Source: Phyllobates terribilis
Taxonomy: Eukaryota
Direction: 5' to 3'
NCBI RefSeq assembly: GCF_046119375.1
Contig: NW_027362767.1
Span: forward strand, 379,750,001 to 379,814,000
Length of the DNA: 64,000 nt
The position numbers were made by a program, and so were the translations under genes. Position 1 is the first letter of the stretch; the number at the start of each line of letters is the position of its first letter. This document shows, piece by piece, positions 1-64,000 of this stretch. The notes below the pieces were generated by a model. It saw nothing but the letters and a program-made list of their open reading frames with translations, ran no database searches and was not told the DNA's origin.

Positions 1-190
1 AATATATGTACATTCTACCTTTTGAGTCTCCCCCATTTCCTTATAGACTATAAGCTTGCGAGCAGGGCCCTCACTCCTTTCGATATTAGATATGCTTATT
101 CTGTATTGTTTGTATAAGTCCCCCCTAAAATTTGTACAGTGCTGCGGAATATGTTGGCGCTATAAAAATAAAAATTATTATTATTATTAT
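1..190 (+). mobile_element. 3' end of an L2/CR1-group LINE with (ATT)n tail
   Basis: Ends in TGTACAGTGCTGCGGAATATGTTGGCGCTATAAAAATAAAA followed by (ATT)n. This resembles the conserved L2-type 3' terminus; family assignment is by recognition only. Confidence 0.55.
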
Positions 191-290
191 TGACCGCCCT
201 GGGTCAAGGACCGGGTCACTGCCACTGTGACATCCCCCCAGCATCGACCGGCCCGGCTACCGAGTACCCCACGGCCCAGGGGGCGCATCA
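191..290 (+). mobile_element. Isolated 100-bp terminal fragment of the LTR family at 6224-10859, opposite orientation
   Basis: Its reverse complement (TGATGCGCCCCCTGGGCCGTGGGGTACTCGG...) aligns end to end with 6224-6323 (TGACGCGCCCCCTGAGCCGTGGGGTACTTGG...), with scattered substitutions. Confidence 0.8.
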
Positions 291-2537
291 AAGGCTATAA
301 GTGTAAATGTGTGTAATGTATATGCATGTGCATATTTTATATATGTGTGCCTAATGTGAATATGCATATACACCAATGAGGAGGTGGCTCGAATACAATC
401 CTGCATAAGGATCCTTGGCTGTCTGATTGCAAAAATAAACAGTAAGCATTTTTTTAGTTTGCCTTTAAAGAAGTTGTCCAGTTCCCAAAAGTTCCAGGAA
501 ACAGCATGTGTTGGGGTTAAGTCCTATACACTACAACAGAGATGAGATACAATACCAGACGCAACCCTTATACTAGGAACAAAACAGCAGACCCTTTCTT
601 CTTATCCTAAACATGACTGCAGTATTGTAGAGGCTTCCATTTGCCTGTCCCTTTACTACCACCCAACCATTTCACATCACCACCACACTCCCACGGTTCT
701 CGACCCAATAAACACTCGTACCACATTTCTTTAGATTAATTGTCCAAATCGGCCTTTTATTATACAAACATTACAACAATAAATAACTTTTTGGTAATGA
801 CGTTCTTCGAGCTCCAAAACCTGTCGGAAACCGATAAATAATAATGAACCCTCCAGCATTACCCCCAGCCGCGACCACAGGCTTGGAGGCACCTTTGTTG
901 CCGGAAAACCTTCTCCATAACACCGGCTCCACCCTGAAGAGTCCCAAAATCTACCAGGCAATTAACCAAAATCCAAAGATAAAGGGGAACTTACCATCCA
1001 CCCGATGTACAACCTTCCCACCACAATTTTGCCACCAACTCCAAGAACCCCCTCAACACGAAATTACCCAACAACACCCCCTTCCAGCATTTCCCATAAT
1101 TCAACCGTACTTGAACCTCCAAATTAAACGGCGGGATCTTAACTCTTGGTGCTTATTGCCGATTAATAGACCTCACACACCTCTCAGATAATATATAGGC
1201 CCGCTCTATTGTCAACACCCCCCCCTTTTCCCAACCCCCTTAAACTTTTGATCCCACAGAGCCTGCGCTTCTTTTACCTTTATTAATGTAACCCATGCTA
1301 GCCCTACAAAGCTGGGTCATAGGTCACTACGCCTATGGCTCTGCTGTCGGCTTTGTTTATCTTATACCTTTAATAGACATAGATGAATCTCAAGCAAAGA
1401 TGGTGAATAAGTAAAAACAATAAAAAAACATAAAAACTTTAACAAAAAAAGGCAGATTTGACCAATCCACAAATGGTCTTAATATGTCTGATGTGCAGTC
1501 CTAAAGGCATATTCCTATGGAGCAGCTGTCTTCCTATAGAAAATGGTCAGATATGAGCCCCCCTGTAGGCTGAGTGCCTGCTCATTGATAAAGACCAGAA
1601 TAACTACTATCTACAGTACGTATGGATATTTTGATGCTCGTACATCTTGTTTCCCTCTATTTCTATTTTTTCAAAATCCCAAATACAGCTATGTGAGGAA
1701 GTAATATGTGTTAGTTTATCTCTTGACCCTGCCCTTTCTGAACGTGACATACTGCCCCTCGGTGGAGGCCTGTTCCTTATTTGGGCTGTACTTTTGGGAC
1801 CTCTTAGACTTTGTTGAACTGATAAGGTCCTACCGATCCTTAGAATAGGGTCTGTGTTTCTTGTTGGAACAGAGCAGTTGTCACACATGTACTAAAGCTT
1901 CATTCATTGCCCACGATTCAAACAAAATTTTACTCATGAAATGTTGTAAAATTTTTGCATGACTCAAAATTGAGAAAAAATCTTGAAGCTATTGGCATTT
2001 TTATGCCAGTCCTTTTTTAAAAGTTGGTTCAGTTGGGGTGGTACACTACACTGCCAAGCCCTGGAAGCAAATTAATTATAATTTATGCTAGAAAAATGGC
2101 ATAAATTACACAAGAAATGTACTCCAGCCCTGATTGGAGTAATATTGCTGGTGGAGGTGCATAGCAGTTGTAAGATGTGCCTCTTAATGAATTGGACATA
2201 TCTTACGCAGGGATTTTACTCCAGTGTTCCCTCCTGATGGGGGTCATTGTCTATAGGATTGATGGATATAGACAAGCAATGTCATTAGCTCTCTGCAATC
2301 CCATAATGAGTAGACTGATATTGTGCATGCTTGACCACTGCACCAATCAGACAGGAAATCCCAGCTTCCCCTATTCTCGTAAACAGTGCTGGTCCCAGTG
2401 GTGGAACTTCCATCAATTATACATGTTGCGGATAAATATTGGATGTGGGTCAATCACTTTACTTTTACTTGTGAAAGACGTTCACAATGCAACTAGGACA
2501 ACTAGTCCAGGAGGGAAGCCGTCGTTGGATTTTCCCT

Positions 2538-4790
2538 CATAGAATGGTAGAGTTGGAAGGGACCTCCTGGGTCATCTGGTCCAACCCCCTGCTCAAAGCA
2601 GGATTCACTAGATCATCTCAGACAGATGTCTGTCCAGCCTCTGTTTGAAGACGTCCATTGAAGGGGAACTCACCACCTCTCGTGGCAGCCTGTTCCACTC
2701 ATTAATCACCCTAACTGTCAAAAAGTTTTTTCTAATATCTAATCTGTGTCTCCTCCCATTTAGTTTCATCCCATTGCTTCTAGTCTTTCCTTGTGCAAAT
2801 GAGAATAAAGATGATCCTTCTACAATGTGACAGCCCTTGACATATTTGTAGACAGCTATTAAGTCTCCTCTCAGTCTTCTTTTTTGCAAGCTAAACATTC
2901 CCAAATCCTGCAACCGTTCCTCATAGGACATGGTTTGCAGACCAGTCACCATTCTGGTCGCTCTTCTCTGAACTTGCTCCAGTTTGTCTATGTCTTTTTT
3001 AAAATGTGGTGCCCAAAACTGTGCACAGTATTCCAGATGAGGTCTGACCAAAGAGGAGTAAAGACCGATAATGACTTCACGTGATCTAGACTGTATGCTT
3101 CTGTTAATACATCCCAGAATTGTATTTGCCTTTTTTGCTGCTGCATCACACTGTTGACTCATGTTCAGTCTATGATCTATTAGTATACCTAAGTCTTTTT
3201 CACATGTACTGTTGCTTAGCTCTATTCCTCCCATTCTGTATATGCTTTTATCATTTTTATTGCCCAGATGTAGTACTTTGCATTTTTCCCTGTTAAAAAC
3301 CATTCTGTTGGTTGCTGCCCACTGCTCCAGTTTATTTAGGTCTTTTTGAATCCTCTCTCTCTCTTCTCTAGTATTAGCTATCCCTCCTAGCTTTGTGTCA
3401 TCAGCAAATTTAATCAGTTTACCCTCAATTCCTTCATCTAAATCATTGATAAAGATGTTGAACAATACAGGTCCCAGGACGGAGCCCTGTGGTACCCCAC
3501 TTGAGACATTCATCCAGCTGGATGTGAAGCCATTTACAACCACCCTTTGAGTCCGATCACTAAGCCAGTTATGAATTCACCTAACAGTTGCCTGGTCCAT
3601 TGCATACTTGGTCATTTTTTCAATAAGGATGGTGTGAGATACTTTGTCAAATGCTTTGCTGAAGTCAAGATATACTATATCTACAGCATTTCCCTGATCC
3701 ACCCAGTCAGTGATTCTGTCATAGAAGGAAATTAAGTTAGTCTGACATGACTTGTTAGTTACAAACCCATGCTGACTCTGGTTAATCACTTCATTCTTAT
3801 CCATGTACTTACATACATGTTGTTTAATAATTTGTTCAAAGATCTTTCCTGGTATAGAAGTCAGACTCACCGGCCTATAGTTCCCTGGGTCCACCTTCTT
3901 CCCCTTTTTGAAGATAGGAACAACATTTGCTCTTCTCCAGTCTTCTGGGACTTCTCCTGTTCTCCAAGAATTTTCAAAGATTATGGAGAGTGGTTCTAAA
4001 ATTTCTTCTACGATCTCCTTCAGTACTCTGGGGTGTAATTCATCTGGACCTGGAGACTTGAACTCATTTATGTTAGCTAAATATTCCCTCACAATCTTTC
4101 TGTTTACAGATAACTTGGATTCCTCTATTCCTTTAAAAGGACAGTGAAGATCAGTTGATGTTACATTTTCTTTCTGAGAGAAAACAGATGCAAAATAGGA
4201 ATTAAAAAGTTCGGCCTTCTCAACATCCTCTCTTACCATTTCTCCATTTTCATCCTGTAAAAATCCTATAGCATCTTTGACTTTTCTTTTACTTTTGACA
4301 TACCCCCAAAATCCTTTTTTTTTGCTTTTGACATCTCTTGCAAGCCTTAATTCATTGTCAGCTTTAGCTAACCTGATACATGCCCTGCAGGATCTGCAGA
4401 CTGCATTATAATCTTCTTTAGATATGCCTCCCTCTTTCCATTTAATAAACATTTCTTTCTTTCTTTTTAGCATGTGTTTAAGTTCTGTGTTCATCCATCC
4501 TGGTTTCCTTAAATGCTTCCCATTCTTCCTACTTTTCGGGATTGTTAACGATTGTGCTTTGAGAATCTCATTTTTAAAAATTTCCCATCCTTCCTGGACA
4601 TTTTTGTCCTTAAGGACATCCAGCCATTGGATCCCTCCTATTCTCTTTCTGAGTCTCTTAAAATCTGCCTTTCTAAAATCTAACCTTGAAGTTTGAGTCT
4701 TCACATGTCTTCCTCCTCTAGTTATCCAAAATTCTATAATAGCATGATCGCTGCCTCCTAGGGTCCCAGCCACCTTTACCCCTCCCCTGT
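2538..4790 (-). mobile_element. 5'-truncated CR1 LINE (ORF2: end of endonuclease, RT, 3' UTR)
   Basis: ORFs 3577-4806 and 2608-3543 are in the same frame, separated only by TGA at 3577-3579 (VR*IHNWL, Trp to stop). They carry CR1 motifs GSDH, KSPGPD, NYRPVSLTS, YLDFSKAFDKV, GVPQGSVLGP and FADD. The CR1 3' end GGTCCCTTCCAACTCTACCATTCTATGA is present. Confidence 0.93.
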
Positions 4791-5150
4791 CCCCACTCCC
4801 CAACACTGACAGGTCTCTTCCTATGTTTGTGTGTCTAGAGGAAAAGCCACCGGGGACCTTCCTCTTTTTTATAATTTTTTAAATCTCATTTCAAAAGGTG
4901 CACAGTTTTGTTCACTCCCATAGCATATGAAGGAGATTAGCATGAACTATGTCATATCTTGGACAGCTTGAGTCTGATCTCAATCCAATCTTTTGCAACC
5001 TAAGGAGAGTATCAAAGCTTCCATACACATTAGACTAATGTTGGATAAACCCACTTATATTGTTAGGTGTGGCTGATGTGTCTAATGTGACAAAACCTAA
5101 GATAAAAACAAAATGAGCAAATACCCTGCAGTAAATAAATAAACTGCAAA

Positions 5151-5477
5151 AGTGCATAAAAAATAATATAGGGTACTTGGTTAATGTAATTTTGATAAAA
5201 GAAAAGTAAAAACCATCCCACCACTTCACGGTGACCCTATTTGGGATGGTCCTAAACTGTAGTACTAAAACCTTACCATAGGTCTAATGGCGTAAATGTG
5301 AATAAGGGCCGAGAAGGACCGAGGCCCAGACTAATGGACACCCAGGCACGGGGAGCTATATAAATGGAATGTCCAGCTCAAAGAAAAGGGAGGTCACGCT
5401 CTTATTTTCAGAGTGCAAAAACCTAATTTTTTATCAAAATTATGTTAACCAAGTACCCTATATTATTTTTATGCACT
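5151..5477. repeat. Inverted repeat, ~50-bp arms (5151-5200 and 5429-5477) with ~230-bp spacer
   Basis: AGTGCATAAAAAATAATATAGGGTACTTGGTTAATGTAATTTTGATAAAA recurs as its near-perfect reverse complement. Confidence 0.75.
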
Positions 5478-5539
5478 ATTGCATAATTCCCATTTCTCCT
5501 TAAGTGTATTTTATCAGCATTCTATCTTCAATAGGAGAA

Positions 5540-6111
5540 TACCGTGTTTGGCAGACTATAAGACACACCCCAAATTTTAGGGAGGAGAATAGGAAAAAAA
5601 TTTTTTCAAGTAAAATGGTGGTGCGTCTTATAGTCCGATTTACGGTAGCTAACCGGTGGGATGTCTACGATGGAGTGGAGTCACAGGAAGAAGTGTTGCT
5701 GCTGCAGGAGGCCGGCGGTGGCAGGACTGGGACAATGCTGCAGGCCCCGTGCTGGGAGGAGGGGGTGTCCCGGTGATGCGAGGCTGAGGACCCTGGGCAT
5801 CATAAAATGTTGGTGGTGAGCGGAGTCCCCTTCCCATTGATTTCCCTACTATAGACTTTGGGAAAATGGCAGCTGGAGGCGGCGCATGCGCAGATTGAGA
5901 TCTCGGGAGCCGGGACACCCACTTCTCCCAGCACGGGCCCACAGCATCACCTCACTCCTGCTGCAGCCGGCCTCCTGCAGCAGCGACCCTGACTCCTGTG
6001 AGCCCGCTCCACCACGGCCGGTAAGTTACATTCAGATTATAAGATGCACCCCCATTTTCCTCCCAAATTTGGGGGGGGAAAAGTGTGTCTTATAATCTGA
6101 AAAATACGGTA
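5540..6111. mobile_element. Non-autonomous Tc1/mariner-superfamily element (Tc2/pogo-type termini)
   Basis: TIRs TACCGTGTTTGGCAGACTATAAGACAC and GTGTCTTATAATCTGAAAAATACGGTA, with TA at both ends (included in the coordinates). No ORF. Confidence 0.7.
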
Positions 6112-6114
6112 ACT

Positions 6115-6223
6115 ATAGACAAATCAACAATGAAGTTTCTAGACCAGATCTTCAAATCAAGGAACATTTCACTGGCGACAAAGACACAACTCGTATATAG
6201 TTTGGTCTTTTCTGCGGTAACAT
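6115..6223 (+). mobile_element. RTE-clade LINE remnant, left part (interrupted by the LTR element)
   Basis: Translates LDQIFKSRNISLATKTQLVYSLVFSAVT and continues in frame after 10863 as YRCET, the RTE VTYGCE-type motif. Confidence 0.8.
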
Positions 6224-7425
6224 TGACGCGCCCCCTGAGCCGTGGGGTACTTGGTGCCAGGCCGGTCGTCGCTACGGGAGATGTCACAGTGGCGGTGACC
6301 CGGTCCGTGATTCAGGGTGGTCAATCAAAAGGGGATTTTTATAGCGGATTTATGTACAAAGTTCGTGACGCCACCTGTGGTATGCGGCTAAATGGAGCCG
6401 CCGCTGCGGAGCAGGTCCTCTGGAGATGATGTTAGTGCAGCAAAGCTGGTGTGGCTCTCCACAGGTAGAGCTTAGCTCCAGGGCAGTGTAGATGTTATAG
6501 GTGATGATGGGCATTGTAGTGCAGGGTTTGATGGCGCAGCAATAATCACAGAGACAATGAGGTGCAGTCCTCAGGGTCTTTACTCACGGTTATTGCAGTC
6601 CAAGTTACAGGTACCAGCGTAACTTTCCTAGTCGTGCTGCGCTTACTCAGGGAGGGGTTCAGTCCACCCTGAGATATCTCCGGAGTATTTAGCGGGACCC
6701 CTTCTGTGTCCTCTCTCTGGCCGTCTCCCCGCACCTCATACCAAGTGTCCCAATTCGGTAGCTGCGGGCCTTGTCGGGTGACGTCTGTTCCGTCCCCTGG
6801 GTCCTCTATAGCTACCTTCTTGGTGAGACTGATATGGACTGTTGGCTGCAGGACTTAAAATACTGCAGCCTCCGGTTTCTAGTTGAGACATAAAGTGCTC
6901 TGCTAGTTGAGGGACCGGTCCCCTTTGTGTGGCCTGACCCCTCCACTCCCTGGTAGATTCGGGCGTACGGGTGGCCTCCAGCACTGCCCGTACCCCTGGG
7001 GTCCCTTCCTCGTTCCTGGAGCCCTTCTTGCTCCTCTCCTTCTCCCTTCAGTCCTGGGCCTCTCCTCAGGCCCTCCTCCTGAGCAGAGCTCCTACAGAGC
7101 TCCAGCTCTCAACTCCTCTCACTGTAGACTCTTCTCTCTCACTGCTCTAACTAAACAAGATGGCTTCTCTATTTGTACTTTCCTTCATGTGCTCCCCTAA
7201 GCTACTTCCTCCACCCACACCCACTACATAGCTCCTCCCCTCAGCTAGGGACCAGGGACTGTGCTCTCCCTTAGGAGCAAACTCGCCCTGCCCTCACTGC
7301 TGGTATGTGTTGGATGCAGGTGTTAGGGTCCCGAGCTGTACTCCTTCCTTACCTGAGCGTGAGATACCACACCTCTGGGTGAGTGGCAGTACCTCTGTGG
7401 CGACCGAACCCTCAGGGGCGCCACA
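6224..7425 (-). repeat. 3' LTR
   Basis: Direct repeat of 9661-10859 with TG...CA termini, preceded on - by the purine tract GGGGGGTA. Confidence 0.93.
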
Positions 7426-8077
7426 TACCCCCCTGGTAAAACACAGGACGTCCGCGGGCTGGAACAGAGTAAAACATAGGGTATTTTACATACATGCAAT
7501 TTTTAGATGCATCACATATAAGAGCACATAACATAACATTTCTTCCCTTTATGGGAGGCACTTTTTCTTGAACGTTACTGCTTTCTTTATCAAAACATTC
7601 CGAGACTTTTTAAAGAACATCTTTCTTTACACTTATAAAACATTTCTTCACATAAAACATTTTTCATATAAAACATTCTTTAACAGGTTACAGTACGATC
7701 TGCAACCAGGTGTCCATTTTCTTTATCAAGGTGCAGACCAGCAAACATGAGCATGAGGGACCCGTCCGAAACCTTCAACGTAGGCCCTGGGCTTGGCTGC
7801 AGGGCATAGGTGATCCAGGTGTTGGACCACGTCTTCGGCCACGCCAAACGGGTTTTTGTTCTGAGGTCAGCTTTGTATATATAAAACCAATAAGGGGCAC
7901 TTGAAGAAGCGCAACTATTTACAATGGAGAGTTTTTGGCTGCTCACAGTCCTCAGCCTACAAGTTCTGGTACCCTTACCGGGTAACTAAATAAACACACA
8001 CAAATCTGTCAAACTTGCAGTGTCTCTGCCATACCTTTCCAGGTAACTATATACAAGCAGCTTTTAGAGCAAACAGT

Positions 8078-9227
8078 TCAGCAGTGAGGTTCCCTCCAGG
8101 GAGGAAATTCCTGATTTTTGCAGGCTGACCCAGCCGGGTCTTCAGCCTGGGGCTGCGGGAGCATGTCTCTTTTCTTTACCACTCGGTATACTTGAAGGGC
8201 ATACCAGCCGCGCTTGCCCTTGTGACGGGTAAATGTGACGTAGTCACCTGGATAAAGATCTGGGCCGGGATGCCCCTAATGGAGGTGGGATTCTACATCC
8301 CGCCGGTTCACAAAGACGTCTCTATCGGTGTGCGGTTCCCTCACAAAGCCCCACCCCGCATCCAGATCGAACTTGACTACGATCCCCTCCAGACGGGGAC
8401 TAGGGGTGGCAGCTCTTGCTTGGCGGGCCCGGGTTTTGGCCGCCATGTTCCGGGCCTCCATCCTTTCCCACCGCACCTGTCGGTCGTGATGTTCCCGCTC
8501 CAGCTGCAGGAGCTCCCTCCTGCAGTGCTCTTCCCTCTGGAGGGCCTGGGCCTGCGTCTCCCACGGGAACCCCATGAGGTCCCCTTCCCGGTAATCCCAC
8601 CGGAACTCTTCTCCTCCTGGGCAGGTAACCAGGGGTGCAGGCGCTGGTTCTAGCGGGGGTCCTTGCTGGTCCTCATATCGGGCGGACCAGTCATAGGTTG
8701 TATTTCCATAGACCCACTCGGGTTCGGGGGCAGGTGGCTCCGGTAGGGGGCCCAGGAGCAGGTCGGTGGAGCAAGCACTCGGGTACGGGGTTTCCGCCAA
8801 GGGGTCTGGGAGCCAGTCAGAGAAGCAGGTGTCCAGGATGGGAGATTCCGCCTGGAGACCGGGGAGCAGATCGGCCCAGTAGGGGGCCCAGGGGTAGGTC
8901 GGTGGAGCAGGCGCCCGGGATCAGAGGTTCCGCCGGGGAGCCCAGGAGCAGGCTAGCACTCTCAGCGCCCGGGACAGGGAGTCTCTCCTTACCTGCTCCC
9001 GCGGCCACTCTTGTGCCGTCCTCTGCCTCCTGGCTCCTTTCAGGTTCCTCTGGGGCTGGGGCGCTGCTGGTGGAGTGCAGCGCTGGCTGCTGCCGGATCA
9101 TCAGCTTCTCCAGCAGCTCCTTTTTCCAGCCGGCGATGGCATCCTGCTGGGCCCTCTCCATCCTCCGGCCCAGCTCCTGGATTTCTGCCTGGAGGAATTC
9201 AGTATCCTCCAGGGATAGCTCTGCCAT
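8078..9227 (-). pseudogene. Degraded internal ORF of the LTR element (~380 codons): coiled coil, Pro/Glu-rich repeats, coiled coil, C-terminal cold-shock domain (8189-8389)
   Basis: Starts at GCCATGG (9227). A frameshift near 8880 joins ORF 8817-9227 to ORF 8276-8800. Reading through TAG at 8276-8278 gives EGIVVKFDLDAGWGFVREPHTDRDVFVNRRDVESHLH*GHPGPDLYPGDYVTFTRHKGKRGWYALQV, a 67-codon CSD with RNP1-like GWGFV and RNP2-like DVFVN. Natural stop TGA at 8078-8080. Confidence 0.75.
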
Positions 9228-9638
9228 GGCCTCCTCCTAGGTAAGAGGCCTTGCCGCTTGTTGCAGTCCACGGATGGGAGCTGGCTCCTGACTCTCCATC
9301 TTGCCATCCGGGTGCGGTCTGTCTGGACTCCTGGAGACTCTGCCCTGTCTCCCAGGTTTCTTCTCTCCTCTCCCCTTTCGGGGGCGGTTCCATGGCAACT
9401 TGTTGTCGGCCACACCTTGAGGCGGCCCTCCCAGCTTCATGGACACATCCACATACATGGTCACTGTTGCTCGGGGTGGGCCTCGCTTTTGGCGCCATTC
9501 TGGAACCCCGCCCACGATGGGAGACGGTTTCTTGTTGTCTTTTGGCTCGCACATAATGGCACCCATTCTTTTGGGGCGGGCGCCACATTCAATACAGTCT
9601 CTAGGCGCACAATACCCGGTGATAACGGGTGGGTTCAC

Positions 9639-9656
9639 ATCCTGTTCGTGACACCA
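9639..9656 (-). promoter_or_regulatory. Primer-binding site, complementary to the tRNA-Ser(CGA) 3' end
   Basis: TGGTGTCACGAACAGGAT lies 4 nt after the 5' LTR. Vertebrate tRNA-Ser(CGA), as recalled, ends ...ATCCTGTTCGTGACG-CCA: 17/18 match with one G:U pair. Confidence 0.8.
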
Positions 9657-9660
9657 AAGA

Positions 9661-10859
9661 TGACGCGCCCCCTGAGCCGTGGGGTACTCGGTGCCGGGCC
9701 GGTCGTCGCTACGGGAGATGTCACAGTGGCGGTGACCCGGTCCATGACCCAGGGCGGTCAATCAAAGGTGGATTTTTATAGGGGATTTATGTACAAAGTT
9801 CGTGACGCCACCTGTGGTATGCGGCTAAAGGGAGCCGCCGCTGCGGAGCAGGTCCTCTGGAGATGATGTTAGTGCAGCAAAGCTGGTGTGGCTATCCACA
9901 GGTAGAGCTTAGCTCCAGGGCAGTGTAGATGTTATAGGTGATGCTGGTCGTTGTAGTGCAGGGTTTGATGGCACAGCAATAATCACAGAGACAGTGGGGA
10001 GCAGTCCTCAGGGTCTTTACTCACGGTTATTGCAGTCCAAGTTACAGGTACCAGCGTAACTTCCCTCGTCGTGCTGCGCTTACTCAGGGAGGGGTTCAGT
10101 CCACCCTCAGATATCTCTGGAGTACTTAGCGGGACCCCCTTCTGTGTCCTCTCTCTGGCCGTCTCCCCGCACCTCATACTAAGTGTCCCAATCCGGTACC
10201 TGCGGGCCTTGTCGGGCGACGTCTGTTTCGTCCCCTGGGTCCTCTATAGCTACCTTCTTGGTGAGACTGATATGGACTGTTGGCTGCAGGACTTGAAATA
10301 CTGCAGCCTCCGGTTTCTAGTTGAGACATAAAGTTGCTAGTTGAGGGACCGGTCCCCTTTGTGTGACCGGACCCCTCCACCTCCTGGTAGATTTGGGCGT
10401 ACGGGTGGGCTCCAGCACTGCCCATACCCCTGGGGTCCCTTCCTCGTTCCTGGAGCCCTTCTTGCTCCTCTCCTTCTCTCTTCAGTCCTGGGCCTCTCCT
10501 CAGGCCCTCCTCCTGAGCAGAGCTCCTACAGAGCTCCTGCTCCCAACTCCTCTCACTGTAGACTCTTCTCTCTCACTGCTCTAGCTAAACAAGATGGCTT
10601 CTCTATTTGTACTTTCCTTCATGTGCTCCCCTAAGCTACTTCCTCCACCCACAACCACTACATAGCTCCTCCCCTCAGCTAGGAACCAGGGACTATGCTC
10701 TCCCTTAGGAGCAATCTCGCCCTACCCCCACTGCGGGTATGTGTTGGATGCAGGTGTTAGGGTCCCGAGCAGTACTCCTTCCTTACCTGAGAGTGAGATA
10801 CCACACCTCTGGGTGAGATGCAGTACCTCTGTGGCGACCGAACCCTCAGGGGCGCCACA
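9661..10859 (-). repeat. 5' LTR
   Basis: Direct repeat of 6224-7425, followed on - by the PBS. Confidence 0.93.
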
Positions 10860-11260
10860 ACATACAGATGCGAAACTTGAACGATAAAAAAACAAGACAG
10901 AAGAAGAATTGATGCCTTCAAAATGTGGTGCAGGAGAAGGATGTTATCAATATCATGGGGGGCAAGAAGAGCAAACAAATCAATTTTTGAACAAATCAAG
11001 TCTGGCCTGATACTTGAAGCAAGGACCACCAAGCTATGACTTGCCTACTTTGGACACATCATAAGAAGAGAGCAATCACTGGAGAAGGACATCATGGTCG
11101 GAAGAATAGAAGGAGCAAGGCGAAGAGGAAGACCAGCAACCCGATGGCTTGATACTATGAAGATAAGACCCTGGTGGACCTATCTAAGCTTGCACAAGAT
11201 TGAGCTTCCTACAGAACATTCATCCATCAAGTCAACGTCACTCAAGACCAAGCCAAAGGC
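10860..11260 (+). mobile_element. RTE-clade LINE remnant, right part (3' end of ORF2)
   Basis: Translates YRCET*TIKKQDRRRIDAFKMWCRRRML...LAYFGHIIRR...GARRRGRPATRWLD, a typical RTE C-terminus with stops. Confidence 0.8.
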
Positions 11261-12079
11261 CAATAAATAAAAAAAATCTTCAGGAGCACACTGCATTCCT
11301 GCCTTTCAACTTCCTACTTTTTGGAGGACAATGTGCAGATGGATAGAATGTGGCCGTCAACAGCGATCAAGCCAACTTCAGAGCAGTGCTTGCAATCTTT
11401 ATAGCATACAGCTTGCAAGAGTGCGCTCCTTGCTTAAAAAACTGGCCACCACTGATAGACTGCAGAGGTGGCCGATAACCTTTGGAAGAAGCTGTAAACT
11501 ATAGAATTAAAAATCCCTCTTTTCTAAAGCACGTGGTAAATTGCTTGCTTTTACAAGCACTTTGCACTTTAGCCCATTTACATGATTTTATGGCATTTAA
11601 TATTATATAGGTTTGACAGGTTCTCCTCCTGCTCTTGTTAGTGAAGCTTTCCTCACCGACTGCACAGCTTTCCAGTTCATACAATGACAGTTCTGGCACA
11701 TGCTCCTCTACCAGCAGCCATTGTATTGAGTGAAGAGCTGTGCAGTCTGTGACGAAAGCTGCACTAACAAGTGCAGGAGGAGAAGTAAGAAAAATAAATT
11801 GACCACAAAGGTGGACAACCCCTTTAATGCCCAGACATGTACAATGGGATTCATGTCAGGTTAATGACTAGTTTATGGATGCTTCCAGATTCTATTTTTT
11901 TGCCAGCCAATTTTGGGTCTGCCTGCCTTTTTTTTTTTTGCATGGTGTCAAGGAGCTCTATCTTCCATAAACAAGGAGGTAAAAAGATCCACTATCAAAT
12001 AGGCTATTGAGCAAAAACATCCACTATGCTCATGTAAGATGTGGGACTGAATACAAACAGTGGGACAACTAGATTTTAA

Positions 12080-12523
12080 AGAAGCACTCCTCCCATCAAC
12101 GTTTGTATGCTTTGGATATTCAAATCACCATATTTTATAGCACTGTGTACTTACAATTGCTCATTTTGCCTTTCTACCCAGTAAATTCTTCTCTTTTCTC
12201 TGCTCTATGTAGAAACAGGAAGTCTCTTTTCCCTGCATTTATCATTCTTCTCTTCAACTCCTGACCCAGCTGACCCCCTCCCCCACCCAAAAAAATTTGG
12301 AGTGATGACTCATGCAGGGAAAAATTGACCTCCTGGTTCTACATATACCTTAGAGGGATTCAGCTAGTCAGTTTTTAATCACGTGATTTCATAGACCTAA
12401 TGGAAAAGAGAAGAATTATCTGGGTAGAAAGACAAAATGAGCAATTGTAAGCACACAATGTTATATAATATGACGATTGCAATATATTAAGAGTGTAAAA
12501 ACTTTGATGGGAGGAGTACTTAT
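12080..12523. mobile_element. TTAA-flanked MITE (T2/Kolobok-type)
   Basis: TTAA at 12076-12079 and 12524-12527. TIRs AGAAGCACTCCTCCCATCAA and TTGATGGGAGGAGTACTTAT, plus additional internal inverted repeats. Confidence 0.7.
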
Positions 12524-14834
12524 TTAATGTATATATTTGGCATTTGTATCAAGTGGGTAGCTCGCACTACGCCAGTCTTGACAGAGTACACCGCACCGAA
12601 TTCATTAAGGGACGCACGTCACAGAGTGGAGTGTGCCCCCATGCGCTACTCCAGTATGAACTCGAGTAGCATCTCTTGTTTATAAAACGCTGGCACATTT
12701 GGTGAATTCTTTTAGGGATGTGGTCATGCCCCATTACGTTCCTCCCCAGCTCCACCCATTGCAGCAGAGATGATCCAAAGTGGCGCCAAAGTCCAAAAAT
12801 TTGTTACGCCATTTGTTTGCGCCATTTCAATGCTTTTACTCTACTTTCGTAGCATAAAAGCCTTAATGAATCGTTCCCTATGTCTGAAAATTAGGATGTC
12901 TATTTCCTATTTCATGGGATGCATCTTCATTTTTTATGTATTATGTGACCATTTTATGAGTAACAAGATATGACTGATTTCTTCTACCTTTCTGTTTTCT
13001 CTGGTGGATCCTAAGTTAAGCAATTGTAAAAAAAAATGTCTTGTCGTTTACAAACGTGACATCCTTTAAATATCCTTTAATTATGCATAAACTGTTCTTA
13101 AAAGGGTGGGACTGTGTCAGCCTGAGCGCTTTAACTATATATGACTGTCACATAAGAGATGAAACGGTATAATTAGTGTATGAGCATGGCGGATTAATGA
13201 ACATGTAAACCAGCTTTACAGGTAACACTGAAGACCGCTCAAGACAGTAGAGGATTGAAGTATTTTGGATGAAGTTACTATTACTGTGGGAGAACTAATG
13301 ACTAATATAATCCTGTTGTTTTTTTTACGGTTTACACAACCTTTTTAATAGGATAGAAAAAAATAAAGTTCCAACATTTTTCTTCTTACCCAAATAAAAC
13401 AGTCTTATGGAGAGCAGTTGCAAAGATCACCTCTTTCTCTGAAGGAACTTACCTTAGTAGAACCACTATGCAGTAATCAGTTTACGCAAGCTAGACTAGT
13501 GTCCGAAATATATGGAACCTCCAAATTTTTCACTCTTAAGATCCCCATACACATTAGACTAAAGTTGTCTGAACTCACCGATATCGATAGGTTCAGTGGT
13601 CTAATGTGTGTGGGGGCACCGTCTGAGAGAGATATCAATTGTACATGTCCGTGTGAGTCGGCGGCTTCCTAATAGAGAACACAGCAGTGCTCAACTGAGT
13701 GCTCAACCAAGTGCTCCGGTGTCAAGTTGACAGAGATGGCTTTCGGCCAACAGCCATCTAATGTGTATGGCCAGATTTAACCTCTCCAAGGAGGTATGAG
13801 CTTTTCAAGTCAGATCCCCAGAATAGTCACTGTTTGCTGGTGGGTCTACTTTGTAAACTTTAGTGCAGTCAAGAACAAGCCAAGGGTCCAACATGATGCA
13901 ACTGGCCAAAGGATGAGTTGAAGACAAAGTGGGTGAACGAGGGGAAACCAGGTGTAGAGTTACAGCTACTAAGCAACAAATCCAAAGAGGCCAGATAGTA
14001 GAAGAATCCAATAATATAGGTCAAGGTCACGAACAATGCAGTTAAAAACAGAAGTACCTTCATTTGTTGGCAAGAGACAGACTTTTAGTAGACTACCAGG
14101 CTGGACACCATCGACGGGTGACATTTGCAATGTCAACCCTATGCTGCAAGTGGCAGAGAGCAGACAGCCATGGTTTTTGGGTCATTGGTTTGAAACCTTC
14201 CAAAAGTATCTTTGTGCGGAATCACTGATTCAGCCGGCAGATTCAATTCAGTCTAAATAAAATTTGGCCAGCATCTAATCTGCCCAAAAATGACATCTCT
14301 CATCCCCTAAAGTCTCTCCAGACCCCAAAGAATAATAAAAGGAGGAATGGGAAGGGATTAAAAAAATATAAAAGGTTAAACTCGCCCATCATCTGTCCAG
14401 CCCCCGTAGCTCCTCGTTCTCCGGATCGGTCTTTTCTTCAGTCCGGATCTTCTAACGTTGACTATGCCTCATAAGAGATGCAATAAACTTCATGACTTGC
14501 ATCACACTTCATGTAACTGCTTGGGGTGATGCACGATGGAATATCCATACTCGGACCAAAGAAAAGACCGATCCAAAGCGAGTGAAGAACCTCGTGAGGA
14601 CAGGTAAGGGGTGAGGCCTAAAATAGGACGAGTATAATATTTTATTATTTTTTTAGCCAATACCTGGCCCAATGCAGAATCCAATAAAAGTTTGAATTCT
14701 GGAAAATCTGAACTTTTTGGAAAATTCATAATGAATTTGATTTGATACAAATCAAGTCTCTCATTTCTATTACACCGGTGGCTGAAGGCAGGAGAGCATT
14801 GTCCGCTAGTGGAGACCCCTTGCTCTAGTAGATA

Positions 14835-16404
14835 CAGTCATGGCCAAAAGTTTTGAGAACGACACCAAAATTATATTTTCACGTGATCTGCTGGCCTCTG
14901 GTTTTAATTAGTGTTTGTCTGATGTTTATATCACATACAGAAATATAATTGCAATCATATTATGAGTACCAATAGGTTATATTGACAGTTAGAATGAGTT
15001 AATGCAGCAAGTCAATATTTGCAGTGTTGCCCCTTCTTCTTCAAGATCTCTGTAATTCTCCCTGGCATGCTCTCAATCAACTTTTGGACCAAATCCTGAC
15101 TGATAGCAGTCCATTCTTGCATAATCAATGCTTGCATTTTGCCAGAATTTGTTGGTTTTTGTTTGTCCACCCATCTCTTGATGATTGACCACAAGTTCTC
15201 AATGGGATTAAGATCTGTGGAGTTTCCAGGCCATGGACCCAAAATCTCTATGTTTTGTTCCATGAGCCATTTAGTTATCACCTTTGCTTTATGGCAAGGT
15301 GCTCCATCATGCTGGAAAAGGCATTGTTGGGCGCCAAACTGCTCTTGGACGGTTGGGAGAAGTTGCTCTTGGAGGACATTCTGGTACCATTCTTTATTCA
15401 TGGCTGTGTTTTTAGGCAAGGCTGTGAGTGAGCCGATTCCCTTGGCTGAGAAGCAACCCCACACATGAATGGTTTCAGGATGCTTTACAGTTGGCATGAG
15501 ACAAGACTGGTGGTAGTGCTCACCTCTTCTTCTCCGAATAAGCTGTTTTCCAGATGTCCCAAACAATCGAAAAGGGGATTCATCAGAGAAAATGACTTTG
15601 CCCCAGTCCTCAGTAGTCCACTCCCTGTACCTTTTGCAGAATATCAGTCGGTCCCTGATGTTTTTTCTGGAGAGAAGTGGCTTCTTTGCTGCCCTCCTTG
15701 AAACCAACCCTTGCTCAAAGTGTCTCCGCCTCACAGTGCGTGCAGAAGCACTCACACCAGCCTGCTGCCATTCCTGAGCAAGCTCGGCACTGCTGGTAGT
15801 CCGATCCCGCAGCTGAAACAGTTTTAAGATACGGTCCTGGCACTTGCTGGTCTTTCTTGGGCGCCCTGGAGACTTTTTGACAACAATGGAAGCTCTCTCC
15901 TTGAAGTTCTTGATGATGCGATAGATTGTTGACTGAGGTGCAATCTTTGTAGCTGCGATACTCTTCCCTGTTAGGCCATTTTTGTGCAGTGCAATGATGG
16001 CTGCACGTATTTCTTTAGAGATAACCATGGTTAACTGAAGAGAAACAATGATACCAAGAACCAGACTCCTTTTAAAGTGTCCAGTGATGTCATTCTTACT
16101 TAATCATGACTGATTGATCGCCAGCCCTGTCCTCATCAACACCCACACCTGTGTTAATGGATCAATCACTAAAATGATGTTAGCTGCTCCTTTTAAGGCA
16201 GGACTGCAATGATGTTGAAATGTGTTTTGGGGGTTAAAGTTCATTTTCTGGGCAAATATTGACTTTGCAAGTACAGTAATTGCTGTTAAGCTGATCACTC
16301 TTTGACATTCAGGAGTATATGCAAATTGCCATTACAAAAAATGAAGCAGTAAACTTTGGAAAAATTACTATTTGTCTCATTCTCAATACTTTTGGCCATG
16401 ACTG
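14835..16404 (-). mobile_element. Full-length Tc1/mariner element of the DD35E (Traveler) type
   Basis: TA|CAGTCATGGCCAAAAGT...TACTTTTGGCCATGACTG|TA, 1570 bp, containing an uninterrupted transposase ORF. Confidence 0.92.
15012..16028 (-). CDS. Tc1-family transposase, 338 aa, DD35E triad
   Basis: Paired-like HTH N-terminus, GRPRK, FSDES, FQHDGAPCH and DLNPIENLW. 35 residues counted between the second Asp and the Glu. Confidence 0.92.
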   Translation of the reverse strand: MVISKEIRAAIIALHKNGLTGKSIAATKIAPQSTIYRIIKNFKERASIVVKKSPGRPRKTSKCQDRILKLFQLRDRTTSSAELAQEWQQAGVSASARTVRRRHFEQGLVSRRAAKKPLLSRKNIRDRLIFCKRYREWTTEDWGKVIFSDESPFRLFGTSGKQLIRRRRGEHYHQSCLMPTVKHPETIHVWGCFSAKGIGSLTALPKNTAMNKEWYQNVLQEQLLPTVQEQFGAQQCLFQHDGAPCHKAKVITKWLMEQNIEILGPWPGNSTDLNPIENLWSIIKRWVDKQKPTNSGKMQALIMQEWTAISQDLVQKLIESMPGRITEILKKKGQHCKY

Positions 16405-17086
16405 TAGAGGTAAATAACACCTGTCCTGTGTTACAAACACAACTCAGTAATGTGATGGCGCAACAAGAACCAATGGGATACTCTATTCTGATGGGGCATT
16501 GTGGTAGGTACCTCACTCCTGGGACCCCTGATTATTTTTTGGAAGACCTCTTTAATCCAGTTTTCATATTCAGATATAGTGACACACGAGACCAAAATGA
16601 ACAAACCTCTTGGAGACTTCTTTGTATATGCTATATATATGAGGCTTGTCCATCTATAGAGTACAGATGTTCTCGGTGACAAACACTATAATCATCTTAT
16701 TTTTAATATTCCAGACAGTTCTCAAGTACAGGACTGGGAGGGATGTGGGTGTTCACACAGTGACTAACATACAAAAATGACAGTAACTGAATATAGAAAA
16801 ATAACATCAACCTGTCATTTTAATAATTGGAACAAGTTACTGAAAAATAATCTTCCTAGTCAAATCCACAGATCTTGGGCTTATAAATCTCTGGTTTCTG
16901 CCCGGCACTTATCACCGACATGAACGAGACCAGTCATCCCATTAATGTGTATGTCACTTATGGAGTCTTTCCTCTATAAATCCTCAACCAAAATCCAAAA
17001 GAAAAGCAGCAGAAGAATCTTTGTTTTTATCCTGATTTTTGATATCAAGAGCTGGATGTATAATGTACTTTGTATCTGGTGCAAAT

Positions 17087-17283
17087 ATGCCATTACTTAT
17101 ATTATTACATCTTCTATTCTTTATTCTGAAAGCATCGGGTATTGCAGAAAATAATATGGTAGCACATGGGTTATACCATCCCGGAGAAATGATCATCGGT
17201 GTCATTATATCAGTTAATGGGTTGATGCATAATGATCAAAAGCTGACATTCAGAATAAATCCAAGAAATGGAAATTCGCTATT
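17087..17283 (+). CDS. Vomeronasal type-2 receptor (class C GPCR), exon 1
   Basis: Signal-peptide-like MPLLILLHLLFFILKASG and the V2R motif GLYHPGEMIIG. Donor GTAAGT; phase 2 matches exon 2. Confidence 0.75.
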
Positions 17284-18899
17284 GTAAGTAGCGACAATAG
17301 ATCCATTGTGTCTTATTCTCTAAGTCTTCTGTAATAATCGAGTTAGAATTTCAGTGGATTGTAATGACTTTCAATTATCAAACTTTTGTCACTGGCAATG
17401 GCTTATGTATTAACCCCTTATAGATGCAGCCAATTTTCGTTTTGGCGTTGTCATTTTTTTTCCTCCTCCACATAGTCGTATGAGGGATTGTTTTATTTGC
17501 CGGATGAGTTGTAGTTTTTAATGTCCCCATTCAATTCGCCGCACAATGTACTGGAAAATGTGAAAAAATTGTAAGTGAGGTGAAATGGTGATAAAAAATT
17601 TTTGCAACTTTTTTTTTTAGGTTTTGTTTTTATAACATTTATTGAGCAGCAAAAATGACCTGACAGCATTATTCTCCAGGTCAGTACGATTACGGCGATA
17701 CCAAATAGGCTTTTATTTTTAAATATTTTAGTAGCTTAAAAAATTCTGAACCTTGTAGGAAAAAAATTTGGTTTGTTTCGCCATTTTCCGAGACTCATAA
17801 CTTTTTTAATCTTCTATTGATGAACCTGTATGATGGCTTGTTTCGTCTGTAGTTTTTAATAGTATTATTTTGGAGTACACACAATATCTTGATCGCTTTT
17901 CATTGTATTTTTTTTGTGGAGAAGCGGTGACTAAAAAAAGCCAATTTGAGGGTATGGATTTTTGTTTAATGATGTTTACTATATTGGTTAAGTAATTTTA
18001 GATTTTCATAGATTGGATTTTGACGTAAAGGGCAATACCAAATATACTTTTTTATTTTTTTTTACCTGGGGAACAGCGGGGTTATTTAATCTTTTTAGCC
18101 TTTGTTTATTTTTAAACATTTTATAACTTTTTAGTTTTTATTAGCATATTGGGACCTAGGACTGTGGGTATACACCCTGTCACTAAAAGGTGCGACACAA
18201 GGTGAATAAAAGGGTCATCTCTGCTTGTTGGGATATGCCCTCTTCCCAGACATGAGGCAGCTCAGTTTTAGCCTAGTGTCCATAGGAAGCAGACATGACC
18301 AGGTCTCTTCCCCTTTTTTTTCCTTTTCATTTTTAGTTTTCCTGTATTTTATGTCCTCCACTTTATATTTACTATCTCAGGGAGCACACACCATGCACTC
18401 CATAGTAGTTTACTTCTTTGCGGACATCATTTCGTCACAGGTCACCAGGCCTCCAGACTGCTGTCTCTGCAGAGTACCAATGTCCCCAGGCTAAATGCAA
18501 GACCATCAAAGGGTTAACCCTGCGGGTATCTGAAGACATTGGATAGGTCGGTATAGTTTCCCTGTCTCCTATGGGTTCAGGTTAGGGTCTTCTTCTCCTC
18601 TTTATTCCTCCTGGGCCATCTTCCCACCTCCCCTAGGCCATTCTTCCCGCTGGATTTCTGTTTTACAGTCCCTTTAACTGTTTTTGTAGCACTTTTATAC
18701 CGCTTTCCTGCAGCTATCTTTTGGGCCAAGGGCCCCTCTTCTCTCCCCGAACAACGGGGCCTTTTTTTTAAACTTCTGGACTGCCTCCTATGACTACTGT
18801 GTTGGGGGTGTCTTGCTCCCTGTTAGCCTAACTAATTGAAGCCCAAGCTTTACTTGGGGCTAGACCGCAAACTTTGTTTCACCCTTAGGGTGGCCTAGT

Positions 18900-19630
18900 A
18901 TCTTATTTGAACTCCCGTCTGTCTCAGGAGGTCAGAGCGTGGGCTTTATTATCTCCTTAAACACTTTTTGTGCTATTTTCTTGGGGAGGGGCCTTTTTTC
19001 CCAGATATTCTTCTTAGACTCCAGGCTGTATCTGCATTTGAGCAGGTACCTTTTCTGCCTTTTTCTATCGGTCTCTGCCTTCTTTCTCTCCACAAGTGTC
19101 AAGAAGCATCCATATGGATGTTCATTTGTAAGGCTTCCCTTTTGTAAGCACAATTTGAAACTCACACTGCAGCCAATTCTACTGTTCACTGCTTCTCTTG
19201 GCTCAGATCCTGGTCCAATGATTCATCATCCAAAACGACCCTTACTTGGCTGCCCATCACAGGCTTTTTGGGCAGCACCTAGATGACATAACCAAGGAAG
19301 CTACCCAGGGTAAGTTTGCTCTTTTCCCCAGAATCATAAAAGCTCTTTTAGCCATCTAGGTGCTCCCAGAGGTTTTACTCTATTTACAATTCCTTTTCCA
19401 ACAGAGTTGACAAGAAGTCCTCTCAACCGTCCAACCCCAGACAGCCATTGTTCAAGCCTAAACCTTCCTGGTAAGGAATAGAGTTTGTCCTTGTGCTCTG
19501 TGTCAGCATATGGACATTTTAGAGAGATTGTCTCATCACTCGAGGCCCTCAACAATCTTTCAGAGCCATGGCCGCTGTTGGTGGACACCTGCCCACCTAT
19601 CTTGACACAAGCACAACATATGTGAATGAT
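18900..19630 (+). mobile_element. Degenerate DIRS-type retroelement remnant (end of gag-like ORF, start of RT ORF) in V2R intron 1
   Basis: Pieces translate as LFGQHLDDITKEATQGK, FKPKPSW and VGGHLPTY, resembling DIRS LFGxxLDxIIxxATGGK, PKPSW and VGGRL motifs. Frames are broken. Confidence 0.5.
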
Positions 19631-19680
19631 CTTTTAAACATTCCCTCTGCTGATTTTTCTCACCGTCTCTCTTTATTTAG

Positions 19681-19972
19681 TGTCTACCAGGAAAAATACC
19701 AGGCAGCTCTCACAGTTCTATTCGCCATTGAAGAAATTAATAGGAATGATGATCTTCTACCAAATATCAGTTTGGGATTTCACCTATTTGAATCCTTCAT
19801 GAATGAAGCTAAAACGCTGGAAGCTTATATGAAAATACTAAGTGGATGGGGCTTCCAAATTCCTAATTATAAGTGTATGAGCCAAGCACATCTCATAGCT
19901 GTGGTGGGGTTCGCATCCTCAGTTCTTTCACTTCTGGTAGCAAATACATTTGGCATTTATGGTTACCCACAG
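19681..19972 (+). CDS. V2R exon 2
   Basis: Acceptor TTTATTTAG and donor CAG|GTAGGT. Encodes FAIEEINRNDDLLPNISLGF...IPNYKC...GYPQ. Confidence 0.92.
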
Positions 19973-20189
19973 GTAGGTGTCTTTATGATGTCCCTCTGTG
20001 ATTTAATAGGTTCCTGTGCGGAGAAGTCCCTCTATGATTGCCAGGGTGCATGCATAGGACAAAGCATACATCATCCTAGTAAGGCACCATATCCTTCTCA
20101 AGAAGCAATAGCATAGTATGAATTAGTTTGGAGTATTCCCGGATGTAAACTTCCAATGGGAGGTGTCAATGTGTGCCACTACATAGCCA

Positions 20190-20752
20190 CATGAATTCAA
20201 ACAAGAAAAAATAGAGTCATTACTACTTCAGTTTTATATCAAACAACAATATCAATTTTATTAATGAAAAAGGAGACACACGTGATAAAAACATATAAGA
20301 TGGGTGTAACACCCAAAATGCAAAAAAGAGAAAATTCCCTTATATATACACACAAGGTAGATCAAGAGAGCCCAAACAGAACAGGGTTAGACAGCAAGGG
20401 TTAATGGGGTCCCAGGAGTCCGGCATTCACATGAGTGTAACACCAGTGTGACCAAATCACATGAATCCCCACAGAGTAGCAGTAGAAGATTCGAAACGTG
20501 CGTTGGGGCATCAGGGAGCGATGTGCAGGTGTGATGGGTAAGTGCCTTTCCCATTATTAGAATGCTCACTATTGAATTCCCAGCTACTGAAATTTATTTC
20601 ACTACTTGTGTGCCCATCCTCATGTGATCTCCACCCTTATGTCATGTGCTGGTTCTCTTTAGTTTACTCAGTACATGCACTCATGCTGAACTGAGATCCA
20701 GCACTGCTACTCTATGGGGATTCATGTGATTTGGTCACACTGGTGTTACACT
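20190..20752. mobile_element. Probable Penelope-like remnant with inverted 50-bp arms (20434-20483 and 20703-20752)
   Basis: The inverted repeat is seen directly. CGAAACGTGCGTTGGG at 20492-20507 resembles the 3' half of a minimal hammerhead ribozyme. Family assignment is inference. Confidence 0.4.
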
Positions 20753-20974
20753 GGCATAGGCTTTATCCCCTCTATTGAAAACGATGGAGTCGGAAAAGGT
20801 ACCTGTTGCCAGAATGAGGATTTGGCCAACAGCTATCTAGTGTATGGTCAACTCAATGATCATGTTGTTACAAAATGGAAGCACCTGAATTTTAAACTTT
20901 ATAGTAAGTTCCTATCAGATTTAATCATGGATGCCATGCTTGATGACAAATAAGAGAGTCCTTTTGCATTACAG

Positions 20975-21778
20975 ATCAGCTATGGGGCCACAGACCCTCT
21001 TCTAAGTAATAAGTTGATATTTCCGTACTTCTACCGCACTGTTCCCAGCTCTGTCCATCTACACAATGCATTGAATTCAGTGCTGAAGCATTTTGGTTGG
21101 ACCTGGGTTGGAATCGTTTATTCCAAGGTTGAAAGCAATGAAAATGCAATCCAAAAGTTAAAATCTTCCATTATAACAGAAGGGGGTTGTATTGAGTTCA
21201 CAGAAAAGTTCCACGCCTCCACTAACTACTGGGTCACTGAGCACATACGAATGGACAAAGTAATTTCTAAGTCCTCAGCAACCATAATTGTCTTTTGGGC
21301 TGACCTGGAATTTACATATAATTTATATTTATTACTACATAATTTAACAACGACAGAGAAAGTCTGGATTTTTCTTACAGATATGTACCATCTCCTGATC
21401 CCAACCATAGACAACTTGGACCTCAGTCCTTTCCATGGAACCTTGGCAATTCAGATGAAAACACTGGAGATTCCCGGACTCATGCCTTTCCTTTGGAACA
21501 TCACATTGGACCAATACACCCTCTGCAATTTTATTTTAGTCTACAAGATCATCTTATATGAATGTAAACTAGTCGATGGCAAAGTTCTCTATCAGACGTG
21601 CAAACACGACAAGGCAAAGAAGAAACTTCTGATGGGTGTAGAGACCCTGGTGGAGACTTATCGAGTATATAATGCCATATATGCCTTGGCTCATGCCCTT
21701 CATATGTTTATGGCATCCAAGTATTGGAAGGAATCGCAGACAGAGGGTGCGTCTCTGTCTTATGGACATCCATGGAAG
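20975..21778 (+). CDS. V2R exon 3
   Basis: Acceptor TACAG. Encodes ISYGATDPLLSNKLIFPYFYRTVP...HFGWTWVGI...VYNAIYALAHALH...HPWK. 804 bp, phase 0/0, no stops. Confidence 0.93.
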
Positions 21779-22268
21779 GTGACTTGAGTGACAAGATTTC
21801 TCTTTGTATATCATAGCAAGTAGCAATTACATTTTTAAGTTACAATCCATATTTTAAAAATATTGTTTTTAGACTCAAAATTTGCACTAATCAATATCCT
21901 AATATATTTGTTAAAGGGTTTAGAGCTCTGTTTTTGTAATACACCGCTCCAGCTGGCAGGGACCTGCCACTTGATTTGATGTCCCTAAATAACTACCATA
22001 GCGTAATACATAATAATACTAGGGGAACAGCTTTATAAAGATACCCCTGTAGAAATGGTCTTTTTAGCATTATCTATAAAGAGAACTTATATTGTTGCAT
22101 CTACATCTCACCGCGTTGTGCAGGCTCGGGAAGTGCAACACAACCATAGACTTGGAGGAAGCAGGTAATAAAGTTGAGTTGCAAGGTGAGAGGAGGAGGG
22201 TGGCAGTGAAACTTGGAAGGTAGGGTTTAAAGAATAGACCGCATTACTCCTCAGGATATTATTAGTGT

Positions 22269-22952
22269 CCCATGACTCTTCAGGATAGCAGCACCACCCC
22301 ATGACTCTTCAGGATAGCAGCACCACCCCATGACTCTTCAGGATAGCAGCACCACCCCATGACTCTTCAGGATAGCAGCACCACCCTATGACTCTTCAGG
22401 ATAGCAGCACAGCCCCATGACTCTTCAGGATAGCAGCACCGCCCCATGACTCTTCAGGATAGCAGTACCGCCCTCATGACTCTTCAGGATAGTAGCACTA
22501 CCCAATGACACTTCAGAATAGTAGCACCACTCCATGGCTCATCAGGATAACAGCACCGTCCCATGACTGTTCAGGATAGTTGCACCACTTCATGATTGTT
22601 CAGGATAGTAGCACCCCCCAAGACTCTTCAGGATAGCAGCATGACCCCCATGATGCTTCAGGATAGTAGCACTACTCAATGACACTTCAGAGTAGTAGCA
22701 CTACTCCATGACTCTTCAGGATAGCAGTTATGCCCCATGACTGATTAGGATAGCAGCACTACCCCATGATTGATTAGGATAGCAGTACTATCCCATGACT
22801 GTTTAGGATAGCAGCACCACCCCATGACTCTTCAGGATAGCAGCATGACCCCCATGACTGTTCAGGATAGTAGCACTACCCAATGACACTTTTAGAATAG
22901 TAGCACTACTCCATGACTGCTCAGGATAGCAGCACCACCCCATGACTCTTCA
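22269..22952. repeat. 29-bp minisatellite in V2R intron 3
   Basis: Unit CCCCATGACTCTTCAGGATAGCAGCACCA, about 23 copies, with divergence increasing rightward. Confidence 0.9.
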
Positions 22953-23183
22953 AAAGTAATTAGTATGTCATGCAAATTTAGAAGTTCATCCACTTTCAGA
23001 TGAAGGATACTTTGCAGAACGGTCATCAGATATGGTGCAGTTCCTGGTATAAGGCATATTTAATCTGTGGGTGATTACCAATGTACATTTTACTGAACTT
23101 AGATCTCAGGAATGTTTACTGGTACTTAGTAGAAATTGTGATGTTTATGCTCTCTATTATCCTGTATATGTTTCTTCTTACAG

Positions 23184-23405
23184 CTTCATCAATTTCTCAG
23201 AAGAGTACACTTTACTAATAGCGCTGGAGAGGACATATACTTTGATGAACATGGAGATACTGCTCCTATGTATGATCTGATTAATTGGGTGACTGGCCGT
23301 AAGGAAAAACTTAGCAGTGTCAGAGTTGGAAACATCACATCTTGCCATGGGGAAGACTTGTCTGTTAATGTATCAGCCATTGTATGGGCTGATCATCTCG
23401 CTCAG
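23184..23405 (+). CDS. V2R exon 4
   Basis: Acceptor CTTACAG. Encodes LHQFLRRVHFTNSAGEDIYFDEHGD...YDLINW...IVW. 222 bp, donor GTAGAC. Confidence 0.9.
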
Positions 23406-24239
23406 GTAGACATCTTGTTTATTTGTGCTTGAAGACAGTAGGAAGAGCATAGTGCAGGATAAGCTTTCTCTTAGAAGTGTGAATGAGAAAAGGCTGGCCA
23501 CTGGTATAGCTTCTCTACAGTCACAAGCAAGATCAGGTGAAGTTACTACGTAATCTAGTTTTATAGGGTTTAATGCATATATATTATGCAATAAAGAGAT
23601 GGAATATACTCATACTACAGTATGACTGACTATCTCGGGGATTAGAAGAATCAGAAAAATCAGCACCGAATGTTGGACTTAAAATCAGCATGGAGGGCAC
23701 GGATTTTATGGGCTTTTTCTCTACGGCTGTTTTGATAAATAAGGGCCATTTTGTAATACCCAAGCAAAAGGATGGCGTTAGGATACCACTTTTGTTCAAC
23801 TTGGCTGCTATAAAAAAAAGCTGTACTGCTGTAGCCACGAAAAGCATAGTAACATCACTATTGTGGTCAGGGACTTACATAGAAATCACGAGGCTCCTTC
23901 ACCCCTGTGATGAAATGGCAGCAGGGAGACCCTGCAGAACTTCGCCGCTGTCACCACTTGATGAAATGGCAACAGGGAGACCCCGCAGAATCTCGCTGTT
24001 GCCGCCACTTGTGATGGATCCACACCCCATCACCCACCTGAAGTCACAATTACGTCAGACGGAGCACGTGGTACGGGTCTGCCCTCTGCACCTATGTGAC
24101 GTTCCACACCCCCCTCGAGGATGTGTAAGGTCAGATTGCTACCGTTCTGCACAGACATCCCCTGTCCACACGGGTACAGGAAGACACCAGGGAGTGAGAA
24201 GAGGAGGCCCAGTCAGTCACTGATGTGGCACCACACTCA

Positions 24240-25280
24240 CTCAAATCCCTGACAGGCTGAGAGGCTTTCACTAGCCCAAGTGAAGCAGAGCCTGGTCGGC
24301 CTGGGAAAGCTGCCACCAGTTTCTATTTGATATAACGGACTTATATCAGGCTAGAAACCAGCCCGGTAGCGTGTTCGTTGGACCGAACAATGGGCGTAAG
24401 GTTCATGGATCGAGATAAAAGAAAAGCCCAAGGTTAAATTATATATTTAATCGCCTTAGGGACACACTAAACAATACGCTATATACATAAGGGTTATACA
24501 TACAAAGTGGTCAGAGTTACAAACACAAAAGTATGGGTACAAAATATATAAAGTAGTTATTACAAGTCAGTTACCAGTTAGATGGGAGGTTTGTGGGCCT
24601 TCTCTTTGTTGTTGCAGGACTTTTCCCACACGACTTGACGTCAAGACCTTCCCAGGAAAAAGACGCTGGGCTCTGGTAGCAGGGACTTTTAAACACTCTG
24701 GTTCACTACCCGCCCCCGATTGAGCCCAAGTCTCCACCCCTGTTCTCTCCCAGCTACAGATTCCAAAACTAAAAGAGGCTATACCTCCTTACTGAACGCT
24801 CCTAGGGAGCCGGTTCTGGCGTCATCGGACCCAGCCGGGCCCCATGCTACGCGTGGATACCAAGCACCAGGGTCCAAGCGGCCCCCGCAAGGCTGTGCTG
24901 GATATCTCCCTTTCCGTACGTGCTAGACTGTGTTAAAAGCTTGGGTGACATTCTCCCGCTTCGTGTGTTTTCAAAAATCTAGTTTGTTTATCAATGGGAC
25001 ATATCGTATTCCCATAACTCGGTGTGGAATTATAGTTTCTTACACAAAGGACTGCATGGCCGGGCTGTAGCAGCTTCACAGCTGCTGGTGGGGGTTTTGT
25101 CACTCACGGCCTGTCGGCCCCCTCCTTTGCAAGCTGCAGTATCGAATTACACTGTACATGGAGATCTCTATAAAAACTGCCAAACAGGGCTCAGTGATGG
25201 ACATGGAATTGTCTTGAATATTCTTCACAACCCCATGCCCTCAAAAAAGTATGTGGTGGAGTAGGCGGGCTCATAAATCC
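24240..25280 (-). mobile_element. Possible solo LTR / ERV-like remnant in V2R intron 4
   Basis: LTR-like composition with TATA-like and polyA-like signals on -. Termini and TSD were not resolved. Confidence 0.3.
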
Positions 25281-25369
25281 AACTTTTAAAAATAGGGAGA
25301 GGAATATGTATTGCGGCATGTATACTGTATTAATATCCCTACTGAAGCCCCTTAGTGTTGTCACCCACT

Positions 25370-25900
25370 ATAACATCACTTTCATGACGCCCATAGAGTA
25401 TGATGCCCCCCAAATCACCCCACCCACACAGTATTGTAGCCCATAGTGAATTCCCTCACACAATTTGCCATCACAGTACCTCCACACACAAAGTATGATG
25501 CCCTCATAGGTGCCCCAAACACAATATGATGCTGCCACAGAGCTCCCAATGTCACCTTCAGCAAAGCATAATGCTCCTAAAGTTTTCCTCACACAGTATG
25601 ATGTCCCCATAGTTCCCCAAACACACAGTATGATGTCCCCATAGTTCCCCTCACACAGTTTGATGTCCCCATAGTTCCCAAACACACAGTATGATGTCAC
25701 CCCCCATATGGTATCATGGAACCAACAGTCCCCCACACAGTATGATGGAACATGCAACCCACCACAGACAGTATCATGGTCCTTACAGCCCCTCACACAG
25801 TATCATAGTTCCCACTCGGTATGATGTCCCAACAGACAGTATCGTGGACCCCACTCAATATGTTGGTCCTCACCCAGTATCAGTGTCCCTACAACCGCCA
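25370..25900. repeat. Degenerate ~30-bp tandem repeat
   Basis: Recurring CACACAGTATGATGTCCCCATAGTTCCC variants. Confidence 0.7.
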
Positions 25901-26504
25901 ACAAGTACATAAAAAAATAAAACTTCCCCTTAGCACTGTTTCCCCAAAGGTGCATGTGGACTGAGACTTCGCACAGTAGGCATGACCAAGAAACATCATT
26001 GTGCCTGCTGTGCTGAGACTCAGGCTCAGGCTCAGGTTGTATGGTGCAGCAGGGAGCCGAGAGCCTTGTTACACCCTTCTAATCAAGAATATACCGTATG
26101 AATCCTGGGATGCAGATATCGGTGAACTTGTGACAATGGGCACCATAGAGGCCATGTGTTCTGCTGCTATGGGCATTATGACCCTAGTTGTGGTGTATAA
26201 TTTGCTGTCACAGTCGTGTGTTGAGTAAAGCATGTCATATAGTGTATTTATTTAACAATTACTGATGCAGTAATTTATTACATTTTATTAATTTGCTTCT
26301 CCAGGGCTTTAGAGTCCAGAGGCTGGTGTCATTTTGTGAATGGCAGTCCATCCTGTGTGACTATTCATAAAGAGATATCGGTCAATCATGGGATGACCAT
26401 CCAACTGGACTCCTAAGCCTAGAATGAAAAAGAATTTATATAAAATTTAATTTTCTCTCACAAAGCTAGATGGTCATCTTCACGCATTTCTATTCCTCTC
26501 CTAG

Positions 26505-26631
26505 GGACCACCACGTTCTGTCTGCAGGGACAGCTGCCAAGCTGGGTCCAGGAAAATGATACTACAAGGAAAGCCAGCCTGCTGCTATGATTGCATTCCT
26601 TGCCCCAGAGGAGAGGTTACCAATCACACTG
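26505..26631 (+). CDS. V2R exon 5 (cysteine-rich domain)
   Basis: Encodes PPRSVCRDSC...GKPACCYDCIPCPRGEVTN. 127 bp, phase 0/1, donor GTAAAT. Confidence 0.92.
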
Positions 26632-26716
26632 GTAAATGCTGGCACCACCATAACTCTCAGTATAAAGGACATGAACTCATATCGTATCATACCGTGTGTT
26701 TAATTCTTTCCTGCAG

Positions 26717-27642
26717 ACATGATCAGCTGTTGGAAATGCCCTGATGACCAATGGCCGACTGAAAAAAAAGATGAATGCATTAAAAAACAAATGACCTATC
26801 TGTCGTATGAAGACTTCTTGGGTAGAACTCTAGCTTGCAGCGCCATTGTACTTTCGCTTGCTTCTCTCTTCACTCTTGCCATGTTCACCCATTATCAGAA
26901 CTCTTCGGTCATTAAAGCCACCAACAGAAACTTAAGTTTCCTTCTCCTCTTGTCGCTTACTTTTACATTCTGCAGTTGTCTGGTCTTTGTTGGACATCCA
27001 GGACACATAACTTGTTTATTACGGCAAACAGTTTTTGGAATGTCTTTTACGGTCTCAGTGTCCTCCTTGTTGGCAAAAACCATACTTGTCATTATGGCCT
27101 TTCGAGCTATCAAACCTGGAAGCCAACTGAGAAGATTCATGGGGAAAAAGCTTCCATGTTCCATTGTTGGTTTGTGCTCTTCTATTCAGGCTGTTATCTG
27201 TGCCTTGTGGTTGGGAACAGATCCTCCTACCCGATTTTTGGATCTCAACTCACAGTCTGGTCAGATAGTCGTTGAATGTGAAGAGCACCTTGGCTTCTAT
27301 CTCATGCTGTCATATATCGGCTTTCTTGCCATGGGATGTTCCATCATAGCTTTTCCAGCTAGGAATCTACCCGACAGATACAATGAAGCAAAGTTCATTA
27401 CTTTCAGCATGTTGGTCTTCTTCAGTGTCTGGATTACCTTCATACCGGCATACCTGAGCACCAAAGGGAAATATACAGTGGCTGTAGAAGTTTTCGCCAT
27501 CCTTGTATCTGCAGCTGGGGTTTTGGTCTGTATTTTCTTTCCCAAATGCTTCATAATCTTGTATGGACCAGAAAAAACAAAGAGTAAAGCAAGAAAATTT
27601 CCAAAGCTGTTGACAAAATTTGCAAGTCAAAGATCATTCTAG
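26717..27642 (+). CDS. V2R exon 6 (end of Cys-rich domain and 7TM)
   Basis: Encodes CWKCPDDQWP, KATNRNLSFLLL, LLAKT and ARNLPDRYNEAKFITFSML, ending in TAG. The six exons total 2568 bp (855 aa). AATAAA at about 27659. Confidence 0.95.
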
Positions 27643-29689
27643 CTGTGGATCAAAGTGCAAATAAAGAAAAAAAATAAAATTCTCCTATATTAGTAAAAGT
27701 TCGGGGTTATAGATAATTTAGTGAAAAAAAAATTATAATTGGTGGAGAAAAGTTGAACTTAATGGACCCAGGTCTTTTTTCAACCTATGTAACTAAATGT
27801 TATTTCCAATAAAGAGTCTTATCTCCGTGTAACTCCTTTTAAGGTGCCCTAGTGGTGGCCCGTAGCCCAGAATACCCTTTATTAGTGGGAGCATGGAGAA
27901 GTTTCTGAGCGACACATTCATTTAAAGAGTCACCAGGTAGCACCACATTGGTCTTGGGAGTGGTTGATCCAGTAGAAATGCATGGCAGCCTGCAGCCCTT
28001 CCTGGTGATGACAGCTGATAGTCAAGGGTGTTGGAGGGGGTACACCCCTTTAAAATATTATCCTTCAGATTTTAAAAAGAATCCATCACCAGGTTTTTGC
28101 TACCTCATCTGAGAGCAGCATAATGTAAAGGCAGATTCCCTGATTCCAGTGATGTGTCACTTAGAATCACAGTTTTCTCTGCTGCAGATCTAGCAGAGCT
28201 CTGAATGCTGAGCTCTGTATGCTGAGCTCTGTATAACCCCGCCCACACCACTGATTGGCAGCTTTCTGTGCACACTGTGTATAGGCAGAAACTGCTTATC
28301 AGTGGTGGGGGAGTAGTTGGACCAGGACATACCTTGTGATGTAGAGATAATCTCCTGCTGATAAAACACTTATTTAATTGAAACCCCAAAACACACCCTA
28401 GTAAGTGACAGATTGCTGGAATCAAGGTGTCTGCCCCTTCTTAATGTTGACATATTCCCATTAAGTCTTATAAGGAATGCATCATAAAAACATTACCTAT
28501 TTTTTTTTTCACTCTTCAGACCACGTTCAATTTTACTTTTAAAGTGTTACGGCACTTCTCAAAAACCCTTCATATGACGTAAAGACACGACAGAAGTTTT
28601 GATCGGTTGGGGCGCAGACGCTGAGATCTGAACCAGTCAATGAACAAAGGTGCACCAGTTGGCCACTCAGCTCCTTTCGAAGACTAAAGAGGTTCCCAAA
28701 GACAGTCGGAGTCTTCTGCTCCTTATTGATCAAAATTTCAACCAAGTAATTATGGGAAAATATTTTGAAAGTGCCATTACGCTTTACAACATCTTTTTTT
28801 TTTAAATAAACTTTTTATTTTTTTCAATATTCCCTTCTTTAATGGTGGAAGGGACTCGCCTTCAGACACTAATGGGACTGGGCAGCTCTGAATCACCAAT
28901 GTGACACCTCCTATCAGTGAGGCACCATCTCTTACAGCAGTGTCAGCTAAGTACTATGTCAATACTTTACTACTGATGAACAGAGGGGAAAGGCTTGGAG
29001 TTCTTTTGAATATGTTTGCCTTTATACTTATGCAAATGTGGTGACCATTTCAGGTTACCTGGCTTCCATTGTGTTGATATGCACATGAAATATAACACCT
29101 TCTTGAATATCCTAGGATTTTAATTAAAAGGTGTGTAAGGGACATTTGTATATATTTTCTGACTTGGTTGCTATATACTGTAGCATAATATTGGTGTATG
29201 CTTTTGTTGTCAGTTCCTTGGCTTATCTATTCTACCTTCTCATATGTCAATTTTTTTCACCTATCTAATACTATTAGCTATAGGGCCTACTAGGGCTATA
29301 AGAAGGTGAGCCTACATTATGCGGGGGCGCCATTTGCGTAACTAGGGTGCCAACCTCTACGGCTAGGCAGGGTATTTTACTTATGAGGGACTGTACAGGG
29401 GACTTCAGAGTGAGGTTATCAACATCTTTTGGCTAACGGTTCTCTCTGTTGTTACAACACCCTCAATTACAGCCATAGAGAGGCATAAGATTGACCCATA
29501 CCTTGTTCCCAGATTTCTTCAATGTTCAAAGTTTATACAGATACAGTGGCATGTAGAAGTTTGGGCACCCCTGGTCAAAATTACTGTTATTATGAACACT
29601 TAAGCAAGTTGAAGATGAAATGATCTCTAAAAAAGTTAAAGATGACACATTTCCTTTGTATTTTAGGCAAAAAAAAAAAAGAAGAAAAT

Positions 29690-31248
29690 TGTACATTCAC
29701 ACTGAAGGCATCAAAACTATGAATTAACACATGTGGAATTATATACTTAACAAAAAAGTGCGAAACAACTGAAAATATGTCTTATATTCTAGGTTCTTCA
29801 AAGTAGCCACCTTTTGCTTTGATGACTGCTTTGCACACTCTTGGCATTCTCTTGATGAGCTTCAAGAGGTAGTCACCGGAAATGGTCTTCCAACAATCTT
29901 GAAGGAGTTCCCAGAGATGCTTAGCACTTGTTGGCCCTTTTGCCTTCACTCTGCGGTCCAGCTTACCCCAAACCATCTTGATTGGGTTCAGGTCTGGTGA
30001 CTGTGGAGGCCAAGTCATCTGGCGTAGCACCCCATCACTTTCCTTCTTGGTCAAATAGCCCTTACACAGCCTGGAGGTGTGTTTGGGGTCATTGTCCTGT
30101 TGAAAAATAAATGATGGTCCAACTAAACGCAAACCGGACGGAATAGCATGCCGCTGCAAGATGCTGTGGTAGCCATGTTGGTTCAGTATGCCTTCAATTT
30201 TGAATAAATCCCCAACAGTGTCACCAGCAAAGCACCCCCACACCATCACACCTCCTCCTCCATGCTTCACGATGGGAACCAGGCATGTAGAGTCCATCCG
30301 TTCACCTTTTCTGCGTCGCACAAAGACACGTTGGTTGGAACCAAAGATCTGAAATTTGGACTCATCAGACCAAAGCACAGATTTCCAGTGGTCTAATGTC
30401 CATTCCTTGTGTTCTTTAGCCAAAACAAGTCTCTTCTGCTTGTTGCCTGTCCTTAGCAGTGGTTTCCTAGCAGCTATTTTACCAATAAGGCCTGCTGCAC
30501 AAAGTCTCCTTTTAACAGTTGTTGTAGAGATGTGTCTGCTGCTAGAACTCTGTGTGGCATTGCCCTGGTCTCTAATCTGAGCTGCTGTTAACCTGCGATT
30601 TCTGAGGCTGGTGACTCGAATAAACTTATCCTCAGAAGCAGAGGTGACTCTTGGTCTTCCTTTCCTGGGGCGGTCCTCATCTGAGCCAGTTTCTTTGTAG
30701 CGCTTGATGGTTTTTGCAACTGCACTTGGGGACACTTTCAAAGTTTGCCCAATTTTTCGGACTGACTGACCTTGATTTCTTAAAGTAATGATGGCCACTC
30801 GTTTTTCTTTACTTAGCTGCTTTTTTCTTATCATAATACAAATTCTAATAGTCTATTCAATAGGACTATCAGCTGTGTATCCACCTGACTTCTGCACAAC
30901 ACAACTGATGGTCCCAACCCCATTTATAAGGCAAGAAATCCCACTTATTAAACCTGACAGGGCACACCTGTGAAGTGAAAACCATTTCAGGTGACTACTT
31001 CTTGAAGCTGATCAAGAGAATGCCAAGAGTGTGCAAAGCAGTCATCAAAGCAAAAGGTGGCTACTTTGAAGAACCTAGAATAGAAGACATATTTTCAGTT
31101 GTTTCACACTTTTTTGTTAAGTATATAATTCCACAAGTGTTAATTCATAGTTTTGATGCCTTCAGTGTGAATGTACAATTTTCAAAGTAATGAAAATACA
31201 GAAAAATCTTCAAATGAGAAGGTGTGTCCAAACTTTTGGTCTGTACTG
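29690..31248 (-). mobile_element. Nested Tc1/mariner DD38E (Intruder-type) element, one terminus truncated
   Basis: Right end ...CTGTACTG|TA at 31248. A long inverted repeat (29690-29885 and ~30975-31180) includes the last transposase codons. Confidence 0.85.
29782..30834 (-). CDS. Tc1-family transposase ORF, 350 aa, DD38E spacing with catalytic Glu changed to Lys
   Basis: Motifs WSDES, QQDNDPKH and SPDLNPIKMVW. 38 residues counted between the Asp and the position of the Glu. Confidence 0.85.
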   Translation of the reverse strand: MIRKKQLSKEKRVAIITLRNQGQSVRKIGQTLKVSPSAVAKTIKRYKETGSDEDRPRKGRPRVTSASEDKFIRVTSLRNRRLTAAQIRDQGNATQSSSSRHISTTTVKRRLCAAGLIGKIAARKPLLRTGNKQKRLVLAKEHKEWTLDHWKSVLWSDESKFQIFGSNQRVFVRRRKGERMDSTCLVPIVKHGGGGVMVWGCFAGDTVGDLFKIEGILNQHGYHSILQRHAIPSGLRLVGPSFIFQQDNDPKHTSRLCKGYLTKKESDGVLRQMTWPPQSPDLNPIKMVWGKLDRRVKAKGPTSAKHLWELLQDCWKTISGDYLLKLIKRMPRVCKAVIKAKGGYFEEPRI

Positions 31249-32079
31249 TATATATTTTCATCTTTACATTTTAAAAATTAAAAAAAGGAAAATGGGACGA
31301 TGCAAAAATTTGGGCACCCCTGGAGATGTGTGTGCTCAAATAACTTTGACCAAGGTTTCAGACCTTAATTAGCCTGTTAGGGCTAGGGCTTGTTCATCGT
31401 TAGGAAAGGTCACGTGATGCAAATTTCCCAGCCTTATAAAAACCCAGCCTCCTCTAATCTTGTGCCCAAAAACAGCATCCATGGGTTCTTCTAAGTAGCT
31501 GCCTAGCACTCTGAAAACGAAGGCTATAAGAAGATAAAGCGTTTTCAAGTTGCCCTTTCCTTAGTTCGAAATGTAATTAAGAAATGGCAGTAAAGAGGAA
31601 CAGTGGAGGTCAAGGTAGGGTCTGGAAGACCAAGCAAAATGTCAGAGCTGCTCATAGGATTGCTAGAGAGGCAAATCATAACCCCTTGACTGCAGAAGAC
31701 CTTCAGAAAGATTTAGCAGACTCTGGAGTTGTGGTACATTGTTCTACTATTCAGAGACATCTGTACAAATATGGCCTTTATGGAACAGTCATCAGAAGAA
31801 AACCTCTCCTGCGTCCTCACCATAAAATTCAGCGTTAGAAGTATGCTTTGGGGTTGTGTTGCAGTTAATGGCACAAGTAACATTTCACGGGTAGAAGGAA
31901 AAATGGATTCAATTAAATTTCAACAAATTCTTGATGCAAACATAAAACCCTCTATAAAAAGCTGAAGTTGAAAAGAGGATGGCTTCTACAAATATATAAT
32001 CATCCCAAACACACGTCAAAATCCACAATATACTAAACTCAAAAGGCGCAAGCTGAAGGTCTTACAATAGCCCTCACAG

Positions 32080-32405
32080 CAGGGCTGTGGAGTCCATTTT
32101 GGTGGAGTCGGAATCGGAGTTGGAATAAAATGGACTGACTCCAACTCCTAAAATATATAATAAATTGGGTACAGTAGTTCAATGCAGTTTGTGGGGAATA
32201 TCTTTTCATAAGAATTTGAGAAAGTTATGAAATGTCCTATAAATATCTGTCCTGTTCCTGATCTAAGGGTCTAGACTTTTAGCTGAGATGAATCTGTGCT
32301 TCAGTAAATTTATCACTTAAACATGAGCCATGTATAAGGGAGTCGGAGTCATGGAAATTGAGGAGTCGGGAGTGGGAGGTTTGGCTTACCGACTCCACAG
32401 CCCTG
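32080..32405. mobile_element. hAT-type MITE inserted in the Tc1 remnant
   Basis: TIRs CAGGGCTGTGGAGTC and GACTCCACAGCCCTG, with perfect 8-bp TSD CCTCACAG. Confidence 0.88.
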
Positions 32406-34102
32406 CCTCACAGTCCACTGATCTGAACGTCATTGAAAATCTCAGACTAGACCTCAAAAGAGCAGTGCATGCAAGACGACCCAGAATCTCACAGAACTGG
32501 AAGAATGGATGAAAATCCCTCAAACAGGAATTGAAAGACTCTTGTCTGGCTACAAAAAGTGTTCACATGCTGTTATACTTTCAAAAGAGGGCGCTACTAG
32601 GTACTAACCATGCAGGGTGCCCAATCTTCTGCATTGGCACATATTCCTTTTTGTAATTTTTAAAATGTAAGAGATGAAAAAATATGTATTTTTTTCCCCT
32701 AAAATACAAAGTAAATGTGTCATCTGTAACTTTAGGCCTTTTAGAGATCATTTCATCTTCAACTTGCTTAACTGTTCACAACAACAGTAATTTTAGCCAC
32801 AGTTGCCCAAACTTTTACATGTCACTGTAGACCTTTTTAATGTATATTTAATAAAAATTAATGCTTTTATAAGTTGCATTTTTTCTGTGAATTATAAAAA
32901 AGGAGAGGCTTCCGTCAGCGGTATTACAGAGGAGAACTCCTGACTCCAATACTCCTTCTCTGAATTTGGTCATATATACATAGAAATATATTATTTATCT
33001 GCTTCATGAAAAAGCAGAAATGCAGAGACTGAGATTAAGCCCAATTTATAAAGAGGGTTTAGCAAATTTTCGGGGCATAAAATTGCTTGAAATGCCGCAA
33101 TTTTTTTGCACAACTTGTAGTTGTGCAAAAATTTAGCAATTTTTATGAGGGTTTTTGTTCAATCCCGGATAGCTTTGCCAACTATTTGAAGAGAGGGCAT
33201 GGCCAATTAAATTCAGCAAATTTTATGCCGAAAATGTGGCGTAGATTACTACAGAAATGTACTCCAGTTCCAGACTGGAGGACATTTTTTTCCCAGTGAC
33301 GGATGGCAGCTGAAATATGAGCCAAATTCATTAACGCTGCTTAATGGATTTGGCGCGTTTTTCTCCACCGCTCTGTTCATCAAGACGCAAAAACGAAAGT
33401 CACTATGAATCGAGGATTTTGCAAAACAATGATTTATCATAATGAACCCCTTTATTTATCGGACACAGATGTTTGCTGCTTTGAAGGTGCTAGTAGCCCC
33501 CTTACTTCTAGGGCCGCACAGGTTGCACCAACAGTATGTTTGCCCAAGGGTCATACCTGGGTGCTCTAATGGATTGTAACATTTTTGCAAAGTGCTCAGC
33601 TAAAGAACTTACAGACTCTGTAGAAGCAAAATAGTTGAACATTTTTAATGAAGACCAGTTTTAAAGCAGCAGAGAGCGTTTGTCCAGTTTGGCACTGAAA
33701 GTTAGCAGTCAATATATGACTGCAGACTTGTGAATCCTCACATTGCGTGCTGTCAGGATTTTCCGGTGCCGGTAACTGGATCCAGTAAGAAAAAATGGAT
33801 CCGTAATAAATGAAGCAAAAATGGATAGCTAATTAACGGATCCATTTTCCATACACTTCAAGGTTAAAAAAAACGGACCCATTGGGAGATCAATTATTTA
33901 AAAAAGGACTAACAAGTTGTGTCTGAACAAGTTTTTTGCCAACTGATTGCTGCTGGATCTGTTCTAATGGATCACTACTGGACATGTGAACATAGCCTAA
34001 AACAGACATGTCAGGAGAGCAGATGGGTCCTTTTTATAAGCCCAGGTGATACATTTTTACATCACATAACAAAAACAAACTATGGAAACACAAAAAAACA
34101 TT

Positions 34103-35140
34103 TTAAGGCTTCTGTATTTCAGCCAGTACATCAGTCCATATACTAACACCAGGCACATCATAGTTCCCATCTTTACTTTTTAGGGTCCGAAGTCTAGTCA
34201 ATATGGAGTCTTTCACGTCTTCAGGTCCTTCCATCAGGTGCTTATAATGATCCATCAGTCCATCAAAAGTAAGGTTAAAGGAGTCACTACCCCATTTCCC
34301 ACAAGTCAGGTCTGGTTGCATACTACTCCCCATCTTAACCAAATGATCCATGTAGATGTTCCTGAATTTGGAGGACATGAAGCTTAATTTTGCCAGGACC
34401 TGGCATCTTACATTCATGAAAAGGCCACCAGAGAGGTCCTCATCTGACAGAAGCCAATCCAGGAGAAGATCAGATATGGGATCCTGGTGTTCGGATGCTT
34501 CATTAGATAAAAGAACAGCTACTAACAGGTGGTAGACATGTGGTCTAGAAATCCGGCCAAGAATATCTGAGACGATGAAGGACTTCTGGTTGTCTTCTGA
34601 CACCTCCAATCGTCCTTCTATACGTTTTCTCAGGAGGTTGGCTTGTGTCATTAGTATAGGGTTGTCTGATAACTCGTAAAATCCTTCAGACGCCAATAGA
34701 GGAAGAGCTAGAAGTAGTTGTGAGGCCACTTTTTTGGATATCACATGGGTTAAACTCATCGACTCAGCACCTTTGGATTCGGAGTTTCGGAGCAGTTCAG
34801 TCAGATACTTAAATACGGGATCGGGAAGAGCCTTGTTCTGGAGGAGAGACATACACAGGAGATCCCGGCCTTTACTCAGGTCATCAAACGTAACGTGATG
34901 GTAAGTTTTCAGATATCCAGAAAGTTCTTGGTTCTTCTCGGTAAGATGAGCTTCTATTGAGTTCCTAAGGGGTTTATTTGCATTGCACTGATGGTGGACA
35001 TGCTGAAAATAGGTTCCCCATTCAAGAGCTCGCTGGATGTGGAGGATATCCCAATCTTCGGCATGGACACTCTGAGATAGCGCCAGAACTTCTAGAAATT
35101 GGTCCAAATTGTCCAGCAGGGTCCTCATCTTCCCAGCCAT
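34103..35140 (-). CDS. FANCF: Fanconi anemia group F protein, single coding exon, 345 aa
   Basis: N-terminus MRTLLDNLDQFLEVLALS...WD...IQRALEWGTYFQH resembles human MESLLQHLDRFSELLAVS...WD...VRRALQWARYLRH. C-terminus VPGVSIWTDVL resembles human PGLSIWTDLL. Probable start MAGK at 35140 (alternative 35128), downstream of an acceptor TTCTACAATTTAG ending at 35158. Confidence 0.92.
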   Translation of the reverse strand: MAGKMRTLLDNLDQFLEVLALSQSVHAEDWDILHIQRALEWGTYFQHVHHQCNANKPLRNSIEAHLTEKNQELSGYLKTYHHVTFDDLSKGRDLLCMSLLQNKALPDPVFKYLTELLRNSESKGAESMSLTHVISKKVASQLLLALPLLASEGFYELSDNPILMTQANLLRKRIEGRLEVSEDNQKSFIVSDILGRISRPHVYHLLVAVLLSNEASEHQDPISDLLLDWLLSDEDLSGGLFMNVRCQVLAKLSFMSSKFRNIYMDHLVKMGSSMQPDLTCGKWGSDSFNLTFDGLMDHYKHLMEGPEDVKDSILTRLRTLKSKDGNYDVPGVSIWTDVLAEIQKP

Positions 35141-36817
35141 GATGCCATCACATCCACCTAAATTGTAGAAAGAGAGATGGGGAAAACAAGTGATGCCCCC
35201 AGATCCACAGGATAAATGCATCCGACCCCCCACCGATCCTGAGCATGGGAATAGGCACGGCAAAGTTAGCGAGCATGTGACCATGAGAACTTGTTCTATG
35301 TGGGAGAAATTGTACTAATAAATATTTTTGGGCTGTGAATATAGAGAGTAAAAAGTAATTTAGTCTATTTCCCCCCACATTTCATGCGGAGTAACCTGTT
35401 TTATTAAGTGGGTTGCCACCTTTGGGGATAATTCTTTTTATTATTACTTAAATACATCTATTTGGGGCTAAACATCATTTTTGCAATTGGGTTTCACTCA
35501 AAATATTGCAGCCTTTGCCTTCTATGGCCTCTGTGTTGCACGGAGTATTTCTGGGCTGCAGAATGAGATAAAGGGAACTTTGTCATGTGTTTCATGCCGC
35601 TCAAACCACGATCGCAGCCAGGTATATTTTTTTTCATGAAAAGTTTCAGCATTTCAGAGAAAATATACTCTACTCCCAGTGATTGACAGGTCTTTCGCTA
35701 TGGGAGAGACTTGTCAATCATCTGCAGGGATGCTGTAAGTAGCCAGCGGGGTTGGTGGTGCAAGACTTGACTCGTCTCCGACTCTTGTTGTAGAAAGTTC
35801 TTGCATCCTAACTGAGAAGTAGATGGCGTCTTTGCACTTGGGAAACGTTTTTATTTCGAAGGCCTGAGGCCAGATGACCTTTGTCGGGTCTTCGTTACAC
35901 AAACTTGAGGTCAGATGTCCATTCCAAACGAAGGTGAACCCTTTGAAGAAAGTGAACTCAGACCACCAAACACCAGACGGATTGTGAATAGAACAATGAC
36001 CCACCAGCTTGTCTTGTCAATGTTATCAACCAGAGCACCACAGGAGATGTCTACATAACAATGGCTGATCGTCCATTAGCAATATCTAACTATTGTATGT
36101 CAAGTGAGAGATATTGCAAATGGAGCATATTATCAAAGGTCCCGGCCAGGTCATCAAACAAGATTTACTCTTAAAACGCCATGCCCAAAAAATACACAGC
36201 GTGCTGCAACCGCACATTCAATCTGATTTGTGCAGCACAAATTGCTTGACATTGTCACTGAGCTTCTTCTGATGGGAGAGTTTGAGGTTCCTTTATCGGT
36301 CTTTTTCTGAGCTCCTATCGCTGATTTATGACCATGGACCACATCAAAGGTGAATGTGCAGGAAACAAAGAGCCTATGGCAGCAAAATGGTGCAATAATC
36401 CCAATTGCAAAAAAATGTTTTTTTTTTATTGTAAAATACATGGATTAAAAATTAAAAAAAAAAAAAAAAAAAATAGTCCTCAAAAGGTTTGACAACCCCT
36501 AACTGGTTTACCATCTTTGTGTCCATACCTGATGTGCATAATTGTGATGCCCATTATAATACATTTTACACAAAATAGTTCTTTATTTGACTGGATGCCA
36601 GTATATTATGCGGTGTCTATGACATGGGCGGCTGTCAGGGCGCTCGTCATACTGAGGCTGGCTTCACAAATCTGTGTTCCGTGATCCTGGTACGGACTGC
36701 AACCGCCCGGGCAGATTATGAACCGCCAGACCTGAATGAACAGTCTCATGTGCTTATAGTTCATGCCAGATCAGTGATCGGTCTGGAAATCACCGTCCAT
36801 ACATGTAATCGCCCTCT

Positions 36818-37801
36818 GGACTCCTACAGCCGTCAATCAGTAGTAGGTCCGCCCTTTGGACTTCTACAGCCGTCAATCACTAGTAGGTCCGCCCTTTGGA
36901 CTTCTACAGCTGTCAATCACTAGTAGGACCGCCCACTGGACTCCTACAGCCGTCAATCACTAGTAGGACTGCCCACAGGACTCCTACAGCCGTCAATCAC
37001 TAGTAGGACCGCCCACAGCCGTCAATCACTAGTAGGACCGCCCACTGGACTCCTACAGCCGTCAATCACTAGTAGGACCTCCCTCTGGGCTTCTACAGCC
37101 GTCAATCACTAGTAGGACCGCCCTCTGGACTTCTACAGCCGTCAATCACTAGTAGGACCACCCTCTGGACTTCTACAGCCGTCAATCACTAGTAGGACCG
37201 CCCTTTGGACTTCTACTGCCGTCAATCACTAGTAGGACCGCCCTTTGGACTCCTACAGCCGTCAATCACTAGTAGGACCGCCCACAGCCGTCAATCACTA
37301 GTAGGACCGCCCACTGGACTCCTACAGCAGTCAATCACTAGTAGGTCCGCCCTTTGAACTTCTACAGCTGTCAATCACTAGTAGGACCGCCTACTGGACT
37401 CCTACAGCCGTCAATCACTAGTAGGACTGCCCACAGGACTCCTACAGCCGTCAATCACTAGTAAGACCGCCCTCTGGACTTCTACAGCTGTCAATCACTA
37501 GTAGGACCGCCCTTTGGACTTCTACAGCCGTCAATCACTAGTAGGTCCGCCCTTTGGACTTCTACAGCCGTCAATCACTAGTAGGACCGCCCACTGGACT
37601 CCTACAGCCGTCAATCACTAGTAGGTCTGTCCACTGGACTCCTACAACTGACAATCACTAGTAGGTCCGCCCACTGGACTTCTACAGCCGTCAATCACTA
37701 GTAGGTCCGTCCACTGGACTCCTACAACTGACAATCACTAGTAGGTCCGCCCACTGGACTCCTACAACTGACAATCACTAGTAGGACCGCCCTCTGGACT
37801 C
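36818..37801. repeat. 40-bp minisatellite (~24 copies) upstream of the FANCF coding exon
   Basis: Unit GGACTTCTACAGCCGTCAATCACTAGTAGGACCGCCCTCT, with occasional shortened units. Confidence 0.92.
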
Positions 37802-37999
37802 ACATTCTAAGACAGGTGTGGTTTAAGGCGAGGCTCCACACTGAATAAGGTGAACACGTGAATTGGTGGCATCAGGACTCGGTGTTCTGGTGCAGAGCTG
37901 ACCCCCATCACCTATAATTACACACATACTTGCCAACTCTATTTTTCCGGAAGTTCCATGTGGGATCGCAACGCTGAACTCCAAACCACGCCCCTTCAT

Positions 38000-38600
38000 T
38001 AGAGGGGGCACCCCTCCGCGGAACCGTCTTTATCTAGTCAGCCGCCGCTCTCTGAGGTGAGCAGTCCCTGATAGCGGCTCTTCCTCAATCGATCACATAC
38101 GTTCTATAACGGCGTCCAAACAGCTTCACTGGCAGCAGCAGCGACTCTGCCCTTAGTAAATATGTCCGACGGCGTGGTGAGCGTACGTAAGTCGCGCAAG
38201 GATGACGTCACGGCCGCTCATTTTTGGGCAACAGATTACAAGAAGCCAATCGGAGTTCCCTGATCTAAAATGGCCGCTGAGGGTTACACATATTTCAGCG
38301 TTTCCGGATGACGTCACGGGGACAACGGAAAACGTCATTATTGTGTGTTTTTTTTTTTTTTTTTTTATAGGCAAGAGAGAGCGAGCAGAATGCCGAAGAG
38401 CTGCGTGGTCCCGGAGTGCAGGAGAGCGGAGACAGGCAGGGAAAGTTACTACAAGTGAGTGCGGGGCTGCTGCGCCTGTGTGGGGGAGGGGGCGGTGTGA
38501 CCTGTGCACAGGGACGTGCGGCTGGAAGTTCACTAGTGGCGGAGTCACCGCCCGGGCCGTGCAGTGCGTGGGGCGCGAACTCCGGACCGAACTTCTAGTC
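38000..38600. promoter_or_regulatory. CpG-rich, probably bidirectional promoter between FANCF and the THAP gene
   Basis: High CpG density, two CRE palindromes TGACGTCA (38203-38210, 38309-38316), CCAAT (38246-38250), YY1-like AAAATGGCCGC (38267-38277) and ETS-like TTCCGG. Confidence 0.7.
38390..38454 (+). CDS. THAP8: THAP-domain protein (THAP8/THAP5 subgroup), coding exon 1
   Basis: Encodes MPKSCVVPEC (first two Zn ligands)...SYY. Donor AA|GTGAGT. An acceptor ending at 38370 implies an upstream non-coding exon. Confidence 0.75.
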
Positions 38601-39140
38601 ACTTCCTTGTTGTATTTCATCTGTTTATTAGTGTTAACCATTTCCCCGCCAGACACTTTTTTTTTTTTTTTATAAGCTGTTTTTTTTTGTCCTTTATTTT
38701 TTAAGGACTGTAAATAATTTTTCTCGTTCAGATGTTGAAATACCGTAACTTTTTTTTTTAATCTTTTTTTTTTTGTTTATTATGCCGACATTTTTTAAAT
38801 TTTTTTTTACTTCTCTTTTATCTATCAGCTATCAGGAAAAATAATAGTAAAAACAAACAAAAAAACTCCAACAAAACAACCTATTGATCTGTGTTGGAGA
38901 GAAAAAAAAAATATATATTTTTCCTCTCCAGTAAGGAGCCCTGAAAACATTTTGTTTACTTTTCAGTAACAATGTTTCTTATCTATGGGACACAGTTTTT
39001 TAATCTTGTATGATGGAGTCAGGCCAGTAATAGTGATGCTGACTTGTAGCTTTTTTCTTTAGATGATTATTTATTATTTTTTTTCCCTACTTTTTATTTC
39101 ACACATTAGGTCCTAAATTAACTTAGGGAGGCATTTAAAT

Positions 39141-39583
39141 CAGGGCTGTACAGTCGGTTTAAAATGGACAGACTCTGACTCCTAAAATATATAATACATT
39201 TACATTGGGTTCAGTAGTACAATGCAGGATGTGCTGGAAATGTTTCCATAAGAATTTGGGAAAGTTATGAAATGTCCTATAAATGTCTGTTCCTGATCTA
39301 AGGATCTCGGCGTTTAGTTGAGATGAATCCGGGCTGCACGTCGTGTACGCGCTCAGTGGTGAGGCCGGGCGGCTGCACGTCGTGTATGCGCTCAGTGGTG
39401 AGGCCGGGCGGCTGCACGTCGTGTACGCGCTCAGTGGTGAGGCCGGGCGGCTGCACGTCGTGTACGCGCTCAGTGGTGAGGCCGGGCGGCTGCACGTCGT
39501 GTACGCGCTCAGTGGTGAGGCCGGGCTGTGAAGTTGGGGAAATTGAGGAGTTTGGGATTTGGCTCACCGACTCCACAGCCCTG
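39141..39583. mobile_element. Second copy of the hAT-type MITE, containing a 39-bp GC-rich tandem array (~39325-39527)
   Basis: TIRs CAGGGCTGT and CCGACTCCACAGCCCTG. Shares internal sequence with 32080-32405. Imperfect TSD ATTTAAAT/ATTTTAAA. About 5 copies of GGGCGGCTGCACGTCGTGTACGCGCTCAGTGGTGAGGCC. Confidence 0.8.
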
Positions 39584-40030
39584 ATTTTAAATACTTTTTT
39601 AAATCCGTTTTTCCCTGTAATAGTATTGGGTATATAACCCCCAGATTTGGGTCTATTGGGACCGAGCAGCTCCTGGTCCCCGGTCATCGGTAGGACAGGA
39701 GCTCTGTGCTTCCTATACTGTATACACAGAGATCCAGAAGGCAGAGCTGGTAGTAAACCCTCGCTGCCTTCCTTATGGGGAGTCTGGCTGTGTCTGACCC
39801 TCATCTCGCAGTGCACAATTTCGTCAGCTGCTTTCTCTTCAGTGACACTTTAGAACATTCCTGGACTACCGTGTCCATTTTAGTGTCCATTTTAGGACAT
39901 GATCAGATATCAAAATCAAACATCAGAATGATGTCAGTTTGAGGCTAAATACCCTGTCTGAGAACTGATTTTGACGAGTGACTTTTACAACTGTAGTAAT
40001 AATAATAATAATAAAAAGTAACTATTCACT

Positions 40031-40090
40031 GATGGGACTTGAACCCAAAATTCTGTGTCCCAAAGCCAGTGCACTAACCACTAAGCTATT
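40031..40090 (-). ncRNA. tRNA-like Pol III cassette (Pro-TGG-like pseudo-tRNA) in the left arm; mirror copy at ~41870-41925 (+)
   Basis: A box TAGCTTAGTGG, loop GCTTTGGGA, B box GGGTTCAAGTCC and downstream TTTTT. No proper acceptor stem. Confidence 0.55.
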
Positions 40091-40346
40091 AACTTAGTTG
40101 TCTAAAACTCATTGGGACATATGCACAGACTGCAAGCAAGCCAAATTCAAATGATGTTTGATTTTGATGTGTGAGTCTGATGTGTGACTTTCTTCAAACA
40201 TCAGAATCAGAATCACAATGACTTTTTGACTTTGTCACCCTGAGTATTTTCATGGTTGATCTCATAAGACAAGAAAAGCTACTAGTTGCTATCACTTGAC
40301 TGGATAGTGCAATGGTAAGGCATCAGTCTCTCAAACTACAGTATCA

Positions 40347-41101
40347 GGCTATGTGCCCACGATGCAGAAATGAAGCAGAAAATTTCTGCAGCATTTCTGC
40401 ATCTCCCTGGCAAAAAAAACTTATGCAGATTGTGCATGCGTTTTTCCTGCAGAATACATGCGTTTCCGCATGCAGATTGACAAGCACTTTCCAGGCGATA
40501 GCATCACTTGGAAAGTGCTTGACAACTAGGTCACACTATATAAATCCATGCAAACAGCATGGATTTATACAGTGTGAGCAGTGACCGTAAAAATTAAAAA
40601 AATAAAGCTATACTTACCTCCGATGCTGTCGCACTCCTTCCTGGTTCCTTCCTGGCTTGCCGGCATCTCGCGAGACATGACCGCGACGTCATCTCAGGTC
40701 CTGGAAGGAGAAGCGCTGCAGGGGCCGCCGGACAGGTGAATATAAACTTTATTTGTTATTTTATTCTTTTTTTTACAGGTACATTGGTACCCAGGTCTGG
40801 ATGAGAGTCTTCTCTCCTCCAGAACTGGGTACCATCCGCACATTGAAACACATATTATCTGCTTGTACAAATGTACAGACACGGATTCTATGCGTCTCAA
40901 TGCAAGTCAATGGTGGCGCTTCCGCAAAATTAATGAACATGCTGCGGATTTATGAGCGCTGCAGAAACGCTGCGGAAAAATCCGCAGCATGTGCATTGAC
41001 ATTGCGGAATGCCATTGGGGACCATGGGTGCGGATTACCATGCGTTTTTGATGCGTTTCCGCTGCGGAAATGCATGAAAAACTCGTCGTGTGCACGCAGC
41101 C
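40347..41101. mobile_element. PIF/Harbinger-type MITE nested in the foldback left arm
   Basis: TIRs GGCTATGTGCCCACG and CGTGTGCACGCAGCC, with 3-bp TSD TCA. It splits the tRNA-like cassette that is intact in the other arm. Confidence 0.8.
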
Positions 41102-41557
41102 TCAGAGTTCAAATCCTGATAGGAAGAAGGATGTTTCTTTTTTTTTTTTTTTCTTAATTATGACTGTTTAGCACACAAACTACAGGGGTGTTTTACTTTT
41201 AATATCTGACACTCTGATTGTCATACTGATGTGTTAAGAGTTTCAGACACGCTGTATATTTGCATGGTAAATTACATAGCCAAAGTAAATTGTAAATATT
41301 TACAATAAAGACATTTTATCATTAGACCCCTTTAAGAAATTATGCAAATATAAAGTCACTTGGAAATAGATATGTAGTAAATTAGTGCCTCCCAATTTAC
41401 TTTGACTATGTAATTTACCATGCAAATAGACAGCATGTCTGAAACTCTGTCATCTTGATGTATTAAATCAGTGTCAGATATTAAAAGTAAAACACCCCTG
41501 TAGTTTGTGTGCTAAATAGTCATAATTTAAAAAAAAATAAAAAATAACAATCTTATT

Positions 41558-41625
41558 CCTATCAGGATTTGAACTCTGACACTGTAGTTTCAGAGACTGA
41601 CGCCTTACCATTGCGCTATCCAGTC
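41558..41625 (-). ncRNA. tRNA-like Pol III cassette (Gln-CTG-like pseudo-tRNA) in the right arm
   Basis: A box TAGCGCAATGG, loop GTCTCTGAAAC, B box GAGTTCAAATCC and downstream T-runs. Acceptor stem does not pair. Confidence 0.55.
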
Positions 41626-42717
41626 AAATGATAGTAGCTGACAGCTTTTCTTGTCTTATGAGATCAACGATGAAAATACTCAGGATGACTAAAAGTCATT
41701 ATGATTCTGATGTTTGAAGAAAGTCACACATCAGACTCACACATCAGAATCAAACATCATTTGAATTTGGCTTGCTTGCAGTCTGTGCATACGTCCCAAT
41801 GAGTTTTAGACAACTTTGCACTGAAAATCATATAACCAAACAGAATTCCAAGGCTTTTACAACTAAGTTAATAGGTTAGTGCACTGGCTTTGGGACACAG
41901 AAATTTGGGTTCATGTCCCATCAGCGAACAGTTACTTTTTTTTTTTATTATTATTACTGGTGTAAGAATCGCCCGTCGGAATCGCTTCTCAGACAGGGTA
42001 TTTAGCCTCAAACTGACATCATTCTGATGTTTGATTTTGATATCTGATCATGTCCTAAAATGGACACTGTACTGGACATTTTACGTCCATGGGCGGTTTG
42101 GAAGCAGCTAATGATGACAGTAGAGACAATAGACCGGGATCATCCATAAAACCCCTTCAGTCAATTAATTTTACAGCTATGTAATTGATGCAAACCGCCG
42201 TGAATGTGCAGATGTATACTTGCTATGTTACCGATACAGAGAACTCTGATCCCGGGTGTTTAATTCCCTTGAGGGCACAGTCCATAGTGATTGCTGCATC
42301 AAGGTAGCTAGGTAGAGGGACATGCATATTCTGTCATGGTGGGTGGATGGGTAATGATGCCCCACTCCAGGTCTGCCAACGGTACAGTCAGACGACTGTA
42401 TAAATTGGAGTGCAGTTCACAGATTGGCTTGCGGCTCTCCCTGTATATTTCTATACAGCTGTCACGCTCGGGTCAGGAGAGCCGTCGGTCAGTCTGTGCA
42501 CTGCGTTCCGATCTCGTTCCCATTTATCCGGCCGTCTGACTGCACCTTAAGCTTACAGGGATTAATAGGAAAAATGTGACAGGGACAGTACATGGTACAT
42601 TATATAGGTGATCACATTCCCTTGAAGGAAATGTGTTATCAGAAAAGGACCTATTGTTTAAATAGAGGTTTTGTGTGTTTTTTTTTCACACTGGCCACTA
42701 GGCCTAATACTAGACTC

Positions 42718-42950
42718 ACAGGATCCACATTCACAATAGGTGATGTCACAGCTCACCTCTTCCTCCTCCTGTACAGTGACTGATAACACCTCTATATACA
42801 GTAGATAACACAGGATCCACCATTCACAATAGGTGATGTCACAGCTCACCTCCTCCTCCTCCTGTACAATAACTGATCGCACCTCTATATACAGTAAATA
42901 ACACAGGATCCACCATTCACAATAGAGGATGTCACAGCTCGCCTCCTCCT
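42718..42950. repeat. ~90-bp tandem repeat (about 2.5 copies)
   Basis: GGATCCACCATTCACAATAGGTGATGTCACAGCTCACCTCCTCC... recurs three times. Confidence 0.75.
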
Positions 42951-43245
42951 CTCATAATGACTTTTGTCAACTGAAAAACAAAAAAGAATATGAAGACAGA
43001 AAAACAAATGCTATTTTAAATGAAGCCTTCCTTGTCTATGACTCTTGTATGTCGGTGGTGTAAAAAATATTCTGTATATCATATAGAGTCCAAAATTGTC
43101 TTTAAGAAGGTGATTAGGTAACAGACGTGCGCTCTGGTTCTGGCGATGGTGCTGGAGTCGGCAATGCTCTGCAGACGACTGTACGGAGGTGACATCCAGC
43201 GCCTCCATCGTTTTTCACATGACTGATTCTCCTTGTTTCCCCCAG

Positions 43246-43438
43246 GTTTCCATTACATGACAAAGTGCGTCTCAAGCAATGGCTGACAAACCTGAATGTA
43301 GAAAACTTCTTCCCCACGAAAAACCAGTATCTTTGCAGCAAGCACTTCAGACCGTCTTGTTTCCATATTCGGTGGGGGGTCCGCTACCTCAGACATGACG
43401 CTGTCCCCACCATCTTCTCCTCCGGCCCGATTGTGTCG
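43246..43438 (+). CDS. THAP8: THAP gene coding exon 2 (rest of THAP domain)
   Basis: Encodes FPLHDKVRLKQWL...LCSKHFRPSCFHIRWGVRYLRHDAVPTIFS: C2CH ligands and AVPTIF box. RWGVRYLR is THAP8/THAP5-type. Acceptor CCCCAG, donor GTAGGT. Confidence 0.88.
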
Positions 43439-44383
43439 GTAGGTATTCTGTACTTGATCTCTTCTTTCTCGCTTATAGAGATGAGCGAATAGATTAGCAG
43501 GACCCTGGTCCAGTGGTCATCTTGGTACTCTCCAAGCCCTGCGAACCTCTTTCTCTTTCCTACTTGCTGGCATTTCCGGCTCCTCTTCTGATTTGTAGGC
43601 CTGGTGCAGGGCCATCATTGTGGCCTGACGTCACGGTGGTCTACTAATGAGAAGAGACATCGACAGGGCTCCCGTCCGGTGGCCGCGGAATACTGACATT
43701 GACGCTGAAGCAATCCACTCATCTCTACGATCTGTCTCCATTTGTAAGATGCATAAATGCTAGAGATGGGAGAATCGATTCGCGGGACTCTGGTCCATCC
43801 GCAGGACCGCTAGATGGAGACCTGTGCCTCTCCTCCTCCCGGTATGTCCAACTCTTCCTTTGATTAGCCAGGCCGACACCATGGAGTGTGTTTCAGGCTT
43901 CAATGATGACGACACACCAGTCTGGCTAATCAGAAGAAGAGCAAGGAGTTGAGGAGATTCACCAAGTTCTCCCTTTGAGCGGTCACAGTTTACAGAACTG
44001 GCCAATGGACCAGAGTCCTCTAAATCTTCTCTGTGCTTGTCGTCTTGGACTTCTCTGGGTCCTGGTAAAGGTAATAGAGCCCATAGACGTCTATAGGAAT
44101 ACAAGCTTGTGCAGAAAGTGCATGTGTTTGGTGGTGTCCATCGATTTCTGAGGGCTTCAGTGGAACCTATGGAAATCTGAGCAGAAAAAGGAGAATTCCT
44201 ACTACACACAGGATGTTCAAAACATAACATTATGATCTTTGGGACCCCTGGTAATCCTAAGACTATTCCCCTAATTATTTGCCCTTTTTTAAAAAAAATT
44301 GCATGTAACATACAATAGGAAACTGCTACTGGGCCAGAAACTCTTCATGTGATCATCTTCTAATCCCTTCTTCTGTATTTCAG

Positions 44384-45361
44384 AGCCGAATACAAGTGAC
44401 TAAGCCCAGAACACTGAACCCCACGCAGAATTTATCTAATGAAGTCTGCATGTCGGCAGTTTCACCTCTGATCATCAGCGAAACCCAGGTTCTTCCAGAC
44501 ACTTTGACAATTGCTCTGGATCCAACTTCCTCCATGGGTCAGATTTCCATAGACGGAGCTGAGCTTCTGCTGAACGCAGACCCCAGTGCAGTCGTGGGAG
44601 CAGTGAATCTGGTACCACTAATTCATTTTGTTGAATCCTTTGACGGGTTGTCACTGGCCCTGGCACCATCTCATGGCTTCCAGTCTGTAGCGTTACCCAT
44701 TGAGGTGTCAGGAGAACACCAGATACAACAGATTCCTTTGGTTGAACCACTTGGTTTCCTGTCTGAAGAACACATTGCTACCACCACATTACAGCATGAC
44801 TACGTTTTACAGTCTGTTGAAGATGAAGTCCCTGCCGTCTTTGAGATCACTTCAGGGTCTAATCATGATGCTTTGGTGGTGGAAAACATCTCAATCGAAC
44901 CCTTTTTTGAAGTGGGGTTACCCACACCACCTCCAGCCACAATGACCACAGAGGATGTGATGTCCTATTTAGAAACCATGCAAACAGCCACCCTTGTCCC
45001 CGTACCATCTTCTGGTCCTCTGCCACCATTGATACCTTCTCAAGAGACCATATTGTCAAGCTCTACTGAAAGTCCCATAACTTCTACCGTTCCCATCGTG
45101 TCAAAACGTATCTATGAGGTGTCATCCAGTGACGAGTCAGCAGACTTCAGCACAGAACTATCAGAGGAACCAGACGAACTTCCGGAAACTTTATCGACCG
45201 CTGAGATGGTCTCTGTAGTGATGAACTTGCAGCAGAAAGTAATGACCCTACAACAGCGACATCAGAAGCATTGCTCCAAGCTGGAGGTTATGGAAGGCGT
45301 TGTGGACCAGTTAAAGAAGGAAAACTTGATTTCAGAGGATAAGCTTAACTTTCTGGATCTG
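44384..45361 (+). CDS. THAP8: THAP gene coding exon 3 (low-complexity region and coiled coil)
   Basis: 978-bp open exon, phase 0/0, acceptor TTTCAG and donor GTAAGT. Coiled coil LQQKVMTLQQRHQKHCSKLEVMEGVVDQLKKENLISE. Confidence 0.85.
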
Positions 45362-45459
45362 GTAAGTGGATAGACTGTATGGAGGTTAAGTCTAACTCAT
45401 ATATTTACATCCCTGGAAGCCTTAGGGGCCTGTGCTCGCATCCCCGGTAGCCTTAGGGG

Positions 45460-45960
45460 TCTGTGGTAGCGTCCCCGGTGGTCTTGTGGGGGAAGGCCTG
45501 TGGTCGCGTCCCCGGTGGTCTTGTGGGGGAAGGCCTGTGGTCGCGTCCCCGGTGGTCTTGTGGGGGAAGGCCTGTGGTCGCGTCCCCGGTGGTCTTGTGG
45601 GGGAAGGCCTGTGGTCGCGTCCCCGGTGGTCTTGTGGGGGATGGCCTGTGGTCGCGTCCCCGGTGGTCTTGTGGGGGAAGGCCTGTGGTCGCGTCCCCGG
45701 TGGTCTTGTGGGGGATGGCCTGTGGTCGCGTCCCCGGTGGTCTTGTGGGGGATGGCCTGTGGTCGCGTCCCCGGTGGTCTTGTGGGGGATGGCCTGTGGT
45801 CGCGTCCCCGGTGGTCTTGTCGGGGATGGCCTGTGGTCGCGTCCCCGGTGGTCTTGTTGGGGATGGCCTGTGGTCGCGTCCCCGGTGGTCTTGTCGGGGA
45901 TGGCCTGTGGTCGCGTCCCCGGTGGTCTTGTCGGGGATGGCCTGTGGTCGCGTCCCCGGT
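45460..45960. repeat. 37-bp GC-rich minisatellite (~13 copies) in THAP intron 3
   Basis: Unit GGCCTGTGGTCGCGTCCCCGGTGGTCTTGTGGGGGA(A/T). Confidence 0.93.
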
Positions 45961-46106
45961 AAGTTTTCCAGAATGAGTAGTTCCTTGCGATTGCCATATG
46001 TCCTGGCTGGTGGTGTACTGGGTTGGGCTATCCGCCCTCATAATGTCTATATAATGTAGTGCTGACCCTTCCTTGAAGTTTGTGTTTTTATTTTTATTTC
46101 TTTTAG

Positions 46107-46247
46107 TCCTGTCTGAACACCACCACTATACAGACAGACGATACGGAGACCATTGCCATTGTCTGTGAAGACGAGGACCAAGGCCTGCTGTACGCTGTGC
46201 CCCTCCAGGGTGAAAACCGGACAATCCTCCGCATAGAGAAGTCATAG
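46107..46247 (+). CDS. THAP8: THAP gene last coding exon
   Basis: Acceptor TTTCTTTTAG. Encodes SCLNTTTIQTDDTETIAIVCEDEDQGLLYAVPLQGENRTILRIEKS*. Total CDS 1377 bp (458 aa). TIAIVCE recalls THAP8 TFTIICG. Confidence 0.72.
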   Translation, partial: SCLNTTTIQTDDTETIAIVCEDEDQGLLYAVPLQGENRTILRIEKS

Positions 46248-48554
46248 AATGTTCCCCTGCCGTGTCTCTAATCTGCATCGGTGGGAGGCTCTTTGCTGCC
46301 ATCATATGGAAAGGAGATGACTTTGTACCTGGTTTTCTATTTATATAGCCATTTTTTTGTTTTTGCACTCACTTGTCCTTTAGTTCACTGTGGCAGCCAA
46401 GGCTCCGTACACTGGTGACACTGGGAATTCTGGTAACGCTTGACAACGAGCCTGGACACGTAAATAAGGTGGTCATTGGTGTAGTGATTGCAAATTATCA
46501 GCTATCCATATAATGACTGGGACCCCCCCGATACCAGTAAGAACGAGAGTCCCGAGTCACATACGCACTACAACTCCATTTAAAGACTATGCGATTGCCC
46601 AAGATGGCCAAGAGTCCTCCTCAGTACCCTAGACATTGGGCCTGATTTCTCAAAGCTTTCACGACCAAAATTCTGGTAGAAAAGCTTTGAAAAGTCGCAA
46701 AATTTAGGCGCCAGAATTTTGTAACTTTTGCCATTTTCACCCAGTGCTGCCCAGATGGGTAAGGCGGGGGGTGCTGGATGTAAACTGTGTCCAAGGCACT
46801 GCTGTATTCACTGCTCGTATCTCAGAATATCTCCTATCCTATACATATTTTCTCTTTATGTGCTTTTCTGTTCAATAACATATTTTCTCTGCCCTCCTTG
46901 AGACTGTGGATGCTCTCTGCCCTGTCCACACTGGAAATATGTGTACTACCTCTCTCCCTCCCTCCTGCTATCTCTAACACTGACAGGAGGGGAGGGGAGA
47001 TCACATAGGGCAGTGAAGAAGCTTGGATGGATTTGTAGCATTTTTGTGAGCCATTCAGTTAGATAAAGGACCTACTGACACTCTGCAGCAGAAAAATAAC
47101 ATTTTTAATAAAGACTATTTAGAAAGTCTTTAGACATGGGAAGTAAGTGGGGGGGGGGGGGGGAATGTGTGAACCTGTAGATAGTCTTAATGCAGCAGTG
47201 TGGATGTGACTGTCGTTCCTTGCACTCATTCTGATAATGGTCCCAAGGTGGATATGTGCAATCTTGGTAAAAGTGATCCTGCTACAGGTGCTATCAGTGA
47301 TCTGCTTCAGTAGAAAGCGGCTATGGCCCATTAATCCTAGCTATACAATTGTGTGGTTTTTTTTAATAGGGTTTTGTGTTTTCTATAATTTACCCCTAAT
47401 CGCTCTGTAATGAGGCGTTCTGCATATTCCTGATTTACTTTGAGAACATAAAAAAAGTCTTTCCAACTTTTTTCGCGATGTGTGACTTGTGCCCCTTGTA
47501 GGTAGATGGCCTCTGGCTGGAAGTAAGATTCCTATTCGCTGACAGCAAATGTAGATCTTATAAGTGATGAAAACATTCAAGCAAAAGTCTATTGGAATGA
47601 AAAGTTATGCAACAAAGGGACTTCTTTAAAAAGTTTTTCTCAACATTAAAAGATATCCCTTATCGAAGGAATAGGTAATCATTTGCAAATCGATGGGGTC
47701 TGACCGTTGGATTACCCAGTACAATCCCAAGAATGGGGGCTCTAAAATGCCCTGATGGATTGGAGAGGTGGCCGCGCACAGGACTGCGGGAGATTGCACA
47801 GTACAGCGGTCGGCTTGTCCTCTGCTGTCCCATAGAATGTATTAAACAATAGGGGATTTCAGAACCACATTCTCTGGATCGATGGACCCCCCCCCCCCCA
47901 CAGATACAAAAATTATCACTTGTCCTGTGGATAAGTGATTACTTTTCTTTTTTCTGGATATCATGTTTTTGTGCATATTGTATTCTCTAAATTTTGATTA
48001 GGGGAACGTCCACATGACACTGATACGCTGCAGATTTTCTACACCAATTTGTTAGATCATAATTTATTTTTTTTTTAAGTTCCATTGCTGAAGAAACAGT
48101 TTTGCACATTTTGATTCAATGCCCGACCCGAACTCAACAGTCCCGTTACCCGTCTGGACATTGCAGTCCGAACTCGGACCATAAATGTCGCATATGCAAA
48201 ACTGTTCCTTAATGTTGCAAAACTGCAAAAGATTTCACCCTTTGCATTGGAAAGCATGAAATCTGCAACATAAATTGACAAGATCTGGATTGAAAGTTCA
48301 TTTTTGTTGCAGTTTTTTTTCTGCTGCACATAGGTGAGACTTTATCAAGTCTCATCTACTTCACATCACAGAAGCAGCATTGGGGATAAGTATGTTGGTA
48401 GCTTATCCAGAAATATTGGAACAATTAGTGATTCTGTAGTTGCATAGTAGGTTGAAAAAAAGATCCAGGTTCATAAAGTTCAGCCTTTCTCCACCAATTG
48501 TACATTTTCTTTTTTTTTACCGCCAAAAAAAGGTATATTTATATGTGTAAATCG

Positions 48555-48715
48555 NNNNNNNNNNNNNNNNNNNNNNNNNNNNNNNNNNNNNNNNNNNNNN
48601 NNNNNNNNNNNNNNNNNNNNNNNNNNNNNNNNNNNNNNNNNNNNNNNNNNNNNNNNNNNNNNNNNNNNNNNNNNNNNNNNNNNNNNNNNNNNNNNNNNNN
48701 NNNNNNNNNNNNNNN
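48555..48715. other. Assembly gap (161 N)
   Basis: Run of N. Confidence 1.
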
Positions 48716-51700
48716 AATGAAAACATTTGCAATTGACACCAATAAATTTTACCAATGAATATATTATTTTTTTACAATTTTGTTCAGTGTGGAAAGTTAT
48801 GAAACTTTGCTGATCACTTTACACTTTATTAGGAGATTTCTCTTCATTCCTTTGAAAATAAATAAATAAAAATTGCATGTAAGTGGCTTCCAACCCTGGC
48901 TTTTTCCTAGTCTATTTGGCTGCCTTCAGCTGCACTGATATAAGGACGTGCTAATTTGGAGTACAGATGATGGCAGTGATGGGTCAGTTCAGGTCCTCTA
49001 ACACTAATTCTGGGGATAGGCTGCTGCCGGAGATTGTTCTGATAATCACAACACTCAGAGGAGGACACAGGTGCTGACAGATCACTGCCATCACCTTTAC
49101 TCCAAATGACTATGTTCTGATATCAGTTCAGCTGAAGGCAGCAAATAGGCTTGAGAACTTTTAATATAGACGCATATTGGGAAGTATAAGATGTAGATGA
49201 TTTGGAATTGGCAAAATCCTATAGAACCTCTTTAAGAAAAAGTAAGCAGGACCCCCACAGCAAAAGTGTGCAGATTTTTGAGATGGGCTCATCAGTGCTT
49301 AGTTTGGTCAGTTACGATCATCAGTTTCAACTTTTTTATTTTTTAAGGTGGATTCCTAACAGAATCCACTCCGAACTTGACACTATCAAGTTGAAAGGCT
49401 GCAAAACACCATGTGGAAATACTTATTATTGATGTTGTTCAAAGGTTTTCTCATGTGCTGCACCATCCCATCGGGCTGGCCAGAAAACAAAAAAAAGGGA
49501 AATTGCAAATACTTGTATTTGTCTGCAGTCCCCCTACAACTCTGGTTAGAAAGCATATAATATAGGAAAATTAGATACCAGTAGTTCTCCAAAATCAGAG
49601 AAAGTGAATATAGTTGGGTTTTTGGAAGGGGGATGGGGGTTTGAATTAGCGAGAACATCTGATTCGGGAGTTTGAAACTTCTTTTAGATTACGCTTGCCT
49701 TTTATTCTTCATCTTCTAGAGAAACGTTCAATATAAATCTCTGTGCCTCCGTTGTCCGGGCAGGAAATTTTTTAGAATTTTTGACAAAATAATCAACTTT
49801 GGATGTCTCTTTAAATTTGTTGTCAATTGACTTTAAAAAAAACAAACAAAAAAACCATCTAATTTAGGAACTGAGCACCTTTTTTTATTTTTTTCATTTT
49901 AGAGGTTTGGATTTGATTTATGTGCAATACTACTGGAGCTTAATTCTGGAAACTTGAATCTTTTATTAAATGATGATGATGATGATGATATTTTGTCTTT
50001 TTATTACATGACGTCACGATTGCAGCAGAACTGGGATAGTGTTACGGGAGAGAATGTACTGTCCCGTGACATCGAGCCTTTTGATTATATTCAGTTGCAT
50101 CATGTCTTCCTTTTATTCTAATTGTATCTAAAATTAAAAAAATAAATAAAAAAATCAAGTTTACTATTGCCGGTAGTCTTGATTTTTAACAATCTATCGT
50201 TTTGTGTACACAGCTCCTATGCATACCTATGTGTCTCTTTTTGTCGCGTAGTCTGGCGTCTTCTTTGGTACTCCAAGGCAGCCGGCCCAAGAAAATGGCC
50301 GGCACTCGGATGCTGCATCCTGGGCACCTCTTGTAATTCTGCTGTATGACCAATATAAAAAATTCCCTTTAAATTAAAATTTCACTTTTTCTTTTCAAGA
50401 ATTTAAAATGGGAAACGGTCATTAGAACTTTCAGAAGTGAATTCCATTTTCCTTAAATGAGCAGAATAAAATCTATTCCGTTATGTTATTAATTAAAATT
50501 TTCCTAAAAGCCATCGTAATTGCTAATTGGAATAAAGGGCGCTCCGCTCCCCTAATCCTCCTCTCTAGGCTTCTGCCGTATAATAGGTTTTCTAAACCGC
50601 CTCACGTCCTCGGTTACCTATGCTTGACATCTGGAGAATGCGTCCTATCATCTCCGTGTCCTGCACTCAACGCTGCAGCTTTATTTCAATATGTAGCAAT
50701 TAATTTTTATTGTGTCAAACGGCGTATGAAGCTTCTCGCGGGATATGACAGACAAAGCCCGATGCCAGGATTCAATACAAGGTTTCTCCGACACCGATCT
50801 TATTCTGCACGAACACCAAGACCTCAATATACTGGTTCATGACAAGATCCGTACTGGACGTACTCCACGGCCACTCAGCGTCCACGATCTGGTGTTGTTT
50901 GCCCCGACCCTAGGCTAGGGCTGCTGTGCCGTGACTTGTGACATCTCAACATTAGGTGGCGATTTTTTTATTTATTTAATTTTTTTTTGGGCGGTTGATT
51001 CTTGAAATTTGCGAATTTCAAAATTCAAAAATTCTCTTTTGTCTTTTTACCTCTTTTAAGAGTTGCACGATCTGTTAAAATGTTGCACGAAATTCTAGGG
51101 AAGATTGAAATGCATTTGCGCAAAAGTTTTGAATTTTTTCCGTTGCAAACTTCTGGACTTATGAAAACAATGCCCATAATGCCGTGTACAGAAAAAACAA
51201 GATAAGCAAGTAGAAAATGGACTTCAAAATATGAAATATGCGCGGCCCAACACCTTACTGACATATGACGTACCGGTATGTCATATGCAGGCTCGGCTTG
51301 TGAGCCCACATCTTTCCTGGCACATGACAGCTGAATTATTCAGCCATTATCTGCCTGTATAACAGCCGGAGCTCCACCTGTGTTAACCTATTAAATGCCG
51401 CTGTCAATCTGACTGCGTGCGCCGTTCTATGCACCCATTAACCCACCCATGACCCAATCGCGAGGCATCAGGTGGTTGCCATGATGACTGGGGGTTTGCT
51501 GAAGACCCTTTATACTTGTCATGACGGTACTCCAGCGAGATTCAGCCTGTAACTTGCGGTCATAGGAGACTGATTTTTTTTTTCCCCTTTACATAGCAAT
51601 ATTGTGCTATTGCTGTGTATATTAGAGGTGATCAGACAATTGCAGGTTCAAGTCCCCTAAGGGGACTAACAAGTACAGTAGAATGTGAAAAGAAAATGTT

Positions 51701-53944
51701 TTTAAAATTATTACAAATAAAAAAAAATGCTGCATTCGTAACAGTCCAATGTATTAAAATATAAATTAATCTGACTTGTAAATGGCGAAATGAGAAAAAA
51801 ATCGAAACTGCAGAATTGCATTTTTCTGGATGAAACAACACTGCAGTAAAATGCAATAGCGGAGGATAAAAATATATGTACCCCAAAATGGTATCAGTAA
51901 AAATGTCAGCTTTGGGCGCAAAAACTAAGTCCTTATACAGCCCCATCGACAAATTTTTTTACAAATTTCAGAAATTTTTTTCCACCACTTAAATATATAA
52001 AGCTAGTGCATTGAGAATAAATTACCCAAAAAACAATTACTGAATTTTGCTTTTTTTTTTCTCTTTTTTCGTTATTTCACCGCTTTCCAGTACATCTCAT
52101 AATAAAATGAATGGTGGAATTAGTCCTGCCAAAAGTCAAGCTCTCATATGGCTGTGTGGACCGAACAATAAAAAAGTTCTAGCTCTTGGAAGAAGGGGAG
52201 GGCAAAACCAAAGTGCAAAAAAAAAGGAAAATTGCCTGTCGGGAAGGGATTAAAGAGAGAATTTGGTGCAAAACACAAAAAAAGTAGGAAAATCTAGACG
52301 CAAATGCAACAATAAATGGGGCCCGGAGATTGTAAAGGATAGTGAATATGTATGGGCGCTCAGAAATCCTGTAAGGTGGGATATCTGCCAAATGTGGGGC
52401 CGCAATGTGAGACACTGATGCTGCGACGTGAAATTACAAGTTGCTAAGTAGCCTTAGCCATAAAGCAGATCTGCACACATTGGTATATAGACCTTTAGAC
52501 CTGATGAGACTGGTGTACTTACAAAACCCAAGTCAGAATGGCTGTATAATCCTCAAATTGAAATGAGCACTTTGAGTCCGTACAATACTCAGAGCATTAT
52601 ATAGCTGCTGTTACATGGATTTTTAATTATTCAGGGCCATAGAGTAGGGAAGATAGTTATTCAAGAGCCACTATAATGACCCTTATTATTTTTAAGATCA
52701 CTGTGTCAGGATTTGAAGCTTTGGATGTGAAATCTTACCATGGACAAGATGACCGCAAAAAGGATGAGAGCGTGACTATAATCCGAGAAGATGTCACCTA
52801 TAAGGTACCTCAGTGAAAATATTTACTTGTGAAACTGCTGCATCTAATCAGCACGGTTGTTCCTGTATGGTCCGCAATCTGATGGCAGCTGGTAACAATA
52901 ACTCCTAGCATCTCCTTACCATTGTTAAAGACATACTGGGAGTTGTAGATTCATGTGATACAAATGTATAAAGTGAGGCTGACTTGACATTGCAACTAAT
53001 CGAACTAAGCATGGTGATGTATGACTATTTGTTGGTGATTCTTCTGATGAACTCATGTATTGATAGTGGTTCTGGAGATGTAGTCATATATTGATAATGG
53101 TTCTGGCGATGTACTCATTTATTGATGGTGGGTCTGGTGATGTACTGATGGTGATTCTGGCAATATACTGATGGTCGTCTTGGTGATGTACTTGTGTACT
53201 GATGGCAGTTCTGGCGATGTACTTGTGTAGCAATCCATAATTTGTCAATTGACTTTCTACGTGGCTACATTCATAAAGTATTGTGGCGTCTGACTAGTTT
53301 AAAGGGAATTTGTCAGCATGATTTCACCCCTCCCAAACTATTTATATGGGGGATTACATTTGTATTTGTTAGGAGCATTAAACCTTTTTGTATTTGGTGG
53401 AGGGCAGAAATATGGGGGTCCAACTTTGGTGGGATGTGTCATCTGTGTAGTTTCTCTAATCTCATGAAGCACCTATTTCACACCAACTACATTATCAATA
53501 CTACAAGGAGGTACCACTGTGTGTTATTTGTGGTGTTACATGGAACTGTAAGAAAATGTATCTTTTAACTTTGGCTACCATTACTTTCATTGTATGGGTA
53601 TAGTCTGTAGAAGTAGGTATGCTCTGTATGAGGGAAACTATACCCCTTTTTCAAACAGGAAAACTTGTTAAATATTTTAATTGCATTTTTATTCCGCAAT
53701 TTTGTTATGCTTTGCATAGCCTTATATTGCTACTGCAATATAATGTATCCATCTGAGGTGGTCAAATTTTCTTCTTTGTATATATTATTTACAGTTTGAA
53801 ACTTGGAGGGCCAGCAGGCGGCCTCCACTATTTTTAGAGGGCCAGCAGGTGTCTTGTGGACAGATGATACCAAGATAGCTTTTTGTTAAAGCACCTCATT
53901 TAACTATTTACTGTAAATGGAATGAGGCCTACAAATAAAAACAC

Positions 53945-54157
53945 AGTACTTACAGTCAAATATGGTGGAGGTTCAAAGATTTTGTGATTGTTTTACTGCC
54001 TCTGGCACTGCGTGCCTTGACTGTGTGCAAGGCATCATGAAATGTGAATATTCCCAAAGGATTTTGGGTCTCAATGTCGTGCCCATTGTTAGAAAGCTGG
54101 TTTTGCATCCTAGGTCATGGGTCTTGCAGCAGGACAATGACCCCAAACATACTTCAA
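53945..54157 (+). mobile_element. Tc1 transposase remnant, continuing at 62097-62160 after the hAT-bounded insertion
   Basis: Translates TVKYGGGS...WVLQQDNDPKHTS and resumes as ...ERKHWRVLKW. Confidence 0.8.
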
Positions 54158-54519
54158 CAGGCTCGGTCTGGCCTGGCGGGGCGCCGGGAAATTTCCCGGT
54201 GGGCCCCGGGCCCCTTGCAGAGAGAACAGGAGAATTGAAAAAAAAAAGTGGTCGTGGGCCCTTTAAGGGCTCGCGCACGCTCTTTCACCGACGCGATGCC
54301 CAGGACAGTAGCGGGAGGGGCCTGGGAGCAGGAGAGCAGGGGCTGCACTGCAGCGTCACACTCAGCAGACAGGGAAGCACGTCTGCTAAAAGTGACGTCA
54401 CAGCGCGCCCTGCACCGCAGTCTCCCACATTAGGAGCGTGTCTGTACACTGTATGGGCTGGAGACAAGCCAAGGTACTGTAATATTTGTGTGTTTGTATG
54501 GATTTTTATGTATATGCTG

Positions 54520-57500
54520 CCTGCATGTGTGTGTGTACAGTGTGTGTATATGCCTGTGTGTGTGTGTACAGTGTGTGTATATGCCTGTGTGTGTGTATAT
54601 GCCTGTGTGTGTATATGCCTGTGCGTGTACAGTGTGTGTATATGCCTGTCTGTGTATATGCCTGTGCATGTACAGTGTGTGTATATGCCTGTGCATGTAC
54701 AGTGTGTGTATATGCCTGTGCGTGTACAGTGTGTGTATATGCCTGTGTGTGTATATGCCTGTGTGTATGCCTGTGTGTACAGTGTGTGTATATGCCTGTG
54801 TGTACAGTGTGTGTATATGCCTGTGTGTGTATGCCTGTGTGTACAGTGTGTGTATATGCCTGTGTGTACAGTGTGTGTATATGCCTGTGTGTACAGTGTG
54901 TGTGTATGCCTGTGTGTATAGTGTGTGTATATGCCTGTGTGTACAGTGTGTGTATATGCCTGTGTGTACAGTGTGTGTATATGCCTGTGTGTGTATGCCT
55001 GTGTACAGTGTGTGTATATGCCTGTGTGTACAGTGTGTGTATATTCCTGTGTGTGTACAGTGTGTGTGTATGCCTGTGTGTACAGTGTGTGTATGCCTGT
55101 GTGTACAGTGTGTATATGCCTGTGTGTATATGCCTGTGTGTGTACAGTGTGTGTGTACAGTGTGTATATGCCTGTGTGTACAGTGTATGTATATTCCTGT
55201 GTGTGTGTACAGTGTATGTATATTCCTGTGTGTGTGTACAGTGTGTGTATATGCCTGTGTACAGTGTGTGTATATGCCTGTGTGTAGTGTGTGTATATGC
55301 CTGTGTACAGTGTATATATGCCTGTGTGTACAGTGTATATATGCCTGTGTGTGTACAGTGTGTGTATATGCCTGTGTGTGTACAGTGTGTGTATATGCCT
55401 GTGTGTGTACAGTGTGTGTATATGCCTGTGCGTGTACAGTGTGTGTATATGCCTGTGCGTGTACAGTGTGTGTATATGCCTGTGCGTGTACAGTGTGTGT
55501 ATATGCCTGTGTGTGTGTACAGTGTGTGTATATGCCTGTGTGTGTACAGTGTGTGTATATGCCTGTGTACAGTGTGTGTATATGCCTGTGTACAGTGTGT
55601 ATATATGCCTGTGTACAGTGTGTGTATATGCCTGTGTGTACAGTGTGTGTATATGCCTGTGTGTACAGTGTGTGTATATGCCTGTGTGTACAGTGTGTGT
55701 ATATGCCTGTGCATGTACAGTGTGTGTATATGCCTGTGCGTGTACAGTGTGTGTATATGCCTGTGTGTGTATATGCCTGTGTGTGTATATGCCTGTGTGT
55801 GTATATGCCTGTGTGTGTATATGCCTGTGTGTGTATATGCCTGTGTGTACAGTGTGTGTATATGCCTGTGTGTGTATATGCCTGTGTGTGTATATGCCTG
55901 TGTGTGTATGCCTGTGTGTACAGTGTGTGTATATGCCTGTGTGTACAGTGTGTGTATATTCCTGTGTGTGTGTACAGTGTGTGTGTATGCCTGTGTGTAC
56001 AGTGTGTGTATATGCCTGTGTGTGTACAGTGTGTGTATATGCCTGTGTGTGTACAGTGTGTGTATATGCCTGTGTGTGTACAGTGTGTGTATATGCCTGT
56101 GTGTGTACAGTGTGTGTATATGCCTGTGTGTGTACAGTGTGTGTATATGCCTGTGTGTGTACAGTGTGTGTATATGCCTGTGTGTGTACAGTGTGTGTAT
56201 ATGCCTGTGTGTGTGTGTACAGTGTGTATATGCCTGTGTGTACAGTGTGTATATTCCTGTGTGTGTGTACAGTGTGTGTATATGCCTGTGTGTACAGTGT
56301 GTGTATATGCCTGTGTGTACAGTGTGTGTATATGCCTGTGTGTACAGTGTGTGTATATGCCTGTGTGTACAGTGTGTGTATATGCCTGTGTGTACAGTGT
56401 GTGTATATGCCTGTGTACAGTGTGTGTATATGCCTGTGTACAGTGTGTGTATATGCCTGTGTACAGTGTGTGTATATGCCTGTGTGTGTACAGTGTGTGT
56501 ATATGCCTGTGTGTGTACAGTGTGTGTATATGCCTGTGTGTGTACAGTGTGTGTATATGCCTGTGTGTGTACAGTGTGTGTATATGCCTGTGTGTGTACA
56601 GTGTGTGTATATGCCTGTGTGTGTACAGTGTGTGTATATGCCTGTGTGTGTACAGTGTGTGTATATGCCTGTGTGTGTACAGTGTGTGTATATGCCTGTG
56701 TGTACAGTGTGTGTATATGCCTGTGTGTACAGTGTGTGTATATGCCTGTGTGTACAGTGTGTGTATATGCCTGTGTGTACAGTGTGTGTATATGCCTGTG
56801 TGTACAGTGTGTGTATATGCCTGTGTGTACAGTGTGTGTATATGCCTGTGTGTACAGTGTGTGTATATGCCTGTGTGTACAGTGTGTGTATATGCCTGTG
56901 TGTACAGTGTGTGTATATGCCTGTGTACAGTGTGTGTATATGCCTGTGTGTGTACAGTGTGTGTATATGCCTGTGTGTGTACAGTGTGTGTATATGCCTG
57001 TGTGTGTACAGTGTGTGTATATGCCTGTGTGTGTACAGTGTGTGTATATGCCTGTGTGTGTACAGTGTGTGTATATGCCTGTGTGTGTACAGTGTGTGTA
57101 TATGCCTGTGCGTGTACAGTGTGTGTATATGCCTGTGCGTGTACAGTGTGTGTATATGCCTGTGCGTGTACAGTGTGTGTATATGCCTGTGCGTGTACAG
57201 TGTGTGTATATGCCTGTGCGTGTACAGTGTGTGTATATGCCTGTGCGTGTACAGTGTGTGTATATGCCTGTGCGTGTACAGTGTGTGTATATGCCTGTGC
57301 GTGTACAGTGTGTGTATATGCCTGTGCGTGTACAGTGTGTGTATATGCCTGTGCGTGTACAGTGTGTGTATATGCCTGTGCGTGTACAGTGTGTGTATAT
57401 GCCTGTGCGTGTACAGTGTGTGTATATGCCTGTGCGTGTACAGTGTGTGTATATGCCTGTGCGTGTACAGTGTGTGTATATGCCTGTGCGTGTACAGTGT

Positions 57501-58840
57501 GTGTATATGCCTGTGCGTGTACAGTGTGTGTATATGCCTGTGCGTGTACAGTGTGTGTATATGCCTGTGCGTGTACAGTGTGTGTATATGCCTGTGCGTG
57601 TACAGTGTGTGTATATGCCTGTGCGTGTACAGTGTGTGTATATGCCTGTGCGTGTACAGTGTGTGTATATGCCTGTGCGTGTACAGTGTGTGTATATGCC
57701 TGTGCGTGTACAGTGTGTGTATATGCCTGTGCGTGTACAGTGTGTGTATATGCCTGTGCGTGTACAGTGTGTGTATATGCCTGTGCGTGTACAGTGTGTG
57801 TATATGCCTGTGCGTGTACAGTGTGTGTATATGCCTGTGCGTGTACAGTGTGTGTATATGCCTGTGCGTGTACAGTGTGTGTATATGCCTGTGCGTGTAC
57901 AGTGTGTGTATATGCCTGTGCGTGTACAGTGTGTGTATATGCCTGTGCGTGTACAGTGTGTGTATATGCCTGTGCGTGTACAGTGTGTGTATATGCCTGT
58001 GCGTGTACAGTGTGTGTATATGCCTGTGCGTGTACAGTGTGTGTATATGCCTGTGCGTGTACAGTGTGTGTATATGCCTGTGCGTGTACAGTGTGTGTAT
58101 ATGCCTGTGCGTGTACAGTGTGTGTATATGCCTGTGCGTGTACAGTGTGTGTATATGCCTGTGCGTGTACAGTGTGTGTATATGCCTGTGCGTGTACAGT
58201 GTGTGTATATGCCTGTGCGTGTACAGTGTGTGTATATGCCTGTGCGTGTACAGTGTGTGTATATGCCTGTGCGTGTACAGTGTGTGTATATGCCTGTGCG
58301 TGTACAGTGTGTGTATATGCCTGTGCGTGTACAGTGTGTGTATATGCCTGTGCGTGTACAGTGTGTGTATATGCCTGTGCGTGTACAGTGTGTGTATATG
58401 CCTGTGCGTGTACAGTGTGTGTATATGCCTGTGCGTGTACAGTGTGTGTATATGCCTGTGCGTGTACAGTGTGTGTATATGCCTGTGCGTGTACAGTGTG
58501 TGTATATGCCTGTGCGTGTACAGTGTGTGTATATGCCTGTGCGTGTACAGTGTGTGTATATGCCTGTGCGTGTACAGTGTGTGTATATGCCTGTGCGTGT
58601 ACAGTGTGTGTATATGCCTGTGCGTGTACAGTGTGTGTATATGCCTGTGCGTGTACAGTGTGTGTATATGCCTGTGCGTGTACAGTGTGTGTATATGCCT
58701 GTGCGTGTACAGTGTGTGTATATGCCTGTGCGTGTACAGTGTGTGTATATGCCTGTGCGTGTACAGTGTGTGTATATGCCTGTGCGTGTACAGTGTGTGT
58801 ATATGCCTGTGCGTGTACAGTGTGTGTATATGCCTGTGTG
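54520..58840. repeat. ~4.3-kb TG-rich satellite, 27-bp dominant unit
   Basis: Unit GTGTGTATATGCCTGTG(C/T)GTGTACAGT. Variable 25-29-bp units at left, essentially perfect 27-mers from about 57100 to 58830. Confidence 0.97.
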
Positions 58841-58995
58841 TTTGTGTCTTCACACATACGTGTGTGTGTGCTTCCCTGCGTGTCTGCATTTTTGTGTGTG
58901 ATTGTCTGAGTGTGTCTGTGCATTTCTGTGTGTGCTTGCCTGTGTGTGTACGTGTCCCCATTTCTGTGAGTATGTGTATCTGCGTGTGTATATTA

Positions 58996-59833
58996 GGGCT
59001 CTTTCACATGTCCTGATATTTACGGGACTGGAGATATCCGTGTCCACCTGTGTGTCATCCAAGTGACTCATACTGGCGCTTGGGAATCAGTATACAGTTA
59101 GCGCTGTTCCCAAGAGCCGGGTGCTGAGCGCTGCCCTCATCATAGATCCCTGCAGGCGCTGTGATCAGCAGCAGCGGGGTCAATGATGAGAGTAGTAGTC
59201 TACTCCCACCGTGTCCAACTGTAAAAATAAGAATAAAATCAAAAAATCCTTATACTCACCTCTCCTAAGTGTCACCTGCTGTAATCCGTGTGAGCGCTCA
59301 TGCCGAGAAGAATGACTCCTGCAGCGAGCTTGCTCCAGAGCTGCGCTTATTGAATGACAGGGCACCGCTTGTTGAGCGCAGCTCCGGAGCCCACTCGCTG
59401 CAGGAGACATTCTCCTCGGCGTGAGCGCTCGCACGGATTACAGTGGGTGACACTTAGTAGAGGTTAGTATAAGGTTTTTTTTATTTTATTCTTTTTACAG
59501 TTGGACACAGCGGGTATAGACTATTACTCTCATCATTGACCCTGCTGGTGCTGATTGCAGCACCTTCAGGGATCTATGATGAGGGCAGTTCTCAGCGCTC
59601 TTCCCAAGCACCGCGTGCTAACGGTCATCAGTGTGCGGGACATTTCGCGGTCTGGACAGCAGGTAAAAAACAGACATGTCAGCGTGTTTTGCCCACGGAC
59701 ACCACATGATCTGTGGAAAGTGGAAACACACTGACATGTGCACATACGCATTCATGTGAATGGGTCTACGTGTGTCAGTGTCTCTGGTACGTGTGGAAAC
59801 GGTCACTGCATGTACTGACGTGTGAAAGAGCCC
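58996..59833. mobile_element. PIF/Harbinger-type MITE
   Basis: TIRs GGGCTCTTTCACATGTC and GACGTGTGAAAGAGCCC, with TSD TTA. Confidence 0.8.
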
Positions 59834-61329
59834 TTAGTATGTGTCTGTGTGCGCTTTTGTGTGTGTAAGCGTGCTTCTGCATGTCTGTGTGCTCTTCCGA
59901 AGATTTATTATATTTGGAGAGAGATGGGAGAGAAATTTTAGGAGACAGAATGGGGAGATGTGTGAAGAAACAGTATGGTGAACTAGAGGAGGGGTAGGAA
60001 TGAGTGCAGAAACAGAATGGGGAAGGGGGATGTATGAGGAAACAGTATGGAGAGTGGGGAAATAGTGTGAGGAGACAGTATGGAGGGAGAAAAGTGTGAG
60101 GTGACACAGCACAGAGACTAGGTAGTGTGGGGGAAGGTATAGAGATGAGGCAGTATCGGGGGAACAGTGTGAGGGCACAGCAAGGAGGGAACAGTATGCT
60201 GAGGAGGGGGAGTGTGATAAAGGGGCACAGTATAGAGACTGGGCACTATAGGGGGGACACCGTGTGAGAGGACAATGTGAAGAGGGGGCCCAGTATGGTA
60301 AGGAGAGGACAGTGTGAAGAGGGGGCCCAGTATGGTAAGGAGAGGACAGTGTGGAGAGCAGGTAGCATAAGAGGGGTAGAGTGTATGTCATGTTTTGTGC
60401 AGGGAGCATTGTAAGAGTTAGGTTTATTCAGGGGCTCAGTGTAGATATTTTTATTCGGGAGCATTATAATGACACTGCTATCTTTTAAGGGCATCGTGTC
60501 GGGATGTGCTGCAGAAGACCGGAGAAGATGGAAGTCTGCAGAGCCGATCTGTGGATGAGAAAAGTCATCATGGAGACTGGACAAGAGGGAGACGAAAAGA
60601 GAGAGAACGACCATAATCAGAGAAGACGTCTCAGGTAAGATACCTGGATGTAAATGTTCATTTGTGATCCTGCCTGCGTCTCATCAGTACTGTGGTTCCT
60701 GTATGGTCCGCAGTCTGATGATGACTGATAACTCCCAGTATCTCTATTGTTAATTACATACTGGGAGTTGTAGGTTTATGCGATACAAAGATATATGGGG
60801 CTGACCTGACATTACAAATGATGGTGGTTCAGATGATGTATTCATGTACTGATGTGTTTGTGCGTGTCTGCGTATGTGTCTACGTATCTGGAATAATATG
60901 TATTTTGTAAGATGCGTGTATGTAAGTGTCCATTGTGGTGTGTAATAACATTCATATGCTTGAGGCACCTTTACTAAATCTATTAGGACTTGCTCACATG
61001 TGTTAGGGAATTCCATTTGTCTTTCCACATTTAGGAACAGACAAGTGAAATTTGCTAACCTTGTCATAACCATAGGGTTGTACTTGTATGGAGCGGGTTC
61101 AGGAGCTAAGCCTGCTCCATACTGGGCAGATGTCGGCTGTGTTACATAGCCGGCGTCTGCCTGTAACAGCAGTGATCAGAGCTCGCCTTGATTGCTGCTG
61201 TTTTGAGTATTTAAGTGCCCTTGTCAATCACTGACAGCAGCATTTAGCTAGCACAATGGCCGGTGCATGCAGTCACCTGCTCCCTTCAGCCCCCTGTGAC
61301 GCAGTTGCAGGTTGCTGGTGGGTTGCCAG

Positions 61330-61636
61330 TAGTGCTGAGTGAGCGTGGTCGGACAAGGTGTTATCCCAGCAGGCTCGGGTGTTATCCAGGTATCTTGTAG
61401 TGCTCTGCTAATATGCTCAAGTCCCTGCGGTAACATGTTTTGCGGCGGTAGACAGAAGCAACACATGCAGTGATTACCTAACAAACAGGCAATTCCTAAA
61501 TGTGTTGCGTCTGCCTACCGCCGCAAAACATGCTACCCTGGGGACTCGAGCATATTAGCAGAGCACTACAAGATACCTGGATAACACCTGAGCATGCTGG
61601 GATCACACCTTATCCGACCACGCTCGCTCAGCACTA
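61330..61636. mobile_element. Palindromic hAT-type MITE (307 bp)
   Basis: TAGTGCTGAGTGAGCGTGGTCGGA...TCCGACCACGCTCGCTCAGCACTA with ~140-bp arms and perfect 8-bp TSD GTTGCCAG. Confidence 0.88.
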
Positions 61637-62419
61637 GTTGCCAGGTGCTGCTGCCATGTTAGTCGTTCAATGAAGCTCAGCGTGAAGTTGGGCTCCATGG
61701 AAGTGTCACAATCCAGGTGCCAGACGTTATTGCAGCACCCTCACTTTGTAGTTCGCGGTGACTGTAATGTCTCCCTCCTTGCACCGACCCAATAACAGGA
61801 AGCGAGTGTCGGCAGGGAGAATAAAACGTAATTTTCTCCGTGTAGCCTACGCTTTTCCATTAAGCCGTCTAACCAGGCTTTAAACCCTATTTACCTGCAG
61901 ATTACCCCTATATCTGCAGATAAATAACGTTTTTCAAGGTGACAAGTTACCATTAAAGGGACTCTGGCAGTACGGAATGACTGTTCGAACAAAGTCCTGC
62001 CGCTCAGTGCTTCACAGCTGGTGGGCTGTAGTGTGGGCCCCTAGAGTCAGTTCCCCTGGTGGGCCCTAGGCACCCCAGTCCGACCCTGTACTTCAAGAAG
62101 CTTCCAGAAATAGATGGAAAGAAAGCACTGGAGAGTTCTGAAGTGGTAATTCCAGCTTTAGTAGCATAAAGTCTCCCACCACTACCTCTTACATACAGAT
62201 GCTGAAGAGAAACTGCAAATGATACATTAAATCAATACATTTTGTTAACTTTGATGAATTTCTCTCAACTTTGATAAATTTCTGAGTACAAATCACCGTA
62301 AAAATTATGAATCTGTCAATGAATGTATGGAGCAAATCAATTAAGTTATGTGGAAGAGATGTATGTGACCAGATTGAACACTCATTTCCAGCAGAAATGC
62401 TGTAGAAGGTGGGAGCAAC

Positions 62420-63990
62420 CCTGATTGAACCAGGGTCCGCAATCCTTGGCCTCGGGAGCACGTGTGCCGCCCCAGGGTCCGACTGGGTCCCGGCTTCCAA
62501 AATATTCGCCCAGTGCGCCGTCAGGGAAATGTAGCGTCCCTGGCCACAAGCACTTGTTCACTTGTTGGTGGTTAAGTGGACCTTCCCAGTAACTGCATTG
62601 GTGAGGGCACGTGTAATGTTATGGGACACGTGCTTGTATAAAACGGGGACAGCACACCGGGAGAAATAGTGTCGGCTGGGGACCGAGTACAGAGGGACGA
62701 CTGCCATGAGGTTGCGGAAAGCTTCCATCTCCACAAGCCTAAAAGGCAACATTTCCAGGGCAAGAAGTCTGGAAATGTGGCCATTTAGTATTGTGTCCTG
62801 TAGGTTGGTGACTGCGTATTTGCGCTTGCGTTCCAAGGACTGGGATTGGAACAACTGAACGCTGTGCTGGGACTTGGACATGGTTGCTGACATTGGTTGC
62901 AAGTGTGCAATGACTGGTGCAGGGTGGGAGGCATCTTCGGCAGCGTAATGGACAAGTGGATTGGTGTGCGCGTACCATGGGAGAAGAGGCAGTGCCGTCA
63001 CCCGCAGACACTGTTTCTGGACCCTGGTGTTAAGGTGCTTTGCTGTCATGTGCCTGAGCATGCTTGTGGTGGTCAGGCTGGTAGTTGCGCTGCTCCTGCT
63101 GATGCTGGCATGGCAGATGTTGCAAATGGCCTTTTTTGGGTTAACTGGACAATCTTTTTAAAAAAGTGCCAGACTTGGATAAACCTAACCCTTGGACTGG
63201 CAACTTCTCTCGTGTTGGTGTTCTGGGGAACAGTTGCCCACCTTGTGTCTCTGGCCACCCCACTGCCTCTTCCTGCCTGTTGCAGTACTGCGGATACCTC
63301 CCCCTCTGCACTGCTGTCCTCGCCCTGCATGTGACCTTCCCAGGTTGGGTCAGTGACTTCATCGTCCACCACCTTATCTTCCACTTCCGCACCCTGGTCC
63401 TCCTCCTGACTTGCTGGCAATTGTGTTTCATCATCATCATCCACCTCTGGCGACAGTAATTGCACTTCAACACCGTCGCCTTCTTGTGACCGTGGCTGCT
63501 CCAATATTTGGGCATAGCTACACGCGATCTCCTCTTGCCCCGCTTGAAGCGGGCAGTGCGAGAGGCCAGAATCTATAAATGGAAATGTGAACAGCTCTTC
63601 GGAGTGTCCAAGTGTGGGATCAGTTGTCTCCGGGCACTCTGGATGGTGGGAGGGAGGAGAATGAGGGTGAGGAATATGTGGTCCAGACTCACGGCTACTG
63701 AGACTGGAGCATGTGGAAGACAGGGTGGTGGTGGCAAACTGACTGGAAGCATTATCTGCTACAACCTTTTCACACTGGTCTGGCTTCAAGAGTGGTGTTC
63801 CTCGCCCCCCTAAAAAGTGGGGCAGGAAGCTAGGTTTACATGATGTGTGTGTTTCTTGTGCTCCTTCAGCAGGCACAGTTTCAACTTGCCCACAGCCTCT
63901 GTCTCTGCGCTCACCATCAGCATCACGTCCACTTCCCCGTCCCTTACCATGCACCTTGCCCATTTCAAAGTACGTATAATATTTCCCTGC
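62420..63990 (-). pseudogene. Degraded hAT (BED-finger, ZBED-like) transposase, N-terminal half
   Basis: Across frameshifts: VWHFFK, CNIC...MLRHMTAKH (BED finger), MLPFRLVE..AFRNLM...VPSRHYFSRCAVPVLY and VHLTT. The expected first catalytic Asp reads Asn and is followed by a stop. Confidence 0.85.
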
Positions 63991-64000
63991 TGAGAAAACT

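What the first reader, a model, noticed from the sequence alone, without database searches (positions are those of the whole stretch)
39869..42069. Foldback DNA element carrying two divergent tRNA-like Pol III cassettes per arm, inside THAP intron 1
Seen: ~650-bp inverted arms around a ~100-bp AT-rich loop, with TA-flanked C(A/C)GTG ends typical of Tc1/mariner termini. Each arm holds an outward-facing Pro(TGG)-like cassette and an inward-facing Gln(CTG)-like cassette. The best-preserved copies (40031-40090 and 41558-41625) match the type-2 Pol III A box and B box and are followed by oligo-T terminators, but their acceptor stems do not pair. The architecture is neither a normal SINE nor a tRNA gene. 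Inference: the element may carry TFIIIC sites acting as chromatin barriers or produce short Pol III RNAs. Its arms could also form long dsRNA in THAP pre-mRNA, a possible ADAR or endo-siRNA substrate.
Basis: partly seen in the sequence, partly recalled or inferred. Interest (0 to 1): 0.72.

Follow-up and report, generated by a model that had tools for sequence, protein, structure and literature searches.

The report
Frog foldback transposon with tRNA-like units
This is a worn copy of an abundant frog "jumping gene" with no gene of its own. Its two mirror-image arms each carry two tRNA-derived units that look like small RNA polymerase III genes. The layout is real and unusual, but nothing shows that the units are used.

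Summary
Window 39869-42069 is a foldback element with arms of about 670 bp around a 100-nt loop of 26% GC. Its ends are TA|CCGTG and CACTG|TA. It lies in the intron that splits the THAP-domain coding exons.

Each arm has an outward Pro(TGG)-like unit and an inward Gln(CTG)-like unit, each followed by a T-run. The only two A-box/B-box pairs with tRNA spacing in the 64-kb window lie in this element (shuffles average 0.125).

These are not tRNA genes. ARAGORN finds none, Rfam tRNA scores are 18.9 and 12.3 bits (threshold 29), and there is no acceptor stem or cloverleaf.

Only two of the four units are intact. A 755-bp nested MITE splits the left inner unit. A 7-nt deletion removes the A box of the right outer unit. 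The best unit has an internal T4.

Public runs show a high-copy family with sharp edges at the stated ends, also held in a run labelled as another organism. The arms are best conserved at the termini (98.8%), not in the units (90-94%). No discrete Pol III RNA was seen.

Verdict: a decayed non-autonomous Tc1/mariner-type foldback transposon with captured tRNA-derived modules, function unproven. The scan found this family before on other DNA (s1-201007, s1-196810).

The parts
39867..39868 (.). TA target-site duplication, left
   Evidence: Repeat depth rises from 415 to 83,756 between the bins ending at 39869 and starting at 39870.
39869..40346 (+). Left arm, outer part. It starts with terminus CCGTG and has a 12-nt tandem duplication at 39871-39894.
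   Evidence: Inverted-repeat pairs I1-I4, BLAST self-match 39872-40347 against 42078-41576, and the arm alignment.
39909..39929 (+). Subterminal 21-nt motif (ATCAAAATCAAACATCAGAAT), a candidate transposase-binding site. Its mirror copy is at 42021-42041 (-).
   Evidence: the window holds 8 matches at up to 5 mismatches, all inside the element. The terminal 80 aligned nt are 98.8% identical between the arms.
40031..40090 (-). Left outer tRNA-like unit, Pro(TGG)-like, pointing outward. A box 40078-88, B box 40035-45, internal T4 at 40047-50, T5 terminator at 40013-17.
   Evidence: A box 0 mismatches, B box 1 mismatch; Rfam tRNA 18.9 bits against a threshold of 29, model positions 8-63 only; no cloverleaf.
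40148..40194 (-). Three overlapping copies, 13 nt apart, of the subterminal motif, inverted relative to the terminal copy. Mirror copies are at 41717-41763 (+).
   Evidence: (I15, D4, D6).
40297..40346 (+). Left inner tRNA-like unit, 5' half (A box 40305-15, 2 mismatches). It is cut off from its B box by the nested MITE.
40347..41101 (.). Nested, unrelated 755-bp MITE. TIRs are GGCTATGTGCCCACG and GGCTGCGTGCACACG. TSD is TCA at 40344-46 and 41102-04.
   Evidence: Word depth is about ten times that of the foldback, and 172 contigs carry unrelated flanks at 40346.
41105..41292 (+). Left arm, inner part, with the 3' half of the left inner unit (B box 41106-16) and its T15 terminator (41138-52).
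   Evidence: I5-I7; 41102-41579 self-inverted.
41293..41392 (.). Loop of 100 nt, 26% GC.
   Evidence: (I6 has 100 nt between its arms).
41393..42069 (-). Right arm, ending in CACTG. It carries a 42-nt segment (about 41816-41858) that the left arm lost between ACAACT direct repeats.
   Evidence: Contigs of other copies contain the 42-nt segment (records 16, 22, 23, 32).
41558..41625 (-). Right inner tRNA-like unit, Gln(CTG)-like, pointing toward the loop. A box 41608-18, B box 41565-75, T6 and T9 terminators at 41529-44.
   Evidence: A box 1 mismatch, B box 2 mismatches; Rfam tRNA 12.3 bits, model positions 7-64.
41862..41930 (+). Right outer tRNA-like unit, decayed. A 7-nt deletion removes the A box, and the B box at 41908-18 has T where nearly all other copies have A. 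The T11 terminator is at 41936-46.
   Evidence: One search gives the family majority letters at 41875 (G>C), 41903 (A>T) and 41914 (T>A).
42070..42071 (.). TA target-site duplication, right
   Evidence: Depth falls to about 6 in the bin starting at 42150.

Best explanation
This is one old, decaying copy of a high-copy, non-autonomous, cut-and-paste DNA transposon of the Tc1/mariner type. It has a TA target duplication and TACAGTG-type ends, and it is built as a foldback: two arms of about 670 bp around a 100-nt loop, about 1.45 kb before a second MITE landed in it.

Movement (inferred): a transposase supplied in trans probably moves it. That enzyme would recognise the near-identical terminal ~90 bp and the repeated 13/21-nt subterminal motifs.

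Origin of the units (inferred): each arm contains a block with two divergently oriented tRNA-derived units, one Pro(TGG)-like and one Gln(CTG)-like. Each unit keeps A and B boxes at tRNA spacing and a downstream T-run. The same block sits at mirrored positions in both arms, so it was part of the arm before the arm was duplicated in inverted orientation. The likeliest source is DNA-level capture of a pair of tRNA pseudogenes or SINE-head-like units. The units then spread as passengers of the transposon.

This copy: two of the four units are destroyed and the rest drift like the surrounding DNA. The copy sits passively in the intron that splits the THAP domain. If that intron is transcribed, the RNA should fold into a long imperfect hairpin, as any intronic inverted repeat would.
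For: Shown here:
- Arms, loop and TA/CAGTG-type ends.
- Repeat-family status with sharp edges at 39869/70 and about 42070. Summed word depth is 1e4-8e4 against about 6 in the unique flank. Many diverged contigs were laid, including from a run labelled organism B.
- No ORF longer than 55 aa in the arms.
- The only two A+B box pairs with tRNA spacing in the 64-kb window are in the element, against 0.125 in shuffles. Local Rfam tRNA alignments give anticodon-loop triplets UGG and CUG.
- All four units are mirrored between the arms.
- Decay: the nested MITE splits the left inner unit, and a 7-nt deletion removes the right outer A box. The arms differ by 37 changes in 571 columns, of which 23 are transitions and 7 are CpG-type. 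CpG counts are 3 and 9.
- Identity between arms is highest at the termini (98.8%) and only 90% and 94% in the units.
- The family majority has better boxes than this copy at 40308, 41875 and 41914.

The scan's earlier follow-up on another copy reached the same reading (s1-201007). That is a lead, not independent proof.
Against: - No autonomous partner with matching ends was found. The two Tc1 elements in the window have different termini.
- The superfamily call rests on a single TA duplication and the terminal letters.
- The six bases outside each TA are both CTGGAC, which is unexplained.
- I could not obtain other copies as sequence, so there is no family consensus, no copy count and no per-site conservation.
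- I could not compare the element with Repbase or Dfam.
- That every unit keeps a T-run, and that the family majority keeps good boxes, is also what working Pol III units would show.
Confidence: 0.78

Rival explanations
1. The units are working Pol III genes in at least the intact copies of the family. TFIIIC would bind the A and B boxes, and Pol III would make RNAs of about 90 nt that end in the T-runs. This would benefit the transposon, for example by keeping its ends in open chromatin, or it would be tolerated noise. In this copy the left outer and right inner units, both antisense to THAP, would be the active ones.
For: Two units have A and B boxes at 43-nt spacing with 0-2 mismatches. A T-run of at least 5 lies 17-20 nt downstream of every unit. 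The family majority letters restore the consensus boxes (40308 T>C, 41875 G>C, 41914 T>A). The same four-unit layout was noted at two other places in the genome.
Against: - The outer unit has an internal T4 between its boxes (40047-50). By the majority T at 41903, the family has it too. From general knowledge of vertebrate Pol III, T4 can terminate transcription.
- There is no acceptor stem or stable fold. Fold z-scores are -0.14 to -1.8.
- The units are no better conserved between the arms than the spacer.
- Contigs from possible RNA runs over the units (for example 41480-41680) run past both the predicted start and the terminators. The unique intron flanks are almost absent from those runs, so they say nothing about transcription.
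Confidence: 0.14
2. The host has co-opted this particular copy. It would act either as a TFIIIC-bound chromatin barrier 1.4 kb downstream of the first THAP exon, or as an intronic hairpin that feeds ADAR editing or endo-siRNA production and so tunes THAP expression.
For: The + strand RNA is predicted to form 605 inter-arm pairs with a 90-bp perfect helix. Foldback MITE transcripts are Dicer substrates in tree shrew (PMC4408798). SINE copies act as chromatin boundaries in mouse (PMC8136502, title and abstract).
Against: - Half of the units are broken, and a second MITE sits inside the arm.
- The arms have diverged by 6.5-16%, with CpG decay typical of methylated, unconstrained DNA.
- Any intronic inverted repeat would give the same fold prediction.
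- The excess of A>G and T>C in the laid contigs is the direction that CpG decay of this copy would give, and the contigs are other copies, not transcripts of this locus.
Confidence: 0.04
3. The tRNA likeness is either chance in AT-rich repeat DNA, or the result of separate SINE insertions into each arm after the foldback formed.
For: The Rfam scores are below threshold (18.9 and 12.3 bits against 29), and ARAGORN finds nothing.
Against: Two independent A+B pairs at exact tRNA spacing lie within 1.45 kb, where 0.125 are expected in 64 kb. Both units sit at mirrored positions in both arms and share their flanks. They have no A-rich tails or their own target duplications.
Confidence: 0.03

Closest known systems
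Long-TIR (foldback) MITEs of the Tc1/mariner superfamily, for example MariN1 of the tree shrew (PMC4408798)
   Same: It has no coding capacity and a high copy number. Almost the whole element consists of two inverted arms. It is TA-flanked, and its transcript is predicted to form a near-complete hairpin.
   Different: The arms here are about 670 bp and carry tRNA-derived Pol III-type units. No matching autonomous transposon was identified, and siRNA production was not tested.
MER6, a Tc1/mariner-type DNA transposon that spread the SINE-specific V domain in mammals (PMC6887750, title and abstract)
   Same: In both, a cut-and-paste element carries and amplifies a piece of SINE or Pol III-related sequence as a passenger.
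   Different: Here the cargo is the promoter-bearing tRNA-like part itself, in two kinds, with terminators, and duplicated in mirror image to give four units.
tRNA-derived SINEs and amphibian Pol III-type repeats (OAX in Xenopus, Rana/PolIII, PolIII/TAN in newt; listed in PMC12054243)
   Same: Both have tRNA-related sequence with internal A and B boxes, and the tRNA structure has decayed.
   Different: Those repeats are retroposed or tandemly arrayed. Here the units lie inside a TA-flanked inverted-repeat DNA element, end in T-runs rather than LINE-type or A-rich tails, and have no target duplications of their own. No sequence comparison with those repeats was possible.
Classical foldback elements (Drosophila FB; Tetris of D. 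virilis, PMC4079207)
   Same: Both have long inverted arms with internal short repeats and a small central region.
   Different: FB and Tetris arms are built from tandem-repeat arrays. Here only a short 13-nt triple repeat is present, and the ends are of the TA/CAGTG type.
True tRNA genes
   Same: Both have A and B boxes at canonical spacing, an anticodon-loop-like segment and a downstream oligo-T.
   Different: There is no acceptor stem and no cloverleaf. The Rfam score is below threshold and ARAGORN is negative.

Membership tests
Non-autonomous Tc1/mariner-type DNA transposon (MITE-like) | TA target-site duplication flanking terminal inverted repeats | tested here: met
   TA is at 39867-8 and 42070-1. 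The ends are CCGTG and CACTG, and the terminal 80 aligned nt are 98.8% identical. This is one copy only, so the TA is not statistically strong on its own.
Non-autonomous Tc1/mariner-type DNA transposon (MITE-like) | Many dispersed copies with the same ends and different flanks | tested here: met
   word depth is 1e4-8e4 inside the element against about 6 in the unique flank, with steps at 39869/70 and about 42070. Diverged contigs appear in four runs from two organism labels. The depths are not copy numbers.
Non-autonomous Tc1/mariner-type DNA transposon (MITE-like) | No transposase gene of its own | tested here: met
   The longest ORF in the arms is 55 aa. The 134-aa ORF lies in the nested MITE.
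Non-autonomous Tc1/mariner-type DNA transposon (MITE-like) | An autonomous DD34E/D partner with matching termini | tested here: inconclusive
   The terminal 23-mer occurs only at the two ends of this element. The two Tc1 elements in the window have other termini.
Foldback element | Inverted arms make up nearly the whole element, with a short unpaired centre | tested here: met
   Arms of 666 and 677 nt surround a 100-nt loop. The fold gives 605 inter-arm pairs.
tRNA gene | Cloverleaf with a paired acceptor stem, detected by tRNA finders | tested here: not met
   ARAGORN finds 0 genes. Rfam RF00005 scores are 18.9 and 12.3 bits against a threshold of 29, as local matches to positions 7/8-63/64 only. 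The MFE folds are not cloverleaves.
Type-2 Pol III transcription unit | A box and B box at 30-60 nt spacing plus a downstream T-run of at least 4 | tested here: met
   This is met for 2 of the 4 units, left outer and right inner. The other two are broken. The outer unit also has an internal T4.
Type-2 Pol III transcription unit | Pol III-dependent transcripts or TFIIIC/Pol III occupancy | not testable with these tools
   Only assembled contigs of runs of unknown library type were available. They cannot show starts, ends or strand.
tRNA-derived SINE | Retroposed unit: tRNA-related head, body, LINE-type or A-rich tail, and its own target duplication | tested here: not met
   The units are about 60-70 nt of tRNA-like sequence followed by T-runs. 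No flanking direct repeats or A-tails are present, and the units are mirrored in both arms. Whether free copies of the units exist elsewhere in the genome could not be tested.

The most novel reading that the evidence does not exclude
The four tRNA-like units may be a maintained, working part of the transposon family rather than dead cargo. TFIIIC and Pol III would load on them in the arms and help the element, for example by keeping its ends accessible to transposase or by shielding it from heterochromatin. This would be a DNA transposon family with built-in Pol III modules that also seeds thousands of potential TFIIIC sites across a frog genome.
Probability: 0.1. Interest if true: 0.7.

Novelty: new variant of a known kind. 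Interest (0 to 1): 0.33.

Why it matters
If the units work, a cut-and-paste transposon would be spreading ready-made Pol III promoters and TFIIIC sites through a vertebrate genome. That role is so far mainly associated with SINEs, and it would bear on chromatin boundaries and small-RNA production.

As it stands, the finding documents an unusual cargo, two kinds of tRNA-derived unit mirrored to give four, in an otherwise ordinary foldback MITE. It also shows that this particular intronic copy is decaying. Its main value is for annotation: the cassettes should not be called tRNA genes or SINEs.

Tried and rejected
Getting other copies as sequence failed by every route:
- Exact-pattern scans found nothing: metagenome contigs with two conserved 24-25-mers, genome contigs and viral contigs. 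These collections hold no frog DNA.
- A word search with a 47-aa ORF that runs across the right outer unit found no candidates. The 39-aa left-arm ORF was too short for the tool.
- An exact look-up of the window's intact Tc1 transposase found nothing on record.
- A homologue search with that transposase returned fish and frog proteins, mostly on contigs of 1-2 kb or as single loci. Sampling at about 20 kb per look-up would not be expected to hit a copy, so I dropped this route.

Other negative results:
- BLAST of the element against the rest of the window found no second copy.
- Rfam at gathering threshold found nothing in the whole window.
- An A/B-like pair at 14151-14197 is a chance match.
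- Literature searches found no described DNA transposon with this layout. Repbase and Dfam are not available here, so the family may still be catalogued.

Rejected readings:
- The excess of A>G and T>C in the laid contigs is not editing. The contigs are other copies, and CpG decay of this copy gives the same direction.
- I did not use the per-bin depth to rank parts of the element, because the tool warns against that.

Full report
**What is there.** Reading the region and running the repeat finder show a foldback. Segments 39872-40347 pair with 41576-42078, and 41097-41292 pair with 41393-41584, around a 100-nt centre. BLAST of the element against the window gives the same two inverted self-matches and no other copy in the 64 kb.

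A global alignment of the arms, with the inserted block removed, gives 84% identity over 711 aligned positions. Over 571 well-aligned columns it gives 93.5%: 37 differences, of which 23 are transitions and 7 are of CpG type. The loop, 41293-41392, is 26% GC, and the arms are about 36% GC.

The ends are TA|CCGTG on the left and CACTG|TA on the right. The left end carries a 12-nt tandem duplication (39871-82 and 39883-94). The terminal 23-mer occurs nowhere else in the window, and none is expected by chance.

One addition matters. The left arm is split by an unrelated 755-bp MITE at 40347-41101. That MITE has its own 15-nt inverted ends and a TCA duplication at 40344-46 and 41102-04. This is why the element is 2.2 kb and not about 1.45 kb.

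**The tRNA-like units.** I scanned for the type-2 Pol III consensus boxes (TRGCNNAGTGG and GGTTCGANTCC).
- Left outer unit, minus strand: A box with 0 mismatches at 40078-88. This is the only perfect A box in the window. The B box at 40035-45 has 1 mismatch.
- Right inner unit, minus strand: A box with 1 mismatch at 41608-18 and B box with 2 mismatches at 41565-75.
- Both have 43 nt from box start to box start, as in tRNA genes.

In the whole window, on both strands, these are the only two such pairs. Forty composition-preserving shuffles gave a mean of 0.125 and never more than one.

The Rfam tRNA model aligns locally to both units. The scores are 18.9 bits (positions 8-63) and 12.3 bits (positions 7-64), against a gathering score of 29. 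These alignments place UGG and CUG at the anticodon position. The labels "Pro(TGG)-like" and "Gln(CTG)-like" are therefore fair as labels.

The units are not tRNA genes. ARAGORN reports none. The acceptor positions do not pair. The minimum-energy folds are not cloverleaves and are no more stable than shuffles, with z-scores from -0.14 to -1.8.

Every unit is followed by a T-run within about 20 nt: T5 after the left outer unit, T15 after the left inner, T6 and T9 after the right inner, and T11 after the right outer. In each arm the two units are back to back, about 205 nt apart. The outer one points to the terminus and the inner one to the loop.

**State of this copy.** Only two units are intact.
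- The nested MITE sits between the A and B boxes of the left inner unit.
- The right outer unit lost seven bases of its A box, and its B box has a T where nearly all other copies have A.
- The best unit, the left outer, has a T4 between its boxes (40047-50 on the minus strand).
- The left arm has also lost 42 nt just upstream of its outer unit, between ACAACT repeats. Contigs from other copies contain that segment.

**It is a repeat family.** I laid contigs of four public runs on 39300-42700 at 80% likeness or better.
- Summed word depth is 1e4-8e4 across the arms and about 6 in the unique intron just to the right.
- The steps fall between 39869 and 39870 and close to 42070, which are the proposed ends.
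- The nested MITE is about ten times deeper and shows 172 contigs with unrelated left flanks.
- Contigs 80-93% like the arms occur in all four runs, including one labelled as a different organism. The family is therefore shared by related species.
- Contigs from the best DNA run cross both junctions without a difference, but that run may be the source of the assembly.
- Where the table lists the family majority letter, it restores the box consensus that this copy has lost: 40308 T>C, 41875 G>C, 41914 T>A.

**Transposon features.** The arms hold no ORF above 55 aa. A 21-nt motif sits 40 nt from each terminus. Three overlapping copies of it, 13 nt apart, lie inverted about 240 nt further in. All eight matches in the window are in the element. 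The terminal ~80 aligned nt are the best-kept part of the arms, at 98.8%.

These features fit sites for a transposase supplied in trans. No partner was found. The window's two Tc1 elements have other ends.

The only form of that test I could run is arm against arm:

| Region | Identity between arms |
|---|---|
| Termini | 98.8% |
| Outer unit | 90% |
| Spacer | 92% |
| Inner unit | 94% |

By this test the units are not privileged. In the truncated list of family-majority differences, the two right-arm units carry at least as many private changes per base as the rest of that arm.

The runs guessed to be RNA cover all parts of the repeat, not the units specifically. Their contigs over the right inner unit (for example 41480-41680) extend beyond both the predicted start and the terminators. 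These runs barely cover the unique intron, so they say nothing about transcription.

The + strand, which is the sense strand of the THAP gene, is predicted to fold into a hairpin. It has 605 inter-arm pairs, a longest perfect helix of 90 bp, and an MFE of -1270 kcal/mol. Without the nested MITE the MFE is -922, against about -309 for shuffles. This follows from the inverted repeat itself and is not evidence of use.

**Context.** The open frame 38312-38455 ends with the first THAP residues (MPKSCVVPEC...). Window 43223-43489 matches the rest of the THAP domain (PF05485, profile positions 22-87, E 1.3e-12). The element therefore lies in the intron that splits the THAP domain, as stated. FANCF lies upstream on the other strand.

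**Interpretation.** The simplest account is a non-autonomous Tc1/mariner-type foldback transposon. Its arm picked up a block with two divergent tRNA-derived units before the arm was duplicated in mirror image, and the units then spread as cargo.
- Shown: the structure, the ends, the repeat status, the tRNA relation, and the decay of this copy.
- Inferred: the superfamily (from one TA duplication and the terminal letters), the order of events, and the passenger status of the units.

The main rival is that intact family members carry working Pol III units. This is not excluded, and I give it about one chance in seven. Co-option of this particular copy by the host is unlikely.

**Known relatives.** Foldback MITEs of mariner type whose transcripts feed Dicer are described in tree shrew (PMC4408798). 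A Tc1/mariner-type element that spread a SINE domain is described for MER6 (PMC6887750). Amphibian tRNA-like Pol III repeats such as OAX and Rana/PolIII are tandem or SINE-like (PMC12054243).

I found no paper describing a DNA transposon with four tRNA-like units in its arms. Repbase and Dfam could not be consulted.

The scan itself has already met this family on other DNA. One follow-up (s1-201007) reached the same verdict, and another first-stage note (s1-196810) describes the same layout. I rate it a new variant of a known kind, of moderate interest.

Noticed in passing
window 40347-41101: An extremely abundant 755-bp MITE is nested in the left arm. Its ends are GGCTATGTGCCCACG and GGCTGCGTGCACACG, and its TSD here is TCA. 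Its word depth is about ten times that of the foldback. In other copies the flank consensus ends in ..CTA followed by A, which suggests a TAA target of the PIF/Harbinger kind.
   Followed up: partly
window 39134-39590: A probable MITE with 25-nt inverted ends (39134-58 and 39566-90) surrounds six 39-bp tandem repeats (39293-39565). Contigs from other loci join its right end directly to the start of the abundant nested MITE (joints 39581/83/88 to 40346).
   Followed up: no
window 39861-39866 and 42072-42077: The six bases just outside each TA are both CTGGAC, giving CTGGAC-TA-[element]-TA-CTGGAC. This may be chance, or the target may have been a short direct repeat. It remains unexplained.
   Followed up: no
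window 29684-31183: A Tc1-like element has 207-nt inverted repeats at 97% identity and an intact 350-aa transposase ORF (29782-30834, minus strand). Its closest database proteins (86-92% identity) come from unnamed contigs, fishes and poison frogs, which is compatible with recent activity or horizontal spread.
   Followed up: partly
window 34103-35284 (-): An intact single-exon FANCF gene is present (Pfam PF11107, E 2e-82).
   Followed up: partly
window 42728-42951 and 54285-59016: There is a 93-bp tandem repeat (2-3 copies) just downstream of the element, and a CA-rich low-complexity tandem array of about 4.6 kb further on.
   Followed up: no
window 45397-46059: A tandem array follows the large THAP-gene exon. 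It reads open in several frames on both strands and yields proline/arginine/threonine-rich repeat ORFs of about 37 aa period.
   Followed up: no
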